64,000 nt of DNA from Candidatus Methylomirabilota bacterium (GTDB taxonomy: Bacteria; Methylomirabilota; Methylomirabilia; Rokubacteriales; CSP1-6). The position numbers and the translations under genes were made by a program. The notes beneath the pieces were generated by a model. That model ran no database searches, had not been told where the DNA came from, and was given only the letters and a program-made list of their open reading frames with translations. Shown here one piece after another: positions 1-64,000 of this stretch (its first letter is position 1; each line of letters starts with the position of its first letter). Where the stretch lies: contig DATIAY010000122.1 in the NCBI GenBank assembly GCA_035457825.1, forward strand, positions 9,147 through 73,146, given 5' to 3'.

Positions 1-359
1 AGGTTCGAGAGCGTGGTGGGACCTCCTTGTGCCCAGTGCCGGATGTGATGCCCCTGGCCGAAGCGGATCCCGCAGCCCGGGAAGCAGCAGCCGCGGTCTC
101 GGTGGTGCAGGGCCCGCCGTAACGCAGGAGGGATCGTGCCGGTCCGGGCCGCGACCTCCACGACACGGCCGTCGCGGCCGTGCTGCATCACCACGCGACT
201 GGCGTCGCAGGCCAGGCGCCGGGACGTTTCCGCCCGGTAGCGCTCGGCCGGGGCGCCGGGGTCGATGCCCCGGTGCAGGGCCGTCTCGGCGATCAGGACG
301 AGCGCGTCCGCCTGCTGCTGGGCCACTCGAGCACCCGCACTGCCGGATTCTCGAGATGC
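1..359 (-). pseudogene. HNH endonuclease (DUF222/13E12-repeat type) C-terminal fragment; runs off the window start, usual N-terminal domain absent
   Basis: The minus frame is open from 359 to 1 and reads ..AQQQADALVLIAETALHRG..LRRALHHRDRGCCFPGCGIRFGQGHHIRHWAQGGPTTLSNL, an HNH core (C-x-FPGC ... HH-x-x-HW-x-x-GG-x-T). The frame is closed upstream by TGA at 360-362. Confidence 0.6.
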
Positions 360-409
360 TCAGCGAGCCAGTCGCTCTCGCCGAGATACGCGGGCCGTTT
401 GAATGGCAT
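293..409 (-). pseudogene. 5' remnant of a rhodanese-like sulfurtransferase gene (about 28 meaningful codons)
   Basis: ATG at 409 lies 13 nt after the SDR stop. MPFKRPAYLGESDWLAEHLENPAVRVLE looks like a rhodanese N-terminus. The resemblance ends where the HNH-frame similarity begins, and a stop follows after 38 codons. Confidence 0.35.
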
Positions 410-421
410 GGTTGCCTGATC

Positions 422-1189
422 CTACGCCATGAAACGGCCGCCGTTGATGGAGATGGTCTGGCCCGTGAGATAGCCGGCCTCGGGAGTGGCCAGGAACAGG
501 ATCCAGCCCACCATATCCGACACCTCGGCGATGCGGCCGACGAGCGTGCCCTTGCCGATCATGTCGCGCTGCTCCTTGCTGCGGACAGCGACGACGCGCT
601 CGGTGGCCGTGGTGCCGGGGGCCAGGGCGTTGGCGGTGACGCCGTGCTTGCCCAGCTCGAAGGCCAGCACGCGGGTGAGGGAGTGCACGCCGGCCTTGGC
701 GGCCGAATAGGGCGGCGAGGAGGGCTGCAGCGCGCTGACGCCGGCCATGGAGCCGATGCTGATGATGCGCCCGCTACCCTGGCGCTTGAACGCGGGGATG
801 GCGGCCTGCGCGGCCAAGAAGATGCTCTTGAGGTTGAGGTCGACCACCTTGTCCCATTCCTCTTCCGGCGTTTCCTCGACCGAGAGCTGCTTCCAGAACC
901 CGCCCGCGCTGTTGACCAGGATGTCGAGCCGGCCTGCCTCCGTGATGATCCGCTGGAATGTCGTCTTGACCTGAACGGCGTCCGTCATATCACACGCGAG
1001 AAAGGAAGCCTGGCCCCCACGACTGCGGATGCCTTTGGTTACGGCCTCGCCCTCCTTCTCGTCGATGTCCACCACCCACACCCGCGCTCCGGCCTGCGCG
1101 AAGGCTTCGGCCGAACCCTTGCCGATGCCGCGCGCGCCGCCGGTGATCACCGCCACCTGTCCCGCGAAATCGAACGTGGTCTTTCCCAT
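422..1189 (-). CDS. Short-chain dehydrogenase/reductase (SDR), 255 aa
   Basis: Contains VITGGARGIGKG (Rossmann TGxxxGxG) and YSAAKAG (catalytic Y-x3-K). ATG 1189, internal to track ORF 422..1741, was chosen as the start; AGGAGG lies upstream. Confidence 0.85.
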   Translation of the reverse strand: MGKTTFDFAGQVAVITGGARGIGKGSAEAFAQAGARVWVVDIDEKEGEAVTKGIRSRGGQASFLACDMTDAVQVKTTFQRIITEAGRLDILVNSAGGFWKQLSVEETPEEEWDKVVDLNLKSIFLAAQAAIPAFKRQGSGRIISIGSMAGVSALQPSSPPYSAAKAGVHSLTRVLAFELGKHGVTANALAPGTTATERVVAVRSKEQRDMIGKGTLVGRIAEVSDMVGWILFLATPEAGYLTGQTISINGGRFMA

Positions 1190-1206
1190 GTCGGAAGGCT
1201 CCTCCT

Positions 1207-1692
1207 CTATCGCGTGCGCAGCGAGGTCTCGAGCAGATCCAGCGCCGCCCGTGCGAATGCCCACATGTTGCGCTCGCGATCGCCGTGGCCGGTCTCCAGC
1301 GTGATCGCCTGCTCGCGCGGACCGGTCACGGCGATGCAGGTGTGGCCGGCCGCGTCGCCGTACCGATTGCCGGTCGGCCCACTCGCGCCCGTCTCCGCCA
1401 GGCCCCACGTGGCGCCCAGGAGCTGACGGATGGCCCGAGCCTTCAGGAGCGCGTACGCCTCGGTGCTGGACCGCATCCCGGTCAGCGCCGCATCCGGCAC
1501 CTGCAACAGCGAACGCCGCGCCACCTGGGTGTAAACAACTCCGCCACCCAGGAAATAGGCCGAGGCGCCGGGCACCGCGAGGAGCGCCGCCGAGATCAGG
1601 CCTCCCGTCGAGGATTCCGCGACACCGATCGTCTCCTTCCGCTCCTTGAGCAACGTGCCGAGGGCTTCCGCCATGGTCGCCAGTTCGGTCAT
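1207..1692 (-). CDS. CinA C-terminal domain / PncC-type nicotinamide-nucleotide amidohydrolase family protein
   Basis: 161 aa. TIGVAESSTGGLISAALLAVPGASAYFLGGGVVY is typical of the CinA/PncC domain. Confidence 0.75.
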   Translation of the reverse strand: MTELATMAEALGTLLKERKETIGVAESSTGGLISAALLAVPGASAYFLGGGVVYTQVARRSLLQVPDAALTGMRSSTEAYALLKARAIRQLLGATWGLAETGASGPTGNRYGDAAGHTCIAVTGPREQAITLETGHGDRERNMWAFARAALDLLETSLRTR

Positions 1693-1759
1693 GGGTTGTC
1701 TCCTTGGGCCAGCTATAATCGCACACGGGCCCGAGGGTCATCGGCCCTGGAGGTGATGT

Positions 1760-2740
1760 GTGAAGATCACCGGCCCACTCCTTGCGCTCCTGATACTACT
1801 GCCGTCCGGGGCGCCACCCGTCCCGGCGTCGAGCATGTCCGTTACCTTCACCCCCGCCCAGGTTCCCGGGGGCAGCACCGCGACGGGGCGACTGGCGATC
1901 GCCGAAGAGGCGCCCGACGGTGGGCTGGCGGTGTCGCTCTCGAGCAACACGGCCGCCGCGGTCGTGCCGCAGCGGGTCGTGATCCCGGCCGGGAGCACGG
2001 AAGCTACGTTCCCCGTGAAGGCGGCCTGGATCGCGGCTCCCACACGGGTTCAGATCGTGGCCACCGCGGTGGGTCGGATCTATCTCTCGGGGATGGGTAC
2101 GCTGACCCTGCTGCCCTCGGGCGTGACCTCCGTGATCTTCGATCCGACGAGCGTGGTTGGCGGCGCGCCCGCCGTCGGCACCGTCATACTGAGCGCGCCG
2201 GCTCCCCCAGGCGGGATCGTGGCTCAGCTCGCGGTGGTGGACCCGCCGTCGCCGTCCTCGCCCTGCTCGCCGCCCCCCAAGGTGCCAGCGACGGTCCGGG
2301 TCGCCGGCGGCGCCCACCGGGCGACCTTCCCGATCACGACCTCGCCGAGCTGGGAGGAGACCTTCGACATTCGTGCGTCCTTCTCCGAGATGGGCGCGTC
2401 CGGTTCTCTCCGCGTGACGAAACCGTGGCTGAAGGAGCTGAAGGTGCCTCCGCGGGTGCAGGGAGGCACGACAGTGCAGGTGGTGGTCCAGCTGGCGGGC
2501 CCGTCGCTTCCTCCCAATTGCGGCATCAAGTACCGCCTGGCCAGCAGCGACCCGAAGGTAGCCCAGGTCCCTTCGGACCTCGTGTTCCCGGCCGGGGCGA
2601 CCGAGGTGGCGTTCGAGATGAAGACGGCCAAGGTGCCGACGCCCTACGGGGTGAGCCTCACCGTGACCGCCTTCTATTTCCTCACCGCGGATGCCTATGC
2701 CGAAAGTAAAGAGACGCGGATCGCCCTGACCCCCTGGTGA
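1760..2740 (+). CDS. Secreted hypothetical protein with three ~100-aa internal repeats (Ig-like?)
   Basis: GTG start with GGAGG 7 nt upstream and a signal-like N-terminus (LLALLILLPSGAPP). Three repeats share V-x-F-x-P..V.GG....G.v.l..P.GG..v.L.S......VP..v..PAG...atF. Confidence 0.6.
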   Translation: MKITGPLLALLILLPSGAPPVPASSMSVTFTPAQVPGGSTATGRLAIAEEAPDGGLAVSLSSNTAAAVVPQRVVIPAGSTEATFPVKAAWIAAPTRVQIVATAVGRIYLSGMGTLTLLPSGVTSVIFDPTSVVGGAPAVGTVILSAPAPPGGIVAQLAVVDPPSPSSPCSPPPKVPATVRVAGGAHRATFPITTSPSWEETFDIRASFSEMGASGSLRVTKPWLKELKVPPRVQGGTTVQVVVQLAGPSLPPNCGIKYRLASSDPKVAQVPSDLVFPAGATEVAFEMKTAKVPTPYGVSLTVTAFYFLTADAYAESKETRIALTPW

Positions 2741-2772
2741 CGCTGGTACCCCGGCTCCGTCCGAAGTGGAAA

Positions 2773-3639
2773 TCAGAAGTGGAAGTGGAGGCCGAGGCCC
2801 AGGTAGTCCACCGTGTTCCGGTAGAACTGGCCGTTGGGCGAGTGTCCGGCGAAGTACTCGATCAGGACCTGGAGGGTGCGTGGGGCCAGGACGCCTGAGA
2901 ACTCCACACCGGCGCGTACCGAGATGTCGGTAGCCCACCGATTCTCCTCGCGGTTCTGCACATCCACGGCGGCGACCGGGCGCCAGCCGGCCTGCGGCCC
3001 TGGCCAGGGGCTCCGCACCTCGATGCCGGCCTGGGTGGACCAGGGATCGAGGTCATCGGGCGTACGGTTGAACAGGTAGCCGGCCCCGGCGTACAGCCGC
3101 AGCGCCTCGTTCAGGAACTCGTAGGAGAGCCTCATGTCCACGCCCTCGTAGGAGAGATTGACGCGCTCGAGATTCGTCTGGCGGAGCAGGAACTCGTCGC
3201 CGAGATGGCTCGACTGGTGGAACAGCCGGGCCAGGGCCGAGAATCCCCGATAGCGGTACGCCACCGTCGCGGCCACGAAGTAATCGCTGTTGATGAGGTC
3301 GAAGGACGGCGTATCGAGATCGAACACCGCGAAAACGCCGGCCTGCAAACCGAGCTCCCACCAGCTCTGGCCGACCCGGTCCCGGTAGATTGCGAAGGTC
3401 TCGCCGAAGGAGACGGCGGCGATGTTCTTGAAGTCGGGATCGTCCAGGTAGTAGTGGTAGGCGGCAGAGAAATGGGGCCAGCGCGGATCGGCGATCAGCG
3501 CGGTGAAGAGCTCGCCCCGCGGCATGAACCCCAGCTCCAGCTCGCGCGGTGTGGGGGGCGTGCCGGGCGGCTCACGGAGCTCTTCCAGCATCGGGTCCGC
3601 CGCGGTGGCGACGGCTGGGCCCACCGCGAGGGCCAGCAC
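2773..3639 (-). CDS. DUF1207-like outer-membrane beta-barrel protein
   Basis: Contains LFTALIADPRWPHFSAAYHYY and a C-terminal ..GLGLHFHF aromatic terminus. The GTG start is uncertain: the hydrophobic signal-like residues continue upstream without an ATG. Confidence 0.55.
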   Translation of the reverse strand: MLALAVGPAVATAADPMLEELREPPGTPPTPRELELGFMPRGELFTALIADPRWPHFSAAYHYYLDDPDFKNIAAVSFGETFAIYRDRVGQSWWELGLQAGVFAVFDLDTPSFDLINSDYFVAATVAYRYRGFSALARLFHQSSHLGDEFLLRQTNLERVNLSYEGVDMRLSYEFLNEALRLYAGAGYLFNRTPDDLDPWSTQAGIEVRSPWPGPQAGWRPVAAVDVQNREENRWATDISVRAGVEFSGVLAPRTLQVLIEYFAGHSPNGQFYRNTVDYLGLGLHFHF

Positions 3640-3659
3640 CAGGACGAGCAGGGTGTGTA

Positions 3660-5270
3660 TCAGCGTCGCTTCCCTTCTCTCAGATCGAGCGCGCCGGGCC
3701 GTTGCCGCGGGTCCTCATTCTTGGGAAAGATCTGCGTCTTCTGGACCTTTTGCGTCCCTGTCGTGGGCAGCCGGTCCACGAAGAGCACCCAGCCTGGCGC
3801 CTTGAAGTACGCGAGGCGTCCGAGACACCACCTCTGGAGTTGTTCGCCCAGCTCGCGGCCGGGCGCGACGCCGGCCATGGGGACGACGCAGGCCATCACC
3901 TCTTCCTCGCGGACGTCGTCCGGCACGGCCAGCACCGCCACCTGGGCCACCGCCTCGTGGGCCTGCAGGCACGCCTCGACTTCGGCGGCGGCGATGTTCT
4001 CCCCCGAGCGCCGGATGATGTTCTTCTTGCGGTCGACGAAGAAGAGCATGCCGTCGGCCGCCTGCCTGACGACGTCTCCGGTGTGAAACCAGCCGCCGTG
4101 CCACGCCTCCTCGGTGGCGTCGGTGTTCTTGAGATAGCCGGCAAAGAACCCATGCCGGGGCCCCGCGGGCCCGCCCCACCGCACGAGCAGCTCGCCCGGG
4201 GCCCCGCGCTCCACCTCCTCATTCCCCTCATCCACGACCCTGGCCTCAAGCCCGCCGAACGGCCGGCCGAAGGCGCGGGTGGTGACCTGGCGCGGCTCCG
4301 CGCAGTCGGCGTAGATGCGGCCGGTCTCGGTCATGCCCCAGACCTCGATCAGGGGGAAGCCGAAGCGCTGCTCGAATCGGGGGTGCAGCTCCGGCTCCAC
4401 GCCGGCACCGATGCCGAACTTCACGCGGTGGGCGCGCTCCTCCGGTGCCGGGGGCTGGTTCAGCAGGAGCGGGGGCATGACGCCCAGGTAATGGATGATC
4501 GTGGCCTCGGCGTTGACGACGTCCTTCCACCAGCGGCTGGGGCTGAAGCGCTCGGACTGGGCCAGGCAGTTGGCGGTGAGGATCGCGCAGGTGGCGGTCA
4601 CCGCCTGGGCGTTCATGTGGAAGAGCGGCAGCGGATTCAGGATGCGCTCCCGGCCGTATTCCAGCCGGAAGATGCCGCCCAGATCGCGGTACCAGGCGCC
4701 GGCGGTCAGGTAGTAGAGGTTCGTGAGGACGCAGCCCTTGGGCCGCCCGGTCGTGCCCGAGGTGTAGAGCAAGCTCGTCTCCGAGTCGAGCCCGGGCCCA
4801 CCCGGGCGTGGCGCCGGTCCCGGTTTGGGAAGCGCGGACGGCATCTCTTCGGCGTTCACGACGGGCAGGGGTTTGGGGCGCGCGCGGGCGACGGCTTGCA
4901 GATCATCTACCCGGCCCGGCAGCACGACGGCCAGCTCCGCCTCGGAGTGCTCCATCTGGTAGAGCATCTCGTCGTGGCGGTAGTCGGGGTTGATGGGCAC
5001 GATCGACACGCCCAGCCCGTTGAGCGCCAGGTAGTGGAAGAAGAACTCGGGCCGATTATCGAGAAGCAGGGCGACCCGGTGGCCGTGGCCGTACCCGGCG
5101 CTGGCGTACGCGTCACGCAGCGCGAGGACGGCCTGCCGCGTCTGGCCAAAGGTGAGCTCGACGCCGCCGGGATGGTAAGCCCGCCCCGGCGCCGGCGGCG
5201 CGCACAGGAACACGTTACCCGGCGCCGTCTGGGCGGTCTCCGCGAACGCCTCGAACACGGTCCGGGCCAT
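3660..5270 (-). CDS. AMP-dependent acyl-CoA synthetase/ligase, 536 aa
   Basis: Carries the AMP-binding motif LLYTSGTTGRPKG, plus ..GWFHTGD.. and a C-terminal ..TGTQKVQK. ATG 5270 was chosen inside track ORF 3660..5369. Confidence 0.85.
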   Translation of the reverse strand: MARTVFEAFAETAQTAPGNVFLCAPPAPGRAYHPGGVELTFGQTRQAVLALRDAYASAGYGHGHRVALLLDNRPEFFFHYLALNGLGVSIVPINPDYRHDEMLYQMEHSEAELAVVLPGRVDDLQAVARARPKPLPVVNAEEMPSALPKPGPAPRPGGPGLDSETSLLYTSGTTGRPKGCVLTNLYYLTAGAWYRDLGGIFRLEYGRERILNPLPLFHMNAQAVTATCAILTANCLAQSERFSPSRWWKDVVNAEATIIHYLGVMPPLLLNQPPAPEERAHRVKFGIGAGVEPELHPRFEQRFGFPLIEVWGMTETGRIYADCAEPRQVTTRAFGRPFGGLEARVVDEGNEEVERGAPGELLVRWGGPAGPRHGFFAGYLKNTDATEEAWHGGWFHTGDVVRQAADGMLFFVDRKKNIIRRSGENIAAAEVEACLQAHEAVAQVAVLAVPDDVREEEVMACVVPMAGVAPGRELGEQLQRWCLGRLAYFKAPGWVLFVDRLPTTGTQKVQKTQIFPKNEDPRQRPGALDLREGKRR

Positions 5271-5369
5271 GTCAGGGATTACACCACGAGACGTTCGTGG
5301 CCAGAGGTCGCCCGGCGACGCCTGAGGCGCTTGACGTCGAAGCCGTGTTCGTGGTCTGATCGACCGCAC

Positions 5370-5391
5370 TGGATTCTGGATCCAGAATCCA
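5370..5391. promoter_or_regulatory. Perfect 22-bp palindrome, candidate GntR operator in a divergent promoter region
   Basis: TGGATTCTGGA|TCCAGAATCCA lies between the divergent acyl-CoA ligase (start 5270) and GntR (start 5403) genes, 12 nt before the GntR ATG. Confidence 0.6.
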
Positions 5392-5402
5392 CCGAGGTGA
5401 TC

Positions 5403-6101
5403 ATGGACCGCACCCAGGTCGTCGAGCCCCTCAAGCGCCAGCGCCTCGTGGACGAGGCGACGAAGGCCCTGCGAGAGGCTATTCTGAGCGGGCGATTCCC
5501 TGAGGGCACGCGACTGCGTCAGACGGATCTCGCGGACCGGCTGCGGATCAGCCGCACGCCGATCCGCCAGGCGCTGGTACGGCTACAGCACGAGGGGCTC
5601 GTCCAGCTCCTGCCCGCGAGCGGCGTGCGGGTGACGGTGCTCGACCTGCACGAGGGCGCCGAGCTCTATGACTTGCGGGAGGTCCTGGATGGGTTGGCCG
5701 CCCGCCTGGCGGCTACCCGCGCGACGGCAGCCGCTCTGGCCCGGATCGAGCGGGCGCTGGCCCGGATGCGCCAGTGCCTCGAGCGGAACGATGCGAATCG
5801 GTGGTTCGCAGCCCACGTGGCGTTCCACGACGAGATCTTTCAGGCCGGCGGCAACGCGCGACTGCAATCGCTCTCGGCCGTGGTGAGGCTGAGCATCCAG
5901 CGGTTTCACCCGCTCTTGCTCACGACGCCACATCGGTTAGAGGACGCGTATCGCGAGCACCAGGGCATCGGGGAGGCCATCGCGGCCCACGACGCGGCGG
6001 GCGCGGAGCGGCTGGCCCGCCTGCACATCACCAACGCCAGGGCCATCGTGCTGGCCACCATGGCCGGCCAGAAAGCCTCCGATGGCGCTGTTCAAGGCTG
6101 A
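5403..6101 (+). CDS. GntR/FadR-family transcriptional regulator, 232 aa
   Basis: N-terminal winged HTH (LRQTDLADRLRISRTPIRQALVRLQHEGLV) and a C-terminal FCD-like all-helical domain. Only the last 232 codons of track ORF 3549..6101 are credible. Confidence 0.85.
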   Translation: MDRTQVVEPLKRQRLVDEATKALREAILSGRFPEGTRLRQTDLADRLRISRTPIRQALVRLQHEGLVQLLPASGVRVTVLDLHEGAELYDLREVLDGLAARLAATRATAAALARIERALARMRQCLERNDANRWFAAHVAFHDEIFQAGGNARLQSLSAVVRLSIQRFHPLLLTTPHRLEDAYREHQGIGEAIAAHDAAGAERLARLHITNARAIVLATMAGQKASDGAVQG

Positions 6102-6363
6102 GAAGAAGGCCCCCAAGGGGCCAGCGGGACGGTGGGACGTCCTGGTCGCCGAGGACATGTGCAAGGCCTGCGGCTTCTGTCTTCAAGTGTGCCCCGTCGA
6201 TGTCTTCGCCTGGCGGTCGACCGCGAACAAGCTCGGCTGGCTCCCCATGATCGTGGCTCACGAAGAGAATTGCGTGGGGTGCATGCTCTGCTATCAGATC
6301 TGTCCCGACTTCTGCATCGCCGTCACCGTCAAGGCCGGCCTGGAGGAGGGCGCCGCCCGATGA
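6082..6363 (+). CDS. 2x[4Fe-4S] ferredoxin, delta subunit of 2-oxoacid:ferredoxin oxidoreductase
   Basis: Two CxxCxxCxxxCP motifs (CKACGFCLQVCP, CVGCMLCYQICP). The stop overlaps the next start (ATGA). Confidence 0.8.
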   Translation: MALFKAEKKAPKGPAGRWDVLVAEDMCKACGFCLQVCPVDVFAWRSTANKLGWLPMIVAHEENCVGCMLCYQICPDFCIAVTVKAGLEEGAAR

Positions 6364-7586
6364 GCGAACCAGCGGCCCGGCTGATCGCTCCCTGGACCGA
6401 GTGGGAGCGTCGTCACACCAAGGGACGCCGACTGCTGGAGGCGGGCACCTTCGCGCTCACGGAAGGCGCCATCGCCGCGGGCTGCCGCGTCTTTGCCGGC
6501 TATCCGATCACCCCGGCCACCGACATCGCCGAGTACATGTCCAAGCGGCTCCCCCAGGTGGGCGGCTACTACATGCAGGCCGAAGACGAGCTGGCCGGTA
6601 TGCACATGTGCGCGGGGGCCAGCCTGGGCGGGCTCAAAGCCATGACCGCAACCTCGGGACCCGGCTACACGCTCATGCACGACGCCTACGGCTGGGCCAT
6701 CACCAACGAGATTCCGCTGGTGGTCGTGGACGCCATGCGAGTGGGGCCGATCAGCGGCATCACCGGCGCGCCCGGGCAGGGCGAGTTCTACATCGCCCGT
6801 TACGCCTCGCACGGGGGCAACTTCGAGACCATCGTGCTCTCCCCGTCGTCCGTGCAGGAGGCGTTCTGGCTGACCATCGACGCCTTCAACTTGGCCGAGC
6901 GCTTCGGCACGCCGGTGACGATCCTCACCGACCAGGTGGTCTCCGACATGTGGGAGGATCTGTTCATCCCCGACGACTACACCGAGCTCGACTTCGTGGT
7001 GCCCCGCAAGGCGAATCTCACGATGCCCTTCTTTCCGGTCGGTAGCGATGCCATCGACGTGCCGCCCAACATCATCGGCCGCGGCACTGGGGTCTGCGTG
7101 TCCGCCTACACCCATACGGAGGAAGGCTACGACATCGAGGAGATGGAGGCCCAGTGGGCCCAGACGCACCGCCTGATCAACAAGATCCGCCACCACCGCA
7201 GCGAGCTCACGCGCTACGAGACCGTGGGGACCGACGATGCCGACGTGGTGGCGGTGGCCTACGGGGCCGACGCCCGCACCGTGAAGACGGCGGTACTGGA
7301 GGCGCGGGCCCGCGGGCTCCGGGCTGGCTTCGTGCGCCCGATCACGCTGTGGCCGTTCCTCGACGAGCTCTTCGCCGCCGACCGTCATTACGTGGTCTGC
7401 GAGCTCAACTACGACGGCCAGCTCGTCCGCGAGGTCATGCGGGCGGCGCCGGATTCGCGCAAGGTGCACTTCATGGGCAAGAGCGCCGAGCTCCACACGG
7501 TGAGCGAGGTGGTGGCGGCCCTGGAGGGTGTCGCCCAGACCGGGCGCATCCCCGAGCTTCCCTACATCTGGACGGAGGTCCGCTGA
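6360..7586 (+). CDS. 2-oxoacid:ferredoxin oxidoreductase alpha subunit
   Basis: Contains FAGYPITPATDIAEYM..MQAEDELAGMHMCAGASLGGLKAMTATSGPGY. The start is internal to track ORF 6132..7586. Confidence 0.85.
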   Translation: MSEPAARLIAPWTEWERRHTKGRRLLEAGTFALTEGAIAAGCRVFAGYPITPATDIAEYMSKRLPQVGGYYMQAEDELAGMHMCAGASLGGLKAMTATSGPGYTLMHDAYGWAITNEIPLVVVDAMRVGPISGITGAPGQGEFYIARYASHGGNFETIVLSPSSVQEAFWLTIDAFNLAERFGTPVTILTDQVVSDMWEDLFIPDDYTELDFVVPRKANLTMPFFPVGSDAIDVPPNIIGRGTGVCVSAYTHTEEGYDIEEMEAQWAQTHRLINKIRHHRSELTRYETVGTDDADVVAVAYGADARTVKTAVLEARARGLRAGFVRPITLWPFLDELFAADRHYVVCELNYDGQLVREVMRAAPDSRKVHFMGKSAELHTVSEVVAALEGVAQTGRIPELPYIWTEVR

Positions 7587-8428
7587 TGAATCCCCTGGCC
7601 AAGAAATACCTGAGACCGAGCCAGATCCCCACCAAGGCCTGCCACGGTTGCGGGATCGGCATGATCGAGAACTGGCTCCTGCAGGCCATCGACGAGCTGG
7701 GGCTCAAGCAGGAGGACGTCGTCTTCGGCACCGGCATCGGCTGCGTGGGCCGGCAGACGTTCGCCACCTGGGGCGGCGACAACTTCGGCGCCACCCACGG
7801 GCGAGCCCTGGCTGTGGCTACCGGTGTCAAGCTCGCGCAACCCGAGCGCCGAATCCTGGTGGTGGTGGGCGACGGCGACGCCGCGTCGATTGGCACCTCG
7901 CATCTCATCCACGCGGCTCGCCGCAACCTCGGCGTGACCGTGATCTGCGAGGACAACATGGGCTACGAGTCCACCGGCGGGCAGTTCTCCCCGACCACGC
8001 CGGCAGGATACGTCACCAACTCCAGCCCCTACGGGATGGTCGAGCCCTCCTTCGATCCCTGCGACGTGGTGAAGGCGGCCGGGGCTACCTTCGTGGCCGA
8101 GACCACCGCCACCCAGTGGCACCAGACCGTCAAGGTGGTCAAGAAGGCGCTGCAGAACGAGGGATTCTCCTTCGTCCACGTGCGCTTTCCGTGCAACGAG
8201 AACTTCGGCGCCTACGCCCTGGGCACCCGGGACACGCTCAAGAACCTCGAGTGGATCTACGAGCACACCCAGGGACGCAAGGCCGACGGCAGCGCCACGG
8301 ATTTCACGTGGGAGACCGGCATCAAGCACGATGCTTCCAACAGCCGGCCGGAGTTCACCCGGCTGCTACGCGACATGAACGCTCGGGTCCAGGCTGACCT
8401 CGCCAAGAAGACGGCGGCCAAGGCCTGA
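7586..8428 (+). CDS. 2-oxoacid:ferredoxin oxidoreductase beta (TPP-binding) subunit
   Basis: Contains CHGCGIG.., GIGCVGR and the GDGDAASIG TPP motif. TGATG overlap with the alpha subunit. Confidence 0.85.
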   Translation: MNPLAKKYLRPSQIPTKACHGCGIGMIENWLLQAIDELGLKQEDVVFGTGIGCVGRQTFATWGGDNFGATHGRALAVATGVKLAQPERRILVVVGDGDAASIGTSHLIHAARRNLGVTVICEDNMGYESTGGQFSPTTPAGYVTNSSPYGMVEPSFDPCDVVKAAGATFVAETTATQWHQTVKVVKKALQNEGFSFVHVRFPCNENFGAYALGTRDTLKNLEWIYEHTQGRKADGSATDFTWETGIKHDASNSRPEFTRLLRDMNARVQADLAKKTAAKA

Positions 8429-8976
8429 TGGCCGCCCGCGGCCGGACCCGCACCGAGATCCTCATCTCCGGCTTCGGCGGCCAGGGCGTGATCCGCATGG
8501 GCCAGATCATCGGGCTGTGCGCGATCAAGCAGGGCCACCGGGTGACGATGCTCAAGAGCCACGGCACCGAGACCCGGGGCGGCTACGTGCGGGCCCAGCT
8601 CGTGATCGCCCCGCAGTACGTCGACAGCCCCGTGGTGGAGAATGCCGACGTATTCGTGGCCTTCTCGGCGCCGGCCTACCGGAAGTTCTACGATCTGTGC
8701 CGTGGCAAGATCCTCTATGACCCCGAGATGGTGAGCGAGGTCCGGACCGAAGCGCCCGAGCGCCACGTGGCCGTGCCGGCCACCCAGCTCTCCAAGGAGC
8801 GATTCGGCAAAGAGCTCTTTGCCAACATGATCATGCTCGGGGCGCTCACGCGGCTGAGCGGTATGGATTACGCGGCGATGAAGCAGGCCATGCTGGAGAT
8901 CATTCCGCGCTTCCACGAGCAGAACCTGGCCGCGCTCGAGGCCGGCCACACGCTTGCCACCCTCGCCCCCGCCTGA
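8428..8976 (+). CDS. 2-oxoacid:ferredoxin oxidoreductase gamma subunit
   Basis: ILISGFGGQGVIRMGQIIG..SHGTETRGG is typical of the gamma subunit. 1-nt overlap with the beta subunit. Confidence 0.85.
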   Translation: MAARGRTRTEILISGFGGQGVIRMGQIIGLCAIKQGHRVTMLKSHGTETRGGYVRAQLVIAPQYVDSPVVENADVFVAFSAPAYRKFYDLCRGKILYDPEMVSEVRTEAPERHVAVPATQLSKERFGKELFANMIMLGALTRLSGMDYAAMKQAMLEIIPRFHEQNLAALEAGHTLATLAPA

Positions 8977-10573
8977 CGTGCCCCTGCGCGCGCCCCGCCG
9001 CTGGCACGGCGTCTGGCCGGCGCATCTGCCGTTGACGCTGGACTATCCGCGCGTGCCCGCCTGGTGGCTGCTCGAGCGCAACCTGGCGCGCTTTGCCGAC
9101 CGGGTGGCGCTCCGCGAGCTCGATCCCGAGACCCTGGCCGAAGGACGGACGCTGACCTACCAGGCGCTCTGGCGGGCCGCGCGCGGGGCGGCCACCGGAC
9201 TGCGGGGCGCCGGCGTCGAGCCGGGTATCCGGGTGGCCTACTGTCTGCCCAACGGGGCCGACCTCGTGATTGGCTACTACGCGACGTGGATCGCCGGCGG
9301 CGTGGTGGTGCCGGCCAACCCGGGCGCGCGCGAAGCCGAGCTCGTCCAGCAGCTCGGTGACGCCGACGTCGCGCTCGTGGTCGGAGCGTCGGGCAGCGTG
9401 GCCCAGGCGGCGGCGAGCCGGCTCGGGGTCCGGTTCATGGACGTTGCGAGCTTTCGCCGCCTGGCCGAGCTGTCCCCCGCAGAGCCGGTGTCCGGCACCC
9501 CCGAGGACGACGTGGCCGTGCTCCTCTATACCGGCGGGACGACGGGGACGCCGAAGGGCGCGATGCTCAGCCACCGCAACCTGGTGGTCAACACGATCCA
9601 GTTCGCCGAGTGGTACACCTTCGCTCCCGGCGCGGAAACCGCGGTGTGCGCGCTGCCGCTCTACCACTCGGGCGGGATGTCGGGGGCGATGAATGTCCCG
9701 CTCTACGCGGGAGCCACCTGTCTCGTGCTGGCCCGCTTCAGCGCGGCGGCGGTGGCCCGCGCCATCACCCGCTACCGGGCCACCCGCCTCTTCGGGGTGC
9801 CCACGATGTTCATCGCGCTGCTCAACGACGAGGACGGCCGGCGGGCCGACTACTCGGCGCTGCGCGCCTGCCGCACCAACGCCGCGCCGCTGCCGCCGGC
9901 GGTGAAGGCGGCGTTCGACGCGCTGGTGGGGCGCGAGGTCCTGATCGAGGGGTACGGGCTGACCGAGACGAGCCCGCTGACGCACGCCAATCCCATCGGC
10001 CGCGCCAAGGCGGGCTCGATCGGCGTGCCCTTGCCCGACACCGACGCGCGGATCGTCGACGTGGATCGGGGCGTGGATGTGGCGGCCGGGGAGGCCGGCG
10101 AGCTGCTGGTCTCTGGGCCCCAGGTGATGCTCGGGTACTGGAGACGGCCGGCGGAAACGGCTCAGGCGCTGCAGGACGGCTGGCTCCACACCGGCGACAT
10201 TGCCCGCATGGATGACGAGGGGTATTTTGTCATCGTCGATCGCAGCAAGGACCTGATCAACACCGCCGGCTTCAAGGTCTGGCCCCGCGAAGTGGAAGAG
10301 ACGCTCTACCTGCACCCGGCGGTGAAAATGGCGGCCGTGGTCGGGGTGCCTGACGATTACCGGGGCGAGGCCGTCAAGGCCTACGTCGTACTCCGGGACG
10401 GAGCCGGGACGGCCCCGAGTGCCGAGGCGATCATCGAGTTCTGCCGGCAACGCCTCACCCCCTACAAGGCGCCGCGACTGGTCGAGTTCCGGACGGAGTT
10501 GCCCATGACGACCACCGGCAAGCTGCTCCGCCGTGAGCTGCGCCGCGAGGTCTCGCTGAGAGGAGAGCCATGA
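8954..10573 (+). CDS. AMP-dependent acyl-CoA synthetase/ligase (long-chain-fatty-acid-CoA ligase-like)
   Basis: Contains LLYTGGTTGTPKGA, GYGLTETSP, GWLHTGDIARMDDEGYF and a C-terminal TGKLLRRELR. TTG start at 8954; GTG at 8978 is an alternative. Confidence 0.85.
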   Translation: MPPSPPPDVPLRAPRRWHGVWPAHLPLTLDYPRVPAWWLLERNLARFADRVALRELDPETLAEGRTLTYQALWRAARGAATGLRGAGVEPGIRVAYCLPNGADLVIGYYATWIAGGVVVPANPGAREAELVQQLGDADVALVVGASGSVAQAAASRLGVRFMDVASFRRLAELSPAEPVSGTPEDDVAVLLYTGGTTGTPKGAMLSHRNLVVNTIQFAEWYTFAPGAETAVCALPLYHSGGMSGAMNVPLYAGATCLVLARFSAAAVARAITRYRATRLFGVPTMFIALLNDEDGRRADYSALRACRTNAAPLPPAVKAAFDALVGREVLIEGYGLTETSPLTHANPIGRAKAGSIGVPLPDTDARIVDVDRGVDVAAGEAGELLVSGPQVMLGYWRRPAETAQALQDGWLHTGDIARMDDEGYFVIVDRSKDLINTAGFKVWPREVEETLYLHPAVKMAAVVGVPDDYRGEAVKAYVVLRDGAGTAPSAEAIIEFCRQRLTPYKAPRLVEFRTELPMTTTGKLLRRELRREVSLRGEP

Positions 10574-11544
10574 CGACACGCCTGCGTGCTCCCATCATCC
10601 TCGTGGCCACAGCGTTGCTGCTGGCCGGCCTGATGCGGGTTGAGGCTGGCGCCCAGGAGCGCTTCCCCAGCCGGCCCATCGACTTCATCGTCCCCTGGGG
10701 CACCGGTGGCGGGGCCGACGCGATGGCTCGTCAGCTGGGCGCGCTCGCCCAGCCCCTGCTCGGCACGGCCTTGCCCGTCTCCAATGTCCCCGGCGCCTCC
10801 GGCAACACGGGGCTGGCCCAGCTTTTCACGGGCAAGCCCGATGGCTACACGGTCGCCGTGTACATCCAGGACACGCTGATGACCATCCCCATGGGGCTCG
10901 CCCGCCACAAGGTCGAGGACCTGGACTGGATCACGCGGACCCAGGTCGCCGACTCCTTCCTCTTCGTCAAGGCCGACGGGCCGTTCAAGACGATCCAGGA
11001 GCTGCTCAAGCACGCGCAGGCCAACCCCGGCAAGCTGCGAGTGGCGGCCACCGGCTTCGGCAGCGTGGACGACGTCACCGTGCGGTATCTCGAGAAGAAG
11101 GGCTACAAGCTGACGACGGTGCCGTACCCCAAGCCGGGCGAGCGCTACGCGGCCACGCTGGGCGGCCACGCCGAGGTGCTCTATGAGCAGGCTGGTGACG
11201 TGCTGCAGTACCTCAAGGCCGGGCAGCTGAAGCCGCTGGTGATCTTCGCCGAGAAGCGCCACCCCGCGTTCGCGGAGGTGCCGACGTCCAAAGAGCTGGG
11301 CCTGGACATCACGCTGCCGCAGTTCCGTGGCGTGGTGGCCCGGAAAGGGACGCCCGCCGATCGCGTGACGGCGCTGGCCGCGGCCTTCCGCACGGTCATG
11401 GACACGCCCCAGTGGAAGAAGTTCGCCGACGAGTGGTACATGAGCCCGGAGAGCTATCAGGGACCCGAGCAGTTCACCCGCTGGGTGAGCGGTGAGGTGG
11501 CGACTCTGGAGCAGCTCGTGAAGGAGTTCGGTCTCCGCAAGTAG
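10570..11544 (+). CDS. tctC: Tripartite tricarboxylate transporter substrate-binding protein (Bug/TctC family)
   Basis: Signal peptide plus FPSRPIDFIVPWGTGGGADAMAR.., characteristic of Bug/TctC. Confidence 0.85.
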   Translation: MTTRLRAPIILVATALLLAGLMRVEAGAQERFPSRPIDFIVPWGTGGGADAMARQLGALAQPLLGTALPVSNVPGASGNTGLAQLFTGKPDGYTVAVYIQDTLMTIPMGLARHKVEDLDWITRTQVADSFLFVKADGPFKTIQELLKHAQANPGKLRVAATGFGSVDDVTVRYLEKKGYKLTTVPYPKPGERYAATLGGHAEVLYEQAGDVLQYLKAGQLKPLVIFAEKRHPAFAEVPTSKELGLDITLPQFRGVVARKGTPADRVTALAAAFRTVMDTPQWKKFADEWYMSPESYQGPEQFTRWVSGEVATLEQLVKEFGLRK

Positions 11545-11546
11545 TC

Positions 11547-12053
11547 ATGACCCGCCTGGCGCCGGCCCTGGCGCCCCTCGCCGGCCTCGTGCTCGCGCTC
11601 GGGCTGCTGGCCGCCACGCGCGGGCTCGACGATCTCGCGCGCGAGGGCCAGCTCGGCCCCGGCTTCTGGCCGCGGCTGGTGCTGGTGGGACTCGCGACCG
11701 TGTGCGCGCTGCGCGTCGTCGTGGCGTGGCGTGGCGCGTGGGCCCACCGGGTTGCCGACCCCGATGCGGCGCCGCTGGCCCGAGGGCGACTGGCGATCGC
11801 CGTGGGCCTGATCCTGCTCTATGTGATCGCGGTTCCGGTCCTGGGCTTCCCTCTCGCGACTGCCGGCTTCATCGCCGCGTTCATGATCGTGGCCGGCGCC
11901 CGGCAGGCGAGGGGCGTGGCCGCGGCGGCGGTGGGCGGCACCATCGGCTTGCTCTACCTGTTCGTCAGGGTCGTGTACCTGCCGCTGCCCAAGGGCGCCG
12001 GCCCGCTCGAGGCGGTGACGCTGTCACTCTATCGCCTGCTCGGGATCTTTTGA
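11547..12053 (+). CDS. tctB: Tripartite tricarboxylate transporter small membrane subunit TctB
   Basis: 168 aa with four hydrophobic helices (GPGFWPRLV..), positioned between tctC and tctA. Confidence 0.75.
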   Translation: MTRLAPALAPLAGLVLALGLLAATRGLDDLAREGQLGPGFWPRLVLVGLATVCALRVVVAWRGAWAHRVADPDAAPLARGRLAIAVGLILLYVIAVPVLGFPLATAGFIAAFMIVAGARQARGVAAAAVGGTIGLLYLFVRVVYLPLPKGAGPLEAVTLSLYRLLGIF

Positions 12054-12054
12054 G

Positions 12055-13599
12055 GTGGCCGAGAGCCTAGCCTATCTCGGCGTCGGCTTCCAGAACGCCT
12101 TCGCGCCCGTGAACTTCCTCATGGTGGTGCTGGGCCTGGCCATCGGGATCCTCGCCGGCGTGCTGCCAGGCATCACCATGCTGAACTCCATCGTGCTGGT
12201 GCTGCCTTTCACCTATCTCATGGGCATCGTCCCGGCGCTGCTGCTGATGATCGGCATCTACTGCGGCGGGGTGTTCGGGGGCTCCATCACCGCGATCCTC
12301 TTCAACATCCCGGGCGACCCCATGAACGTGCCCACGGCGTGGGAGGGCCACCCGCTCAATCGCCAGGGCCGGGCCCGCTACGCGCTCGGCCTGGCCATCA
12401 TGGCCTCGGCCATCGGGGGGCTCGCCAGCGCGCTCTGCCTGGCGTTCTTCGCTCCGCCCTTCGCCCGGTTCGCGCTCAGCTTCTCGACAGTGGAGTTCTT
12501 CTCCGTGGTCGTGTTCGGGTTGGCCAGTGTCTCGGTGCTCGGGCACGCCTCGGCCACCGGAGCGCTCATCTCGCTGCTGGCCGGGATGTTCCTGGGCACG
12601 GTGGGGACCGAGGCCCAGTACGGCGTCGAGCGCTTCACCTTCGGCGTGCCATTCTTGAGGACGGGCGTGGACTTCGTCACGGTCCTCATCGGGCTCTTCG
12701 CCATCGGCGAGATCCTCGACCAGCTCGCCGGGCCCTCGACCCAGACGGCAGCGGTCACGAAGACCCGGTCGGTGCCTCGGCTGCCGCTGCTCGACCTGTG
12801 GCCGCTCCGGGGGTCGCTGATCCGAGGGACAGCCGTGGGGATCGCGGTGGGAGGACTGGCTGGCGCCGGGGCGACGGTGTCGTCTTTCGTCGCCTACGGC
12901 CTGGAGAAGCAGGTCTCACGCGACCCCGAACGCTTCGGGAAGGGCCACGCCGGCGGGCTGGTGGCCGCCGAGAGCGCCAACAACGGCTCCACGGGCGGGG
13001 CCATGATCCACCTGCTGACGCTCGGCATCCCCGGCAGCGCGGCCACCGCCGTGATGATGGGCGTGTTCCTCATCCACGGTATCCAGCCGGGCCCCTTGCT
13101 CTTCACGCGGCAGCCGGAGCAGGTCTACACGCTGTTCGCCGGCATGATCCTGGCCAACGTGCTCATGATCGGGCTGGGGTTTCTCGCCGCGGTGGTCTTC
13201 GCCGCGCTGATGCGGGTGCCGGCCTCCATCCTCAACACCCTCATCGTAGTCTTCTGCTTCATCGGCGCCTTCGCGCTGCGCAACGACATGGCCGACGTCT
13301 GGCTCACGATGCTCTTCGGCGTGCTGGGCTTCGTCATGCGCCGCTGGGATCTGCCGGTGCCCCCGATGGTCATGGGCATCATCCTGGGCCCGATGGCCGA
13401 GCAGTACTTCCTTACCTCGATGGTGTCCCACGGCAACGATCTGTCGGTGTTCGTCACGCGCCCGGTGAGCGCGGTAGCCCTGGGGTTGGCGGCGGCGGCG
13501 GTCGCGTGGGCGGTGTGGCGGAGCCAACGACAGCCGGTTGGCGAAACTGCCGAAGTGCCGAATCCGACGAAGGGGTCGCCAACCCCAGGTGCGCGTTAA
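12055..13599 (+). CDS. tctA: Tripartite tricarboxylate transporter large permease TctA
   Basis: 514-aa polytopic protein with GVLPGITMLNSIV.. and GIPGSAATAVMMG, typical TctA motifs. Confidence 0.85.
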   Translation: MAESLAYLGVGFQNAFAPVNFLMVVLGLAIGILAGVLPGITMLNSIVLVLPFTYLMGIVPALLLMIGIYCGGVFGGSITAILFNIPGDPMNVPTAWEGHPLNRQGRARYALGLAIMASAIGGLASALCLAFFAPPFARFALSFSTVEFFSVVVFGLASVSVLGHASATGALISLLAGMFLGTVGTEAQYGVERFTFGVPFLRTGVDFVTVLIGLFAIGEILDQLAGPSTQTAAVTKTRSVPRLPLLDLWPLRGSLIRGTAVGIAVGGLAGAGATVSSFVAYGLEKQVSRDPERFGKGHAGGLVAAESANNGSTGGAMIHLLTLGIPGSAATAVMMGVFLIHGIQPGPLLFTRQPEQVYTLFAGMILANVLMIGLGFLAAVVFAALMRVPASILNTLIVVFCFIGAFALRNDMADVWLTMLFGVLGFVMRRWDLPVPPMVMGIILGPMAEQYFLTSMVSHGNDLSVFVTRPVSAVALGLAAAAVAWAVWRSQRQPVGETAEVPNPTKGSPTPGAR

Positions 13600-13626
13600 C
13601 CGCGCGACACTGTTGACGGCGGTCCT

Positions 13627-13641
13627 GGGCATGCATGTTGC
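13627..13641 (+). promoter_or_regulatory. Candidate sigma-54 (-24/-12) promoter
   Basis: GGGCAT-gcatg-TTGC, with GG (13628-29) and GC (13640-41) separated by 10 nt as in TGGCAC-N5-TTGC. Lies 70 nt upstream of the small ORF at 13712. Confidence 0.4.
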
Positions 13642-13711
13642 GTAGAGAGTCGCGCGAGATCACGACAGGCCGCGCCGTTGACAGCGGGCGCGGTGGAAAG
13701 GGAGGTCCTAG

Positions 13712-13891
13712 ATGCGCGCGACTCACACCAACATCAGCCGGACGTGGACTGACGTCGTGGACCGGGTGCTCGGCTACACGGGACTGTTCATCATCGGGGC
13801 GATGGCCTGGGCCTGCGACCGTGCTGGATATGGTCCCGTCTCCGCCTCGCGGCCGTCCGTGCACGCGATACCGCAGCGGGTCGCGCGATAA
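13712..13891 (+). CDS. Small (59 aa) hypothetical membrane protein, below the ORF-track cutoff
   Basis: ATG preceded by GGGAGG at a 6-nt spacing. GC3-rich codons and one hydrophobic helix (VLGYTGLFIIGAMAWAC). Confidence 0.4.
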   Translation: MRATHTNISRTWTDVVDRVLGYTGLFIIGAMAWACDRAGYGPVSASRPSVHAIPQRVAR

Positions 13892-13910
13892 CCGGCGTCC
13901 GGCCGGCGGG

Positions 13911-16900
13911 TCAGGCGCTCCCTCGTGCGGTGTCGGGGCCGGCGAGGGCGCGCACCTGCCGGACCACCGGCGACCCTTCCAGGCTCGCGCGGAGCGCGGG
14001 ATCGCTCAGGCCGGCCAGGACCCTGTCGATCACGCTCCGCGCGGCGATGGCGGCAGAGCGGGCCGCATCGGGCCGCCCGCGCTCGAGCTCCAGCCGGGCC
14101 AGGGCCGCGTGGGTCCTCCAGAGCTGCGGCGGGTTGCCGATCTGCTCGGCGATGGCGAGGGCCTGGCGCAGCGCCTGCTCGGCATCGTCCCACCGCCTGC
14201 GGCTCCGCGCGATCTCGCCGCTCAGGCGCCAGCCCTTGACGAGATTCTTGCGGGCGCCGGTGCGGGCCGCCCGCTCGAGGCAATGCTCGGCCTGCTGGCG
14301 GGCTCGATCCAGATCGCCCCGGGCGAGCCACAGCTCGCCCTGGCTCGCCGCCAGGCGACTCAGGTAGCGGAAGCGCATCCACTCGCTGGTGGCCGGGTCG
14401 TTCGCGTAGCGCTCGATTCCCTCGAAGAGCTCGGCGGCCAGCGCGAGATCGCCCTTGGCCAGGAACACGTCTCCCAGGTTGATCTCGGCGTTGGGGATGG
14501 TGCCGTCGTCCTTGCGGCGGCGTCCGACCTCGGCGCTGCGCTGGTTGAGATCCTCGGCCGTGTCGAGGTCGCCGAGCTCCAGGTGGAGCCAGCCCAGGCA
14601 GTTGAGCAGGCGATGATGGATGGCCTCGTCGCCCAGCTTCTCGGCCAGCGCCAACCCCTCCCGGTACCCGACCTGCGCGGCGTCGTAGTCGCCCTTGCCG
14701 ATCTGCGCCAGGCCCCTCACGAACAGGCCGAACAGCAGTGGATAGAGGAGCCCGTGGCCGCGGGCGATGGCGACTCCCTCGGCGTGCAGGCGGTCCGCGG
14801 TGGAGAATTCGCCCTCCCAGTTCCAGGTGAGGCCTGCCGCGGAGAGCGCCAGCGAGTGATTCACGTGATCGCCGGCGCTGCGGCCGGTCACGATGGCGCG
14901 CTCGAGCTGGGCGCGGCCTTCCTGCCACGATCCGGTGACGGCCTGGATGAAACCCATCGTGAAGTGGCTGCGCGCCAGAGCCGACTCGGCTCGCACCGGC
15001 TCGCCCACCTCGATAGCTTGCCGGGCGTGGGCGACGGCGCCCTTGAGATCATGGCCCCACATGGCGGCCCAGGCGAGCGCCGCGAGCGCCGCGCTCTCCC
15101 GGACACGATCTCCCGCCTCGCGAGCCAGCGTCCGCAGACGCTCGGCCTCGGCCCGCGACCGCTCGAAGTCGCTGACCACGAAGTGCAGGTTGGACCTGGC
15201 GTCATGGATGGCCATGACGGCCGTGAGATCGACGCCGGCCGGCTGGCGCTGGGCAGCCTCCAGCGCTTCGTCGTAGAGGGTCAGCGCCTCGCGGGTGGCG
15301 AAGCTCTCGGCCGCCTGGCCCGCCGTGGCCAGCAGATATTCGAGGGCCTTGGGCCAGTCTTCGGCCCGCGAGAAGTGGTGGGCGAGCAGGCCGTAGTGCT
15401 CGGACAGGCGATCGGCGTTCAGGTCCTCGATCGTCGCGCCGATCCGCCGATGCAGGTCGCGACGCTCGGCTGCCGGCAGCGTGTCGTAGGCAACCTGATG
15501 AGTCAGGGCATGCTTGAACGCGTACATGGGCTCGGGGAAGAGCGTCTTCTCGTACACGAGCTCACCCGCCGTCAGCTCCCCTAGCGCCCGCTCAACGTGC
15601 TCGGGCGGCCCGCCCACGAGGTCGAGCAGGCGCCGGCCGAAGTCGCGACCGATGACCGAGGCCGCCTGCAGCGTGCTGCGGGCCGCCGGGTCGAGGCGGC
15701 CGATGCGGGCCAGGATCACGTCCTGGACGGTTTCGGGCACCACGACCTGGTCGAGCGCGCGGGCCAGCGTCACCCGGCCGCGCTCGCGGCGGAGGGAGCC
15801 GCCTTCGAGCAACGACCGCACCAGCTCCTCGACGAAGAACGGATTGCCCTCGGCCCGGCCGGCGATGAGCGACTCGAGTTCGGGCGGCAGCTCCTCGGCG
15901 CCGAGCACGTCGCGAGCGATCCGCGCGCTGTCGGCCGTGGAGAGCGCGGTGAGGGCCAGGCGCGTGGTGACCGTCCGATCGCCGAGCGGCAGCGTGTACC
16001 CAGGACGGCAGGTGAGGATCAGGAGCAGGCGCTTGCCGGCGGTCCGGTCGGCCAGCGCGGCGATCCACCGGGCCGTGGCCGGGTCCATCCAGTGGGCGTC
16101 CTCCAGGACGAGCACCTGGGGACGGCGCTCGGCCGCGCGCTCCAGCACGCGGTGGCAGGCGGTGACGACCTCGGCGTGACGGAGCTTGGCGTCCATGGCC
16201 GCCACACTGGGATCACCGGGATCTACCGAGAGGAGATAGCGCAGGAACGGCAGCGTGGGGCGCAGGTCCTCGCCCAGGCGCAAGATCCGGGGCTCGAGCT
16301 TCTCGATGACGACGGCCTCGGGGTCCGTCTCTTCGATCCGGTACGTCCGGCGCGTCATCTCGATCACGGGGTGGAAGGGGCGCGCACCCCCGAAAGGCAG
16401 GGCATGCCCGTCCGCCCACGTGCAGACGCCGGCCAGCCGCCGCCGGAGCTCGCTCAGCAGGCGGGACTTGCCGATGCCGGCCTCGCCGACGATCGTGATC
16501 ACCTGGCCCTGGCCGGCCCGGACCTGCTCGAATCGTTCGATGAGCAGCGCCAGCTCGCGGTCGCGCCCGACGAAGCCGGCGAGAGCGGGGTCAGCCTGGC
16601 CCGTGAGCCGGAACATGCTGTCGCTGGCCGGTAGCGGTATCAGGTCGAACGCGCGCGCCAGGAAACCCGCGGCTGCCCGGCTCACCACGATGCCACCAGC
16701 TTCGGCCCGCTCCAGCAGCGCCGCCAGCGCGGTCCAGCCCGAGGCGCGCCCGGCGGCGTCGATGGTGAGGGTGTCGACCGTCTGGACGACTGTGACCGGC
16801 TGGGTGTGGATGGCGATCTTCACGTCCGGGCGGTTCTCGTCTTCGCTCCTGGCCCGGCTGGCCAGAGCCCGGAGGGCCAGGGCGGCGTTGGCCGCGCGCC

Positions 16901-18164
16901 GAGGGGCATCCTCGGTCGGCTCCAGGCCGAAGGCGGCGACCATCTCGGTGATCGTGAGCTCCTGAGGACTCCCACCGAATGCCCGGACCTTTTCCACCAC
17001 CGCGTCGAGCGCCCGTGAGGCCTCGGACGTCGCCGCGTCGGCTCGAACCAGGACGAGGCGGACCTGCAACAGCGTGACCCGTGCCTCCCACTGCCGGGAG
17101 GTCGGGGCGGCGGCCGATGGAGCCGGCGCAAACGGGCGTGGCGTACGAGGGGGCCGGCCGCCCCGGCGGCGGGCCGGTGGTCCCTCGGCGTCCAGACCAT
17201 GACGTTCCAGACGGTAGCGCAGCGTGTTGCGAGGAAGCCCGAGCCGCTCGGCCGCCCGGGAGATGTTCCAGCCGGTGGCCGAGAGAGCGTCCAGGAGCTG
17301 GGCCCGCTCGTTCGCCTCGTCGAGCCCGCCAGCATCGGCCCGCGAGGCCGGGACCGCGGAACCGGCGGCGGGGGTCGAAGGCAGGCCCAGGTGGCCGGCC
17401 TCGAGCGTGCGCGCGTCGGCCAGGAGCGCGGCTCGCTCCATGACGTTCGCCAGCTCGCGGACATTGCCTGGCCACGCGTACTCCTGCAACGCGGTCCGCG
17501 CGCTCGGGGATAGCGTCTTCGGGGCCAGGCCGTAATCCTGGCAGGCCCGGGCCAGGAAGTGCTCGGCCAATTTCTCGACGTCGCCGCCGCGCTCGCGCAG
17601 CGGGGGCAGCTTCAGGGTGACGACGGCCAGGCGGTGGTAGAGATCCTCGCGGAAGCGGCGGGCTCGCACCGCGGCGGTCAGGTCCTCGCTGGTCGCTGCC
17701 ACCACCCAGACGTCGATCGGCTCGCTGCGCGTGCTTCCCAGCCGCCGCACGGAGCGCTCCTCGATCGCGCGCAGCAACTTGGATTGCAGGCCCACCGGCA
17801 ACAGCCCGACCTCGTCGAGGAAAAGGATGCCGCCGCTGGCCGTCTGGAAAAGCCCGGGCTTGGCCTGGCGCGCGTCGGTGAAGGCTCCCCGTTCGAAGCC
17901 GAACAGCTCGGCCTCGAGCAGGGTCTCGGGAATCGCCGCGCAGTTGACGTCGACGAACGGCCCGGCGGCACGGATACCGGTGCGGTGGATGGCCGCCGCG
18001 AGCAGGCCCTTGCCGGTGCCCGTTTCCCCGAGGATCAGGATCGGAGGTGGCCGCCGCATCGGGCCGCTGGGCGGGCGCAGCACCCGGACGACCTGATCAC
18101 GTAAGGTCGCCATGGCGGAGCTGTCACCGAGCAATTCGGCCAGCGCGGTCATGACGGGCGTCAT
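13911..18164 (-). CDS. Giant regulator: sigma-54 interaction AAA+ domain + Fis-type HTH + degenerate cyclase-homology domain + AAA_16/STAND P-loop NTPase + TPR array
   Basis: Walker A GETGTGKG, GAFTDA loop (17871-17888), Walker B ILFLDEVG and WPGNVRELANV. HTH is NISRAAERLGLPRNTLRYRLERHGL. Second P-loop is GEAGIGKS, followed by about 500 aa of TPR-like helices. ATG 18164 is preferred because the codons from 18266 to 18165 are AT3-rich and look non-coding; the track start is 18266. Confidence 0.8.
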   Translation of the reverse strand: MTPVMTALAELLGDSSAMATLRDQVVRVLRPPSGPMRRPPPILILGETGTGKGLLAAAIHRTGIRAAGPFVDVNCAAIPETLLEAELFGFERGAFTDARQAKPGLFQTASGGILFLDEVGLLPVGLQSKLLRAIEERSVRRLGSTRSEPIDVWVVAATSEDLTAAVRARRFREDLYHRLAVVTLKLPPLRERGGDVEKLAEHFLARACQDYGLAPKTLSPSARTALQEYAWPGNVRELANVMERAALLADARTLEAGHLGLPSTPAAGSAVPASRADAGGLDEANERAQLLDALSATGWNISRAAERLGLPRNTLRYRLERHGLDAEGPPARRRGGRPPRTPRPFAPAPSAAAPTSRQWEARVTLLQVRLVLVRADAATSEASRALDAVVEKVRAFGGSPQELTITEMVAAFGLEPTEDAPRRAANAALALRALASRARSEDENRPDVKIAIHTQPVTVVQTVDTLTIDAAGRASGWTALAALLERAEAGGIVVSRAAAGFLARAFDLIPLPASDSMFRLTGQADPALAGFVGRDRELALLIERFEQVRAGQGQVITIVGEAGIGKSRLLSELRRRLAGVCTWADGHALPFGGARPFHPVIEMTRRTYRIEETDPEAVVIEKLEPRILRLGEDLRPTLPFLRYLLSVDPGDPSVAAMDAKLRHAEVVTACHRVLERAAERRPQVLVLEDAHWMDPATARWIAALADRTAGKRLLLILTCRPGYTLPLGDRTVTTRLALTALSTADSARIARDVLGAEELPPELESLIAGRAEGNPFFVEELVRSLLEGGSLRRERGRVTLARALDQVVVPETVQDVILARIGRLDPAARSTLQAASVIGRDFGRRLLDLVGGPPEHVERALGELTAGELVYEKTLFPEPMYAFKHALTHQVAYDTLPAAERRDLHRRIGATIEDLNADRLSEHYGLLAHHFSRAEDWPKALEYLLATAGQAAESFATREALTLYDEALEAAQRQPAGVDLTAVMAIHDARSNLHFVVSDFERSRAEAERLRTLAREAGDRVRESAALAALAWAAMWGHDLKGAVAHARQAIEVGEPVRAESALARSHFTMGFIQAVTGSWQEGRAQLERAIVTGRSAGDHVNHSLALSAAGLTWNWEGEFSTADRLHAEGVAIARGHGLLYPLLFGLFVRGLAQIGKGDYDAAQVGYREGLALAEKLGDEAIHHRLLNCLGWLHLELGDLDTAEDLNQRSAEVGRRRKDDGTIPNAEINLGDVFLAKGDLALAAELFEGIERYANDPATSEWMRFRYLSRLAASQGELWLARGDLDRARQQAEHCLERAARTGARKNLVKGWRLSGEIARSRRRWDDAEQALRQALAIAEQIGNPPQLWRTHAALARLELERGRPDAARSAAIAARSVIDRVLAGLSDPALRASLEGSPVVRQVRALAGPDTARGSA

Positions 18165-18285
18165 CCTATCGCGAAGTCGCGGGCCACGCCGGGAAACTGA
18201 CGAAACCGCCGAATCGGCAGTTTGCTCGGGTTGCATGCCCGAGGCTGAACAGCTATAAATGCTCATCGTCTAAGGCAATCGGGTC

Positions 18286-18301
18286 TGGCACCAAAGCTGC
18301 A
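18286..18301 (+). promoter_or_regulatory. Sigma-54 (-24/-12) promoter upstream of the SBP56/mtoX operon
   Basis: TGGCAC-caaag-CTGCA against the consensus TGGCAC-N5-TTGCA. Lies 86 nt upstream of ATG 18387, which is preceded by AAAGGAGGGA. Confidence 0.6.
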
Positions 18302-18386
18302 CTACAGCACGTCATCTCGCGGCGTCGGCGAGTGGGCCGCCGCATGCGACAACCAAACGAACCGATCGAGCAAAGGAGGGACGCCA

Positions 18387-19694
18387 ATGAAACGAGTCAG
18401 GATCGCGATGTGGATCACACTGGCCGGGCTGTTCGCCGCGCTGGCCCCAACTGGGGCCCGCGCCGACGAGCCGTGCCAGTCGCCCTACGTGCAGAAGATC
18501 ACGGGCGAGGAGGAGTTCGTCTACGTCTGGACGCTCGGGGTAGAGGGCATGGGAGACGGCTCCGACAAGCTCGTCACCGTGGATGTCCGCCGCAAGTCGC
18601 CCACCTACGGAAAGGTCATCCACAGTGTCTCCGTCGGCGGGCGCCATGAGGCCCATCACGGCGGGTTCACCGACGACCGGCGCTACTTCTGGACGGGTGG
18701 GCTCGACACCAGCAAGATCTTCATCTTCGACGTCGCCACCGATCCGGCCAAGCCCCGCCTGCACAAGACCATCGACGACTTCGTCAAGGCCTCCGGCGGC
18801 GTGGTGGGACCGCACACCTTCTATGCGCTGCCCGGGCGGATGTTGATTGCCGCCCTGTCCAACGACCGCGATCACGGTGGGCGGACGGGGATGGTCGAGT
18901 ACTCGAACGACGGCAAGTACCTGACGACGCACTGGATGCCGACGGCAACCACCAACGGCGCCAAGGTCGAGAAGGTGGCCGACGGCTACGGCTACGACGT
19001 CCGCGTCCTGCCCCGCAAGAACGTGATGCTGACCTCGTCCTTCACCGGATGGTCCAACTACATGATGGACTTCGGGCAGATGCTCAAGGACCCGGAGGCC
19101 ATGAAGCGGTTCGGCCAGACGGTGGTGGTGTGGGACTTCCATGCCCGCAAGCCCAAGAAGGTGCTGCACGTGCCGGGCTCGCCGCTGGAGATCCGTTTCG
19201 CCACCCAGCCCAACCACAACTACGCCTTCGTCACCACCGCGCTGACGTCGAAGATCTGGCTGGTCTATGAAGACGACAAGGGCGAGTGGCAGGCCAAGCC
19301 CGTCGCCGACATCGGCGACCCCGCCAAGGTCCCGCTGCCCGTGGCCATCACGTTCAGCGTCGACGACAAGACGCTATGGGTCGACTCCTTCATGGACGGC
19401 ACCGTGCGCACCTACGATGTGACGGATCCCCACAAGCCGCGGGAGATCTATTCCAAGCGGATCGGCTCGCAGGTCAACATGGTGTCACAGAGCTGGGACG
19501 GCAAGCGGCTGTACTTCACCAGCTCCGTGCTGGCGCGCTGGGACAAGAAAGGCGCCGACAACGAGCAGTTCTTCAAGGCTTACACCTGGGACGGCAAGGC
19601 CCTGGAGGAGCGCTTCGCCCTCGACTTCACGAAGCTCGGGTTGGGCCGGGCCCACATCATGCGCTTCGGCAGCGCCAGCCTCTACACGAAGTGA
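18387..19694 (+). CDS. mtoX: SBP56-family protein (selenium-binding protein 56 / methanethiol oxidase MtoX-like), periplasmic
   Basis: Signal peptide. TVDVRRKSPTYGKVIH, PLEIRF and WDGKRLYFTSSVLARWDK parallel human SELENBP1 (TVDVDPKSPQYCQVIH, PLEIRF, DGKRLYITTSLYSAWDK). Confidence 0.8.
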   Translation: MKRVRIAMWITLAGLFAALAPTGARADEPCQSPYVQKITGEEEFVYVWTLGVEGMGDGSDKLVTVDVRRKSPTYGKVIHSVSVGGRHEAHHGGFTDDRRYFWTGGLDTSKIFIFDVATDPAKPRLHKTIDDFVKASGGVVGPHTFYALPGRMLIAALSNDRDHGGRTGMVEYSNDGKYLTTHWMPTATTNGAKVEKVADGYGYDVRVLPRKNVMLTSSFTGWSNYMMDFGQMLKDPEAMKRFGQTVVVWDFHARKPKKVLHVPGSPLEIRFATQPNHNYAFVTTALTSKIWLVYEDDKGEWQAKPVADIGDPAKVPLPVAITFSVDDKTLWVDSFMDGTVRTYDVTDPHKPREIYSKRIGSQVNMVSQSWDGKRLYFTSSVLARWDKKGADNEQFFKAYTWDGKALEERFALDFTKLGLGRAHIMRFGSASLYTK

Positions 19695-19704
19695 TGGGGA
19701 AAGA

Positions 19705-20403
19705 ATGATGCGGATTGCCACGCGCGCGGCCCTGGCGCTCCTCGTGGCCGGCCTGCTGGCGCCGGCTGCGTCGGCGCACGGGCCGCGCGGCTCGTCCAAC
19801 TCCACCGGCGCCGATCTGGGATATCCGCGCTTCGACTACCAGCCTCCGGCGCCCGGGACCTACGCGCTGCCGGCCGTCAAGGCGGCCGCCGACGGGCAGG
19901 TGGTGGACGCCACCAGCACCCGGCGCCGCCTGCACGACTTGATGGGCGACCGCATCGTCGTGCTGAGCTTCATCTCGACCCGCTGCAGCGACGCCCAGGG
20001 TTGTCCGCTGGCCACCGCCGTCCTGCACCAGCTCCGGGCCGCCGCGGCCAGCGACCCGGCGCTGGCGCGCCGGCTCCGCCTCGTGACGCTGAGTTTCGAT
20101 CTCGCTCACGACACGCCCACCGTCCTGGCCCGCTTCGTCCCGCCGGCTCGTAACGGGCGGGCGAGTCCCTGGACGGCCGTGGTGCCGACGTCGGAGGGGG
20201 AGCTCTCGTCGATCCTGGCCGCCTATGGCCAGCCGGTCGGGCCTCGGGTCGTGGAGGCGCCGCCCACCCATCTGCTCCGCGTCTACCTGATCGACCGCCA
20301 GCGCGAGATTCGCAACGTGTACGGCCTCGACTTCCTGGACCCCCGCCTGCTGCTCAACGACGTGCGCACGCTGATCCTCGAGGAGCAGGGCCGGCGGCCA
20401 TGA
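19705..20403 (+). CDS. SCO1/SenC-family copper chaperone-like thioredoxin-fold protein
   Basis: Signal peptide, with VVLSFISTRCSDAQGCPLATAVL (a cysteine pair in the SCO position) in a thioredoxin-fold context. Confidence 0.7.
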   Translation: MMRIATRAALALLVAGLLAPAASAHGPRGSSNSTGADLGYPRFDYQPPAPGTYALPAVKAAADGQVVDATSTRRRLHDLMGDRIVVLSFISTRCSDAQGCPLATAVLHQLRAAAASDPALARRLRLVTLSFDLAHDTPTVLARFVPPARNGRASPWTAVVPTSEGELSSILAAYGQPVGPRVVEAPPTHLLRVYLIDRQREIRNVYGLDFLDPRLLLNDVRTLILEEQGRRP

Positions 20404-21605
20404 CCACCGGGCGGCGGGTGATGACAGGGGTGCTGGGGGCGCTGGCTCTGGCCGTGGTGGCTCTGGCCACCGACGCCAGCGAGCAGGCGGGCGACAGCGG
20501 GGCTGACCGGCGGGTGGCCGCGGCCCTCGCCCGCATCGCCACGCCGCCCCTGGGACTGCCACCGGTTCCCGTGCCCGCCGACAACCCGCCGACACCGGCC
20601 AAGGTGGCGCTCGGCCGCAAGCTCTTCTTCGACCGTCGCCTGTCCCACAACGGCACGATGTCGTGCGCGATGTGCCACATCCCCGAGCAGGGCTTCACGA
20701 ACAACGAGCTGGCCCGTCCGGTCGGCATCGAGGGCCGCAGCCTGCGCCGCAACGCGCCGACCCTGCTCAACGTGGCCTACGTCGAGCGGCTCTTCCACGA
20801 CGGGCGGGAGATCGCGCTGGAGACCCAGGTCATCGGTCCCCTGGTCGAGCGCAGCGAGATGGGCAATCCCTCGATCGGCCACGTCATCGCCCGCATCCGC
20901 TCGCTGCCCGACTACGCCGGCCTCTTCGAGCGCGCGTTCGGCGCCAGCCCGAGCCCCGACCGCATCGGCCAGGCCATCGCCAGCTACGAGCGCACGCTGC
21001 TCTCGGGCCGCTCGTCCTTCGACCACTGGTACTACGGCGGTGAGCCCTCCGCGGTCGGGCCCCGGGCGGTGGAGGGGTTCCGCCTGTTCACCGGCAAGGC
21101 CGGCTGCGTGTCCTGTCACACGATCGGGGCCCGTCACGCGCTTTTCAGCGACGGCGCCTTCCACGACACGGGCATCGGCTACTACAACGCCGTCGTCCGC
21201 CCGCGCCAGCGCACGCCGGTGCCGGTGGAGCTGGCCCCCGGGGTCATCGCCCAGCTCCCGCCGGAGGCCGTGGAGAGCGTGGGCGACCCGGAGGCCGCCG
21301 ATCTCGGACGGCACGAGGTGACTCTGGTTCCCGCCGACCTGTGGAAATTTCGGACGCCGACCCTGCGCAACGTGGCCCTGACCGCGCCGTACATGCACGA
21401 CGGCTCGCTGCGCACGCTCCCGGACGTGGTGCGGTTTTACAATCGGGGCGGACAGCCTCACCCGGGCCTCGATCCCCGGCTCCGTCCGCTCGGGCTCACC
21501 GAGACCGAGATGGCCGCGCTGGTGGAGTTTCTCGAAGCCCTCACCGGGACGGATGTGGCGCGCCTCATCGAAGAGGCCTGGACACCGGGGCCGCCGGGAA
21601 ACTGA
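20400..21605 (+). CDS. Di-haem cytochrome c peroxidase / MauG family protein
   Basis: Two CxxCH motifs (CAMCHIPEQGF, CVSCHTIG) and PTLRNVALTAPYMHDGSL. 4-nt overlap with the SCO1-like gene. Confidence 0.85.
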   Translation: MTTGRRVMTGVLGALALAVVALATDASEQAGDSGADRRVAAALARIATPPLGLPPVPVPADNPPTPAKVALGRKLFFDRRLSHNGTMSCAMCHIPEQGFTNNELARPVGIEGRSLRRNAPTLLNVAYVERLFHDGREIALETQVIGPLVERSEMGNPSIGHVIARIRSLPDYAGLFERAFGASPSPDRIGQAIASYERTLLSGRSSFDHWYYGGEPSAVGPRAVEGFRLFTGKAGCVSCHTIGARHALFSDGAFHDTGIGYYNAVVRPRQRTPVPVELAPGVIAQLPPEAVESVGDPEAADLGRHEVTLVPADLWKFRTPTLRNVALTAPYMHDGSLRTLPDVVRFYNRGGQPHPGLDPRLRPLGLTETEMAALVEFLEALTGTDVARLIEEAWTPGPPGN

Positions 21606-21609
21606 ATCC

Positions 21610-22560
21610 CTACTCTTTGAGCGTCTCCATCGCCTGGCGGGCGTACGCGTTGTCCACCAGGTCCTCGTAGCGGTGGCGGCGCTTGATGAACCCGCCGGCG
21701 AGCAGGATCTCTTGCAGATACTCGAATCCCGGCCGCTTGAGGACAGGATGGGTGGCCCACGTGTCCTGAGCGAGGTAGCGCTCGACGGCCCGGCGTCGCA
21801 GGTGGGCCGGGATGTCGGCAAAGTCCGGCCCGATCAGCTCGGCGATCTCGGCGGCGCCGTGCCCGGCGATCCAGCGCTGGGCCCGGTACACGCCGCGGGT
21901 GAAGCGCAGGAGCAGCTCGGGCTGGCGGGCGAGCCGGTCGGGCGTGGCCAGGTACGACGAGAACGGTACCGGGCCCGTGGCCTCTCCCATCGAGGTCACC
22001 AGGTGGGCGGCGCCGCCGGCCACCAGCTGCTCCGTCGTCGGCTGCCCGGCCTCTAGGAATTCGCCGCGGCCACCCTGGAATGCGGCGACGGCGTCGGCGC
22101 CGTGGAGATCGCGGATGAACGTGACCCGGTGGGGGTCGACGCCGTGGCGCCGCAAGACGGTAAGCATGCACTGCCAGGGCGTAGGCGCTCCGGCGAACGA
22201 GATCACGGTGCGGCCCACGAGATCGCGCCAGGTGAAGTCCGGCCGCGGCGTGCGGCTGAGCAGGAAGAAGCCGTTGCGGCTGTTGACCTCGGCGAAGTGG
22301 GGGATCAGCCGACCGCCGCGGTCGGCCACGTCGAGGCTGCGCATGAGCCCGCCCAGGCCGAGCTCGGCCGCGCCCTCGATGACGGCGCGCAGGACATTGG
22401 TGCGGCCGTCGGCGATCACCGGCTCCACGTCCAGCCCCTCGGCGGCGAAGTGCCCGCCGCGGATGGCCACGCTGTGCGGCGCGTAGAAGAGCGACCGGAA
22501 CGGTTGGGCGACCCTCACCTGCATCGGGGCGCCAGTATAAACCACCTCAGGGCTAGTCAC
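21610..22560 (-). CDS. NMT1/THI5-like (nitrate/sulfonate/bicarbonate-type) substrate-binding protein, no signal peptide
   Basis: 316 aa. The GTG start overlaps the upstream stop (GTGA). Periplasmic-binding-protein type 2 pattern (..GLDVEPV..G..N..A...G..D.G.). Confidence 0.6.
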   Translation of the reverse strand: MTSPEVVYTGAPMQVRVAQPFRSLFYAPHSVAIRGGHFAAEGLDVEPVIADGRTNVLRAVIEGAAELGLGGLMRSLDVADRGGRLIPHFAEVNSRNGFFLLSRTPRPDFTWRDLVGRTVISFAGAPTPWQCMLTVLRRHGVDPHRVTFIRDLHGADAVAAFQGGRGEFLEAGQPTTEQLVAGGAAHLVTSMGEATGPVPFSSYLATPDRLARQPELLLRFTRGVYRAQRWIAGHGAAEIAELIGPDFADIPAHLRRRAVERYLAQDTWATHPVLKRPGFEYLQEILLAGGFIKRRHRYEDLVDNAYARQAMETLKE

Positions 22561-23552
22561 TCGATGAGGCGATCCGCGCGCAGCAGGATGCTCGGCGGGA
22601 TCACGAGACCGAGCATCTTGGCGGTCTTCATGTTGATGACCAGCTCGAAGCGCGTGACCTGCTCGACCGGGATGTCGGCGGGCCGGGCGCCCTTGATGAT
22701 CCGGTCCACCAGGCGGGCCGCATGGCGTCCCAGCGCGTGCAGGTTTGCCGCGTAGCTGACGAGGCCGCCCTGCTCGACGTGAAACGAGGCGTGGAGCATC
22801 GTCGGGACAGCCTGTCGCCGCCCAGCCTCGATGATGAAGCCGGGAATGTTCAGCGACAGAAAACGGGGCGAGAGGATGCCATCCACCTCGCTCTTGCGCA
22901 CCCTGCCGAGCGCCACCCGGGCCTCGTCTTGCGTGTGCACGGGCCGCTCGATCAAGCTCAGGCCCAGTCGCCGGGCTGCTTCCCGATACCGCTCCAGCTG
23001 GGAGACGGCGTAGGGGTCGCCGGCGTCGTAGGCAAACAGGACGCGCTTCAGCCCCGAGACAACCTCGCGGAAGATCTCCAGGCGCTTGGGCGCCAGCTCG
23101 ATGTCGAGGTCGGCCACCCCCGTCACGTTGCCGCCCGGCCGGGCAATGCTCTGGACCAGTCCGGTGCCCACCGGATCGCTCCCGCTGATGAACACGATGG
23201 GAACGCGGTCGGTCGCTCGCTGGAGCGCCTTCGCCTCGTTCGCACCCCCGCCCCCGGTGACCAGGATGTCGGCGCCCCGCTCGACGAGCTGGCGCGCCGC
23301 GCGCGGTAGCTCGTCGGCGTCACCCTCGGTGAAGCGCACGCCGATCACGAAGTGCTCGTTCTCGCGATGGCCGAGCTCGACCAGGCCGTCCCGCAGGCCC
23401 ACGATTCCCGGGGTGGGGCCCCAGGATTCCGACAGGGCTCCGATGAGGACCGGCTTCACCCGTTGCTGGGCAGGCGATTCCTGCACCAGTCCCCACGCGA
23501 TCACGATGAGAGCGACTCCGAGTGCCCGACAGGCGTGCAGGTTCCCCTTCAT
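22557..23552 (-). CDS. ABC-transporter substrate-binding protein (ABC_sub_bind/PF04392-like), 331 aa
   Basis: Signal peptide. Contains VKPVLIGALSE.., PIVFISGSDPVGTGLVQSIARPGGNVTGV and FELVINMKTAKMLGLVIPPSILLRADRLIE. ATG 23552 overlaps the upstream stop (ATGA). Confidence 0.75.
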   Translation of the reverse strand: MKGNLHACRALGVALIVIAWGLVQESPAQQRVKPVLIGALSESWGPTPGIVGLRDGLVELGHRENEHFVIGVRFTEGDADELPRAARQLVERGADILVTGGGGANEAKALQRATDRVPIVFISGSDPVGTGLVQSIARPGGNVTGVADLDIELAPKRLEIFREVVSGLKRVLFAYDAGDPYAVSQLERYREAARRLGLSLIERPVHTQDEARVALGRVRKSEVDGILSPRFLSLNIPGFIIEAGRRQAVPTMLHASFHVEQGGLVSYAANLHALGRHAARLVDRIIKGARPADIPVEQVTRFELVINMKTAKMLGLVIPPSILLRADRLIE

Positions 23553-23942
23553 TGCCGCGGCGACCCGGATTGCGGGCCCCGCGCCCGGGACGGGACGGGT
23601 TCGCCGGGTGTAGCGGCCAGCAGGGTCTCGACGATCGTCAGGGCGGTGGGGCTCGCCCATTCGCGGACGCCCACCGCCAGCGCCTCTGCTTGTCCGTCGC
23701 GCCCGATGAGGAACGTGGTGGGCAAGCCGATCACGCCGTATCGGCCCGTGACCGCGCCGTCGGCGTCGAGGACCAACGGGAAGCTCAGGCCCAGGTCACG
23801 GGCGTAACGCCGCCCACCGCCGGGCCCTCGCGCGTGTTGATGCCGACGACCGCCAGCCCACGGGTGCCGAACCGACGATGCAAGGCCTCGAGGGCTGGCA
23901 TCTCCTGGCGGCAATCGACGCACCAGGTCGCCCACGCGGCCA
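23549..23942 (-). pseudogene. TlpA/ResA-like thiol:disulfide oxidoreductase remnant: N-terminally short and frameshifted
   Basis: The frame from ATG 23942 reads MAAWATWCVDCRQEMPALEALHRRFGTRGLAVVGINTREGP.. and stops at 23785. The homologous continuation RRYARDLGLSFPLVLDADGAVTGRYGVIGLPTTFLIGRDGQ is in the other frame (track ORF 23549..24025). The shift lies in the G/C run at about 23800-23830. Confidence 0.6.
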
Positions 23943-24509
23943 TCACTCCTTCCCGATCGCGCGCGCGGCCTCCAGAATGGGCTCGGTCGGGAACACGTCG
24001 GCGACCGTGCCGAGCCAACGGCCACGGATGATGCCGGCCTTGTCGACGAGGAAGAAGGCGCGCTGAGCGGTCGTGCTCGACCACTGCGTGTAGAGGCCGG
24101 CGTAGCTCTTGATCGTCTTGAGATGCGGAAAGTCGCTCAGCAGGGGATAGGGCAGCTTGAGCGAATCGCTGAACGTCTTCTGCGAGAACGGATTATTGGA
24201 GCTGATGCCCAGGATCTGGATGTTCAGCGCCTCGAACTTTCCGTAGTCGGCCTTCCTGGCCGACAGGTTCGCCGCTCACACGGGGGAGAAGTCGGCGCCG
24301 TAGAACTCCAGGAGGACGATCTGCTTGCCGCGGAACTGGCTCAGGCTGATGTTGCCTCCCGTCGTCGCCGGCAGCGTGAAGTCGGGCGCCCGGTCGCCGA
24401 CCTTGGGCTCTGCGGCCGCCGGCCGGAGCCCGATCACGCCCCCCACGGCGAGGAGGACGGCGCTCACCATCACGATGATCGTCCCCATCCGGGTCAGCCC
24501 TGCACTCAT
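23943..24509 (-). CDS. Exported peroxiredoxin (AhpC/TSA-BCP type), 188 aa, with in-frame TGA (24276-24278) at the peroxidatic Cys position; candidate selenoprotein (U78)
   Basis: Read-through of track ORF 24276..24509 gives ..GDRAPDFTLPATTGGNISLSQFRGKQIVLLEFYGADFSPV-U-AANLSARKADYGKFEALNIQILGISSNNPFSQKTFSDSLKLPYPLLSDFP..RAFFLVDKAGIIRGRW..GKE*. The frame has no further stop until 23943. GGAGGA RBS and an N-terminal signal/anchor are present. Confidence 0.8.
24246..24264 (-). promoter_or_regulatory. Candidate bacterial SECIS hairpin for the peroxiredoxin UGA
   Basis: mRNA GUCGGCC-AGGAA-GGCCGAC forms a perfect 7-bp stem starting 11 nt after the UGA. The apical loop begins 18 nt after the UGA and contains GG. 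Confidence 0.55.
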
Positions 24510-24605
24510 GGATCGATCCTCCCCTCATTGTGCCGGACCATCCCTAGGTGGCTTTGACGCGAAGCAGCCAGAGTATACAACCGGTGGGGCGGTCGCACGG
24601 TTCCC

Positions 24606-26096
24606 TCACCGCGTGGACTGCGTCGGTGCTCGGCGCAGGATCGGCCAGACGAGCGCGGCGAAGGTGAGCAGGAGAAAGCCGGCGGCGATCGGCTGGCGCA
24701 GGAAGACCGTGGGGTCGCCACCGCTCAGGGTGAGGGCCAGGCGGAACTGCTCTTCCAGATCGCCCCCCAGGACGAGGCCGATGATCATGGGCACCACCGG
24801 GAAGCCATACCGGTTCAGCAGGTAGCCGACGGCGCCGAAGCCGAGCATGACGGCGCTGTCGAAGAGGGTGTTGCGGAGACCGTACGCGCCGACGACGCAG
24901 AGGACGGCAATGGCCGGCAGGAGCGCGCTCGTGGGCAGCCGGAGCACCTGGACGATGAAGCGTACCGACAGCAGCGCCACCACCAGGGTCATGACGTTGG
25001 CCAGGAGCAGCGCCCAGAAGACCCCGTAGACGAAATCCGGATGCTCCTTGAAGAGCAGCGGCCCGGGAGCCAGCCCCTGGACGATCAGGACCCCGAGCAG
25101 GATCGCGGAGATGGGGTCGCCGGGGATCCCCAGCGTGAGCATGGGGATGAGCGCGCCGCCGGTGACGCCATTGTTGGCGGCCTCGGGAGCGGCGACGCCC
25201 TCGGCGCTGCCCCGGCCGAAGGCCTGGGGCGCGCGGGACACGCGGCGAGCGAGGTCGTAGGCCAGGAACACGGCGATGGGACCGCCGGTGCCGGGGATAG
25301 CGCCGACGCCGGTGCCCACGGCGGAGCCGATCACCATGCTTCGGTTCAGCGCCCCGAGCTCACGCCACGAGGGCAGCAGGCTCGTGAGACCGACGGTGAA
25401 CCTGGGAATGACAGCACCAGCGCCCCCTCGCAGGCCCTCGATGACCTGGGGGATGGCAAAGAGCCCGATGAGCGCAGGAATGAAATGCAGGCCCGCCTGC
25501 AGCTCGACTCGCCCGAACGTGAAGCGAGGCGTGCCCACCATGGGGTCCTGGCCGACGGTGGTGAGGAGCAGGCCGAGGACCCCGGCGATCAGCCCCTTGA
25601 CGAGCGAGCTTCCGGCGAAGGCGGCGATCAGCGTGAGTCCCAGCGTCAGCAGCGCGAACTGCTCGGCCGCCCCGAACTGCAGCGCCACGCGCGCGATCAG
25701 CGGGGCCGAGAGCACGAGGCAGACCAGGCTGAAGATGCCGCCATAGACGGAGGAGATGACCGACACGCCGAGCGCCTTGCCGGCCTCGCCACGGCGGGCC
25801 ATACGGTAGCCGTCGATGGCCGTGGCCGACGCCGAAGGCGTGCCCGGGATGTTGATGAGGATCGCCGAGTAGGAGCCGCCGGTCATGCCGGCGGCGAAGA
25901 GCCCGAGCATGAGGGACATCGCGACGACCGGGGGCAGCCCGAAGGTCAACGGTAGGACCAGCACCATCCCCAGCGAGATCGTGAGGCCGGGGAGCGCGCC
26001 CACGACGAGCCCGAGCAGGACTCCGACGAAGCTCGCCAGCAGGCTCGGCCAGGAGAGCGCCTGGCCCAGGGCCTGCCAGATTGCGGCGTCCGTCAT
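24606..26096 (-). CDS. tctA: Tripartite tricarboxylate transporter large permease TctA (second copy)
   Basis: 496-aa polytopic protein with GALPGLTISLGMV.. and GIPGDPISAILLG. Confidence 0.85.
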   Translation of the reverse strand: MTDAAIWQALGQALSWPSLLASFVGVLLGLVVGALPGLTISLGMVLVLPLTFGLPPVVAMSLMLGLFAAGMTGGSYSAILINIPGTPSASATAIDGYRMARRGEAGKALGVSVISSVYGGIFSLVCLVLSAPLIARVALQFGAAEQFALLTLGLTLIAAFAGSSLVKGLIAGVLGLLLTTVGQDPMVGTPRFTFGRVELQAGLHFIPALIGLFAIPQVIEGLRGGAGAVIPRFTVGLTSLLPSWRELGALNRSMVIGSAVGTGVGAIPGTGGPIAVFLAYDLARRVSRAPQAFGRGSAEGVAAPEAANNGVTGGALIPMLTLGIPGDPISAILLGVLIVQGLAPGPLLFKEHPDFVYGVFWALLLANVMTLVVALLSVRFIVQVLRLPTSALLPAIAVLCVVGAYGLRNTLFDSAVMLGFGAVGYLLNRYGFPVVPMIIGLVLGGDLEEQFRLALTLSGGDPTVFLRQPIAAGFLLLTFAALVWPILRRAPTQSTR

Positions 26097-26109
26097 CGGC
26101 GATGGCGCG

Positions 26110-26550
26110 TCAGAGCCAGGGGCTCCGCGGCAGCGGAACCGCGAACAGCACGGTCAGCACGAGCCAGACCCCGAACGTGAGACCGACGGCGGCGCCGAGA
26201 ATGAACAGCGGCGATCGCGCCCCGCACAGCCACGTCGTGATGCCGACGAAGGGAAGGGTCGCCAGGAAGTAGCCCAGATGGGCCAGGGCCGCGACGTAGA
26301 GGCTGAGCAGCGCCAGCACTCCAGCCGCCTGGGCCCAGCCGGGCGACTGGGCGTGCGCGAAGTCGTCACCGGCGGGCTTGCTCTGGATCAAGAGGGCCAG
26401 GGCCAGCAGTGCGAGGAGCCCGCAAAGCAGGAGGGGCACGAACGCCGACCCCGGCCCCTCGGGAGCGAGCACCGGCAGCCCGCGCGCCAGCCAGGCCCAC
26501 GTCCCGGCCACGGCCAGCACGGCGAGCGCGGCACCGACGCGGGCCGACAC
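26110..26550 (-). CDS. tctB: TctB small membrane subunit (second copy)
   Basis: 146 aa with four helices, positioned between tctC and tctA. Confidence 0.7.
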   Translation of the reverse strand: MSARVGAALAVLAVAGTWAWLARGLPVLAPEGPGSAFVPLLLCGLLALLALALLIQSKPAGDDFAHAQSPGWAQAAGVLALLSLYVAALAHLGYFLATLPFVGITTWLCGARSPLFILGAAVGLTFGVWLVLTVLFAVPLPRSPWL

Positions 26551-26557
26551 GCGGGAC

Positions 26558-27517
26558 CTACTTCTTGAGCCCGGCCTTCTTCACGAGGTCAGCGATGAGC
26601 GCGTTCTGCTCCTCGAGGTACTTCCGGAACGCCGCCGGGCCCTGGACCGCTACGATGTAGCCGCCGTTGGCGCCGGCCTGCTTGAAGGCCTCGTCCTGAG
26701 CGGCTTTCTGGAAGGCCTCGGCGAGCTTGTCGACGACCGCGGCGGGAGTGCCCTTGGGCACGCTGAAGCCGCGGAACAGCTCCATGGCCACCGGCACGCC
26801 GGCCTGGCGGAGCGTGGGCACGCCCGGGAACGCCGGGTCCGCGGCCTCGCTGGGCACGGCGAGGATGCGTACCTCCCCCGCGCGCACGTGGGCGGCGATC
26901 TCCGGCGTGGGCACGCTGATCATCTCCACTTCTCCGCGCAACAAGCTCGGGATGCGCTTGCCGGAGCCGAGCGGCGCGTGGATCACCTTTATGCCGGTCG
27001 CCTCTGTCAGCGCCAGCGCGGCGAAGTGCGTGCCGCTGCCGTGGCCGGCGTTGCCGATGCGGACCTTGCCCGGGTTGGCGCGGGCGTGGGCCAGGAAGTC
27101 CGGGAACGTCTTCCAGGCGGCATCCGCGCGGACCGCCAGCGGCATGGCCTGCGTCGATACACGCGCGACGTGGTCGAGCGCATCCCAGGGGAAATCGAGG
27201 GTGCCGAGGTTCGCGGTGGTGAGCAGCGAGGTGGAGTTCCAGGCCACGGTGTAGCCGTCGGGCGGCGCCGTCTTCACGTGCGTGTAGGCCAGGGCGCCGC
27301 CGGCGCCGGGCTTGTTGATGGGGACGACGGGCACCCCGAGGAGCTTTTCGGCGGCCTTGGCGATGATGCGTCCCTCGATGTCGGCGGAGCCGCCGGCGCC
27401 GAACGGGATGATCAGCTCGATCGGCTTGGCCGGGAAGGTCTGGCCCCAGCCGGCGGGCGCCGAGGCCAGGAGCACGGCGAGCGCGACGGTCGGTCGTATC
27501 ATCGCTGTCCCTCTCAC
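26558..27517 (-). CDS. tctC: Bug/TctC substrate-binding protein (second copy)
   Basis: Signal peptide plus FPAKPIELIIPFGAGGSADIEGR. 4-nt overlap with the upstream ADH gene. Confidence 0.85.
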   Translation of the reverse strand: MRGTAMIRPTVALAVLLASAPAGWGQTFPAKPIELIIPFGAGGSADIEGRIIAKAAEKLLGVPVVPINKPGAGGALAYTHVKTAPPDGYTVAWNSTSLLTTANLGTLDFPWDALDHVARVSTQAMPLAVRADAAWKTFPDFLAHARANPGKVRIGNAGHGSGTHFAALALTEATGIKVIHAPLGSGKRIPSLLRGEVEMISVPTPEIAAHVRAGEVRILAVPSEAADPAFPGVPTLRQAGVPVAMELFRGFSVPKGTPAAVVDKLAEAFQKAAQDEAFKQAGANGGYIVAVQGPAAFRKYLEEQNALIADLVKKAGLKK

Positions 27518-28581
27518 GGGTGGAAGATGACCTTGATGGGATCGCCGATTCGCTTCTCGACGACCTCGAAGCCCCGGTGCACTTCGGTCAGCGGGAAGGT
27601 CTGGCTCACCAGCGGCTTGGCCCGCACGCGACCAGCCGCCAGCAGGGCCAGGGCCCGGCCCACGCTCGTCCCGCCCTCGCCTCGCTCGGTGTAGATCGTC
27701 AGGTTGCGACGCACGGCGTCGGCCACGTCGGCGGTGACGGGGCCGTGGTAGAACCCCACCAGGATGACGCGGCCGCCCGGCTTGGTCATCTTGATCGACT
27801 GGTCGAAGGTGTCGTCACCGCCGGCGCAGTCGATCGTCACGTCGGCGCCGCGGCCCCCGGTGGCCTCCCGCACTGCAGTCACCGGATCCTGCTCGCGGCT
27901 GTTCACGATGACGTCGGCGCCCAGCTCTTTGCCCAGGGCCAGGCGCCCCGGTCGCGTGCCGGTGAGGATCACGCGCACGGCGCCGAGCGCCTTGACGAGC
28001 TGCAGGGCCATCAGCCCGATCGGCCCCGGTCCCAGCACCGCCACCGTCTCGCCGGCGAAGTAGCCGCCGGCCCGCTCCAGCCCGTACAGGGGGCTGCCCG
28101 CGGTCATGACCACGACGGCCTCCTCGAAGGAGACGCTGTCGGGGACGCGGAACAGCGTGTTGACGTGGTTCAACGCATACTCGGCCAGCCCGCCGTTGGT
28201 GGTAAACCCGTTGGCCCGGTGCCCACGCTTCATGTTGCCGAAGTTCAGGCAGGCCGTGTACAGCCCGCGGATGCAGTTCTCGCACCGCCGGCAGCCCATA
28301 TGCGCCTCGACGACCACCCGGTCGCCGACCCGAAACTCGTCCACCGTGCTGCCCACCGCCACCACGTCGCCCGCGTACTCGTGGCCGAAGATGAACTGGC
28401 CGTACGGGGGCATGTGAGGCAGCCCCTGGTGGACGATTTTCAGGTCCGTCCCTCAGACGCCGCAGGCGCGCACGCGAACCAGCACGTCCTCCGGCCCCGG
28501 CTGGGGAACCGGCCGCTCCTGCAGTTCGAAGCGGTGGGGCGCCATCAACACGGTCGCCCGCATGGTCGTGGGAGCGCTCAT
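27514..28581 (-). CDS. Zn-dependent alcohol dehydrogenase (MDR superfamily), 355 aa, with in-frame TGA (28453-28455) at the catalytic-zinc Cys ligand; candidate selenoprotein (U43)
   Basis: Track ORFs 28453..28725 and 27514..28413 are in the same frame, separated by one TGA plus 13 sense codons. The joined sequence reads MSAPTTMRATVL..EDVLVRVRACGV-U-GTDLKIVHQGLPHMPPYGQFIFGHEYAGDVV... It has the structural-Zn motif GCRRCENCIRGLYTAC and the NAD motif VLGPGPIG. A GGAGGA RBS precedes ATG 28581. Confidence 0.8.
28407..28426 (-). promoter_or_regulatory. Candidate SECIS hairpin for the ADH UGA (alternative hairpin at 28431-28451)
   Basis: mRNA GGGGC-UGCCUCACAU-GCCCC has its loop starting 31 nt after the UGA. 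The alternative GGACGG-ACCUGAAAA-UCGUCC starts 2 nt after the UGA. Neither could be scored here. Confidence 0.35.
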
Positions 28582-28660
28582 TCCTTCCTCCATTCCACTG
28601 CGCGCCGTTGGCGGCAGCGGGCCAAGCGTAGCACGAGCCCCTCGTGGTATAACACCCGCC

Positions 28661-29752
28661 ATGCCATCAAACCTCGAAGACCGATTTCTCACGCTGCATG
28701 AAATCGTGCGGGCCGCCCGGGTCAACCTCGCCCCCGGGCCCTGGGACTACCTCGCGGGGGGCGCGGAGACGGAGACCACGCTGCGCCGCAACCGCCAGGC
28801 CCTGGATGCGGTCGCCTTCCGGCCGCGCGTCCTGCGCGACGTCTCCAAGATCGATTGCACCTCGTCGCTGCTGGGCCGGGCCATCCGCCTGCCGGTCATG
28901 CTGGCGCCGGTGGGGTCGATCGAGACCTTCGCTCCTGGCGGGGGAGCCACCGCGGCCCAGGCCGCCGCCGAGTTCGGGATCCCCCAGATGCTCTCCTCGG
29001 TGTGCAACCCGGGCCTGGAGGCCACGGCGAAGGCCGCCCCCGACGCTTTCCGCATCTTCCAGCTCTACGTCCGCGGTGACGACGCCTGGGTGGACGACTT
29101 CGTCAAGCGCGCCCGCGACCATGGTTACGTGGCCTTCTGCCTCACCGTGGATACCGCCGTCTACAGCCGGCGCGAGCGGGACCTGGCCCGGCGGTTCGTC
29201 AAGCCGTGGCGCGTGCGGGCCGGCGGCTTCGAATACCAGGCCGGGCTCAACTGGGATCACGTCAAGCGCTTCAAGGACGTCCACCCCGACATTCCGCTGG
29301 CCCTCAAGGGCATCGCCACCGCTGAGGACGCCACGCTGGCCGTCGAGCACGGGGTCGAGATCGTCTACGTCTCCAATCACGGCGGCCGCCAGCTCGACCA
29401 CGGTCGCGGCACGCTCGACGTGCTCCCCGAGGTGCTAACCGCCGTCGACGGCCGCGCCACCGTCATCATGGACGGCGGCATCATGCGCGGCACCGACGTG
29501 GTCAAGGCCATCGCCACGGGCGCGCACGCCGTGGCCATCGGCCGTCTGGAATGCTGTGGTCTCGCCGCCGCCGGCCAGGCCGGGCTCGTGCGCGTGCTCG
29601 AGTTGCTGGAGGAAGAGGTGCGGGTCGCCCTGGGGCTCATGGGCGTGAGCCGCCTGTCCCAGCTCGATCGCTCCTACCTGCGCCCGGCGACGCCGGTAGG
29701 CCCGCCGCACGTGACGAGCGCCTTCCCGCTCCTGGACGAGGAAGGCTACTGA
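28661..29752 (+). CDS. FMN-dependent alpha-hydroxy-acid dehydrogenase/oxidase (L-lactate dehydrogenase / glycolate oxidase family), 363 aa
   Basis: Contains ..GAETETTLRRNRQALD..FRPRVL.., VSNHGGRQLD and the TIM-barrel FMN family pattern. ATG 28661 is internal to track ORF 28562..29752. Confidence 0.85.
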   Translation: MPSNLEDRFLTLHEIVRAARVNLAPGPWDYLAGGAETETTLRRNRQALDAVAFRPRVLRDVSKIDCTSSLLGRAIRLPVMLAPVGSIETFAPGGGATAAQAAAEFGIPQMLSSVCNPGLEATAKAAPDAFRIFQLYVRGDDAWVDDFVKRARDHGYVAFCLTVDTAVYSRRERDLARRFVKPWRVRAGGFEYQAGLNWDHVKRFKDVHPDIPLALKGIATAEDATLAVEHGVEIVYVSNHGGRQLDHGRGTLDVLPEVLTAVDGRATVIMDGGIMRGTDVVKAIATGAHAVAIGRLECCGLAAAGQAGLVRVLELLEEEVRVALGLMGVSRLSQLDRSYLRPATPVGPPHVTSAFPLLDEEGY

Positions 29753-29753
29753 T

Positions 29754-31154
29754 CTAGTAGCGGATCCGGACTCGGTAGGTGAGCTTGGCCGCGCCCTCCT
29801 TGGCGATCGGCACGTCGAAGCGCAGGGTGTGGGCCTCCACCTTGTCGGCCTTGTGGGTGGCGTGGAGCACCTGCCAGTCGCCGGGGACGGGCTCGATCAC
29901 CTGCACGGTCACCGGCTCCTTCTTGTGGTTGCGCAGGCTCACCTCCCACTCGACCTCCCACAGGTGGGAGGCGATCTTCTTCCAGTCGGTCTGCTTGCGA
30001 TCGCCGACCACGTCGAAGGCGTCGCCCATCTTGAGCTTTACGCGCTCGTCCTTGGGGGTGTGCTCGATCCAGTCCTCGCCGATGAGCTGCTGGCTGCCGG
30101 CGGTGTCGGCCTTGTAGACGCGAACTTTGCCCTTGGGCAGCGGCACGCCGAGCCGGTGCTCCTTGCCGTTCTTGATCTCCAGATAGACCCCCACCTTCTG
30201 GTTGGAGATGGGCATGCCGTACTGGTTGCGGTAGTAGTCCTGGGCGCCCCAGTAGATGAAGTGCTTCTGCACGGGGATCTCGGTGGCCGCCATCAGGGTG
30301 AGCTGCTTGGTCTGGTTGTCCTTGATGGTGGTCCGGCCGTCGAGGGTGTACAGGTGGTACTCGAAAAAGCCCTCGGCGTTGAAGTCGCGGCTGGCGCCGG
30401 CCGGGGACGAGGCCTTGGCCGCCATCTCCATCATGCGGCCGTCCCGCCGCGGATCGCGGGCCCGGTTGAGATCACCGGCCACCAGCTTGAGCGCGGCGTT
30501 GGTGTAGGTCGCACCGCTTTTGTTGTCGATCGTGACCCAGCCGGTGAGGTCGGTCCGCGTGTCGCCCGGGTTCAGGACGAGCACGTAGTCGGCCTTCCAG
30601 GTGATCCCACTCGTGAGATAGGACGCCTCGATCCGCTGGGGCGCCACGGCCTGGTTGCGCAGGAGCCAGACCAGCGTGGGCTTGGAGACGAGGTTCTCGG
30701 GCAGGGCCGGGAGCACCATCTGGCCGTGGTGGCCGAGGTGAATCTGCCCGTTGATCTCGAACACGGGGCCGTTGGTCGAGAGCAGCGTGGCCTCGATCCA
30801 GGAGCTGCCCTGGTAGAGCCGCACCTTGCGGCCCACGTACTTCTCGATGAGCTTCTGGCTGGTCAAGAGGTCGTACTCGTAGTTCTGCTCGAGGATGCGC
30901 AGCCCCGCGGCGTCGGTGAGCGATTTGAGATGCAGCGTGGTGGGATCGATGAGCGCGGCCACGTCCATGAAGCGGAGCTCGTGGATGCCGGCCGGCAGGC
31001 GGACCTCGCGAGTGTCCTTCACGAGGCCGAGGTTGCCGTTGTAGATCGTCACCATGACATCTTTCTGGCCGTCGCGGGTGACGGCGAGCGGGGTCGTCGC
31101 CGCCTCGGCCGTGCCGACGGCCAGAAGCAGCGCAAAGGCAATGAGCTGTCGCAT
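29754..31154 (-). CDS. DUF4139 (MuiA-like) domain protein, secreted
   Basis: Signal peptide. VTIYNGNLGLVKDTREVRLPAGIHELRFMDVAALIDPTTLHLKSL is typical of the DUF4139 N-terminus. GAGGAGGA RBS. Confidence 0.65.
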   Translation of the reverse strand: MRQLIAFALLLAVGTAEAATTPLAVTRDGQKDVMVTIYNGNLGLVKDTREVRLPAGIHELRFMDVAALIDPTTLHLKSLTDAAGLRILEQNYEYDLLTSQKLIEKYVGRKVRLYQGSSWIEATLLSTNGPVFEINGQIHLGHHGQMVLPALPENLVSKPTLVWLLRNQAVAPQRIEASYLTSGITWKADYVLVLNPGDTRTDLTGWVTIDNKSGATYTNAALKLVAGDLNRARDPRRDGRMMEMAAKASSPAGASRDFNAEGFFEYHLYTLDGRTTIKDNQTKQLTLMAATEIPVQKHFIYWGAQDYYRNQYGMPISNQKVGVYLEIKNGKEHRLGVPLPKGKVRVYKADTAGSQQLIGEDWIEHTPKDERVKLKMGDAFDVVGDRKQTDWKKIASHLWEVEWEVSLRNHKKEPVTVQVIEPVPGDWQVLHATHKADKVEAHTLRFDVPIAKEGAAKLTYRVRIRY

Positions 31155-31196
31155 GATCCGGTCCTCCTCGGGCCCCCAGTGGGGCCATATGTCCAG

Positions 31197-31224
31197 TTAG
31201 ACCGGTGCGGGCACGCGGAGTTCC
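31197..31224 (-). promoter_or_regulatory. ECF (RpoE/AlgU-type) promoter upstream of the DUF4139 gene
   Basis: The minus strand reads GGAACTC-N16-TCTAA, about 43 nt upstream of ATG 31154. Confidence 0.6.
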
Positions 31225-31255
31225 CGGGTGGCTGGACGCTCGGGGAGACGCGGAG

Positions 31256-32188
31256 TTAGCGGACGAGCTGGATGCGAACCCGCAGCGGGTCGGCAGCCGA
31301 CTCGGCGGTCCGCGCTGCCTGCCAGCGGCCGATGCGCGCCAGCTCGCGCGTGAACTCGTCGGCCCGGGCGCGGGGGATTTCCACTTCGACCTCGAGACCG
31401 TCCTGGATCGGACGGCGGCTCGTCTGCCGGCCACCCGAGCGGGCAATCAGCGAGCCGAGCTCGCTCTCGGCGCCAGTGAGATCGCCGACGGTGAGGCGGC
31501 CGTCGAGATCCGGCGCGCCCGCCTCCTTCTTGTCGGCAGCGATGCCGGCCGTGGCCTCACGCTCGGGGGCCGGCTCGGCGCGGCCCCCGGCTTCGCGATT
31601 GTCTTTCATGGGCGCGGCGGGCTCTGGCGCGCTTCGCCTGGACTGGAGCGCGTCCTGCCTTGGCGCAGCGCCCTCCTGAGGGGACGGTGTGGCGGGCGTC
31701 TGGACACTGCCGGGCGGCGCTGTCGCCTTGCCAACGGCCGGAGCCTCGCGGGCCGGCGGCGCCGGCGCCGGGGCCTGGCTCACGGCCGGGCCCTCGACGG
31801 CGGCTGGCGGCGCCGGGAGGGGATCATGCCGGGCGGCCTGCTGAAGCTCGGGCGACTGACGATAGAGCAGGCTCACCAGCACGCCGACGAGCACCATGGC
31901 TGCCGCGCCGAGTGGCAGCTTCACCGGGAGCGGGAAGATCAGCACCCGGGCCAGGCGCCGATACCAGGGCGTGGAGTCCGCCCGGGCGAGCACGCGGTCC
32001 ACGAAGCCGACGGGCGCTCGCTCGGGCTCGACCGCACGGACGAGCGAGACGACGTTGCCGAACCGTGAGAGCTCGGCGCGGCACTCGGCGCAGCCAGCCA
32101 AATGGCGATCGAGGGCGACGCGCTCATCGGGAGTGAGCGCCTCGTCCACCAGCGCCGAGAAGAGCTCCCGGGCTTCACCGCACGTCAT
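31256..32188 (-). CDS. Anti-sigma factor (zf-HC2) with one TM helix and a Pro/Ala-rich extracytoplasmic region
   Basis: N-terminal ..LDRHLAGCAECRAEL (H-x3-C-x2-C). TM segment AAAMVLVGVLVSLL. 4-nt overlap with the sigma gene. Confidence 0.75.
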   Translation of the reverse strand: MTCGEARELFSALVDEALTPDERVALDRHLAGCAECRAELSRFGNVVSLVRAVEPERAPVGFVDRVLARADSTPWYRRLARVLIFPLPVKLPLGAAAMVLVGVLVSLLYRQSPELQQAARHDPLPAPPAAVEGPAVSQAPAPAPPAREAPAVGKATAPPGSVQTPATPSPQEGAAPRQDALQSRRSAPEPAAPMKDNREAGGRAEPAPEREATAGIAADKKEAGAPDLDGRLTVGDLTGAESELGSLIARSGGRQTSRRPIQDGLEVEVEIPRARADEFTRELARIGRWQAARTAESAADPLRVRIQLVR

Positions 32189-32739
32189 TGAAGAAATCGC
32201 TCCATCTTGTCCTTCAGGTCGATCCGGGCCCGGTGCAGGCGGGAGCGCACGGTGCCTAGCTCGAGCCCCAGGGCCTGGGCGATCTCCTCGTAGCTCAGCC
32301 CTTCCAGGTCCCGCAAGACCACGACGATCCGCCGCTCCTCGGGCAGCGCCTCGATCGCCCGGTGCAGGGCCGCCTCCACCTCCCGGCGCTCCACTCCGGC
32401 CGCCGGATCGGCGTCCGCGGGCAGACGCAGGAGTGTTTCCTCGCCCTCGCGCCGGAGCCGCCGGTCGCTCGCGGCGAGCCGGTTCAGGCAGAGCCGCGAA
32501 GCGATCGCGTAGAGCCAGGTCGAGAGCTTTGCATCGCCCCGGAACTCCGCGAGCGAGCGGTGGGCCCGCACGAACACCTCCTGGGCGATCTCCTCCGCCT
32601 CGGCGCGGCTGCCGAGCATCCGGAGGGCCACCCCGAAGACTCGGTGCTGGTGGGCAATGACCAGCTCCTCGAAGGCCCGGGCCTCCCCCGCGCGGAGGCG
32701 CGCGAGCAGATCGGGGTCATCACCAGGCGCCGCCCTCAT
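32185..32739 (-). CDS. ECF (sigma-70 group 4) RNA polymerase sigma factor
   Basis: Region 2 (FEELVIAHQHRVFGVALRMLGSRAEAEEIAQEVFVRAH) and region 4 (LSYEEIAQALGLELGTVRSRLHRAR). Confidence 0.85.
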   Translation of the reverse strand: MRAAPGDDPDLLARLRAGEARAFEELVIAHQHRVFGVALRMLGSRAEAEEIAQEVFVRAHRSLAEFRGDAKLSTWLYAIASRLCLNRLAASDRRLRREGEETLLRLPADADPAAGVERREVEAALHRAIEALPEERRIVVVLRDLEGLSYEEIAQALGLELGTVRSRLHRARIDLKDKMERFLQ

Positions 32740-32743
32740 CAGG

Positions 32744-32772
32744 TGAGACCATACCGCCGCCCGAGAAGTTCC
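32744..32772 (-). promoter_or_regulatory. ECF-type autoregulatory promoter upstream of the sigma gene
   Basis: The minus strand reads GGAACTT-N17-TCTCA, ending 4 nt before ATG 32739. This implies a very short leader or a leaderless transcript. Confidence 0.55.
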
Positions 32773-32802
32773 CCGACGAAGATTCGTGGAGTCGAGCCGA
32801 GC

Positions 32803-34806
32803 CTACTTCAGCAGGCCCCGGATGAAGCCTTTGACCGGCTCCGATTTGTCAGGCTTGGAGGCGCCCGGCGATGCCGGGGTGCCGGCCGCCAGCGCGCTCT
32901 GACAGGGGTGAGGATCGATGGCTCCCCTCAGCGCCGCCTCGCCCAGGAGGGAGAGGCCACCCGTGGCCACCGCGGCGCCGACCGACACGGCCTGGCGCGC
33001 CGCCCCCATCGTGTCGAGCCCGATGCGAGGCTCCATCAGGGGGCCGGTCACGCGCACCAGTTCGGCGAGGTTGGCCACGCCGATTCGCAATCCCTGCGTA
33101 ACCGACGGACGGATGGCCAGGTCGAGCGTCTCCTCGCGGAGATCGACGAGGCCCGCCATCACCACGTTGATCTTGCTCGTCTCGTAGGCGACGGACCGCT
33201 CGATCTTGACGAGGCCGTCGCGCAGGGGCAGCCGCACGACCGCGCATCGCAGCTCGGTGGTCGTGTCCGACTTGCGGAAGGGGTTGACGATGTCGAGCAG
33301 CTTCGTGAGCGTATCGCCGCCGACATCGAGCGCGTTCGCGGCGAGGTGGGCGGGACCGACGACGATGCGCACGGTGCCGCTCGCGGTCGCGGCGAGGCGC
33401 CGCAGCGAGCCACCGGTGCCGGTGAGATCGACGGCCACGCTCGTCTCCCCGCCGGAGATCTGCCCGGTTCGTCCGGTCGCCGCCGCCAGCTCCTCGAGGC
33501 GGATTCCGGCTCCGTCGATCTTGGCCTTCAGGCCGGGAGCGCCGCTGCCGGTCGGATCGAGAGCGACCATCCCGGTGACCTCCCCGCGGGCCAGGGTGAA
33601 CGCGAGGGGCGCCACCTCGAGCTTTCGATTCCTGGCGACCAGCACGAGATGCACTGCCTGCAGCGGCAGCGCGTTCGGCAGCACGAGGCGCCCGATGCGC
33701 GCCTCCAGCCTGGCGTCGATCATGCCAAGCCCGTCTACGGGAAGAGGGTCCTCGCCGAAGAGCCATCGCCGCGATGACGGCGGCGGAGCGGGTTGTTGCT
33801 TGGCGTCGGCCCGCGGCACCAAACGGGTGAGGTCCAGCGATGGTGACGCCATCGAGACGTCGAAGGCCGGACGGGCGGCGGCCAGCTTGATCGCTACCCG
33901 ACCCCCGATGGCCTGGCCGGCAACCGTCAGGTCGAGGGGATCGAGCACATAGGCGTCGCCGCCGCCGCGCACCCTGGCCGAGGCCTTGAGGGGCAGGGGC
34001 ACGTTCAGGTTCGTGTCGGCCAGGCGTGACAGGCTGGTGGTGGTCGTTACATCTCCGGTGACCATCACGTCGAGCTGGCCCGCCCGGCTCACCGTGCCCT
34101 TCACCGTGGCGGTGGCGCCGTCCACGGTGACGACAAGATCGATCGGCACCTCCGCGGCGCCTGCCGCCAGCGCCTCGAGGCGGCTGGTGGTCGCCTCCAC
34201 GCGGAGGCGCTGGCCGCTCACGCTGAGCGCGCCCGCGATGCGCGTGGCGTCGCCCGCGCCGTCGAGGGAGAGCTGCTGGACATCGACGCGCGTCTCACGA
34301 CCGGTCTTCCCGTCACGGTAGGCGATCCGGGCATCCTCGACCCGAAGCTGGTCCAGTCCGATCGCGGGTGCGCCGCCCGAGGAATCGTCCGCCGGCTTCT
34401 CACCCGGCGGCTGCAGGATCCAGTTGCCGGTGCCGGCTTGATCGGTCTCCAGCAAGAGGTCGGGCCCCACCAGGATGAACCGGCGAATCTCGATCCGACC
34501 GCGGAGCAGTGGCCAGAACGCAATCTCAGCCTCGGCCCGGCGCAGGCGTAGCATGTCGGGCCGGGACCCCCAGGGGGCATTGCCGATGTGGACGTCGCCG
34601 GCCGCGATGGCCAGGCTGGGAAACAGCCTGACCCCGAGCGGGCCCTTGATCGCAAACTCGCGTCCAGAGGCGGCCTTCACCCGTTCGCCGACGAGTTCGG
34701 CCACGCGGCGCAGATCGAGCGAGCGCAATGCGATCGCCGCGACCGCGACGGCGATCACGACGACGAGCGCCAGGCCGAGCAGAAGGAACTTCATCCGGCG
34801 GGACAT
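32803..34806 (-). CDS. AsmA-family outer-membrane biogenesis protein, 667 aa
   Basis: N-terminal TM anchor (MSRRMKFLLLGLALVVVIAVAVAAIAL), AsmA N-terminal pattern and a long beta-rich body. ATG 34806 is internal to track ORF 32803..35052. Confidence 0.75.
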   Translation of the reverse strand: MSRRMKFLLLGLALVVVIAVAVAAIALRSLDLRRVAELVGERVKAASGREFAIKGPLGVRLFPSLAIAAGDVHIGNAPWGSRPDMLRLRRAEAEIAFWPLLRGRIEIRRFILVGPDLLLETDQAGTGNWILQPPGEKPADDSSGGAPAIGLDQLRVEDARIAYRDGKTGRETRVDVQQLSLDGAGDATRIAGALSVSGQRLRVEATTSRLEALAAGAAEVPIDLVVTVDGATATVKGTVSRAGQLDVMVTGDVTTTTSLSRLADTNLNVPLPLKASARVRGGGDAYVLDPLDLTVAGQAIGGRVAIKLAAARPAFDVSMASPSLDLTRLVPRADAKQQPAPPPSSRRWLFGEDPLPVDGLGMIDARLEARIGRLVLPNALPLQAVHLVLVARNRKLEVAPLAFTLARGEVTGMVALDPTGSGAPGLKAKIDGAGIRLEELAAATGRTGQISGGETSVAVDLTGTGGSLRRLAATASGTVRIVVGPAHLAANALDVGGDTLTKLLDIVNPFRKSDTTTELRCAVVRLPLRDGLVKIERSVAYETSKINVVMAGLVDLREETLDLAIRPSVTQGLRIGVANLAELVRVTGPLMEPRIGLDTMGAARQAVSVGAAVATGGLSLLGEAALRGAIDPHPCQSALAAGTPASPGASKPDKSEPVKGFIRGLLK

Positions 34807-34821
34807 TTCGCGGGAACGGTA

Positions 34822-34842
34822 GACGATGCCCCCAGCATCGTC
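34822..34842 (-). terminator. Hairpin between the GGDEF and AsmA genes (terminator-like, no U tract)
   Basis: GACGATGC-ccccA-GCATCGTC forms a perfect 8-bp stem, 11 nt after the GGDEF stop. Confidence 0.3.
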
Positions 34843-34852
34843 AACGGACGTC

Positions 34853-36034
34853 TCAGACGGCGAGCTGATTGCGGCCGCCGCGCTTGGCGCGATACAGCGC
34901 CTCGTCGGCCGCGCGCACGACGTCGGCCGGTGCCGGGCCCGCCGACAGTGAGTCGGCCACTCCGATGCTGACGGTGACGCGCTGGCTCCGTCCGTTGCTG
35001 GGCCGGGGCTGTTTGGGTCGGCGCCGGGGCCGCCGGGAGCCGCGGATGCCAAAGGACGATTTGGCGATTACCTCCCGCAGGTTCTCGAGGTGGGGCGTGG
35101 CCTCCTCGGCCGACAGGCCGGTGAAGACGACGGCGAACTCCTCCCCGCCATAGCGGAAAGGCCGACCACCTCCGGATACCTCCGAGAGCGTGGTGGCCAC
35201 TTTTCTCAGAAGTTGATCGCCCGCCGGATGGCCATACGTGTCGTTGAACTTCTTGAAGTGGTCGATGTCGACCATGGCGACCGCGTAGCGCTCACCCAGC
35301 TCGGCCAGCCGATCGTTCAAGGCGCGCCGGGACGGCAGCCCGGTGAGCTCGTCGCTGAACGCCATCGCGTGCGACGCCTCCAGCAGCGCGATGAACAGGA
35401 TGAGGCCGCCGGTCACGAGGTAGAGGCTGGCGTCGAGGCCGTCGCCCCCCAGCCCGAGACCCAGGAAGGCCGCCACCACCGCCCACACGAAGCCGCCTTC
35501 CGTCGCGCGCGGGCGGCTCAGGAAGCGGATGATGACCAGGGCCAGGGCGATCCCGAAGGCGACGACGACCGACCATTGCAGCGGTGCAGTGGCGGCAATC
35601 GCGCGCCAGAAGGCCCGGGCCGCCGAGGCGACCTCCGGGATGAAGAGCGCCGCCACGACGGCCGCCTGGGCCGCGATGAGCACCGCCCAGAGCCGCACCC
35701 GACGCCAGGGTGAGCCCCGATCGGGCATCCAGGCCAGGGCGGCCAGGTTCAGCGGCACGAGAAGAATGATGACGGTTCGCGCGATCCCGGCCCCCGTGGC
35801 GTTGGCCGGGGCCCAGCGCGCAGTCACCTGATCGGCCAGGAGCAACACGATCAGGGCCAGCACGATGCGGGTATTCCGGAAGCGGAGGCCGAGCACGATA
35901 CCAGTGAGCGTGACGGCGTAGCCTACGCTGGGGACGACCGGGTAAGCCCAGTCTCTCAGATCGGGCACCGTGAGAACGACGGCGGCGGCTCCGAGGAGCA
36001 GAAAGCCCGGGAGCAGCCGGAGGAGGGCCTTCAC
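34853..36034 (-). CDS. Membrane-anchored diguanylate cyclase (GGDEF domain, GGEEF active site)
   Basis: Multi-TM N-terminus. Contains LTGLPSRRALNDRL, DIDHFKKFNDTYGHPAGD, RYGGEEFAVVF and ADEALYRAKRGGRN. The GTG start overlaps the upstream stop (GTGA). Confidence 0.85.
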   Translation of the reverse strand: MKALLRLLPGFLLLGAAAVVLTVPDLRDWAYPVVPSVGYAVTLTGIVLGLRFRNTRIVLALIVLLLADQVTARWAPANATGAGIARTVIILLVPLNLAALAWMPDRGSPWRRVRLWAVLIAAQAAVVAALFIPEVASAARAFWRAIAATAPLQWSVVVAFGIALALVIIRFLSRPRATEGGFVWAVVAAFLGLGLGGDGLDASLYLVTGGLILFIALLEASHAMAFSDELTGLPSRRALNDRLAELGERYAVAMVDIDHFKKFNDTYGHPAGDQLLRKVATTLSEVSGGGRPFRYGGEEFAVVFTGLSAEEATPHLENLREVIAKSSFGIRGSRRPRRRPKQPRPSNGRSQRVTVSIGVADSLSAGPAPADVVRAADEALYRAKRGGRNQLAV

Positions 36035-36960
36035 CCCAGAACGAGGCAGCGAATCTCGGGGAGCCCCTTCGCGGCCAGCTCCCAGGAGGTGCCGGCGTCG
36101 AGCGAGCGGAAGACGCGGCCGTCCTCGGTACCGAAGGCGACGACGGGGCCGGCCGCAGCCAGGCACGCCGTGTCGATGTTGCGGCTGAACCACTCGGGCA
36201 GGCCGTGGCGGCACCGCTCGAGGTCGCCCCCTTCGTCGAGGCGCCGGCGGTAGACCGCCGAGCGCCTGCCGCCCGGGCCCGTGGAGGCGGTCAGCAATAC
36301 CCAGTCCCCGGCGATTGCGACCGCTCGCGAGTAGTGCGCCGACAGGCCCGCGGTGGTGAGCTCCCAGGATTCTCCGCCGTCGCGGCTCACCCCGAGCCCG
36401 TCGGCCGCGGCCACGAGCACCGTCCCCGGGCGCGTCGGATGTGCGATGACCTGATGAACATCGATCTCGATGTCGAGCATCGCGTGCCAGTCGCGCTCTC
36501 CGTCCGCCGAGCGAAGAACGCCTCCCACGTGGACGTTGACGTAGATCGGCGCGCTGGCCCCGGCGCCCACCGCGATCGACCGTACGTCAGCGGGATCGCC
36601 CCAGGGCGTGTACCAGGTTGCCCGGCCCTCGGCCTGCTCGAATGGCTCGACGGGTGTCAGCCGGTCGCCGGCCAGCCGAAACAGGTGAGCCTGCTCGGTG
36701 CCGACGAGGAGCCCGGCGGGCGTCGGAGCAAGACACGTGGCCGGCAGCCCGGGCACCGACGCCGCCGCAGCCCAGGTACCATCATCCGTCGTCGCCCAGA
36801 TCGTGTCGCCGTCCAGGATGGCCCACGCCCTTGTCCCTTCGCGGGCCAGGGCCGTGACCGTGTGGCCGGCGAAGACCTCCGGCGTCTGGGCACCGGTCGC
36901 GTCGACCTGGCGCAGCCCACCCACCGTGCCCACGAAAATGCGGGACTCCATCGCCCGCAT
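36031..36960 (-). CDS. BNR/Asp-box repeat beta-propeller protein (sialidase/Ycf48-like fold)
   Basis: Asp-box motifs SRDGGESW, SLDAGTSW and SADGERDW. The start is ATG 36960 or 36951. Confidence 0.6.
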   Translation of the reverse strand: MRAMESRIFVGTVGGLRQVDATGAQTPEVFAGHTVTALAREGTRAWAILDGDTIWATTDDGTWAAAASVPGLPATCLAPTPAGLLVGTEQAHLFRLAGDRLTPVEPFEQAEGRATWYTPWGDPADVRSIAVGAGASAPIYVNVHVGGVLRSADGERDWHAMLDIEIDVHQVIAHPTRPGTVLVAAADGLGVSRDGGESWELTTAGLSAHYSRAVAIAGDWVLLTASTGPGGRRSAVYRRRLDEGGDLERCRHGLPEWFSRNIDTACLAAAGPVVAFGTEDGRVFRSLDAGTSWELAAKGLPEIRCLVLG

Positions 36961-36983
36961 AGTACAACCTCGCCCCGGGATTG

Positions 36984-37012
36984 TTGACAACCCCACCACG
37001 CTGGCCTAGAGT
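36984..37012 (+). promoter_or_regulatory. Sigma-70-type promoter for coxMSL
   Basis: TTGACA-N17-TAGAGT, 56 nt upstream of the coxM ATG. Confidence 0.6.
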
Positions 37013-37067
37013 CCGGCCGCTGGTCGTGGTGGTTAACCCGTCGTGTTCTCCCGGAAGGGGACCCCCA

Positions 37068-37943
37068 ATGATCCCTGCTGCCTTCGAGTACCACACGCCG
37101 CGCTCGGTCCCAGAGGCTACCGAACTGCTCGGCAGGCTCGGCGAGGAGGCCAAGGTGCTCTCGGGCGGCCAGAGCCTGATCCCGCTCATGAAGCTTCGTC
37201 TCGCGCGCCCGCGACACGTGGTCGACATCAACGGGATTCCCGGCCTGGCCTACGTCCGGGAAAGCGAGGGACATCTCCGGATCGGCGCGCTCACGCGCGA
37301 GTCGGATCTCGAGGCCTCGGAGCTCGTCAGGACCCGGTACCCCCTGCTCCATGACACCTGCGCGGTCATCGCCGATCCGCTCGTCCGCAACCTCGCCACC
37401 ATCGGGGGCAACCTTGCCCACGCCGACCCTGCCAACGACCATCCCGCCGCCATGCTCGCGTATGGAGCGGAGGTCACGGCGGTGGGCCGGCGCGGGGAGC
37501 GCCGGATCCCCGTGAGCTCGTTCTTCACCGGGCCCTTTGCCACCGCGCTGGCCGCCGACGAGCTCCTCACCGAGATCCGGATCCCCGTGTCGTCCCCGCG
37601 AAGCGGCGGGGCCTATCTGAAGCTGGAGCGCAAGGTGGGGGATTTCGCCACGGCGGCCGTCGCGGTCCAGCTCACCCTGGACGCCAGCGGCGCGTGTGAG
37701 CGGGTGGGTATCGGGCTCACCAGCGTGGGCCTGACCGCCCTCAAGGCCGAGCGGGCCGAGCAGCTCCTCCGGGGCAAGCGTCTCGAGGAGGCGTCCATCA
37801 CGCAGGCGGCGCAGCTCGCGGCCGAGCAGTCCCAGCCCAGCGCCGACCTGCGCGGCTCCGTCGAGTACAAGCGTGACCTGGTCAGAGTCCTGACGACCCG
37901 CGCGCTCCGCAAGGCCGCCGAGCGGGCTCATTCAAGGAGGTGA
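37068..37943 (+). CDS. coxM: Aerobic CO dehydrogenase medium (FAD-binding) subunit
   Basis: [37 protein letters not shown] shows the CoxM/FAD_binding_5 pattern. ATG 37068 is internal to track ORF 36981..37943. Confidence 0.85.
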
Positions 37944-37948
37944 GTGGG

Positions 37949-38425
37949 ATGCTGGTGCGGCTCGTCATCAACGGGGAAAAGCACGAGGCCGACGTCGAGC
38001 CCCGACTCCTGCTCGTCCACCTGATCCGAGAGGTCTTCCGGCTCACCGGCACCCACATCGGGTGCGACACGACCCACTGCGGTGCCTGCACCGTGCTGCT
38101 CGACGGGCGCCCGGTGAAATCGTGCACCCTCTTCGGCGTGCAGGCTCACGGCCGGGAGATCATGACCGTGGAGGGCCTGGAGCAGGACGGCAAGCTCCAT
38201 CCGCTCCAGGAAGGCTTCGTGGAGAAGCACGGGTTGCAATGCGGCTACTGCACGCCGGGCATGCTCATGACGTCCTACGCCTTCCTGCGCGAGCGGCCCC
38301 GGCCGGGCGAGGACGAGATCCGCCGGGCCATCTCGGGCAACCTCTGCCGGTGCACCGGCTACGTGAACATCGTCAAGGCCATCCAGCACGCGGCGGAACG
38401 AATCAAAGGCGCACCAGCAGCGTGA
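37949..38425 (+). CDS. coxS: Aerobic CO dehydrogenase small ([2Fe-2S]) subunit
   Basis: Contains [12 protein letters not shown] and [23 protein letters not shown] lies 8 nt before ATG 37949; the track start is GTG 37940. Confidence 0.85.
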
Positions 38426-38454
38426 TCGGGCCCGTGCCCTGAAGGAGATACGTG

Positions 38455-40818
<2,364 letters not shown>

Positions 40819-40820
40819 GG

Positions 40821-41729
40821 ATGGAGCCGGATCTCCTCGCCCTCGCCGCCGAGCTGGGGCGGCGCGGCGAACCGTTCGCGCTGGCCACGGTGGTCCGTTG
40901 CGAGCGGCCAACCGCGGTGAAGCCGGGGGCCAAGGCCGTCGTCCACGCGGACGGCACCCTGTCGGGCTGGATCGGCGGGGCCTGCGCCGAGCCCACCGTG
41001 GTGCGGGAGGCGCTGGCGGCGCTCCGCGACGGCCAGCCGCGTCTCATTAGCCTGGTGGGCGAGGGGAGCCGGAGCCCGGGCCGGACGGAAGGTGTGGTGC
41101 AGTACCCGATGACGTGCCACAGCGGTGGCACGCTGGAGATCTACGTGGAGCCGTTCCTGCCCAGGCCCGCCCTGCTGCTGCTCGGCCACGGCCCGGTGCT
41201 GGACACGCTGGCCGCGCTCGGGCGAGCGACACGATTCGATGTCACGGTCGTGGATGTCGCGGCGCTGGGCCAGTCAGCATCGCTCGCGTTGACGGCGAAC
41301 ACCTTCGTGGTGGTGGCGACTCACGGCACGGCCGACGAAGAGGCCCTGGCCCAGGCGCTCGCCAGCGACGCGGTCTACGTCAGCCTCGTGGCCAGCCGCC
41401 GGCGCGCCGCCGCGGTGCTCGAGCGGCTGAAGCACCGCGGCCTCGCCCCGGAGCGGCTGGGCGCGCTGAAGGCCCCGGCCGGACTGGACATCGGCGCCCT
41501 CGGCCCCGAGGAGATCGCCATCAGCATCATGGCGGAGATCGTGCAGGTTCAGCGCAGCGCCAAGGTGGTGGCTGCCACCGAACCGGCCACGCCGCGCGAG
41601 GCGATCGACCCCATCTGCGGAATGTCGGTCGACGTCGCCAGCGCGCGCTACCGCTCGGTGACGCCGATAGGCGTCGTCTACTTCTGCTGTGCGTCCTGCC
41701 AGGCGCAGTACGACCGTAAGAACGCTTGA
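40821..41729 (+). CDS. XdhC/CoxI-family maturation factor fused to a C-terminal YHS/TRASH metal-binding domain
   Basis: XdhC N-terminal and Rossmann parts (..FALATVV...G.KAVV..DG...G.IGG.C.E). The C-terminal DPICGMSVDVASARY...VVYFCCASCQAQYD matches the YHS pattern DPVCGM-V...YYFCS--C. Confidence 0.75.
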   Translation: MEPDLLALAAELGRRGEPFALATVVRCERPTAVKPGAKAVVHADGTLSGWIGGACAEPTVVREALAALRDGQPRLISLVGEGSRSPGRTEGVVQYPMTCHSGGTLEIYVEPFLPRPALLLLGHGPVLDTLAALGRATRFDVTVVDVAALGQSASLALTANTFVVVATHGTADEEALAQALASDAVYVSLVASRRRAAAVLERLKHRGLAPERLGALKAPAGLDIGALGPEEIAISIMAEIVQVQRSAKVVAATEPATPREAIDPICGMSVDVASARYRSVTPIGVVYFCCASCQAQYDRKNA

Positions 41730-41760
41730 AGCCTCTGGAATGCCCGGGCGCTGGACCGGG

Positions 41761-42192
41761 TCACATCTCGGCCTTCAAATACCGTCCGACACTCGCGAGG
41801 TAGCGTTCCAGGTCACCCAGGCTCTCGCGGATGACCCGGTGCACCTCACGATCATCGACCCGGGCGTAGAGGTGGACGAGGAGGTTCCGAAAGAGCGCCA
41901 TCCGCATCATCCGCGCCTTGAGGTCGTCGTCGATCACGCCGATCTCGGCCATGATGGCCATGCAGTCCGCATAGTCTTCCGGGCTCCGGGCACCGCGGCG
42001 GGCGGCGAGATGGTTGCAGATGTCCAGGGCGGCCTCGGTCGCCACGATGAGGAGATATTTCGCGCTGTTGCGAGCGTGCGCCTCGGCGAGGAAGACTTCC
42101 GGCGGTACCTGACCCAGCTCGCGCAGCTGGCGGACGGAATCTCGCACATAGCCGGCCAGCTCGCGCAACCGGTCCAGGTTGACCTCACTCAC
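41761..42192 (-). CDS. hepT: HepT (DUF86/HEPN) RNase toxin of a type VII toxin-antitoxin pair
   Basis: 143 aa with the HEPN R-x4-H motif in ALFRNLLVHLY. 8-nt overlap with the upstream nucleotidyltransferase gene. Confidence 0.75.
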   Translation of the reverse strand: MSEVNLDRLRELAGYVRDSVRQLRELGQVPPEVFLAEAHARNSAKYLLIVATEAALDICNHLAARRGARSPEDYADCMAIMAEIGVIDDDLKARMMRMALFRNLLVHLYARVDDREVHRVIRESLGDLERYLASVGRYLKAEM

Positions 42193-42595
42193 TCAGGGCC
42201 TCACGCAGATACCGCCGGGCGAAAGGCTGGAAGTCGAGATACTCATCCCAGGTCCGCGCGCGAAGGTCAGCGAGGAACCCTTCGTCGCGTACCACCAGGG
42301 GCGAACCCGCGAGGGCATGATAGCGAAAGCCCAGCGGAGCGTCGTTGAGAACCCGAACGTCGACGGGATATCCCAGCGTGAGACGAAGCTGCACGGACAG
42401 GTCCAACGCGAAGCGGAACCGCTCGGCCTTCGAGAGTCGCGCCGGTTCGAGCCAGACGACGACGTCGATGTCACGGAACGTGTCACCGCGCAGAAACGAG
42501 CCGTGCACCAGGGCGAGGAGAATCTCTGGACGGGTGTTCAGGTCCCGCCCAAGGCGCGAGCGAAGCTGCTCGCGGTCAGGCTTGGTGAAGGCCAT
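42185..42595 (-). CDS. mntA: MntA-type minimal nucleotidyltransferase antitoxin
   Basis: 136 aa. HGSFLRGDTFRDIDVVV carries the G-S-x9-10-D-x-D motif. Confidence 0.75.
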   Translation of the reverse strand: MAFTKPDREQLRSRLGRDLNTRPEILLALVHGSFLRGDTFRDIDVVVWLEPARLSKAERFRFALDLSVQLRLTLGYPVDVRVLNDAPLGFRYHALAGSPLVVRDEGFLADLRARTWDEYLDFQPFARRYLREALSE

Positions 42596-42653
42596 CTGGA
42601 TTGTTCAGGGACGGCCACGATGCGGCGGGGGCGGACCCGGCGCCGCCGTGACC

Positions 42654-43103
42654 TCAGCCCGTCTCGCCGTTCAGCCGCGCGGCCTGGATCCCCTCCAGCG
42701 CACAGGCCTCGTCCTTGTCGGAGGTGTCGCCCGAGATGCCGACGGCGCCCACGACTTCGCCGGCGCCGTCGCGGATGAGCACGCCGCCGGCCGCCGGGAC
42801 GATGCGGCCCTCGGAGGCCGCGAACAGCGCGCCGAAGAATGCCGGGTTGTCGGCGGCCCGCTTGGCCAGCGCCCGGGAGCCAAAGCCCATGCCCAGCGCG
42901 CCCCAGGCTTTGCCCGTGGCGATCTGCTGGCGCAGGATGCCGGCGCCGTCCTCGCGCGCGAACGCTTTGAGATTGCCGCCGTCGTCCAGGACGGCAACGG
43001 CCAGGGGGGCGCAAGCGAGCTGCCGTGCCTTGCCCAGGGCCTTCTCGATAATGGTGGTCGCCTGCGTCAGCGTGAGTCGAGCCATCCTGGTCTCCTTTGT
43101 CAT
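42654..43103 (-). CDS. GlcG/HbpS-like (DUF336) haem-binding protein
   Basis: Contains ..AVAVLDDGGNLKAF.REDGAG....IA.GKA... and VGAVGISGDTSDKDEACA. The alternative start is ATG 43085. Confidence 0.7.
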   Translation of the reverse strand: MTKETRMARLTLTQATTIIEKALGKARQLACAPLAVAVLDDGGNLKAFAREDGAGILRQQIATGKAWGALGMGFGSRALAKRAADNPAFFGALFAASEGRIVPAAGGVLIRDGAGEVVGAVGISGDTSDKDEACALEGIQAARLNGETG

Positions 43104-43153
43104 GCGCGGATGAGGTAGAGTAACTCCGCAGCGCCGTTCCAGGGAGGACAGCT

Positions 43154-44461
43154 ATGGCTCGCAAGCCCGCGTCGGCCGGACCCAAGTCGCCCAGCCCCGA
43201 GAACGTCGACCCCCGCCATCGCTGGGACCGGCCGCTGCAGGCCCCCGGACACATGCAGGTGGACTTCGAGGAGCGCGTGGACTTCCGGCGGCTGCACACC
43301 TACCGTCTGGCGCGCGTGCGTCAGGCCCTGGCCCATTCGGGATTGGGTGCTCTGCTCGTCTTCGACCAGCACAACATCCGCTACATCTCCAGCACCGTCA
43401 TCGGCGAGTGGGCGCGCGACAAGATGACGCGCTGGTGTTTGCTCACCGGTACCGGCGAGCCGTGGGTGTGGGACTTCGGCTCCGCGGCGCGCCATCACCG
43501 CCTCTACGCGCCGTGGATTCCCGCGCGGCAGTCGCTGGCCGGCATGGTGGGGATGCGCGGCGCGGTGTCGCCCAAGGCCGGTCTCTTCAAAGAAGCGGCC
43601 CAGGAGATCAAGGAGATCCTCAAGGCCGAGGGCGTGGGCGGGATGCCGCTGGGCATCGATATCGTCGAGCCCCCTTTCCTCTTCGCCCTTCAGGAAGTCG
43701 GCCTGGAGGTGCGCGACGGCCAGCAGGCCATGCTGGAGGCGCGCATGATCAAGAGCCAGGATGAGCTGACGCTGCTGAACATGGCGGCGGCGATGGTGGA
43801 CGGCGTCTACCAGGATATCTTCGAGGCTCTCAAGCCCGGGGTGCGCGTGAACGAGATCTTGGCCCTGGCCACCAAGCGGCTCTACGAGATGGGGGCCGAC
43901 TGCGTGGAGGCCATCAACTCGATCTCCGGCGAGCGCTGCAGCCCCCATCCCCACAACTTCACCGACCGGCTCATCCGCCCCGGCGACCAGGCCTTCTTCG
44001 ACATCATCATGTCCTTCGTGGGCTACCGAACCTGCTACTACCGCACCTTCAACGTGGGCCGGGCCACGCGGGCCCAGATCGCGGCCTACAAGAAGGCGCG
44101 CGAGTGGATGGACGAATCCATCGCTCTCATCAAGCCCGGCGTCACCACCGACAAGATCGCGCGGGCCTTCCCCAAGGCCCAGGAGATCGGCTTCGAGAGC
44201 GAGATGGCGGCCTTCGGCCTGAACTTCTGCCACGGCATCGGGCTCGGGCTGCATGAGCGGCCCATCATCAGTCGCCTGAACTCGTTCGAGGACCCCATGG
44301 AGATCGAGGCCGGCATGCTGTTCGCGGTGGAGACCTACTGCCCGGCCACCGACGGCATGTCTGCCGCCCGCATCGAGGAGGAGATCATCGTGACGCCGAG
44401 CGGGGCCCAGATCATCACGCTGTTCCCGGCCGAGGAGCTGCCCATCGCCAACCGTTACTAG
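43154..44461 (+). CDS. M24-family metallopeptidase-fold enzyme (creatinase/prolidase-like)
   Basis: 435 aa with a creatinase-like N-domain and a pita-bread C-domain (..MIKSQDELTLL.., HGIGLGLHERP, FAVETY). GGGAGGA RBS. Confidence 0.7.
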   Translation: MARKPASAGPKSPSPENVDPRHRWDRPLQAPGHMQVDFEERVDFRRLHTYRLARVRQALAHSGLGALLVFDQHNIRYISSTVIGEWARDKMTRWCLLTGTGEPWVWDFGSAARHHRLYAPWIPARQSLAGMVGMRGAVSPKAGLFKEAAQEIKEILKAEGVGGMPLGIDIVEPPFLFALQEVGLEVRDGQQAMLEARMIKSQDELTLLNMAAAMVDGVYQDIFEALKPGVRVNEILALATKRLYEMGADCVEAINSISGERCSPHPHNFTDRLIRPGDQAFFDIIMSFVGYRTCYYRTFNVGRATRAQIAAYKKAREWMDESIALIKPGVTTDKIARAFPKAQEIGFESEMAAFGLNFCHGIGLGLHERPIISRLNSFEDPMEIEAGMLFAVETYCPATDGMSAARIEEEIIVTPSGAQIITLFPAEELPIANRY

Positions 44462-44477
44462 TGGCACGGACATTGCC
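44462..44477 (+). promoter_or_regulatory. Sigma-54 (-24/-12) promoter
   Basis: TGGCAC-ggaca-TTGCC lies immediately after the M24 stop, 84 nt upstream of ATG 44560. Confidence 0.65.
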
Positions 44478-44559
44478 CCACAGCCTTTCCAGTCGCCAGG
44501 GCGAGCCCGAGACGGCCCGCGCTGTTACAAATTGACACAGGCGATGACAGGGAGGGCAT

Positions 44560-45123
44560 ATGGAGACCAAGACCGACCGAGAGAACGCCGGGCCGAGTCC
44601 GTTCAGCCGTCCTCCTCAGCCGAAGCCGACTGCTGCGTTCGGGGGCGGCCCTGCCGCCATCGACACTGCGCGGCAGTCGACTCCGGCTGGTGCGGCGGGT
44701 GCGAGCCCGTCAGCCGACGAGCGCAGGACGCTGGAAGCCCAGCGCCGCGGTGGCGGCCAGTGGTTCTACTGGATAGCCGGGCTCTCCTTGATCAATGCGG
44801 TCCTTGCCCTCACCGGCCAGGACTGGCACTTCATTCTCGGCCTCGGGGTCACCCAGCTCGTCCAGGGGTTGTCTCAGCAGGCCGGGGCGGCCGGGATCAA
44901 GGCGGGCCTCGTGGGCCTGGCCGTGATCGGACTCTTCGCCGTCCTCGGGCAGCGCGCGATCCTGGGACACCGCTGGGCGTTCGTCCTGGGCATGGCGCTC
45001 TTCGGGCTCGACGGCGTCATCTTCCTGGTGGTCCAGGACTGGGTGGGCGTGGGGTTCCATGCGTTCGCGCTGGTGATGATCCTGCGCGGGTACCTGGCGG
45101 CCCGACGGCTTCCGGCGCCCTGA
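44560..45123 (+). CDS. Hypothetical membrane protein (disordered N-terminus plus about 4 TM helices)
   Basis: GGGAGGG RBS and GC3-rich codons. Hydrophobic helices include WFYWIAGLSLINAVLAL and GLVGLAVIGLFAVL. No family recognised. Confidence 0.55.
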   Translation: METKTDRENAGPSPFSRPPQPKPTAAFGGGPAAIDTARQSTPAGAAGASPSADERRTLEAQRRGGGQWFYWIAGLSLINAVLALTGQDWHFILGLGVTQLVQGLSQQAGAAGIKAGLVGLAVIGLFAVLGQRAILGHRWAFVLGMALFGLDGVIFLVVQDWVGVGFHAFALVMILRGYLAARRLPAP

Positions 45124-45133
45124 CGCGCCCCAT

Positions 45134-45718
45134 TCAGGCGATCCCGAGCGCGTGCCGGAGCTTCCGGATCCGACCCGCGTGATCGGAGTGGTTGACGGCG
45201 GGTAGCGGCTCGCGGGTCGTCACGGGCAGCACCACGAGGTGCGGCCCGTCCTCCTCGAGGAGGCGGGGCAGGGCGTCTTCGAACTGGGCCAGCGTTTCGA
45301 TCCGCTCGACCTTCCCCGTTCCGGTGGCCCCGCCCCCGGCCAGGCCCGCGGCCCGCGCGAGGGCCGCGAAATCCACGCGTGGCGGCAGGGGCTGGCCACC
45401 GGTCAGCTCGTAGCTCCGGTTCTCCAGCACCAGGACGAGCAGATTACGGGGCGCGCAGGCTGCCCAGGTAACCAGCGAGCCCAGGCTCATGAGCAGCCCG
45501 CCATCGCCCTTGAGCACGATGGTCTTGCGCTCGGGCCGGGCCAGGGCCAGACCCAGGCCGAAGTCCCCGGCGTGGCCCATGCCGAAGGCGAGGAAGTCGA
45601 AGTCTAGCTCGTGGTGGGAGACGAGCGGCCATTGCAGCGTGGCCGTCATCGTCATGACGACGATCTCGTCGGTCCGCCGGGCGGCCAGAGACCGGAAGAG
45701 ATCCATGCGCTCGATCAT
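45134..45718 (-). CDS. TPP-dependent decarboxylase beta subunit (sulfopyruvate/phosphonopyruvate decarboxylase-like)
   Basis: Carries the TPP-binding motif LKGDGGLLMSLGSLVT...NLLVLVLEN. ATG 45718 overlaps the alpha subunit stop (ATGA). Confidence 0.65.
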   Translation of the reverse strand: MIERMDLFRSLAARRTDEIVVMTMTATLQWPLVSHHELDFDFLAFGMGHAGDFGLGLALARPERKTIVLKGDGGLLMSLGSLVTWAACAPRNLLVLVLENRSYELTGGQPLPPRVDFAALARAAGLAGGGATGTGKVERIETLAQFEDALPRLLEEDGPHLVVLPVTTREPLPAVNHSDHAGRIRKLRHALGIA

Positions 45719-46254
45719 GTCCGGAACGCGAATCCCGTGACGACGGCGGCGGGAAGGGATGTCTCCTCGGCCTTGCGGTCCATCATGGCCAGGGTCGGGA
45801 GATCCTCGTCGCTCATCAGGTGCCAGCAGGGAATCCCCCAGGCGGCCAGGAGCGGCTCGGTGTACGTGTAGGCCGAGTCGATCGGCGCGCGTCCGGCCAT
45901 CGCGGCTCCGTAGCCTCGCCAGCCCACCATCAGCCGGAGGGGAACCCGCGGCCCGAGGCCGCAGCCCCGGAGAGCGTCGCCCGCCTCCATCAGTCCGGTG
46001 TTCTGCAGCACGACCAGGGGCTTGCGGCCTCCGGTCCAGAGCCCCGCGGCAATCGCGATGGATTCGCCCTCCCGGCACGGGGTGATGAGCGACAGGGACG
46101 AGCCCCGCACGGCGTCGTAGAGCAGGCGGCTCTCGCTGTCCGGGATCAGGAGAACGTGGGTGAAGCCCAGGGCCTCGATCCGAGCCAGGGTAAGACCGGC
46201 ACTGGCTCCACGCTCACTCACGCTGGCGCCCGCCGCCGAGCATGCCGGGAGCAT
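45715..46254 (-). CDS. TPP-dependent decarboxylase alpha subunit (sulfopyruvate/phosphonopyruvate decarboxylase-like)
   Basis: N-terminal PYR domain: ..GFTHVLLIPDSESRLLYDAV......ITPCREGESIAIAAGLWTGGRKPLVVLQNTGL. The start is uncertain. Confidence 0.6.
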   Translation of the reverse strand: MLPACSAAGASVSERGASAGLTLARIEALGFTHVLLIPDSESRLLYDAVRGSSLSLITPCREGESIAIAAGLWTGGRKPLVVLQNTGLMEAGDALRGCGLGPRVPLRLMVGWRGYGAAMAGRAPIDSAYTYTEPLLAAWGIPCWHLMSDEDLPTLAMMDRKAEETSLPAAVVTGFAFRT

Positions 46255-46322
46255 ACAGGTCCCCGCGGTGATGTGGTAGCGTGTTGGCTCATCCCGCGCC
46301 CGGGCGCATCGTGGAGGCGAGG

Positions 46323-47393
46323 ATGGTTGAGCCGCCAGTCGGCTTCGACAAGGACAAGGCGAAGGCGTTCACCCAGCTCATGGTCCGGCATCTGGAAGGC
46401 TCGGCGATCGCCGTGATGATGGAGATCGGCGGGCGCGTCGGCCTGTTCGAGACCATGGCCCGCATGAGCGCCGCCACCAGCGCCGAGATCGCCACCCGCG
46501 CCGGGCTCAGCGAGCGTTACGTCCGCGAGTGGCTGGCCGCGATGGTGTGCGGCGGCATCGTCGAGTACGACGCCACGGCCTCCTCCTATCGCTTGCCGCC
46601 GGAGCACGCCGCCATGCTGACCGGCACGACCACGAAGAACCTCGTCCCGGTGACCGAGATGATCTCGCTGATGACCCGGGTGATTCCCGAGGTCACCGAG
46701 GCCTTCCGGACCGGTGCGGGGGTCCCCTACAGCGCCTACCAGCCCCATTTCACCGGGGTCATGGACCGGCGGAGCCGTCCCCGCTACGAGGAGCTGTTGC
46801 TCACCAAATACCTGGCCCTGCCCGAGGGCCTGCTGTCACGGCTCGAGACGGGCATCCGTGTCGCCGACATCGGATGTGGCACCGGCTTCTGCATCGGCCT
46901 GATGGCCGCGCGCTTCCCCAGGAGCACGTTCGTCGGGTACGACCTCTCCGAGGTGGCCATCACCCAGGCCCGGGCCGAGACCGGGGCGCGGTCCATCAGG
47001 AACGCCTCGTTCATCGTGGCCGATGTGGCCCGATTCGAGACACCGATTCCCTTCGACCTGATCACGGCCTTCGATGCGATCCACGATCAGGCCGAGCCCG
47101 CCGGCGTGCTCCGCCGCATCCGCTCGGCCCTGACTCCGGGTGGGATCTTCCTCATGGTCGACGTCTGCGCCTCCAGCCGCCTCGAAGACAACGTGGGCGT
47201 CCCCATGGCGCCCTACCTCTACACCGTGAGCGCCATGCACTGCATGAGCGTGTCGCTCGCGGGCGGCGGCCCGGGGCTCGGCGCGGCCTGGGGCCATCAG
47301 GTGGCCACCCGCATGCTGAAGGACGCCGGGTTCACCGACGTCAAGCTCTTCGAGCGCGTCGATCCCACGAACTCGCTCTACATCGCCCGCTGA
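46323..47393 (+). CDS. Class I SAM-dependent methyltransferase with an N-terminal winged-helix-like domain
   Basis: SAM motif I VADIGCGTGF and post-I/II motifs. GGAGG lies 5 nt before ATG 46323, which is internal to the track ORF. Confidence 0.75.
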   Translation: MVEPPVGFDKDKAKAFTQLMVRHLEGSAIAVMMEIGGRVGLFETMARMSAATSAEIATRAGLSERYVREWLAAMVCGGIVEYDATASSYRLPPEHAAMLTGTTTKNLVPVTEMISLMTRVIPEVTEAFRTGAGVPYSAYQPHFTGVMDRRSRPRYEELLLTKYLALPEGLLSRLETGIRVADIGCGTGFCIGLMAARFPRSTFVGYDLSEVAITQARAETGARSIRNASFIVADVARFETPIPFDLITAFDAIHDQAEPAGVLRRIRSALTPGGIFLMVDVCASSRLEDNVGVPMAPYLYTVSAMHCMSVSLAGGGPGLGAAWGHQVATRMLKDAGFTDVKLFERVDPTNSLYIAR

Positions 47394-47406
47394 CATCGTG
47401 GCCCCG

Positions 47407-47444
47407 GTGTCCGGCCTGGTCGGCGAGGCCCCCAGGCCGGACAC
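47407..47444. terminator. Strong hairpin between convergent genes (bidirectional terminator candidate)
   Basis: GTGTCCGGCCTGG-N12-CCAGGCCGGACAC forms a perfect 13-bp stem between the methyltransferase stop (47393) and the OmpA-like stop (47473). Confidence 0.5.
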
Positions 47445-47472
47445 GGCGACGAACGAACGCGCGCCCTGGTGT

Positions 47473-48045
47473 CTATCGATCGGTGACCGGCACTGCCTCG
47501 GCCGTACGCGAGAGTTTCCGCATCTCGAGATGGACGCGACGGTTGAGCTGCTGGCACTCCGCGCCCGGGTCGTCGCAGAGAGAGCCGTCCTGTCCGATGG
47601 TCACGATCTTGATCCACGGCTCCGAGACTCCCAGCTCGACCAGAAACCGCTTGACCTCGTCCGCACGCCGCTGCGCTAGCTTCCGGTTGTATTCGCTGGG
47701 TCCGTGCCGGTCGGCGTAGCCCTGGACCAGGATCGCCCAGGTCCCACCCCTGGTCAGAGCCCCCGCCTGTTCCTGGAGCACGCCGACGCTGTCGGCGCGC
47801 AGCCGGGAGCTCTTGAAGTCGAAGTAGACGTCGGCGTGGACCACGTCACGCTCCGCCACGACGCTGGTCTCGACGCTGGCCGGGGCCGGCGCCGGAGCCG
47901 TCACGACCATCGCCGCCGGCGTTTCCGACGCCTTCGCGGACGCCTCCATCATCTCCGTGTACATCCAGGAGCCGGCGAGGGCGACTCCCACCAGCGTAAC
48001 CAGACCCCCCATGACCATCGCGAGGTGCTTCTTGATCTCGGCCAT
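47473..48045 (-). CDS. OmpA-family (peptidoglycan-associated, OmpA_C-like) protein with an N-terminal TM anchor
   Basis: Contains ..VYFDFKSSRLR......L......L......I.VQGYADRHGPSEYNRKLAQRRADEV..FL...GV. GGAGGAG lies 5 nt before ATG 48045. Confidence 0.8.
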   Translation of the reverse strand: MAEIKKHLAMVMGGLVTLVGVALAGSWMYTEMMEASAKASETPAAMVVTAPAPAPASVETSVVAERDVVHADVYFDFKSSRLRADSVGVLQEQAGALTRGGTWAILVQGYADRHGPSEYNRKLAQRRADEVKRFLVELGVSEPWIKIVTIGQDGSLCDDPGAECQQLNRRVHLEMRKLSRTAEAVPVTDR

Positions 48046-48128
48046 GAACACTCCTCCTCTTCATTCGTTTTCGCTGCTCGGGCCCCGGGTAGCCGCCCCT
48101 GCGGCTGCGCGCCCGATCCAGGGCAGTG

Positions 48129-48144
48129 AGCAACGTCGAGGCCA
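48129..48144 (-). promoter_or_regulatory. Sigma-54 (-24/-12) promoter upstream of the OmpA-like gene
   Basis: The minus strand reads TGGCCT-cgacg-TTGCT with GG-N10-GC spacing. Lies about 85 nt upstream of ATG 48045. Confidence 0.55.
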
Positions 48145-48230
48145 GGCCTGATGCGACCAGCGGTCGAGGCCCGGGCGCGAGGAATTTCGGTGTGTTGGCC
48201 GGCGCTATGACGGAGCCGGCCTTGCCGCTG

Positions 48231-48258
48231 ATGCGGGGATCGCCACGCATCCCCGCAT
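48231..48258. promoter_or_regulatory. 10-bp perfect inverted repeat (candidate activator UAS, or terminator of the upstream operon)
   Basis: ATGCGGGGAT-N8-ATCCCCGCAT is centred roughly 100-125 bp upstream of the 48144 promoter and 46 nt after the EBP stop. A second inverted repeat, GGCCGGC-N11-GCCGGCC, lies at 48197-48221. Confidence 0.4.
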
Positions 48259-48303
48259 GAACGCCGGGCCATCCCCGCGTCCGAAGCCCGTCTGGCGCCG
48301 GCT

Positions 48304-51057
48304 CTAGACGACGGCGGTCGGGGGGCGGAGCGCGAAGTGCTGGCGGACCAGGGATTCGAGCGAGCGGAAGTGGCGCTCGGGCAGGTTCTTGAAGCGTCGG
48401 CGGCAGGCGCTCAGGGCGGCGTCGGCGGAGTCGAAGGCCTGAATGACCCGGAGCAGGTGCTCGTGGTACTCGCGCAGCTTCACCTCCACGATGCGCGCGG
48501 AGGCAGGATCACCGGCCAGGTCCAGGGCCGCCCGCGCGTGATCGCCTCCGGACTGGACCAGCGCGCGGAAGCCGAGGCCCTTGAGCCGCTGGGTGACCGT
48601 GCTCCGGTCCCAGCCCAGCGCCCCGGCCGTCGCCTGCATGTCGAACCCGTGGCGGCGCAGGCAAGCCAGCACCGCCGCGTCAGAATGGGTCTCCCGATCG
48701 GGGGCGACGCCCGGGGGGACCGTTGGCGTCGCGGGGGGAAGCCGCAGGTCCTTCCGCCCGATCAGGCCCGACTCGGCGAGCGTGACCGCCCGGCGGAGAC
48801 AGTGCTGCAGCTCGCGGATGTTGCCGGGCCAGTTGTGAGCCTGCAGAGCAATCACGGCATCCTCCGACAGCGCGACGCCGTCGCGATGCGCTTCGGCGGC
48901 GGCCTCGGTCAGGAGCCGGGGTGCGAGCATGGCGATGTCCCCCGGGCGCTCGCGTAGCGGCGGCAGCTCCAGGACCAGACCCTTCAGCCGGAAGTAGAGG
49001 TCCTCGCGGAACCAGCCCTCGGCGACGCCCCGCTCGAGGTCCCGGTTGCTGGCGGCGACCACGCGCACGTCCACCGTGCTCGGTCGGCTCGCTCCCACGC
49101 GATGGAACGTCTTGTCTTGTAATACCCGGAGCAGCTTGCCCTGGTGCTCGGGGCGAAGCTCGCCGACCTCGTCGAGAAAGATCGTGCCGTGATCGGCCTG
49201 CTCGAAGTAGCCCTTGCGATCGGCCACGGCGCCGGTGAAGCTGCCCTTGACGTGGCCGAAGAGCTCGCTCTCGAAGAGCTCGGGAGCGATGGCGGCCATG
49301 TTCACCGCCACGAACGGCCGATCGGCCCGCGGGCTCAGGCGGTGCGTGGCGCGGGCGAACAGCTCCTTGCCGGTTCCCGGCTCGCCGAGCAGGAGAATGG
49401 GCAAGGCGGACCCGGCCGCTTTGCTGAGGTCGCGGAAGGCGGCCAGCACGCCAGGATCGGCGGTGACGATCCCCATCCGCTCGCACTCGCGTCGCAGGCG
49501 CTCGTGCTCGGGCGCGCCGGGCGCGGCGGCCGGGCTCGCGGCGGCGCGCAGACCGCGGAGCTCCCGCTCCAGCGCGTCGAGCCGGCGGCGCGTCTGCTCT
49601 TCCTGGGTCCGGGCCTCGGCCACCTGGCTCCGCAGCGTCTCCACCGCGCGCCCCAGCTCCCGCTCGGCACTGCTGGACCTGGCCGCCGCGGTACGGGCGG
49701 ACTCCAGATCTTCCTCGAGCGCGTCGGCGGCCGCCTCCTGGCGGGCCAGGATTTCGCGCACCCGCGCGTTCTCGTCCCTGAGCTGGCGCACGCGGCCGGC
49801 GGCGGTGAACTGGTTCCATGCCAGCGCGCCGGCCGAGGCGAGGATCAGAGCCGTCACCGGCGGCCCGGCCGGCAGCACGACGCCAGCCGCTGACAGCACG
49901 AGCGGCAAGCTCGCCACGTAGGCCAGCGCCAGCACGCCGGTACCGATCGAGGCGACCCACCACACCCGGGCCAGCCAGAGCCACGCGCCCAACACGGCGA
50001 GCGCCAGCGTAGCCGGCCCCGTCAGGGCCGGCGGCGCTTCGCGGAGGACGTGGCCGTTCAGCAAGGTGTCGAGCAGGTGCGCCTGGATCACGACGTCCGG
50101 CATGGCGCCCAGCGGCGTTCGCCCCGACGCCCGGATCGGATCGGCGAGCACCAGCACCAGCTTGTTCTCGGCGAGGCCCCGAAGCACGTCGGCATTCCCC
50201 GCCTCGACGGCAGCCCACAGCTCGTGGAACGGCACTCTCGCGACACCCCGAGGCAGGCCGGCGCCCCTGAAGGCGACCAGCGTCTGCCCATGATTGTTCA
50301 TCGGGATCCGGCGCAGTGGCACGGGATCCCGTTCCGGGCGCAGGACGAGGGCCCCGCGCTCCACCGTGAGTTCCCCGAGCTCCGCGTCGAGGAACGCGGC
50401 CGCCAGCGCGAGGCCGAGCGCCGGCACGGCCCGATCGCCCAGCCTGACGAAGAGGGGGACCTGCCGGGTCACGCCGTCCGCGTCGGCGGGCGCGAGCGTG
50501 TGCCCGATGGCCCAGGCATGCCGGGCGAGCCCGGCCAGCGGTCCACCTGGCGGCCGGGCTTCCGGCAGATCGAGCGGAACCCGGGACACCTCCACCCAGG
50601 ATGCGTGCCGCGGGGCCTGGGCGCGGGTTTCGCCGCCAGAGACGAAAGGACGCTCGCTCGTCGGCTCGAGCGTGATCGGGTAGACGACCGCATCGGTCAG
50701 CGCCGTGGCCTCAGCGAGCAGCGCGTCGCCGGCCGCCCCACCACGCGTGGCGCCCGGGAGGCCGAGCGCAACATCCACGGCGATCGTGGCGGCGCCGGCG
50801 CGCCCCAGGCTCGTGATCACGCTGGCCAGGACGGCGCGGTCCCAGGGGCCCGTGCCGAAGCGTGTCTCGCTGGCGGCATCACGCTCGACCACGACCAGCG
50901 CGCGATTCGCCGGACCGGGATCGCGGACGCGCAGCCAGTAGTCGTAGACGGCCCAGTCGAGCGCCGGCAGATTCGTCAGGCCCAGGGTCCAGGCCGCGGC
51001 GGTGATCAGGGTGGCCGCCAGGCCCAGGATGGCGGCAGGACGTAAGAGGCGCATCAT
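48304..51057 (-). CDS. CHASE2 sensor domain - 3 TM - coiled coil - sigma-54 interaction AAA+ domain - HTH regulator, 917 aa
   Basis: CHASE2-like N-terminus (ALVVVERDAASETRFGTGPWDRAVLASVITSLGRAGAATIAVDV). AAA+ domain: GEPGTGKE, GSFTGA, IFLDEVGEL, NWPGNIRELQH. C-terminal HTH plus about 90 further aa. Confidence 0.8.
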   Translation of the reverse strand: MMRLLRPAAILGLAATLITAAAWTLGLTNLPALDWAVYDYWLRVRDPGPANRALVVVERDAASETRFGTGPWDRAVLASVITSLGRAGAATIAVDVALGLPGATRGGAAGDALLAEATALTDAVVYPITLEPTSERPFVSGGETRAQAPRHASWVEVSRVPLDLPEARPPGGPLAGLARHAWAIGHTLAPADADGVTRQVPLFVRLGDRAVPALGLALAAAFLDAELGELTVERGALVLRPERDPVPLRRIPMNNHGQTLVAFRGAGLPRGVARVPFHELWAAVEAGNADVLRGLAENKLVLVLADPIRASGRTPLGAMPDVVIQAHLLDTLLNGHVLREAPPALTGPATLALAVLGAWLWLARVWWVASIGTGVLALAYVASLPLVLSAAGVVLPAGPPVTALILASAGALAWNQFTAAGRVRQLRDENARVREILARQEAAADALEEDLESARTAAARSSSAERELGRAVETLRSQVAEARTQEEQTRRRLDALERELRGLRAAASPAAAPGAPEHERLRRECERMGIVTADPGVLAAFRDLSKAAGSALPILLLGEPGTGKELFARATHRLSPRADRPFVAVNMAAIAPELFESELFGHVKGSFTGAVADRKGYFEQADHGTIFLDEVGELRPEHQGKLLRVLQDKTFHRVGASRPSTVDVRVVAASNRDLERGVAEGWFREDLYFRLKGLVLELPPLRERPGDIAMLAPRLLTEAAAEAHRDGVALSEDAVIALQAHNWPGNIRELQHCLRRAVTLAESGLIGRKDLRLPPATPTVPPGVAPDRETHSDAAVLACLRRHGFDMQATAGALGWDRSTVTQRLKGLGFRALVQSGGDHARAALDLAGDPASARIVEVKLREYHEHLLRVIQAFDSADAALSACRRRFKNLPERHFRSLESLVRQHFALRPPTAVV

Positions 51058-51072
51058 CAGGCGCCTGGGGGC

Positions 51073-52386
51073 CTAGGGGCGGATGGACGCAGGGCCGAGC
51101 CCGGGCGACAGCTCGCGAAGCAGGCTCTGCGCGTCTTCGTGCGGGGTGGTTCTTAGCAGCGTGAGGGCGCGCTCGAGATCAGGCGTCACGCCGAGCCCAC
51201 CCGCGTAGATCCGCGCCAGCTCGATCCGAGCCCTGGGCTCGCCTTCGGCCGCCGCGGCCGTGAAGTAGGCGAGGATGCGTGGGTCATGCGCGGGTAGCCG
51301 CCCGTCGACCCCCTGTTCGTAGAGAGCCGCCAGCTGTCGCTGGGCGGGCTCGCTCAGGGCCCAGGCTTCGCGAATGAGCACGCCCACCGCCTCGTCGGTG
51401 CGGCCGCGTCGCAGCAAGGCGGCACCCACCGTGTCCTCGCCACTGCGGTTGATGTCGGTAGAGGGGTCGTTGAGGGTGGGGTACTGCTTCCAGAGGTCGG
51501 CGCGAAAGTCACGGAAGGCCTGCTCGGCCGCGGCCCGCTCGATTGGCCCGCGCTTGCCTCGTCCCGTCGCCGCCTGCCGGACCTGGCTCAAGGCTTCCTC
51601 GGCCTGAATCACGCCCTGGTCAGCGGCCCGAAACCACCAGGTGATCGCCTTCGCCAGATCCCGCGGGGCGCCCACGCCGGCGGCGTAAGCGGCCCCCACG
51701 AAATACTGGGCCGTGGCGACGCCGGCCTCGGCGGCGACGAGGAACTCGCGCGTGGCCTCGGCGTCGCGGCGCGCGAGCTTCAACATGAGCGCCAGGTTGT
51801 AGCGCGCGTCGGGCTGCTCGGGAGCCTGGGCCAGCAGGCGGTGATAGGCGTCGATGGCGCCATCGAGATCGCCCAGGCGATAGCGGACGATGCCCGCCGC
51901 GTAGTTGGCCTCGATCAGATCGGGACGCTCGCTCAGGACCAGCTCGAGCTCCGCGCGCGCTCCGGCCCAGTCGTGCCGGGCCATGAGCGCCCGGGCCAGG
52001 GTGAGCCGCGCGTCCCCCGCGGCCGGCTGCGCTCTCAGGAACATGCGCAGCTCGTCGATGGCCCCGTCGAAATCGCCCAGGCCGTAGAGGGCCAGGCCCA
52101 GGGGCGTCCTCGCCTGGTGCAGGTCGGGCTGCAGCCGGAGAGCTTCCCGCAGGGCGACCGTCGCCTGAGAGAGCTCGCCGCGCGCCATCAAGGCCCGGCC
52201 GCGCTCGAGCGCAGCGTGCGCCGCCGTCGGGGTCGTGGCGCCGGGGGCGGGTTCGGGCATCCGGGACGTCGCACATCCGGCCAGGAGCAGCACGAAGAGC
52301 GAGCGGGCAACCCTGGACGTCAGTCCCCGGGCTCGCGTGCGTCGGGATGGGCCGGCCCACGTCTTGATCTCCGGATCATAACGCAC
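51073..52386 (-). CDS. TPR + Sel1-repeat lipoprotein
   Basis: Lipobox LLLAGC. TPR repeats in the N-terminal half and Sel1-like repeats (AQYFVGAAYAAGVGAPRDLAKAITWWFRAADQG) in the C-terminal half. GTG start. Confidence 0.7.
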   Translation of the reverse strand: MRYDPEIKTWAGPSRRTRARGLTSRVARSLFVLLLAGCATSRMPEPAPGATTPTAAHAALERGRALMARGELSQATVALREALRLQPDLHQARTPLGLALYGLGDFDGAIDELRMFLRAQPAAGDARLTLARALMARHDWAGARAELELVLSERPDLIEANYAAGIVRYRLGDLDGAIDAYHRLLAQAPEQPDARYNLALMLKLARRDAEATREFLVAAEAGVATAQYFVGAAYAAGVGAPRDLAKAITWWFRAADQGVIQAEEALSQVRQAATGRGKRGPIERAAAEQAFRDFRADLWKQYPTLNDPSTDINRSGEDTVGAALLRRGRTDEAVGVLIREAWALSEPAQRQLAALYEQGVDGRLPAHDPRILAYFTAAAAEGEPRARIELARIYAGGLGVTPDLERALTLLRTTPHEDAQSLLRELSPGLGPASIRP

Positions 52387-52419
52387 CGGGCGCCAGTGCC
52401 CGGCGTTCGCGGTCGAACG

Positions 52420-53019
52420 CTAGAAGCGCACCCCGAAATACAATCCGGGCATGACGTTGGTGTGCAGGTCCACTTCGCGTCCCCCCACGCGGACCTCTTC
52501 CCCGAGCGAGGTGAAGTTGAGGAGGAAGTCGGCCGTGACGGCGACCTGCTTGCTGACGGCGTAATCGAGTCCGACGCCGACGGGGATCAGGAACGAGGTG
52601 TAGGTATCTGCGACCCCGCTGTCCCGGTCCTTGATCCCCGCCCGAACGAATCCGATGCCGCCCTGGACCACGAGCTTGAACACGTTGCTGGCACCCGGGA
52701 TGTCCCACCAGTACCGGGCCTGAGCGGACAGGCCGAAGAGGAAGTCGTCGCCGGCGCCCCCGTACTGGGCGAGCGGGCCCACCGAGAGGCGTGGCATCAC
52801 GAAATACTCGGCGTGCCCTTTGAGCGCGAACTCGACGTCGCCATCCGGCGTGTCGGCCAGGAAGCCCACGCCGGCCCCGCCCGTCCATCGCCCCGGTTTC
52901 AGGTCGGTGACGTCGGCGTGGGCGAGGCCGCAGAGGACCAGGCCCGCCAGCCACGACACCGCGAGCGTGCGCAGACCGCGCGCCACCGCCGATCGGCGTT
53001 GCCCGGAGCTCTTACACAC
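52420..53019 (-). CDS. Small outer-membrane beta-barrel protein (OmpW/OmpA-barrel-like)
   Basis: Signal peptide ..LVLCGLAHA, alternating beta-strand pattern and a C-terminal ..GLYFGVRF. The start is uncertain (GTG 53019 or 52986). Confidence 0.6.
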   Translation of the reverse strand: MCKSSGQRRSAVARGLRTLAVSWLAGLVLCGLAHADVTDLKPGRWTGGAGVGFLADTPDGDVEFALKGHAEYFVMPRLSVGPLAQYGGAGDDFLFGLSAQARYWWDIPGASNVFKLVVQGGIGFVRAGIKDRDSGVADTYTSFLIPVGVGLDYAVSKQVAVTADFLLNFTSLGEEVRVGGREVDLHTNVMPGLYFGVRF

Positions 53020-53512
53020 GCTCGTAGCTGAGCCGTTTGACCTTGTCCATGTTCGTGCCTTCGATGCGGATCAGCCGGGTCGGTCCGTCGCGGCGCGGGG
53101 AATGCAAGTCGCCCTCGTTGTAGACGTGGGCCATGCCCGGCTCCAGGTGGTAGCTCCGCACGTGGCGGACTTTACCGGGTCGACCCTCGGCGGCGGGCTC
53201 GACCAGCGCCCAGTCGTTCATCACGGTGGTGCCCCGGGCCTGGCCGTAGATCGCCCAGGACGGACCGTGGTCGTGGGGGGCGCTCTCCTTGGCACCCTTG
53301 TAGACGTGGGCCAGGATGCAGAAGCCCAGCGTGGGATCCTCGAAGAGGATCTTGCGTTCCGGCCCGTCGTCGGTGAGGTGCGTGGTGATGAACGCCTGAT
53401 CCTTCAGGATGTCTTGCAGGAGCGCACACACTTTGCGCCGGCCCTCGGGCCCGGGCATCTCGGCGAGCAGCCGGTGAAACTCCGTGGCAACCTGCTCCAG
53501 GGTGTAGCCCAT
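53012..53512 (-). CDS. Cupin-fold hypothetical protein, 166 aa
   Basis: His-rich cupin-like core (..ILAHVYKGAKESAPHDHGPSWAIYG...HVYNEGDLHS). ATG 53512 is internal to track ORF 53012..54031. Confidence 0.5.
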   Translation of the reverse strand: MGYTLEQVATEFHRLLAEMPGPEGRRKVCALLQDILKDQAFITTHLTDDGPERKILFEDPTLGFCILAHVYKGAKESAPHDHGPSWAIYGQARGTTVMNDWALVEPAAEGRPGKVRHVRSYHLEPGMAHVYNEGDLHSPRRDGPTRLIRIEGTNMDKVKRLSYERV

Positions 53513-53544
53513 TGAACGACCTCCTCCTGTGATTTCGCTCGGGA

Positions 53545-55632
53545 TCAGCCTCCCAGAAATCCCTTCCCCTGGTCGGCCAGGCGACTGAGCAATGCGGCAG
53601 GCCGCCAGCGCTCGTCGCCGGAGCGGCGCTCGAGCTCGAGCAGCCGATCGCGGACGACCTTGAGCCCCGTCTGGTCGGCCCAGTGCATGGGGCCGCCGCG
53701 GTACACGGGCCAGCCGTAGCCGTAGACCCAGATGACGTCGATGTCGCTGGCCCGGATGGCGATGCCTTCCTCGAGGATCTTCGCCCCTTCGTTGATCATG
53801 GGGTAGAGCAGCCGCTCGAGGATCTCCGCATCCGGGATCGGGCGCCGGGTCACGCCCTCCTGCTTGGCGACCTCGGTGATGAGGCGCTCGACCTCGGGAT
53901 CGGGCCGCGGCGTGCGATCGCTGCCCTCGTACCGGTAGAATCCCGAGCCCGTCTTCTGGCCGAAGCGTCCCATCTCGCAGAGCCGGTCGGCCACCGGCGC
54001 GCGCGTACCCCGGGCCTTGCGCCCGCGCCAACCCACGTCCAGGCCGGCCAGGTCGCCCATGGCGAACGGGCCCATGGGAAAGCCAAAGTCGTAGAGCACT
54101 TTGTCGACCTGCTGGGGTAGCGCGCCCTCCAGGAGCAGGCGCTCGGCCTCGCGTCCGCGCTGGTGGAGCATCCGGTTGCCGACGAAGGCGTGGCAGACGC
54201 CGACCAGCACCGGCACCTTGCCGATGCGCCGGCCCACCGCCATCGCGGTGGCGATCGTGGTCTTGGACGTCTTGGCCCCGCGCACGACCTCCAGCAGCCG
54301 CATGACGTTGGCCGGGCTGAAGAAGTGCGTGCCGATCACGCTCTCCGGGCGCCGGGTCGCGCCCCCGATCTCGTTGACATCGAGCGTGGAGGTGTTGGTG
54401 GCCAGCACCGCGTCGGACTTGGCGACCTTGTCCAGGCGGCCGAAGACGTCCTTCTTGAGGGGCATCTCCTCGAAGACGGCCTCGATCACCATGTCGGCGT
54501 CGGCGACATCGCCGAAATCGACGCTCCCCCGGATCAAGCCCATGCGGCGCTCGACATCCGCGCTGGTGAGCCGGCCCCGGGCCGCCGTGGCCTCGTAGTT
54601 CTTGCGCACGACGCCCAGGCCGCGGTCCAGCGCGTCCTTCGCGACCTCCACCACCGTCACCGGGATGCCGATGTTGGCGAAGTTCATGGCGATGCCGCCA
54701 CCCATGGTGCCGGCGCCGATCACGGCGACCTTGCTGATCGCTCGGGTCGGCGTGTCGGCCGGGACGTCAGGGATCTTGGCGCTCTCGCGCTCGGCGAAGA
54801 AGAAGTAGCGCTGGGCCCGGGACTCCGGTGAGTTGAGCAGCTCGACGAACAGCTCGCGCTCCCGGGCCAGACCCTGGGCGAAGGGGAGGCTGACCGCACC
54901 CTCCACCGCTTTGATGCACGCCTCGGGCGCCCGGAAGCCGCGGGTCTGTCGGGCCATGGACTTCCGGAACTCTGCGAAGATCTCCGGCTTCCCCCGCGCC
55001 GCCGCGATCTTGTCGTCGAGGTCGCGGACCCGACGTAGCGGCCGCCCCTCGGCGAGCACGCGCTCGGCGAAGGCTACGGCGCCGGCCGTGAGGTCGCCCT
55101 CGATGAGCTGGTCGAGGAGCCCCAGGCGGTGCGCCTCCTCACCTCCGATCGGGTCGCCGCTCACGATCATCGAGAGCGCCTTCTCGACGCCGACCAGGCG
55201 GGGCAGGCGCTGGGTCCCGCCTGCTCCCGGCAGCAGCCCGAGCTTCACCTCGGGCTGGCCCAGGCGCGCCGTGGACACACCGACCCGCCAGTGACAGGTC
55301 ATGGCGACCTCCAGCCCGCCCCCCAGCGCGGTGCCGTGAATGGCGGCGACGACGGGCCTGGCGCTTTGCTCGATGGTCTCCAGCACCTCTCCCAGCATCG
55401 GTTCTTGTGGAGGCTTGCCGAACTCCGTGATGTCGGCGCCGGCGATGAAGGTGCGCCCGGCGCAGGCCAGCACGATGGCGGCCACGCTGGGATCGCCGCC
55501 GGCCTGGCGCAGGCCGTCGCGCAGACCCACGCGCACGTGATGGCTCAGCGCGTTCACGGGCGGATTGTCGACGGTGAGCACGGCCACACGGCCGTGCCGG
55601 TCCAGGCTCACGGACTTGCTGATGGCTGTCAT
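53545..55632 (-). CDS. Bifunctional enoyl-CoA hydratase / 3-hydroxyacyl-CoA dehydrogenase (FadB/FadJ-like)
   Basis: N-terminal crotonase fold (..[10 protein letters not shown]..) and central NAD-binding [14 protein letters not shown]. 695 aa. Confidence 0.85.
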
Positions 55633-55662
55633 GGCATTCCTCGTGTCGAGGGCAAGGTGGAC

Positions 55663-56952
55663 CTATGATACGCGAGCCAGCTCCTCGCAGGTTACCCCGT
55701 CGGCCAGCAAGGCGCTGACCTCCGTAGCGGAGAAACCGAGCTCGCCCAGGAGCGTCCGCGTCTCGGAGCCGAACGTCGCCGTGGCCGGGCCGGGCTGGAA
55801 GCCTCCGCCATCGAGCCTGAGGGGACTGGCCAGTACCCGGACCGGTCCCAGGACGGGATGGGGCAGGTCACGCACGAAGCCGTTGGCCCGCACCTGCTCA
55901 TCGTCGAGCAGCTCGACGGGCAGCATGACGCCCGAGGCCGGGATGCCGTGCGCGTCGAAGAACGCCTTCCACTCGGCGGTGCTGCGCGTGGCCATGAGCG
56001 TTTCCATCCGAGCGCCCAGCGCCCGGTAATGGCGCAGCTGCGCCTCGCGGTCGGCGATCGGCCGGGCCTGGGCAGTATCCTCCAAGCCTACGGCCTTCAT
56101 GAGCGTGCGCTGGATGCCCGGGCTCACGCAGGCGATGGCCAGGGCGGCATCCTTCGTGGCGTAGGTGCGGTAGTAGACGTTGATCATCCCCGGTGTGCGG
56201 ATCGTGGGAGCGATGGCGAGCTGCTCGGCGAAGGGCCGTCCGGCCGCCCGCAGCTCGGCCAGGCTCGCGCGCACGGCCGCGTGCCGGGGGCCGTCGACGG
56301 CCTCCACCCGCACCATGGAATTGTTCTGCACCACCAGCGCCGCCATCAGGAGCGCCACGTCCACCTCGCCGCCCCGTCCGGTGCGCTCGCGCCGGTACAG
56401 CGCGGAGGCGATGCCGAACGCCAGGGTCATGGCGCACATGTAGTCGGCCACCGGGGGCGCGTCGCCGCCGCCCGGCCCCTGGGCGAGCTGCCCACTGACC
56501 GCCATCAACCCGCTGCGGGCCTGGACCACCAGGTCCATCCCGGCCAGCCCGGCATCCGGTCCGCGCTGACCGAAGGCGCTCACGTTGCCCACGATCAGCC
56601 GCGGGTGACGCGGCCCCAGGCTGGCCCAGTCCAGCCCCAGCTCGGCGGCCAGGCCGGGGCGGAAGTTGGTCAGCACCACGTCCGCGCTCTCGACCAGCCG
56701 CGCGATGACACGCGGGGCCGAAGGGTGCTTGATCGCGAGCGGCAAGCTGTGCTTGCCCCGGTTGCGGGACAGGAAATGGCGGGTCTCCCCGGGCGCGAGC
56801 GGGGCCAGGTGGCGGACGGGATCGCCTTCGAGCGATTCCACCTTGATCACGTGGGCGCCGCCCTCGGCGAGCACCTGCGTGCAGAAGGGGACCGCGATGA
56901 ACTGGCCGAACTCGATGACCCGAACGCCGGCGAAGGGACGGGCGTCGTCCAT
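55663..56952 (-). CDS. Family III CoA-transferase (CaiB/BaiF family)
   Basis: Contains PFAGVRVIEFGQFIAVPFCTQVLAEGGAHVIKVE..GDP.R. 429 aa. Confidence 0.85.
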   Translation of the reverse strand: MDDARPFAGVRVIEFGQFIAVPFCTQVLAEGGAHVIKVESLEGDPVRHLAPLAPGETRHFLSRNRGKHSLPLAIKHPSAPRVIARLVESADVVLTNFRPGLAAELGLDWASLGPRHPRLIVGNVSAFGQRGPDAGLAGMDLVVQARSGLMAVSGQLAQGPGGGDAPPVADYMCAMTLAFGIASALYRRERTGRGGEVDVALLMAALVVQNNSMVRVEAVDGPRHAAVRASLAELRAAGRPFAEQLAIAPTIRTPGMINVYYRTYATKDAALAIACVSPGIQRTLMKAVGLEDTAQARPIADREAQLRHYRALGARMETLMATRSTAEWKAFFDAHGIPASGVMLPVELLDDEQVRANGFVRDLPHPVLGPVRVLASPLRLDGGGFQPGPATATFGSETRTLLGELGFSATEVSALLADGVTCEELARVS

Positions 56953-56976
56953 GGCGCGCTAGACTACCACGCGGTG

Positions 56977-58011
56977 ATGACCGGGGAGCAGGAGGAGCCG
57001 ACCGTGGACAGGCGTATCGCTTTGACCGTGCCGGTCGACGGATTCTCGCTGGCCGAGCACGCCGAGCTCGCGCGCGAGGCCGAGGGCCTGGGCTACCGGG
57101 ACGCGTGGTCGTGGGAAGCCGACGGTCTCGACGCCTTCAGTCCGCTGGTGGTGGCCGGCCTGGCCACCCGATTGCGGCTGGGCACGGCCATCGTCAACGT
57201 CTTCACCCGCGGCCCCGCCACGCTGGCCCAGAGCGCGGCGGGTATCGCCGAGATCGCGCCCGGGCGCTTCTGCCTGGGGATCGGGGCGGGCTCCAACGTG
57301 ATCGTGGAGGCCTGGAACGGCGGGGTCTTCCGGCGACCGGCCATGCGCGTGCGGGAGATGGCGAGTTTCCTGCGCCGGGCGCTGAGCGGTGAGCGGGTGG
57401 TCTTCCACGGCGAGACGTTCTCGGTCGATGGCTTCCGCCTCTCCCGGCCACCGGCCCAACCCGTTCCCATCTACGTCGCCGCGCTCCGCGCGGGCATGCT
57501 CGCCGTGGCCGGCGAGGTCGGTGACGGCGTGATCCTCAACTGGCTCGCGCCCGAAGACGTGCCCCGCTGCGTCGCCGTGGTGCGGGAGGCGGCCCGGCGG
57601 GCGGGGCGGGATCCCGAGGCGATCGAGGTGACCTGCCGGATCTTCGCCCACGTGGATGCGCCGTCGCCGGAGGCCGACACGGCGTCGCGCCGTCACGTCG
57701 CCGCTTACCTCAACGTCCCCGTTTACCGGGCCTTCCATGAGTGGCTAGGGCGAACCCCGGAGCTCGGGACGATGTGGGACGCGTGGGGGAAGGGCGACCG
57801 CCGCGCCGCCGTGACGGCCATCCCCGATGCCGTTCTCGATCGGCTGCTCGTCCGCGGCTCGCCCCCCGCCATGCGCGCCCGCGTTCGTGAGTATCTCGAC
57901 GCCGGCGTCGACACGGTCTTCGTGGCGCTCCAGAGCAGCGAGTCCGAGGCCGATCGCAGACGCGGGGTGCTGCGCGCGGCCATGCGCGCGCTGGCCCCGG
58001 CGGCCGGGTGA
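56977..58011 (+). CDS. LLM-class (luciferase-like) flavin/F420-dependent oxidoreductase
   Basis: Contains ..AEGLGYRDAWSWE......F......A..T.RLRLGTAIVNVF.R.PA.LA and ..GDGVILNW. ATG 56977 is internal to track ORF 55858..58011. Confidence 0.75.
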   Translation: MTGEQEEPTVDRRIALTVPVDGFSLAEHAELAREAEGLGYRDAWSWEADGLDAFSPLVVAGLATRLRLGTAIVNVFTRGPATLAQSAAGIAEIAPGRFCLGIGAGSNVIVEAWNGGVFRRPAMRVREMASFLRRALSGERVVFHGETFSVDGFRLSRPPAQPVPIYVAALRAGMLAVAGEVGDGVILNWLAPEDVPRCVAVVREAARRAGRDPEAIEVTCRIFAHVDAPSPEADTASRRHVAAYLNVPVYRAFHEWLGRTPELGTMWDAWGKGDRRAAVTAIPDAVLDRLLVRGSPPAMRARVREYLDAGVDTVFVALQSSESEADRRRGVLRAAMRALAPAAG

Positions 58012-58041
58012 GCCGGAGACACCGGGCGGGGCGATCCCCTC

Positions 58042-58371
58042 ATGGGCGACACGGAGTCACGGATCAAGCTCGACGGCTGCCAGCTCTGCCGGGCCGAGCG
58101 GATCACGCCCTGGTACCACGAGGACGACGTGTGCTGGATCGCCGAGTGCGAGATCTGCGCCGTCCCGATGGTGGTCTGGCGCTGGCACGGCACGGCGCCG
58201 CCGGCCGGTGAGGTCGAGCATATGCGGCGGGTCCTTCACGAGGTCGCGGTCCGGGAGATCGGCGAGTTCTGGATCGATGATCACATGCGGAACATCCCCG
58301 ATCACTGGCATGCTCACGCCCGCCCGAACGGCGGGTTCTTTGGCCGGCGGCGGCCATCGAGTCAAACCTAG
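58042..58371 (+). CDS. Small Cys-rich protein with a HIT-like H-x-H-x-H motif
   Basis: 109 aa with CQLC...YHEDDVCWIAECEIC...DHWHAHARP, reminiscent of the HIT layout (C-x-x-C ... yEDd ... H-x-H-x-H-x-x). Confidence 0.45.
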   Translation: MGDTESRIKLDGCQLCRAERITPWYHEDDVCWIAECEICAVPMVVWRWHGTAPPAGEVEHMRRVLHEVAVREIGEFWIDDHMRNIPDHWHAHARPNGGFFGRRRPSSQT

Positions 58372-58486
58372 CTGCGCGACTTCGCTACAATACCGGTGGG
58401 AGAGCGCCGCCAGCGTTATCCTTGTCTCCTATCATGACCGAGGACGCGAAGGTTGGCCGGCTGATGTCTCGGCAGAGCCTGGCCCG

Positions 58487-59092
58487 ATGAAGGAGTGCTG
58501 CGAGGTCAGGGCTGACATCCCCGAGCGCCAGCGGCGAGTCCTTCACATCGTCCTCTGGATCAACCTCGCCATGTTCCTGGGCGAGCTCGTGGCCGGGCTT
58601 CTCGCCCATTCGACCGCCCTCATCGCCGACTCGGTGGACATGCTCGGTGACGCCATTGTCTACGGGTTCAGTCTTTACGTCGTTGCCCGGGGAACGGTCT
58701 GGAAGGCCCGCGCGGCGCTCCTGAAGGGGGTCATCATGGCGGTGTTCGGGGGCGGCGTCATGCTGGAGGTCGCGCTCAAGGTCGTCCGCGGCCTCGTCCC
58801 TGGCGCCGAGGTGATGGGCGGCGTCGGTCTCGTCGCGCTGGCGGCCAACGTCGTCTGCCTGACGCTGCTGTGGCGTCGGTGTGAGGACGACGTCAACATG
58901 CGCTCAGCCTGGCTGTGCTCGCGCAACGACGTGATGGGCAACCTGGGCGTCCTGCTCGCCGCAGCGGGCGTGGCCGTGACCGCCTCCGCGTGGCCGGACA
59001 TCCTCATCGGTCTTGCCATCGCGGCGATGTTCGGCCACTCGGCTGTCGGCGTGATCCGAGCGGCCGGCAGAGAGCTTCGAGCCGCTAATTGA
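58487..59092 (+). CDS. Cation diffusion facilitator (CDF) transporter, membrane domain only (201 aa)
   Basis: Contains LAHSTALIADSVDMLGD (TM2 metal site) and ..WLCSRNDVMGNLGVL. (TM5). It ends right after TM6 with no cytoplasmic C-terminal domain. Confidence 0.7.
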   Translation: MKECCEVRADIPERQRRVLHIVLWINLAMFLGELVAGLLAHSTALIADSVDMLGDAIVYGFSLYVVARGTVWKARAALLKGVIMAVFGGGVMLEVALKVVRGLVPGAEVMGGVGLVALAANVVCLTLLWRRCEDDVNMRSAWLCSRNDVMGNLGVLLAAAGVAVTASAWPDILIGLAIAAMFGHSAVGVIRAAGRELRAAN

Positions 59093-60470
59093 CCGCGAGG
59101 ACGGGGGCGTGCTGCAGGGACTCGAGCACCGCCCGGGCCAGGCGCGGCAGCTCGGGATCGCGCGCTCCCAGAATCAGCACGGTGTCGCCGGGGCGGGCCT
59201 CACCGTGGACCCATTCGACCACCGCGTGATGATCGGTGGCGTAGGCGCAGCGTAGCGGGGCGGGGAGGTCGGCGGCCAGCATGCGACTCGAGACGTCCTT
59301 CCGGGTGGTCCCGCCCGCGTAGAAGATCTCCGCGTAGCAGAACCTGTCTTGCGGGCGGAGGAGCCGCGGCAGGAGCTGGCGCAGCTCGGGACGCAGGAAC
59401 CGGGCCGGGCCGAAGCCGTGGGGCTGGAACACCGCCAGCACGCGCTCGGCGCCGGCCTGCGCGGTGGTCAGCGCCGCCCGGAGCTTCTCGCCGTTGTGGG
59501 CGTAGTCGTCGACCACCCGGATCCCGCTCGGCGTGGTGCCCACGACCTCGAAGCGGCGGGCTACGCCGGGGAAGTGCCTGAGCAGCGCCGCGATCGTGGG
59601 CGGCGCGATGCCGAGCTCCATCGCCACCAGCGCGGCGGCCGCGGCGTTTTCAAGATTGTGAAGGCCGGGCTGGGGGACATCGAGAGCGAGGGGGCCGCCC
59701 GGCAGCGCGAGCAGGCCGATGGCGCGGTCCGGTCCCGTGGTCTCCACCGCGAGCCGGACGTCGGCGGTCGGGCCCACACCGTAGGTCACGACGTCGGCCC
59801 CGCGTCGCAGCGAGGCCGCCTCCGGGCAGCCGGCGTTGAGCAGTAATCGGCGGCAGCCAGCGGCGAAGGTCGCGAACTGCTCGCGGATCACCGACACCTC
59901 GCCGTGGTCCCGGCTGATGTTGTGCACCACGCCGACGCGCGGGCGGTATCCGGTGAGGGTGCCATCCGACTCGCACGCCTCGGCGACGACCGGACCGGCC
60001 TCCGGCCCGGCGCGGAAGCAGCCGGCCAGGCCCTCGCCGATGAGGGCGGCGCCGCCGAGAACGGTCGCCGGCACACCGGCCTCGCGGGCCAGCCACGCCA
60101 CCATTCCGGTGATGGTGCTCTTGCCACTAGTACCGGCGATGGCGACGCCGGGCCGGCCGGCGTTGACGACCTCCGCCAGCAGCGCGGGTCGGCTCACGAG
60201 CTCGATGCCGAGCTGGTGGGCGGCTCGCATCTCGGGCGTGTCAGCCTCGACGGCGGTCGAGTAGACGAAGCGGTCGAGGCCGCGCGTCACCGCGGCGCCG
60301 TCGTGGGGCCGCAGCACGATTCCCAGGCGGCGCAGCCGGGCCGCCAGCTCGGGATTCCTGCCCTGGTCGAAGGAGCGGTCCGAGCCCTGGACCTGGTCGC
60401 CCCTGGCGCGGACCAGTTGGGCCAGGGGATTCATGCCGGCACCCGCGATTCCCGAGAAGTGGTAGCGCAT
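59085..60470 (-). CDS. Mur-ligase family protein (MurC/Mpl-like)
   Basis: Contains HFSGIAGAGMNPLAQLV..RG..V.GSD and the P-loop AIAGTSGKSTIT, plus the Mur ligase middle and C domains. ATG 60470 is internal to track ORF 59085..61199. Confidence 0.8.
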   Translation of the reverse strand: MRYHFSGIAGAGMNPLAQLVRARGDQVQGSDRSFDQGRNPELAARLRRLGIVLRPHDGAAVTRGLDRFVYSTAVEADTPEMRAAHQLGIELVSRPALLAEVVNAGRPGVAIAGTSGKSTITGMVAWLAREAGVPATVLGGAALIGEGLAGCFRAGPEAGPVVAEACESDGTLTGYRPRVGVVHNISRDHGEVSVIREQFATFAAGCRRLLLNAGCPEAASLRRGADVVTYGVGPTADVRLAVETTGPDRAIGLLALPGGPLALDVPQPGLHNLENAAAAALVAMELGIAPPTIAALLRHFPGVARRFEVVGTTPSGIRVVDDYAHNGEKLRAALTTAQAGAERVLAVFQPHGFGPARFLRPELRQLLPRLLRPQDRFCYAEIFYAGGTTRKDVSSRMLAADLPAPLRCAYATDHHAVVEWVHGEARPGDTVLILGARDPELPRLARAVLESLQHAPVLAVN

Positions 60471-60653
60471 CAGACGCGATCCCGTGCACCCAGGATGCCA
60501 GGCTCCGCGAAGGCGGCCTCCATGTTTTCTGCCGAGTTGGCGCTCGGGGTTCTCGGGCTCCGGCCGATCCTGGTCACGGTGTCCTGTCCATCGTCGACGG
60601 CCTGACACCCGGCACCGGTTTACTCTCGACCGGCTTGCTACAATGACCAGCGT

Positions 60654-63074
60654 ATGGACAGTTCCACGCCGGCCGTCCTCTCGCGCTCGTCCGACATCCA
60701 GTCGGCACTCCGCGCCGACCCCAGCTTCCGGTTCCGTTGTGAGCTCAGTCTGGCGCCGTTGATCGCCTTCTGGGCCCAGGCCGCCGGGGACCCGTCGGCC
60801 AGGGGAGCGCTGGCCCGGATCGTGGGCGAGGAGGTCGGGCGGGCCCCGGAGCTGCTGGCGACGATCGAGGATGCCGGCGTGATCGAGCGCCACCGGGAGC
60901 TGGTCGACACGTTGATGACCGCGGTCTTTCCCCCGGCGGCGTGGGAGCAGGAGTACATCGCGGCGCTCGTGCCCTTCCAGCTCCGCGCCTTCTACGCGAC
61001 GCCCCTCATGCGCCGTCTCCTCATCGCCAGGGACGGCACGCTGCAGGGCCGGGTGAATCTCAGCGAGCCCATGGTCGCGGCCATGCGGCTGGCCTACGCC
61101 CACGCGCTGATCGTGCGCCAGCTCTACGGCATCGCCGTGGACGTCGATTACCCGATCATCTGCACGGTGACCGACCCGGAGACGGGGCTCGCCCTCCACT
61201 ACCGGATGCTTTTCGACTGGCGGTTCGAAGAGGTGGTGCTGGATGGCACGCTGCCGCCCCTGAGCGAGGAGCTACGGCAGGGCCTGCACACGAACGTCCT
61301 CGACCCCGATCTGCTGCGCCAGGCCCTGCCCCCGGAGCGGATCGTGATCCGTGGATTCACCATCCTCCGGGCGGTCGAGGTCACCGATCAGGAAGTCCTG
61401 TCGAGACTCAAGCGTGACCTGATCGACCGGGAGTCCATCGTCTCCCTGACCCGCTTCCAGGGTCTCCAAGACAGGCTCAAGACGCTCTTTCGGCGGCCGG
61501 AGCTGCGGCTGGGCCTGGCCGCGCTGGAAGGGAACCGCGTCCTCGTCCTCAACTATGGGTCGCGCCACGAGCACGCCTGCATCTTCGCCGACTCCTCCCA
61601 CCTCACGACCACCGACTTTGCCGGCTCGGTCTTTGCGCGGGCAGTCAAAGGGGGCCAGCCCCTCATCATCGATGACCTGACGGCGCTCCCCGAGCGCTCC
61701 CCGATCGAGGAGGAGCTGATCCGGTACGGTGTCCGCACCATGGTGGTGGCGCCCCTGCACTACCAGGACCGGATCATCGGCACCCTCGATCTCACCTCGC
61801 CGCGGCCGGGGGACTTCACCGCGACGCACCTGCCCAAGCTCCACGAGGTCCTGCCGCTCTTCTCCATGGCCGTCCAGCGCAGCATGGAGGAGCTGAACGC
61901 GCGGATCCAGACCCAGATCAAGGAGCGGTTCACGGCCATTCACCCGGTGGTGGAGTGGCGGTTCCGCAAGGCCGTGCTCGATGCCCTGGAGCAGCAGGGG
62001 GCGAGCCCGGGGGCATCGGAGCTGGAGCCGATCGTCTTCGAGAACGTCTACCCCCTCTACGCGCTCTCGGACATCCGCGGCTCCTCGACGCAGCGGGCCC
62101 TGGCTACTCAGGGAGATCTCCTGGCCCAGCTCGGCCTGGCCCGCGACGTCGTGGAGGCGGCGTTGGCGGCCCGCCCGTTGCCCGCCCTCGACGAGCTGCG
62201 GTATCGGATCGACAAGCACATCGACCGCATCGGGCACGACGTGTCGTCGGGCGACGAGGCGGGCGTGGCGGCGTTCCTCCGCGCCGAGGTGGAGGCGCTC
62301 TTCGAGCGTTTGCTGGACTTCGGCCCGGCCGTGCCCGAGCGGGTCCAGGCCTACCGGTCGGCCCTCGACCCCCGCCGGCGCGCCGTGTACCGCCAGCGCC
62401 GGGTGTTCGAGGAGGGCGTCGCCCGGCTCACCGAGGCCATCGCCTCGTATCTGGATCTCGAGGAGCAGGCGGCCCAGGGCATGTTCCCGCACTATTTCGA
62501 GAAGCAGAAGACCGACGGCGTCGACCACCAGATCTACGTGGGCGCCTCCCTCATGGAGGATGGCCGCTTCGACCGGCTGTACCTCAAGAACCTCCGGCTC
62601 TGGCAGCTCATCGTGGTGTGCGGGATCGCCGCCCGGTCCGAGCAGCTCCTGCGCTCGCTGCCCGTGCCGCTGGAAACCACCCATCTGATCCTCGTCCAGC
62701 ACGCGCCCCTGGCCATCCACTTCCGGTTCGACGAGAAGCGCTTCGACGTGGACGGCGCCTACGACATCCGGTACGAGATCGTCAAGAAGCGCATCGACAA
62801 GGCCCTCATCAAGGGCACCGACCAGCGGCTGACCCAGCCGGGCCGGATCGCCATCGTCTACGCGCAGCCCGCCGAGGCTCTCGAGTATCGCGGCTACATC
62901 GAGTACCTCCAGCACCTCGGCTATCTGGGGCCCGAGGTCGAAGACTTCGAGCTCGAGGAGCTGCAGGGCGTGCACGGCTTGCGGGCGCTCCGGGTGACGG
63001 TGACGCTCCGCGAGGCGGGAGGTGAGCGGCCGGTCGCGCTGAGCGTCCTCGGGCTGCAGGGGGCAGCGTCCTAG
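60654..63074 (+). CDS. Large (806 aa) GAF-domain-containing protein of unknown function
   Basis: Central GAF-like segment (..FARAVKGGQPLIIDDL...RYGVRTMVVAPLHYQDRIIGTLDL). The long N- and C-terminal regions match no family I recognise. Confidence 0.65.
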   Translation: MDSSTPAVLSRSSDIQSALRADPSFRFRCELSLAPLIAFWAQAAGDPSARGALARIVGEEVGRAPELLATIEDAGVIERHRELVDTLMTAVFPPAAWEQEYIAALVPFQLRAFYATPLMRRLLIARDGTLQGRVNLSEPMVAAMRLAYAHALIVRQLYGIAVDVDYPIICTVTDPETGLALHYRMLFDWRFEEVVLDGTLPPLSEELRQGLHTNVLDPDLLRQALPPERIVIRGFTILRAVEVTDQEVLSRLKRDLIDRESIVSLTRFQGLQDRLKTLFRRPELRLGLAALEGNRVLVLNYGSRHEHACIFADSSHLTTTDFAGSVFARAVKGGQPLIIDDLTALPERSPIEEELIRYGVRTMVVAPLHYQDRIIGTLDLTSPRPGDFTATHLPKLHEVLPLFSMAVQRSMEELNARIQTQIKERFTAIHPVVEWRFRKAVLDALEQQGASPGASELEPIVFENVYPLYALSDIRGSSTQRALATQGDLLAQLGLARDVVEAALAARPLPALDELRYRIDKHIDRIGHDVSSGDEAGVAAFLRAEVEALFERLLDFGPAVPERVQAYRSALDPRRRAVYRQRRVFEEGVARLTEAIASYLDLEEQAAQGMFPHYFEKQKTDGVDHQIYVGASLMEDGRFDRLYLKNLRLWQLIVVCGIAARSEQLLRSLPVPLETTHLILVQHAPLAIHFRFDEKRFDVDGAYDIRYEIVKKRIDKALIKGTDQRLTQPGRIAIVYAQPAEALEYRGYIEYLQHLGYLGPEVEDFELEELQGVHGLRALRVTVTLREAGGERPVALSVLGLQGAAS

Positions 63075-63130
63075 GTCCAACGCGCGTCTCCCGCGGGATT
63101 CTGTTCGTCACGATCGCCACCCTGTGCTTC

Positions 63131-63955
63131 GTGACGATGAACGTCACCGTCAAGGTCCTGATCCCCTACCTGCCCACCCTCGAGCTGATCTGGGCCCGGG
63201 CCCTGGGACATCTGCTCGTGGTCTTCGCGCTCTTCGCCCCCGGCCACGGAGGCTGGCGCCTGCTCGTCACGCGCCGCCCGGCGATCCAGCTCGGACGCTC
63301 GGTACTGCTGCTCCTGTCCACCTCGTTCTTCTTCACGGCGCTGGGCCGGGTTCCCCTGGCCGACGCCACGGCGGTGTCGTTCACCTCTCCCCTCCTGGTG
63401 GCCGCGCTGGCGTTCCCCGTGCTCGGCGAGCGGGTGGGACTCGACCAGTGGGTCTCGATCGCCGTCGGCTTTGCCGGAGCGCTGATCGTCATCCGTCCGA
63501 CCGGCGAGGGGGCCAGTCCCTACGCGTTTCTGGTCCTGGGCAGCGCCATCTGCTATGCCCTCTACCAGCTGCTCACCCGGAGGGTCGCCGGGATCGACCC
63601 TCCGGAGACGAGCGTGACCTACAGCGCCCTCGTCGCCACCCTGGTTCTCTCGGCGCTGGTTCCCTTCTTCTGGCAGCCGCCGCAACGGCTCTCGCACTGG
63701 CTGATGCTGGCGACCCTGGGGCTCCTGGGCGCCGTGGGCCACTACTGCGTGGCCCGGGCGCTCCTCTGGGCGCCCGCCGCCATCGTCTCGCCCTTCCATT
63801 ACGTGCAGCTCGTGTGGGCCGCGGCCCTGGGCTACCTCGTGTTCGGTGACGTGCCGAGCGGGTGGACGTGGCTGGGCGCGGCCATCATCGTGGCCAGCGG
63901 GGTGTCCATCGTGGTGCGGGAAACGCGCGTGGTGCGGGAAACGCGGCGGTCCTGA
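63131..63955 (+). CDS. EamA/DMT-family transporter (start probably upstream of the annotated GTG)
   Basis: About 10 TM helices, with two EamA halves (..RRPAIQLGRSVLL.. and ..GLLGAVGHYCVARAL.). In-frame TM1-like residues RGILFVTIATLCF lie upstream of GTG 63131. Confidence 0.75.
   Translation: MTMNVTVKVLIPYLPTLELIWARALGHLLVVFALFAPGHGGWRLLVTRRPAIQLGRSVLLLLSTSFFFTALGRVPLADATAVSFTSPLLVAALAFPVLGERVGLDQWVSIAVGFAGALIVIRPTGEGASPYAFLVLGSAICYALYQLLTRRVAGIDPPETSVTYSALVATLVLSALVPFFWQPPQRLSHWLMLATLGLLGAVGHYCVARALLWAPAAIVSPFHYVQLVWAAALGYLVFGDVPSGWTWLGAAIIVASGVSIVVRETRVVRETRRS
63911..63946 (+). repeat. In-frame 18-bp tandem duplication at the EamA 3' end
   Basis: GTGGTGCGGGAAACGCGC followed by GTGGTGCGGGAAACGCGG (17/18 identical), encoding VVRETR-VVRETR. 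Confidence 0.8.
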
Positions 63956-64000
63956 GCGGCGCCGCCCGAAGGTGGGGAAGCTACCGGCGCCCGACGACTC

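Follow-up and report, generated by a model that had tools for sequence, protein, structure and literature searches.

Is the in-frame TGA in the alcohol dehydrogenase (ADH) gene at 27514-28581 on the minus strand a stop codon, or does it encode selenocysteine (Sec) as a ligand of the catalytic zinc? The gene lies in a window (the whole stretch of DNA analysed, 64 kb) from a soil bacterium of the Rokubacteria/Methylomirabilota lineage. Judged from sequence comparison, the TGA at 28453-28455 is very probably a Sec codon, and the full-length product would be an NAD(P)-dependent zinc dehydrogenase of 355 residues with Sec43 in place of the sole Cys ligand of the catalytic zinc, zinc ligation by Sec43 being predicted from homology. 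A conserved in-frame TGA in a zinc-dependent ADH (Zn-ADH) would define an undescribed selenoprotein family with zinc-bound selenium.

Gene Structure and Protein Family

According to the ORF listing, the ORFs 28453..28725 and 27514..28413 (both on the minus strand) share one frame, and 13 sense codons lie between the TGA and the ATG chosen by gene callers. From its ATG (28581-28579) to its own stop codon, a TGA at 27516-27514 (minus strand), the gene was translated as 355 codons with a single stop symbol at codon 43, in the context VLVRVRACGV-TGA-GTDLKIVHQGLPHMPPYGQFIFGHEYAGD. The first-pass annotation had joined the two ORFs into a complete 355-codon Zn-ADH of the MDR superfamily, and this was confirmed by the translation and by Pfam (ADH_N, PF08240, E 6e-28; ADH_zinc_N, PF00107, E 1e-31). 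Together with NCBIfam and the PDB homologues, these data place the gene in the polyol/threonine-dehydrogenase branch. A Shine-Dalgarno-like sequence, GGAGGAAGGA (28582..28591, minus strand), was read directly 5' of the ATG, with a GGAGGA ribosome-binding site 5-10 nt upstream of position 28581. Its position supports initiation at codon 1 and not at the internal Met57; the N-terminal Met is kept across the orthologues. The best NCBIfam matches were IolM (NF041097, 214 bits) and Tdh (TIGR00692, 203 bits), whose equivalog cut-offs of 450 and 458 bits, respectively, are far higher. The ADH is related to L-threonine 3-dehydrogenase and scyllo-inosose 3-dehydrogenase IolM and is a member of neither.

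In the alignment with the threonine dehydrogenase (TDH) of P. horikoshii (2dfv/2d8a, E 2e-49), codon 43 (28453..28455, minus strand) falls on Cys42 of the ICGTD motif, which is a catalytic-zinc ligand. The predicted Sec codon is thus located exactly where the first-pass annotation had put it, at the catalytic-zinc Cys of GxCGxD. The other catalytic-zinc ligands, His67-Glu68 of the GHE motif (28378..28383, minus strand), align with His67/Glu68 of the P. horikoshii enzyme and are invariant in 77/77 orthologues of both Sec- and Cys-types, while Glu134 (28180-28182, minus strand) is E in 75/77. The structural-zinc lobe Cys97-x2-Cys100-x2-Cys103-x7-Cys111, GCRRCENCIRGLYTAC (28249..28293, minus strand), and the dinucleotide-binding motif GPGPIG (residues 184-189; 28015..28032, minus strand) were both found as annotated earlier; all four Cys are invariant (77/77), as are GPGPIG with G184/G186/G189, T207/G208, and R210, and T209 is T in 76/77. 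The strand after GPGPIG ends in LTGTR without an acidic residue, which hints at a preference for NADP(H). The features by which MDR zinc dehydrogenases are recognised (ADH_N, ADH_zinc_N, GxGxxG, and the four-Cys structural site) are therefore present in the ADH together with the catalytic ligand set, the Cys position being occupied by Cys or TGA. Sec is a chemically analogous ligand to Cys at this position.

Gene callers report the TGA-type gene as two ORFs, of 42 aa and 299 aa. Among the best 120 database matches, about three quarters were N-terminally truncated at the codon-43 site (299-309 aa) and named 'zinc-binding dehydrogenase'; among the best 150 matches in 1.84 billion representative proteins, truncation at this site was not seen in any other, more distant MDR subfamily. 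Since pipelines record a truncated protein plus a 42-aa orphan ORF, the Zn-ADH family is systematically mis-annotated in soil metagenomes.

Codon 43 in Orthologues

About 100 ADH orthologues (75-97% identical) were taken from independent genomes and metagenomes. Codon 43 was TGA in 58 and TGC/TGT in approximately 42 of them, and neither TAA nor TAG occurred there in any of the approximately 100. The main locus set contained 56 TGA, 34 TGC, and 5 TGT codons, and the further loci added two TGA (L086 and L095) and three Cys codons (L068, L091, and L096). When only species-representative genomes were counted, TGA was present in 11 of 20 Rokubacteria/Methylomirabilota. The more distant homologues from Chloroflexota and Acetothermia all had Cys at this position. 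Such recurrence of TGA at one codon across 58 independent orthologues is far beyond chance.

The unique full-length sequences comprised 47 TGA-type (Sec-type) and 30 Cys-type genes (77 in all). Every one of the 47 TGA-type CDSs had 355 codons, exactly one internal stop, and no frameshift, although they diverge down to 74% nucleotide identity with a synonymous divergence (pS) of 0.38. The dN/dS values were 0.21 for codons 1-42 and 0.17 downstream in the TGA-types, and 0.26 and 0.15, respectively, in the Cys-types. The value for codons 1-42 indicates that the stretch upstream of the TGA is translated. On the gene tree, Sec- and Cys-types are interleaved with at least nine Fitch changes; they are 80-90% identical, stand in the same operon, and share an invariant C40 three residues before codon 43 (CxxU in the Sec-types). 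Thus, the Sec/Cys pair at the aligned UGA and the coding conservation on both sides of it without further decay, by which bacterial selenoproteins are judged, were both observed. The orthologue column and its flanks had been set beforehand as a test of the candidate selenoprotein family, which is supported by the Sec/Cys pair, the intact frame, and purifying selection on either side of the TGA.

Neighbouring Genes and Sec Machinery

The ADH forms an operon with a tripartite tricarboxylate-type transporter, tctCBA (24606..27517, minus strand), identified by the Pfam families TctC (26558-27517, immediately downstream of the ADH), TctB (26110-26550), and TctA (24606-26096). The order ADH-TctC-(TctB)-TctA is kept beside both Sec- and Cys-type orthologues. 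A divergently transcribed gene for an FMN-dependent alpha-hydroxy-acid dehydrogenase (28562..29752, plus strand; Pfam FMN_dh, E 1e-102), whose true start is probably further downstream than 28562, adjoins the ADH only in the closest relatives (L001, L003, and L027).

A second gene with a Cys-to-TGA pattern, reported by the first-pass annotation about 4 kb downstream on the same strand, proved to be real. It encodes a secreted AhpC/TSA peroxiredoxin (Prx; Pfam; 23943..24509, minus strand) approximately 4.2 kb from the ADH. Its TGA at 24276-24278 (minus strand) occupies the peroxidatic Cys position (FSPV-U) and is followed by a canonical SECIS (24246-24264, minus strand) with a 7-bp stem from 11 nt after the UGA, the loop AGGAA, and an energy of -12.8 kcal/mol. 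The TGA is retained in the 96%-identical orthologue at locus L001; the database entries of close relatives consist of 107-aa C-terminal fragments, and Cys is found in more distant ones. Selenoproteins of the Prx family have been verified experimentally (PMC13188914, Table 1).

No selA, selB, selD, or tRNA-Sec gene was found in the 64-kb window or in the related loci (107 loci, 746 kb). In tblastn searches of the window and the 746 kb with approximate E. coli SelA/SelB/SelD queries, the sole match was SelD-like and belonged to an unrelated Georgenia locus (L026). ARAGORN detected no tRNA in the window and one (tRNA-Asp) across all the related loci. For the source genome, the case for a Sec trait therefore comes from the adjacent Prx and from the phylum literature: 63 selenoprotein genes are predicted in one Methylomirabilota MAG (PMC13188914, citing Deng et al. 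2026), and Sec-type hydrogenases are known from Methylomirabilota (PMC13582414). TGA ends most genes in the window. A reassigned code with TGA read as Trp or Gly was ruled out because TGA is the usual stop codon here, including that of the ADH itself.

Candidate RNA Signals Downstream of the UGA

A synonymous-site signature specific to TGA-type genes, GGG ACG GAC CUG AAA, extends from +4 to +18 (28438..28452, minus strand). A at +18 was found in 40/47 Sec-types versus 0/30 Cys-types, G at +15 in 46/47 versus 15/30, the ACG codon in 37/47 versus 5/30, and the GAC codon in 37/47 versus 7/30; position +18 differs in seven of nine independent Sec/Cys sister pairs. A GAUC-UCAA-GAUC hairpin is fully paired in 22/30 Cys-types versus 1/47 Sec-types, in which it is lost because of the signature codon choices at +4 to +18.

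Both hairpins listed after the TGA in the first-pass annotation exist, and their suitability as a SECIS differs. Hairpin 1 (+5 to +25; 28431..28451, minus strand; -5.2 kcal/mol) is not conserved, being fully paired in just one of the 47 Sec-types, the copy of the window itself. It also falls within the ribosome-occluded stretch (the ribosome covers about 11 nt downstream; PMC4513850), too near the UGA for SelB, and was rejected as a SECIS. Hairpin 2 (+30 to +49; 28407..28426, minus strand; GGGGC-UGCCUCACAU-GCCCC; -9.1 kcal/mol) is the better candidate, although a hairpin at its place, in either of two registers, is present in 24/30 Cys-types as well as in 45/47 Sec-types. The z scores against shuffled sequences were -1.2 for hairpin 1, -1.8 for hairpin 2, and -0.3 for the whole 60 nt; neither hairpin is unusually stable for a sequence of 70% G+C.

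The bSECIS consensus (PMC13188914, Fig. 2) comprises an apical loop of 3-9 nt, an upper stem of at least 4 bp, G in the first two loop positions, a spacing of 16-37 nt, and an energy of at most -7.5 kcal/mol. Hairpin 2 passes on loop, stem, G, and spacing in 37/47 Sec-types, and also in 23/30 Cys-types. The fitting form has a 7-nt loop, GCCNNNG, from +36, a stem of 5-6 bp, and a spacing of 32 nt. The bare hairpin has an energy of -7.8 kcal/mol with 6 bp (29 sequences), which passes the limit clearly, and of -5.4 kcal/mol with 5 bp (eight sequences), which is borderline at best; within +12..+75, values of -7.0 to -8.5 kcal/mol were obtained for four sampled sequences. In the window's own clade, the loop of hairpin 2 comprises either 10 nt or 5 nt lacking a G, and the window's copy misses the loop-size/G rule. 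Changes at codons 53/54/58 are coordinated (GGC-AUG...CCG to GGG-CUG...CCC), with the hairpin-2 stem preserved. The base of hairpin 2 lies about 27 nt after the UGA versus 11 nt for the SECIS of the neighbouring Prx.

Composite models of a lower stem plus hairpin 2 were 6-15 kcal/mol worse than the MFE and were discarded. RNAalifold gave no clear consensus structure for either the Sec-type or the Cys-type alignment. Base-pair probabilities and MFE folds indicated mutually exclusive structures (-7..+1:41..49, hairpin 2, 37-44:64-71, and 47-50:55-58), none of which stands out. Rfam searches of the whole window at gathering thresholds and of the two UGA regions at permissive E-values revealed no SECIS or other relevant family; Rfam is uninformative on this point since even the textbook SECIS of the Prx was missed.

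Alternative Explanations

The TGA might be a true stop, so that the gene would be a pseudogene, give only a 299-aa protein from Met57, or contain an assembly or sequencing error. The automatic annotation agrees with this (entries of 299-309 aa, with the 42-aa ORF listed separately), a single substitution converts TGC/TGT to TGA, and no Sec machinery was seen in the window or the related loci. However, the identical TGA occurs in 58 independent assemblies, and all 47 TGA-types are devoid of another stop or frameshift at a pS of 0.38, with codons 1-42 under purifying selection (dN/dS 0.21) behind a good ribosome-binding site; thus, neither decay nor a sequencing error accounts for the codon. A 299-aa product would be missing the zinc ligand and the opening strands of the catalytic domain, and the TGA-types have a conserved synonymous signature of their own. 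The comparative data have effectively refuted this explanation already, and it is regarded as extremely improbable.

Insertion of Cys at the UGA by a tRNA-ReC (SelC*)-type tRNACys with a UCA anticodon, via SelB, would yield an ordinary Cys-type Zn-ADH, and the conserved TGA, the intact frame, and the SECIS-like hairpin are equally compatible with it. Such tRNAs decode UGA plus SECIS as Cys and were detected in roughly 13-17% of the genomes studied in PMC13582414. In that study, tRNA-ReC-like tRNAs were reported for genomes of Armatimonadota, Desulfobacterota, and JAPLJL01 that have UXXU-type hydrogenases, in every case together with a canonical tRNASec. Cys recoding is nevertheless very unlikely: Methylomirabilota are reported as selenoprotein-rich in PMC13188914, the experimentally verified Sec families include that of the neighbouring Prx (PMC13188914), and it is not obvious why TGA would have been fixed repeatedly, in at least nine switches, if it specified the same amino acid as TGC. 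The chance is equally slight that Sec is inserted without ligating zinc, either because the catalytic metal has been lost or because Sec43 is redox-active or nucleophilic, with a chemistry unlike that of classical MDR enzymes. In most known bacterial selenoproteins, Sec does serve as a redox-active residue (PMC13188914), and the invariant C40 makes a CxxU resembling the redox motifs of many selenoproteins; yet C40 is just as invariant in the Cys-types. Moreover, His67, Glu68, and Glu134 are invariant or nearly so in the Sec-types, which are 80-90% identical to the Cys-types, interleaved with them on the tree, and found in the same operon. These shared properties argue for the same function and metal site in both types.

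Proposed Mechanism and Comparison with Known Systems

The preferred reading therefore remains that of a Sec codon. It is likely that the Rokubacteria/Methylomirabilota possess an active zinc dehydrogenase carrying a selenolate on the catalytic zinc (Sec43-His67-Glu68), with a hairpin hard-wired by the peptide G-M-P-x-M-P and at least nine single-base Cys/Sec toggles. At UGA43, a stem-loop in the coding mRNA would recruit SelB-GTP-Sec-tRNASec to the ribosome, the best candidate for this SECIS being the hairpin from +30 to +49. That hairpin occurs in Cys-type genes too because it follows in large part from the conserved peptide G-M/L-P-x-M-P; therefore, one third-position C<->A change could toggle between Cys and Sec. 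Fine adjustment of the spacer may then come from synonymous changes at +9, +12, +15, and +18 (ACG GAC CUG AAA), for instance through loss of the local GAUC hairpin. The remaining zinc ligands His67 and Glu68, with Glu134 nearby, would stay unchanged beside Sec43, and the selenolate may alter the Lewis acidity of the zinc and/or protect the site from irreversible oxidation. Given its operon with TctCBA, the enzyme probably oxidises or reduces an imported hydroxy-/keto-carboxylate or a polyol.

The statement of the first-pass annotation that Zn-ADH lies outside the known bacterial selenoprotein families agrees with the May 2026 catalogue, in which none of the 119 prokaryotic families is a Zn-ADH or an alcohol/polyol dehydrogenase with ADH_N/ADH_zinc_N (PMC13188914, Table 1), with NCBIfam r20, where no specific or selenoprotein model matches the ADH, and with full-text searches. 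A Zn-ADH selenoprotein is unmentioned in deep-Sep, BSepDB, and the 2022 review; the supplementary lists of Deng et al. 2026 and Haft & Tolstoy 2025 may include one. A natural Zn-Sec catalytic site was likewise found neither in the literature searched nor in the 119-family catalogue (PMC13188914). With the predicted Sec43, the Zn-ADH would provide the first Zn-Se active site of a natural enzyme, and the MDR superfamily would gain its first selenoprotein. If this is true, biological selenium chemistry would widen to include a hydride-transfer dehydrogenase whose Lewis-acid zinc has a Sec ligand. To our knowledge, Sec is a redox-active residue in nearly all known selenoproteins; metal-ligating Sec proteins are few, and all of them hold the redox metals Mo/W and Ni. 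The question of why Sec is used instead of Cys could be addressed with dozens of natural orthologue pairs that are 80-90% identical and differ at one ligand, and the frequent Sec/Cys toggling may follow selenium availability in soils.

In its ADH_N + ADH_zinc_N architecture, the window ADH resembles the P. horikoshii TDH (2dfv/2d8a), sorbitol dehydrogenase (1pl6), ketose reductase (1e3j), and IolM, with an identity to the solved MDR structures of about one third as estimated by eye from the alignment. It shares with polyol/threonine dehydrogenases the positions of the Cys-His-Glu triad, the four-Cys structural lobe, and GxGxxG, and differs from them in that its zinc-ligand Cys position is encoded by TGA (predicted Sec) and the gene is linked to TctCBA. 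Like the Sec-Prx (TxxU) in the same genome region, it combines a predicted active-site Cys-to-Sec replacement, an in-frame UGA, and a SECIS candidate within the CDS. The Prx, however, belongs to the thiol/selenol redox enzymes, and its SECIS is of the textbook kind (11-nt spacer, 7-bp stem, and AGGAA), whereas the candidate SECIS of the ADH is weaker and starts about 27 nt after the UGA. In group 4 hydrogenases, SECIS-like hairpins are present in Cys-types too, and synonymous third-position changes separate the types (PMC13582414); the ADH genes are alike in both respects. The closest parallel in metal ligation is provided by the formate dehydrogenase FdhA (Mo/W-Se) and the [NiFeSe] hydrogenases (Ni-Se), in which Sec also takes the place of a metal-ligand Cys, as predicted here, and Sec- and Cys-type enzymes coexist among related organisms. 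Unlike in those enzymes, the metal in the ADH would be zinc, a redox-inert Lewis acid acting in NAD(P)-dependent hydride transfer.

Gene Structure and Protein Family

The dehydrogenase is encoded on the minus strand by a frame of 355 codons running from the ATG at 28581, directly preceded by GGAGGAAGGA, to a TGA at 27516-27514; its sole internal stop is the TGA at 28455-28453 (codon 43). The pieces 28453..28725 and 27514..28413 of the ORF listing share one frame. With Cys placed at codon 43, the product matched the Pfam domains ADH_N (E 6e-28) and ADH_zinc_N (E 1e-31), so that translation and domain content agree with the first-pass annotation, in which both ORFs had been joined across the TGA into a complete 355-aa MDR zinc alcohol dehydrogenase. 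The two top NCBIfam matches, scyllo-inosose 3-dehydrogenase IolM (214 bits vs. a cut-off of 450) and L-threonine 3-dehydrogenase (203 bits vs. 458), scored below cut-off, which places the predicted protein in the polyol/threonine-dehydrogenase branch of the MDR superfamily as a member of neither the IolM nor the Tdh equivalog. The nearest solved structures were those of Pyrococcus horikoshii TDH (2dfv/2d8a, E 2e-49), followed by alcohol dehydrogenase 4cpd, ketose reductase 1e3j, Thermus thermophilus TDH 2dq4, and human sorbitol dehydrogenase 1pl6. In the alignment, codon 43 coincided with the Cys of 'ICGTDLH', the position to which the TGA had been assigned from the sequence. In this family, as is well established, this Cys is the catalytic-zinc ligand and GHE (His67, Glu68) provides the other ligands.

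Codon 43 among Orthologues

Hundreds of close relatives were found at the protein level. Of the best 120, about three quarters have a length of 299-309 aa and begin just past the TGA site, and the full-length 355-aa database entries carry ACG[VI]CGTD. The first-pass annotation had proposed inspecting the aligned column in orthologues and the conservation on both sides of the TGA; for this purpose, DNA of 26 loci from species-representative genomes and 80 from metagenomes was compared. The aligned codon was TGA in 56, TGC in 34, and TGT in 5 loci; five loci outside the regular-expression match added two TGA and three Cys, and neither TAA nor TAG was found at this codon among the loci examined. 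The 20 Rokubacteria/Methylomirabilota species genomes were divided into 11 with TGA and 9 with Cys, and the approximately 50%-identical homologues of Chloroflexota and Acetothermia had Cys in all cases. The closest relative (locus L001, 97%) belongs to a soil MAG of Candidatus Methylomirabilota.

The unique genes recovered at full length number 77, of which 47 are TGA-types and 30 Cys-types. All have 355 codons, and all 47 TGA-types contain exactly one internal stop despite divergence down to 74% nucleotide identity. The dN/dS values, calculated by the Nei-Gojobori method for codons 1-42 and 44-355, were 0.21 and 0.17 in TGA-types and 0.26 and 0.15 in Cys-types, respectively. These low ratios indicate that the 42 codons 5' of the TGA are kept as protein in TGA-bearing lineages, and this conservation rules out a pseudogene, a truncated protein translated from an internal start, and a sequencing error at the TGA. 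A reassigned genetic code was rejected, since TGA is the terminator of the dehydrogenase itself in 72 of 77 orthologues and ends most genes of the window. Reading of the UGA as Cys by tRNA-ReC is quite improbable, and UGA at codon 43 is very probably decoded as Sec. The dehydrogenase is supported as a new selenoprotein family at the level of a high-confidence computational prediction.

Extra lesions were seen in two of about 58 TGA-type loci only, namely a frameshift upstream of the TGA site in L095 (about 808-1758) and another near the 3' end in L020 (165-1230), which was binned as Miltoncostaeaceae; they may represent assembly errors, mis-binning, or real decay.

Novelty and Annotation

A review of May 2026 catalogued 119 prokaryotic selenoprotein families and subfamilies, with no MDR or zinc alcohol dehydrogenase among them (PMC13188914). 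No mention of such a selenoprotein was found in deep-Sep, BSepDB, and the 2022 review, and no matching selenoprotein model in NCBIfam r20. Full-text searches, which did not extend to the supplements of Deng et al. 2026 and Haft & Tolstoy 2025, gave nothing relevant on selenocysteine in a zinc-dependent alcohol dehydrogenase or at a catalytic zinc. The initial claim that the enzyme lies outside the known bacterial selenoprotein families agrees with these sources. Among the best 150 hits in 1.84 billion representative proteins, truncation at the TGA site was seen in this orthologue group only, and the Sec form therefore appears limited to Rokubacteria/Methylomirabilota.

The NCBI and JGI records list TGA-types as truncated proteins, named 'zinc-binding dehydrogenase' or 'L-iditol 2-dehydrogenase'. 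Gene calls split them into 42-aa and 299-aa ORFs (9833-9961 and 10001-10900 in locus L107) or use alternative starts yielding 302 or 309 aa (protein entries P0011, P0015, P0019, and P0083). These genes are thus systematically mis-annotated across soil metagenomes.

Probable Selenocysteine Decoding and Neighbouring Genes

The genes selA, selB, selD, and tRNA-Sec were found neither within the 64-kb window nor in related loci. Indirect support for Sec decoding comes from the neighbouring peroxiredoxin and from reports on the phylum. The secreted AhpC/TSA peroxiredoxin (23943-24509, minus strand), located 4.2 kb from the dehydrogenase, has a TGA (24278-24276) at its peroxidatic Cys (FSPV*), as expected from the early observation of a second Cys-to-TGA gene 4 kb away on the same strand. 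Its SECIS is textbook-like by the consensus scanner (spacer of 11 nt, stem of 7 bp, loop AGGAA, -12.8 kcal/mol), the gene including its TGA is conserved in L001, and the family is experimentally verified as Sec-containing (PMC13188914). In addition, 63 predicted selenoprotein genes are reported for one Methylomirabilota MAG (PMC13188914) and Sec-type hydrogenases for Methylomirabilota (PMC13582414).

A homologue of the 56-kDa selenium-binding protein/methanethiol oxidase (PF05694, E 3e-52; 18387-19694, plus strand) is encoded at a distance of about 9 kb from both TGA genes and adjoins a di-haem cytochrome c peroxidase (CCP_MauG; 20400-21605, plus strand). Four further stretches of the window, 10570-13599 (+), 36981-41729 (+), 41761-42192 (-), and 13911-18266 (-), hold a second TctC/TctA set, which has two AMP-binding ligases as well as a 2-oxoacid:ferredoxin oxidoreductase beside it, an operon for a molybdenum hydroxylase of the CoxM/CoxS/CoxL type with XdhC, a gene for a HepT-like toxin, and a sigma-54 activator of 1451 aa that carries fused AAA_16 and TPR domains.

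Predicted Active Site and Substrate

Both types keep His67, Glu68, the four structural-zinc Cys, and the GxGxxG motif without exception and Glu134 almost without exception, indicating that the metal sites are retained. Sec43 would most likely stand in place of the thiolate ligand on the catalytic zinc. It could tune the Lewis acidity of the zinc or form a zinc-chalcogenolate site resisting irreversible oxidation, the latter being an advantage generally credited to Sec ('Sec versus Cys' section, PMC13188914). The strand past the glycine motif ends in LTGTR, and its lack of an acidic residue may indicate NADP(H) as the cofactor. The genes tctC-tctB-tctA follow next after the dehydrogenase in both Sec- and Cys-type loci, which points to an imported alcohol or ketone bearing a carboxylate as a candidate substrate.

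A divergent FMN-dependent alpha-hydroxy-acid dehydrogenase adjoins the gene only in the closest relatives. Its longest ORF starts at 28562 (plus strand) and would thus share 20 nt (28562-28581) with the 5' end of the zinc dehydrogenase gene on the opposite strand; the true start is probably further downstream, because the Pfam match begins at residue 52.

Synonymous Signature and SECIS Candidates

In a neighbour-joining tree built with the region around the site left out, TGA- and Cys-types interleaved, and Fitch parsimony required at least nine changes. The common downstream codons were UGA GGG ACG GAC CUG AAA in TGA-types and UGC GGC ACC GAU CU(C/G) AAG in Cys-types. The differences concerned A at +18 (40/47 TGA-types vs. 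0/30 Cys-types), G at +15 (46/47 vs. 15/30), and the codons ACG (37/47 vs. 5/30) and GAC (37/47 vs. 7/30). Nine phylogenetically independent Sec/Cys sister pairs differed at +18 in seven, at +15 in five, and at +12 in five cases. This synonymous signature reflects mRNA-level selection linked to UGA decoding, because AAA is a non-preferred codon at the 70% G+C of the window. As one clear effect, TGA-types avoid a small GAUC-UCAA-GAUC hairpin at +10..+21, which is fully paired in 22 of 30 Cys-types vs. one of 47 TGA-types. This hairpin contains two GATC sites and uses the non-preferred GAU codon (e.g., L008, L009, L014, and L052); Cys-types, too, seem to be under some mRNA- or DNA-level constraint there.

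The bacterial SECIS consensus (loop of 3-9 nt, stem of 4 bp or more, G within the first two loop positions, spacing of 16-37 nt, and energy no higher than -7.5 kcal/mol; PMC13188914) was turned into a scanner and run on the dehydrogenase genes and the peroxiredoxin. The candidate with its loop from +36, (C)GGCAU-GCCNNNG-AUGCC(G), fits the loop, stem, G, and spacing values in 37 of 47 TGA-types and 23 of 30 Cys-types; its occurrence in the latter follows from the conserved peptide G-M-P-x-M-P. The bare hairpin has an energy of -7.8 kcal/mol at 6 bp (29 sequences) and -5.4 at 5 bp (8 sequences), only the 6-bp form cleanly passing the limit. The clade of the window has Leu54 (CUG) and retains a hairpin whose register is shifted, GGGGC...GCCCC (28407-28426, -9.1 kcal/mol), accompanied by coordinated changes in codons 53 (GGC to GGG) and 58 (CCG to CCC); with a loop of 10 nt containing UG, or one of 5 nt lacking G, this clade does not fit the strict model. 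Counted over both registers, 45/47 TGA-types and 24/30 Cys-types have the hairpin. It is a candidate compatible with a SECIS but is not specific to TGA-types. Of the two hairpins first noted behind the TGA, that at 28407-28426 is the better SECIS candidate, and that at 28431-28451 was rejected, being fully paired only in the window copy (1/47) and lying inside the stretch of approximately 11 nt covered by a ribosome positioned at the UGA.

Three mutually exclusive putative pairings were enriched in TGA-types: -7..+1 with +41..+49, embedding the UGA (29/47 vs. 6/30), +14..17 with +61..64 (46/47 vs. 15/30), and +37..44 with +64..71 (22/47 vs. 4/30). None of the folds was more stable than shuffled sequence, and neither a consensus fold by RNAalifold nor an Rfam match was obtained. 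In the window (28407-28464, minus strand, i.e., -7..+49), +41..+49 could pair with -7..+1 as a 9-bp stem around the UGA or with +30..+35 as the 28407-28426 hairpin. Since these pairings exclude each other, an advancing ribosome could, speculatively, switch the mRNA into the SECIS-like fold. The occurrence of the candidate hairpin in both types agrees with a recent description of Sec-type group 4 hydrogenases, whose Cys-type relatives likewise have SECIS-like hairpins and differ from them by synonymous third-position changes (PMC13582414).

Follow-up and report, generated by a model that had tools for sequence, protein, structure and literature searches.

A putative transmembrane sigma-54 activator with a CHASE2 sensor, and the envelope protein gene it may control, in Methylomirabilota and Nitrospirota

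Domain searches, alignment and structure modelling support the view that the 64,000-nucleotide stretch of DNA analysed here (the window) encodes a membrane-integral CHASE2-sigma-54 activator of the transmembrane one-component type. Most likely this activator would switch on the neighbouring gene of an OmpA-like protein via a conserved enhancer and a sigma-54 promoter. We further consider it fairly probable that these elements form a transmembrane one-component sigma-54 circuit, in which a periplasmic partner modulates the sensor and an envelope protein is controlled.

Architecture of the activator

The earlier note had described three open reading frames, and all three were confirmed at the positions given, on the minus strand. 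The activator gene and its parts are the following:

48304..51057, minus strand: transmembrane sigma-54 activator, whole gene, 917 aa (open reading frame, domain searches, alignment, model)
50983-51054, minus strand: predicted TM1, aa 2-25, preceding CHASE2 (AlphaFold model)
49975..51003, minus strand: CHASE2 domain, predicted to be periplasmic, aa 19-361 (PF05226, AlphaFold model)
49798..50031, minus strand: three predicted TM helices following CHASE2, aa 343-420 (model helices, hydrophobic alignment segments)
49549..49797, minus strand: predicted long cytoplasmic helices or coiled coil linking membrane and AAA+ domain, aa 421-503 (model, alignment)
48742..49464, minus strand: sigma-54 interaction AAA+ domain and lid, aa 532-772 (PF00158, PF25601, Foldseek)
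48553..48669, minus strand: Fis/NtrC-type helix-turn-helix (HTH), aa 797-835 (PF02954, profile match, conservation)
48307..48552, minus strand: family-specific four-helix C-terminal tail, aa 836-917, motif CRRRFKNLPERHFRSLE (alignment, model)

The combination of CHASE2, sigma-54 AAA+ and HTH domains in one 917-aa protein, as noted previously, is borne out by profile searches above their cut-offs. CHASE2 (PF05226) is matched at aa 19-361 with E 6.1e-35 and 121.5 bits (Pfam cut-off 26.3); no solved structure was matched by the sequence of this domain. In the AlphaFold model of the whole activator (pLDDT 85.7) an alpha/beta domain at 30-340 is set between TM helices, which are located at 2-25 (N-terminal), 343-363, 366-391 and from 398 onward. 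The number of three TM helices given earlier thus holds for the stretch after CHASE2, where the segments are hydrophobic across the alignment of homologues, whereas the model has four in total. With one TM helix before it and three after it, the CHASE2 domain is predicted to be extracytoplasmic, and because of this input with its four TM helices the activator is regarded as an integral membrane protein. The long coiled coil was likewise recovered: model helices extend beyond the TM region up to residue 503 (398-460 and 465-503), and a charged heptad-like sequence, LEEDLEAARAAVARS, is kept in the alignment.

The output half is that of a sigma-54 activator. Sigma54_activat (PF00158) is found at aa 532-695 with E 4.7e-62, followed by AAA_lid_14 (PF25601) at aa 702-772, and Foldseek places the AAA+ domain close to NtrC1, FleQ, FlrC and ZraR (TM 0.85-0.91). 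The motifs quoted in the earlier note are present, namely GEPGTGKE (Walker A, 558-565), the GSFTGA loop (605-610) and WPGNIRELQ (743-751, within the quoted region NWPGNIRELQH); across 99 homologues most residues of these motifs vary hardly or not at all, and DE is likewise conserved there. HTH_8 (PF02954) is matched at aa 797-826 with 22.6 bits against a cut-off of 22, and the HTH also gave a profile match to the DNA-binding domains of NtrC/NtrC4 (E about 0.1) and a superposition on NtrC4 with an rmsd of 0.6-0.8 over 24-27 residues. Every position of its recognition region WDRSTVTQRLKG is invariant or nearly so among the homologues, and both DRSTVTQRLKG in this region and the DNA half-site GCGGGG described below are kept across both phyla.

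The extra C-terminal tail of roughly 90 aa is real as well. With ~85-90 aa it is among the best-conserved parts of the protein (RRRFKNLPERHFRSLE in the alignment), and its motif is still recognisable in CHASE2 activators having only 25-30% identity in CHASE2. Four helices are modelled beyond the HTH (840-910), and a separate model of the tail is confident (pLDDT 91.8, pTM 0.81); its fold had no match in the PDB with an E below 2.4.

The earlier note had called a direct coupling of CHASE2 to an enhancer-binding protein unusual. This is true of the literature, as a search found no paper naming CHASE2 together with sigma-54 or enhancer-binding proteins, but not of genomes, since 314 relatives exist among the GTDB species representatives. 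When long CHASE2 relatives were scanned at 50% clustering, 62 of 63 matched the CHASE2 profile and 33 of 63 contained a Sigma54 domain; the nearest non-activator relatives of the CHASE2 domain are cyclases. The architecture is therefore unstudied, yet not rare.

Proposed enhancer, sigma-54 promoter and the OmpA-like gene

Immediately downstream of the activator gene, outside the positions 48304-53019 covered by the earlier note, lie the following elements:

48231..48280, minus strand: proposed enhancer (UAS; sequence reading, conservation, phasing, metagenome scan)
48271-48278, minus strand: enhancer half-site GCGGGGAT (sequence)
48249-48256, minus strand: second copy of the half-site GCGGGGAT (sequence)
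48243-48248, minus strand: degenerate half-site GCGTGG (sequence)
48233-48240, minus strand: inverted half-site ATCCCCGC (sequence)
48231-48258, minus strand: enhancer core palindrome ATGCGGGGAT-N8-ATCCCCGCAT (sequence)
48129..48144, minus strand: sigma-54 promoter TGGCCTCGACGTTGCT with -24 GG and -12 GC (sequence, conservation)
47473..48045, minus strand: proposed target gene, with a 190-aa product composed of N-terminal TM anchor, Pro/Ala linker and OmpA/Pal-type peptidoglycan-binding domain (PF00691)

The promoter follows the inverted half-site at a distance of 94 nt and precedes the ATG at 48045 by 84 nt; this start codon has the ribosome-binding site GAGGAGGA in front of it. PF00691 is matched in the encoded protein with E 1.5e-15 and 57.8 bits (cut-off 27.2). 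The best NCBIfam models are Pal, YiaD and YfiB, the latter with 53.9 bits against a cut-off of 128; as none of these equivalogs reaches its cut-off, the protein is left without a named subfamily. Its gene is monocistronic, with a convergent gene following, and in almost every Rokubacteria locus it is the next gene downstream of the activator.

Comparison of loci shows how strictly these elements are maintained. The pattern [TC]GGC-N7-TTGC occurs ahead of the OmpA-like gene in 52 of the 53 loci having that gene (background about 0.04 per 420 nt, real sites included); TGGC and TTGCT are fixed and the bases between them vary. Of these 53 loci, 43 keep the enhancer palindrome, and in each of them it precedes the OmpA-like gene. 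The distances from the enhancer to the -24 element fall into the classes 48-51, 59-63, 68-71, 81-83, 92-94, 109-113 and 123 nt, i.e. into steps of ~10.5 bp (Rayleigh R 0.68, p about 4e-10, 47 loci); with only the distinct distance classes counted, p is about 0.005 for the 10.5-bp period. Both palindrome and promoter have been retained by the OmpA-like gene in five Nitrospira loci (L049, L053, L072, L073 and L077) where 2.6-9 kb separate it from the activator.

A blind metagenome scan with the 20-base enhancer motif as query returned 120 stretches. An OmpA-like gene directed away from the motif was present within 600 bp in 101 of them, 96 of which also have a -24/-12 match. The motif was in addition found ahead of an SPFH lipoprotein gene with its own sigma-54 promoter; no activator gene was seen within the locus DNA examined there. 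Conversely, about 26 of 79 loci, mostly from Nitrospira and partly on short contigs, showed no OmpA-like gene within the locus DNA examined, and six Nitrospira loci have a different sigma-54 promoter and the palindrome GCCACAG-N11-CTGTGGC before a glycosyltransferase gene that comes right after the activator. Because of these two groups of loci the target set is not uniform, and the glycosyltransferase promoter may be served by another activator. Adjacency and co-conservation suggest that the activator described here binds the enhancer palindrome.

The TPR/Sel1 gene and the beta-barrel gene

Upstream of the activator, two further genes are located:

51073..52386, minus strand: exported TPR and Sel1-repeat protein, proposed periplasmic partner or co-sensor of CHASE2 (Pfam matches, gene order)
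52420..53019, minus strand: small outer-membrane (OM) beta-barrel gene, likely start 52986, a lineage-limited neighbour (PF13505)

These genes and the activator are indeed co-directional and tightly spaced, as had been noted, the gaps being 15 nt from the TPR gene to the activator and 33 nt from barrel to TPR gene. The presence of a TPR/Sel1 protein with a lipobox was also confirmed, by the Pfam matches TPR_2 (55.4 against 27), Sel1 (41.5 bits against 30.7) and TPR_11 and by LLLAGC at 52273-52284, the Cys of which is residue 38. That the partner is a lipoprotein, however, applies to Rokubacteria only, since a lipobox is found in the rokubacterial orthologues and a plain signal peptide in those of Nitrospira.

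Where enough upstream DNA was available (62 loci from Rokubacteria/Methylomirabilota and Nitrospirota), a TPR/Sel1 homologue is directly upstream of the activator in 61, nearly always with a gap within about 50 nt. What lies upstream of it changes, with thiolase, SDR and luciferase-like genes seen in Rokubacteria and thioredoxin-like and HIT-like ones in Nitrospira. The OmpA-like gene has been displaced by kilobases in several loci of Nitrospira, where the TPR/Sel1 gene is still beside the activator. Adjacency that persists despite such changing neighbours suggests that TPR/Sel1 is functionally paired with the activator and not with the target, and gene order likewise suggests a contact of TPR/Sel1 with CHASE2. 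In more distant CHASE2 activators the neighbours are DUF4384/FlgO, LPP20, CsgG-like, FlgT_N and trypsin-like genes instead of TPR/Sel1.

The barrel matches OMP_b-brl (PF13505) with E 2.5e-9 and 38 bits (cut-off 28.7). With the GTG at 52986 as start, the signal peptide is cleaner (MARGLRTLAVSWLAGLVLCGLAHA/D) than with 53019, where the reading frame overlaps the stop codon of the preceding gene. L001, the nearest relative (tail 97%, CHASE2 87% identical), is the only one of about 62 informative loci in which the barrel gene is adjacent, and the barrel is consequently not a core part of the system; in L037 a homologue with 31% identity lies on the opposite strand at a distance of about 5.4 kb, and the other ~60 loci have an unrelated gene upstream of TPR/Sel1, often on the opposite strand. 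Of the conserved linkage to both neighbours that the earlier note had anticipated, the part concerning TPR/Sel1 has thus held, and its module spanning three compartments with an outer-membrane barrel is not supported.

Alternative readings, proposed circuit and known systems

A relay in which the OM barrel serves as entry of the signal and passes it via the TPR/Sel1 lipoprotein to the CHASE2 activator would fit the close, co-directional spacing in the window and in L001, and it resembles the CHASE2 cyclases of S. meliloti, which sense a plant protein via the OM beta-barrel NsrA (PMC13001267). Given that ~60 other loci have an unrelated gene in this place, that the copy in L037 is distant and oppositely oriented, and that the Nitrospira partners are not lipoproteins, we consider such a relay quite improbable. 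Less easily set aside, though still unlikely, is the idea that TPR/Sel1 is merely a co-transcribed assembly or scaffold factor of the envelope without a signalling role and that CHASE2 senses alone. It could, for example, act on peptidoglycan together with the OmpA-like protein, just as the Sel1-repeat protein MotX works together with the OmpA-like MotY. Consistent with this are weak hits in NCBIfam, to MotX for the TPR protein and to MotY for the OmpA-like protein, as well as the generic scaffolding nature of TPR and Sel1 repeats and the replacement of TPR/Sel1 by other genes beside more distant CHASE2 activators. The near-absolute adjacency at short gaps (61 of 62) while all other neighbours change, even where the Nitrospira OmpA-like gene has left, argues for a functional partner of the activator.

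To our knowledge, no AAA+ ring of four-TM subunits that acts at the membrane on looped DNA has been characterised before. This difficulty of ring assembly would vanish if the CHASE2/TM part were an anchor holding the AAA+ and HTH domains inactive until signal-triggered proteolysis frees a soluble activator. The linker of ~100 residues could hold a cleavage site and trypsin-like protease genes adjoin the distant relatives, but no conserved protease gene is present in the Rokubacteria or Nitrospira loci and the linker forms one uninterrupted and well-conserved helix, as signalling helices typically do, which makes proteolytic release improbable. As for the DNA, the GC-rich palindrome might serve only to terminate transcription of the activator gene, or might be a repeat element, with another activator serving the sigma-54 promoter: it stands just past the activator stop codon in most Rokubacteria loci, and a GCGGGG/CCCCGC hairpin can form. 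However, the sequence itself is conserved beyond pairing alone, extra direct half-sites are present, no T-run follows and a terminator scan was empty there. The palindrome is also in helical phase with the promoter, accompanies the OmpA-like gene where this is 2.6-9 kb from the activator, and recurs before the SPFH lipoprotein gene with its own sigma-54 promoter, where no activator gene was seen in the locus DNA examined. A terminator or repeat is thus extremely improbable.

The circuit that we favour, with TPR/Sel1 as modulator of a membrane-bound activator, would work as follows. The TPR/Sel1 protein would reside in the periplasm, lipid-anchored in Rokubacteria and soluble in Nitrospira, and would bind or release CHASE2 according to the state of the envelope, be it the integrity of peptidoglycan or outer membrane, or a ligand. 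The resulting change in CHASE2 would be relayed via the TM helices and the coiled coil, which in the off state may keep the AAA+ domains as inactive dimers, comparable to the linker helix of NtrC1/DctD, and in the on state may permit assembly of the AAA+ ring. HTH and tail would bind the GCGGGG/CCCCGC half-sites, which lie some 50-120 bp ahead of the promoter and on the proper side of the DNA helix. The ring, still tethered to the membrane, would then remodel sigma-54 RNA polymerase at TGGC-N7-TTGCT. The OmpA-like product, a putative membrane-anchored peptidoglycan binder, would then strengthen the envelope or tether it anew, possibly with feedback on the TPR/Sel1 partner. The SPFH lipoprotein gene would be driven by the same enhancer in some lineages.

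[quoted passage not shown] It shares with bEBPs of the NtrC/NtrC1/DctD/ZraR type the complete sigma-54 AAA+ domain (the loop being GSFTGA here), the lid domain and C-terminal Fis-type HTH, a palindromic enhancer located upstream at about -70 to -150 and, with NtrC1 and DctD, a helical linker ahead of the AAA+ domain. Unlike them, it lacks receiver, PAS, GAF and V4R domains, has as predicted input a CHASE2 domain outside the cytoplasm together with four TM helices, and carries the extra four-helix C-terminal tail without a solved homologue. The sensor domain and the topology of one TM helix, CHASE2 and then three TM helices are those of CHASE2 receptors (the S. meliloti cyclases CyaD1/CyaD2/CyaK, kinases and GGDEF proteins), the output of which is a second messenger or phosphorylation, whereas here it would be direct sigma-54 transcription activation. 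Reliance on a further envelope protein is known from the case of NsrA (PMC13001267), although the partner proposed here is a TPR/Sel1 protein and not an OM barrel.

Other systems are similar in logic. The periplasmic Sel1-repeat protein ExoR controls the inner-membrane sensor ExoS and thereby envelope and exopolysaccharide genes (PMC4550343). The ExoR-ExoS/ChvI system of Rhizobiales is thus alike in its pairing of such a protein with an inner-membrane sensor, an analogy of logic in which just the repeat class of the partner is shared; ExoS, however, is a histidine kinase acting via a response regulator and sigma-70 promoters, and domain searches found neither HisKA nor HATPase in the activator, which places it outside that system. 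In Pseudomonas, the inner-membrane cyclase YfiN is under the control of YfiR and of the OmpA/Pal-like YfiB (PMC2837407, PMC4887326); this envelope-stress response likewise combines a periplasmic regulator with a sensor-effector of the inner membrane and a peptidoglycan-binding protein of the OmpA/Pal-like kind (PMC2837407, PMC4887326, PMC4655355). The output of YfiBNR is c-di-GMP, YfiR is not a TPR/Sel1 protein, and YfiB is an OM lipoprotein of the same operon, whereas the OmpA-like protein here is TM-anchored and a proposed transcriptional target. With no GGDEF domain found in the activator by domain search, a TPR/Sel1 partner and a YfiB score below the cut-off, the resemblance is an analogy only. 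ToxR and CadC are likewise inner-membrane-tethered DNA-binding activators with a periplasmic sensor and modulated by partners (ToxS, LysP), but they have an OmpR-type winged helix, a single TM helix, no ATPase and sigma-70 promoters, and do not require a ring. The phage-shock system PspF/PspA is also a sigma-54-dependent response for the integrity of the cell envelope; PspF, however, is soluble, lacks a sensor domain and any periplasmic sensing domain, and is controlled by binding of PspA.

A literature search found no publication on a circuit of CHASE2 activator, TPR/Sel1 and OmpA-like protein in envelope sensing. Sigma-54 regulons are known to centre on the cell exterior (PMC3162934), and the circuit proposed here, if true, would be an envelope-sensing sigma-54 system new to the literature.

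The activator and its gene neighbours

Four genes follow each other with tight spacing on one strand (-), the activator being separated from the OmpA-like gene by a 258-nt gap:

52420-52986/53019 (-): small outer-membrane beta-barrel (OMP_b-brl, E 2.5e-9)
51073-52386 (-): TPR + Sel1 protein with the lipobox LLLAGC
48304-51057 (-): sigma-54 activator, 917 aa (Pfam domains)
47473-48045 (-): OmpA/Pal-type peptidoglycan-binding protein, 190 aa, with an N-terminal TM helix (PF00691, E 1.5e-15)

Further upstream, a 166-aa ORF, a FadB-like gene and a CoA-transferase gene are co-directional, with unrelated functions. The 166-aa ORF (53012-53511, -) has a good RBS, its stop codon overlaps the longest possible barrel start and it is kept in L001, the locus of the nearest relative; no match to it was found in Pfam or NCBIfam. 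The G+C content is about 70% throughout, and the nearest homologues come from Candidatus Rokubacteria/Methylomirabilota. None of the proteins reached the cut-off of an NCBIfam family. A promoter of the TPR-activator pair was not located: scans of 47300-53700 for sigma-70 promoters and terminators were empty, and no consistent motif pointing to a second enhancer or promoter (autoregulation) was found 5' of the TPR gene.

That the 917-aa protein is a CHASE2-sigma-54 activator, as the earlier note had proposed, was confirmed by Pfam, in which CHASE2 (aa 19-361) scored 121.5 bits against a cut-off of 26.3 and Sigma54_activat matched with an E value of 4.7e-62, in addition to AAA_lid_14 and HTH_8. 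The NCBIfam matches of the activator were confined to the AAA+/HTH part, none of them at the equivalog cut-off. An AlphaFold model using 99 homologues as input (pLDDT 85.7, confident) predicts TM1 (residues 2-25), an alpha/beta domain (30-340) and three TM helices (343-391 and 398 onward), followed by long helices up to residue 503, the AAA+ domain, the HTH (793-835) and four more helices (840-910). In Foldseek the AAA+ domain superposed on NtrC1, FleQ, FlrC and ZraR (TM 0.85-0.91) and dominated the matches of the full model; no fold was assigned to CHASE2, and a PDB sequence search with the CHASE2 part found nothing.

When the last 125 residues were modelled alone a pLDDT of 91.8 and a pTM of 0.81 were obtained, and comparison with the PDB by sequence and fold matched only 24-27 residues of the NtrC4 HTH. 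Sequence conservation in the C-terminal tail (…CRRRFKNLPERHFRSLE…) is among the highest in the protein, and since the tail motif can be recognised even in CHASE2 activators with only 25-30% CHASE2 identity, it is a signature of the CHASE2-sigma-54 architecture. The protein would be classed as a bEBP by its sequence, fold and promoter, and equally as a CHASE2 protein.

Spread of the architecture and its proposed periplasmic partner

A word-indexed search returned 152 proteins at E <= 1e-10, and CHASE2 together with Sigma54 was present in 120 of the 120 listed. Two tail peptides used as queries against GTDB, with one genome for each species, found 314 relatives; the loci of the best 79 of these belong to Rokubacteria/Methylomirabilota and Nitrospirota and include the isolate Nitrospira sp. 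NS4 (L045). When the CHASE2 part was run in an exhaustive HMMER search, 2019 representatives were obtained at E <= 1e-3. Among the 63 long proteins within the top 150 of these representatives CHASE2 was matched in 62, and the outputs were Sigma54_activat (33), cyclase (16), SpoIIE (4), GGDEF (2) and histidine kinase (1). The number of relatives and the share of Sigma54_activat among these outputs show that the architecture is not rare. Literature searches returned no paper pairing CHASE2 with sigma-54 or enhancer-binding proteins, and nothing relevant on membrane-bound bEBPs.

The gene neighbourhoods were surveyed by tblastn with the window proteins against the 79 loci. Of the 62 loci in which the DNA extends far enough upstream, 61 have a co-directional TPR/Sel1 homologue directly 5' of the activator, with a gap of mostly less than 55 nt, in agreement with the partnership suggested in the earlier note. 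In the sole exception, L007, an ORF6N-like ORF (3688-4128, 146 aa, with the look of an ORF6N/antirepressor-type DNA-binding protein) occupies the TPR/Sel1 position, which suggests an insertion. The description of the partner as a lipoprotein holds for Rokubacteria, in which the orthologues carry a lipobox, but not for Nitrospira, where they have an ordinary signal peptide, and for this reason the conserved trait is an exported periplasmic protein rather than lipid anchoring.

The outer-membrane beta-barrel, which had been included as the third compartment of an envelope-sensing module, is adjacent in L001 only; in L037 a homologue lies about 5.4 kb off on the other strand, and in the remaining loci the genes 5' of TPR/Sel1 are varied and often on the opposite strand. 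Since CHASE2 cyclases of S. meliloti need the outer-membrane barrel NsrA (PMC13001267), this idea was reasonable a priori, yet the barrel is not conserved here. The overall reading is thus retained for the activator and its TPR/Sel1 partner and abandoned for the barrel, while its account of the output was incomplete, the OmpA-like gene having gone unmentioned. This gene directly follows the activator on its 3' side in nearly all Rokubacteria loci and in a few Nitrospirota loci.

More distant CHASE2-sigma-54 activators (25-32% CHASE2 identity; L080 3-1511, L081 2519-9751, L082 551-5925) are flanked by genes for DUF4384/FlgO, LPP20, CsgG-like, FlgT_N and trypsin-like protease proteins, with no TPR/Sel1 gene. 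Because they adjoin other envelope lipoprotein genes, a CHASE2 activator with an exported partner may be a general theme in which the partner changes, as judged from these three neighbourhoods.

Putative promoter and enhancer of the OmpA-like gene

The site TGGCCTCGACGTTGCT (48129-48144) fits the sigma-54 -24/-12 pattern. Taken alone it is not significant, because a consensus scan of the window gave 21 sites versus 20 expected, and it gains meaning only through comparison across loci: [TC]GGC-N7-TTGC is found within 420 nt 5' of the OmpA-like gene in 52 of the 53 loci having that gene downstream, against a background of about 0.04 per 420 nt (across all loci), and TGGC and TTGCT are fixed while the bases in between vary. 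Elsewhere in the window, TGGCACGGACATTGCC (44462-44477, +) matches the sigma-54 consensus with one mismatch. It begins directly behind the stop codon of the preceding gene, lies 83 nt 5' of a 187-aa membrane-protein ORF (44560-45123, +), has no GCGGGG palindrome nearby and is shared with L001, to which little weight can be given.

Upstream of the promoter lies a conserved half-site array with the consensus GCGGGGAT-GCGGGG-N4-CCCCGC. The window copy consists of:

48271-48278 (-): half-site GCGGGGAT
48249-48256 (-): half-site GCGGGGAT
48233-48240 (-): inverted half-site ATCCCCGC; a degenerate GCGTGG also occurs in the array

Combined, the window half-sites read ATGCGGGGAT-N8-ATCCCCGCAT. A search of the window for GCGGGG-N2-10-CCCCGC had zero matches because the second half-site is degenerate here and the palindrome spacing is 12; the window palindrome was found by eye and alignment. 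The palindrome is present in 43 of 53 loci.

Such a palindrome might be taken for the terminator of the activator gene, and four observations argue against this and for an enhancer of the OmpA-like promoter. The sequence itself, beyond mere pairing potential, is kept across two phyla. In L049, L053, L072, L073 and L077, where the OmpA-like gene is located 2.6-9 kb from the activator, both elements are retained. The distances from the inverted half-site to -24 fall into classes about 10.5 nt apart (48-51, 59-63, 68-71, 81-83, 92-94, 109-113 and 123 nt; Rayleigh R 0.68), with p ~4e-10 over 47 non-identical loci, a value overstated by the kinship of the loci, and p ~0.005 for the distinct distance classes. 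Finally, a blind metagenome scan with the 20-base enhancer motif returned 120 stretches, in 101 of which an OmpA-like gene points away from the motif within 600 bp, 96 of these 101 with a -24/-12 match; 12 of the remaining stretches are at contig ends and 7 have room on both sides without an OmpA-like gene.

In three of these seven exceptions the motif and a sigma-54 promoter, TGGTATGCCTGTTGCT, accompany a lipoprotein with an SPFH/Band 7 domain. In detail, L183 (6980-8079; also L144 and L185) contains GCGGGGATGCGGGG-N4-CCCCGC, then TGGTATGCCTGTTGCT, then the 323-aa SPFH/Band 7 lipoprotein, and no activator or OmpA-like gene was found near this cassette in the three loci. From this arrangement, the lipoprotein gene is possibly a second target, or regulon member, in that lineage.

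Several loci show variations between or after these elements. In L109 (7321-8133; also L089 and L123) a secreted protein of 270 aa, which has conserved cysteines and lacks a Pfam match, is encoded between activator and enhancer; its gene, divergent from the OmpA-like gene, might share the enhancer. In L077, the variable DNA that separates the activator from the displaced OmpA-like gene has translations pointing to a small periplasmic Spy/CpxP-like protein (12457-12945, -), to toxin-antitoxin-like ORFs and to a retropepsin-like ORF, suggesting that mobile DNA split this cassette. Six Nitrospira loci (L045, L055, L056, L060, L065 and L076; e.g. L076 10597-14371) are arranged differently immediately 3' of the activator, with a sigma-54-like site CGGCACCTGGATTGCA before 1239-aa glycosyltransferase-like and 356-aa multi-TM acyltransferase-like ORFs, as read from translations, and another conserved palindrome, GCCACAG-N11-CTGTGGC, about 115 nt upstream.

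A proposed circuit and its relation to known systems

Our analysis established the domain make-up and predicted topology of the activator, the fixed pairing of its gene with that for TPR/Sel1 and a phased enhancer/sigma-54 promoter cassette on the OmpA-like gene. We propose that the TPR/Sel1 protein acts on CHASE2 as a periplasmic modulator, and that the TM helices and coiled coil would govern AAA+ assembly, in analogy to what the linker helix does in NtrC1 and DctD. The HTH and tail probably bind the half-sites, as suggested by adjacency and by the joint conservation of DRSTVTQRLKG and GCGGGG, and the membrane-tethered ring would activate sigma-54 RNA polymerase, leading to the membrane-anchored peptidoglycan-binding protein. 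Given the partner, the sensor location and the targets, the most economical guess for the signal is the state of the envelope or cell wall, which fits the view that the cell exterior is the central theme of sigma-54 regulons (PMC3162934).

In its logic the system is like ExoR-ExoS/ChvI, in which a sensor in the membrane is under the control of a periplasmic Sel1 protein (PMC4550343), and like YfiBNR, whose parts are a regulator in the periplasm, an effector in the membrane and an OmpA/Pal-like protein (PMC2837407, PMC4887326, PMC4655355). It also bears a likeness to membrane-tethered activators of the ToxR/CadC type and to the Psp response. As the defining domains of these four systems are absent here, it belongs to none of them. 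Going by its sequence features, it is best described as a one-component bEBP that spans the membrane, senses through CHASE2 and has a partner in the periplasm as well as a defined enhancer, promoter and target. A more far-reaching reading, which we put forward as tentative and rather doubtful, is that this is the first sigma-54 activator working as an integral membrane protein, with TPR/Sel1 as co-sensor of the peptidoglycan or outer-membrane state, an AAA+ ring that forms at the membrane on a phased multi-half-site enhancer, and the OmpA-like (or SPFH) product feeding back on the partner.

In the textbook picture, sigma-54 activators are soluble and receive their input from two-component kinases or small ligands, and CHASE2 is, to our knowledge, a sensor domain without known ligand or structure. 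A widespread fusion of the ATPase with a sensor in the periplasm would demonstrate that enhancer-dependent transcription can be driven straight from the membrane, in a family that spans 314 species-level genomes from Rokubacteria and Nitrospira and has more distant relatives elsewhere. If true, the circuit would parallel YfiBNR or ExoR-ExoS at the level of transcription, and CHASE2 would gain a defined partner and read-out, opening a way to learn what these domains sense. Because it is small and fully mapped on paper, comprising partner, sensor, enhancer, promoter and a single target gene, the circuit is directly testable. It would bear on envelope homeostasis in nitrite-oxidising Nitrospira and soil Rokubacteria, organisms that are genetically hard to study.
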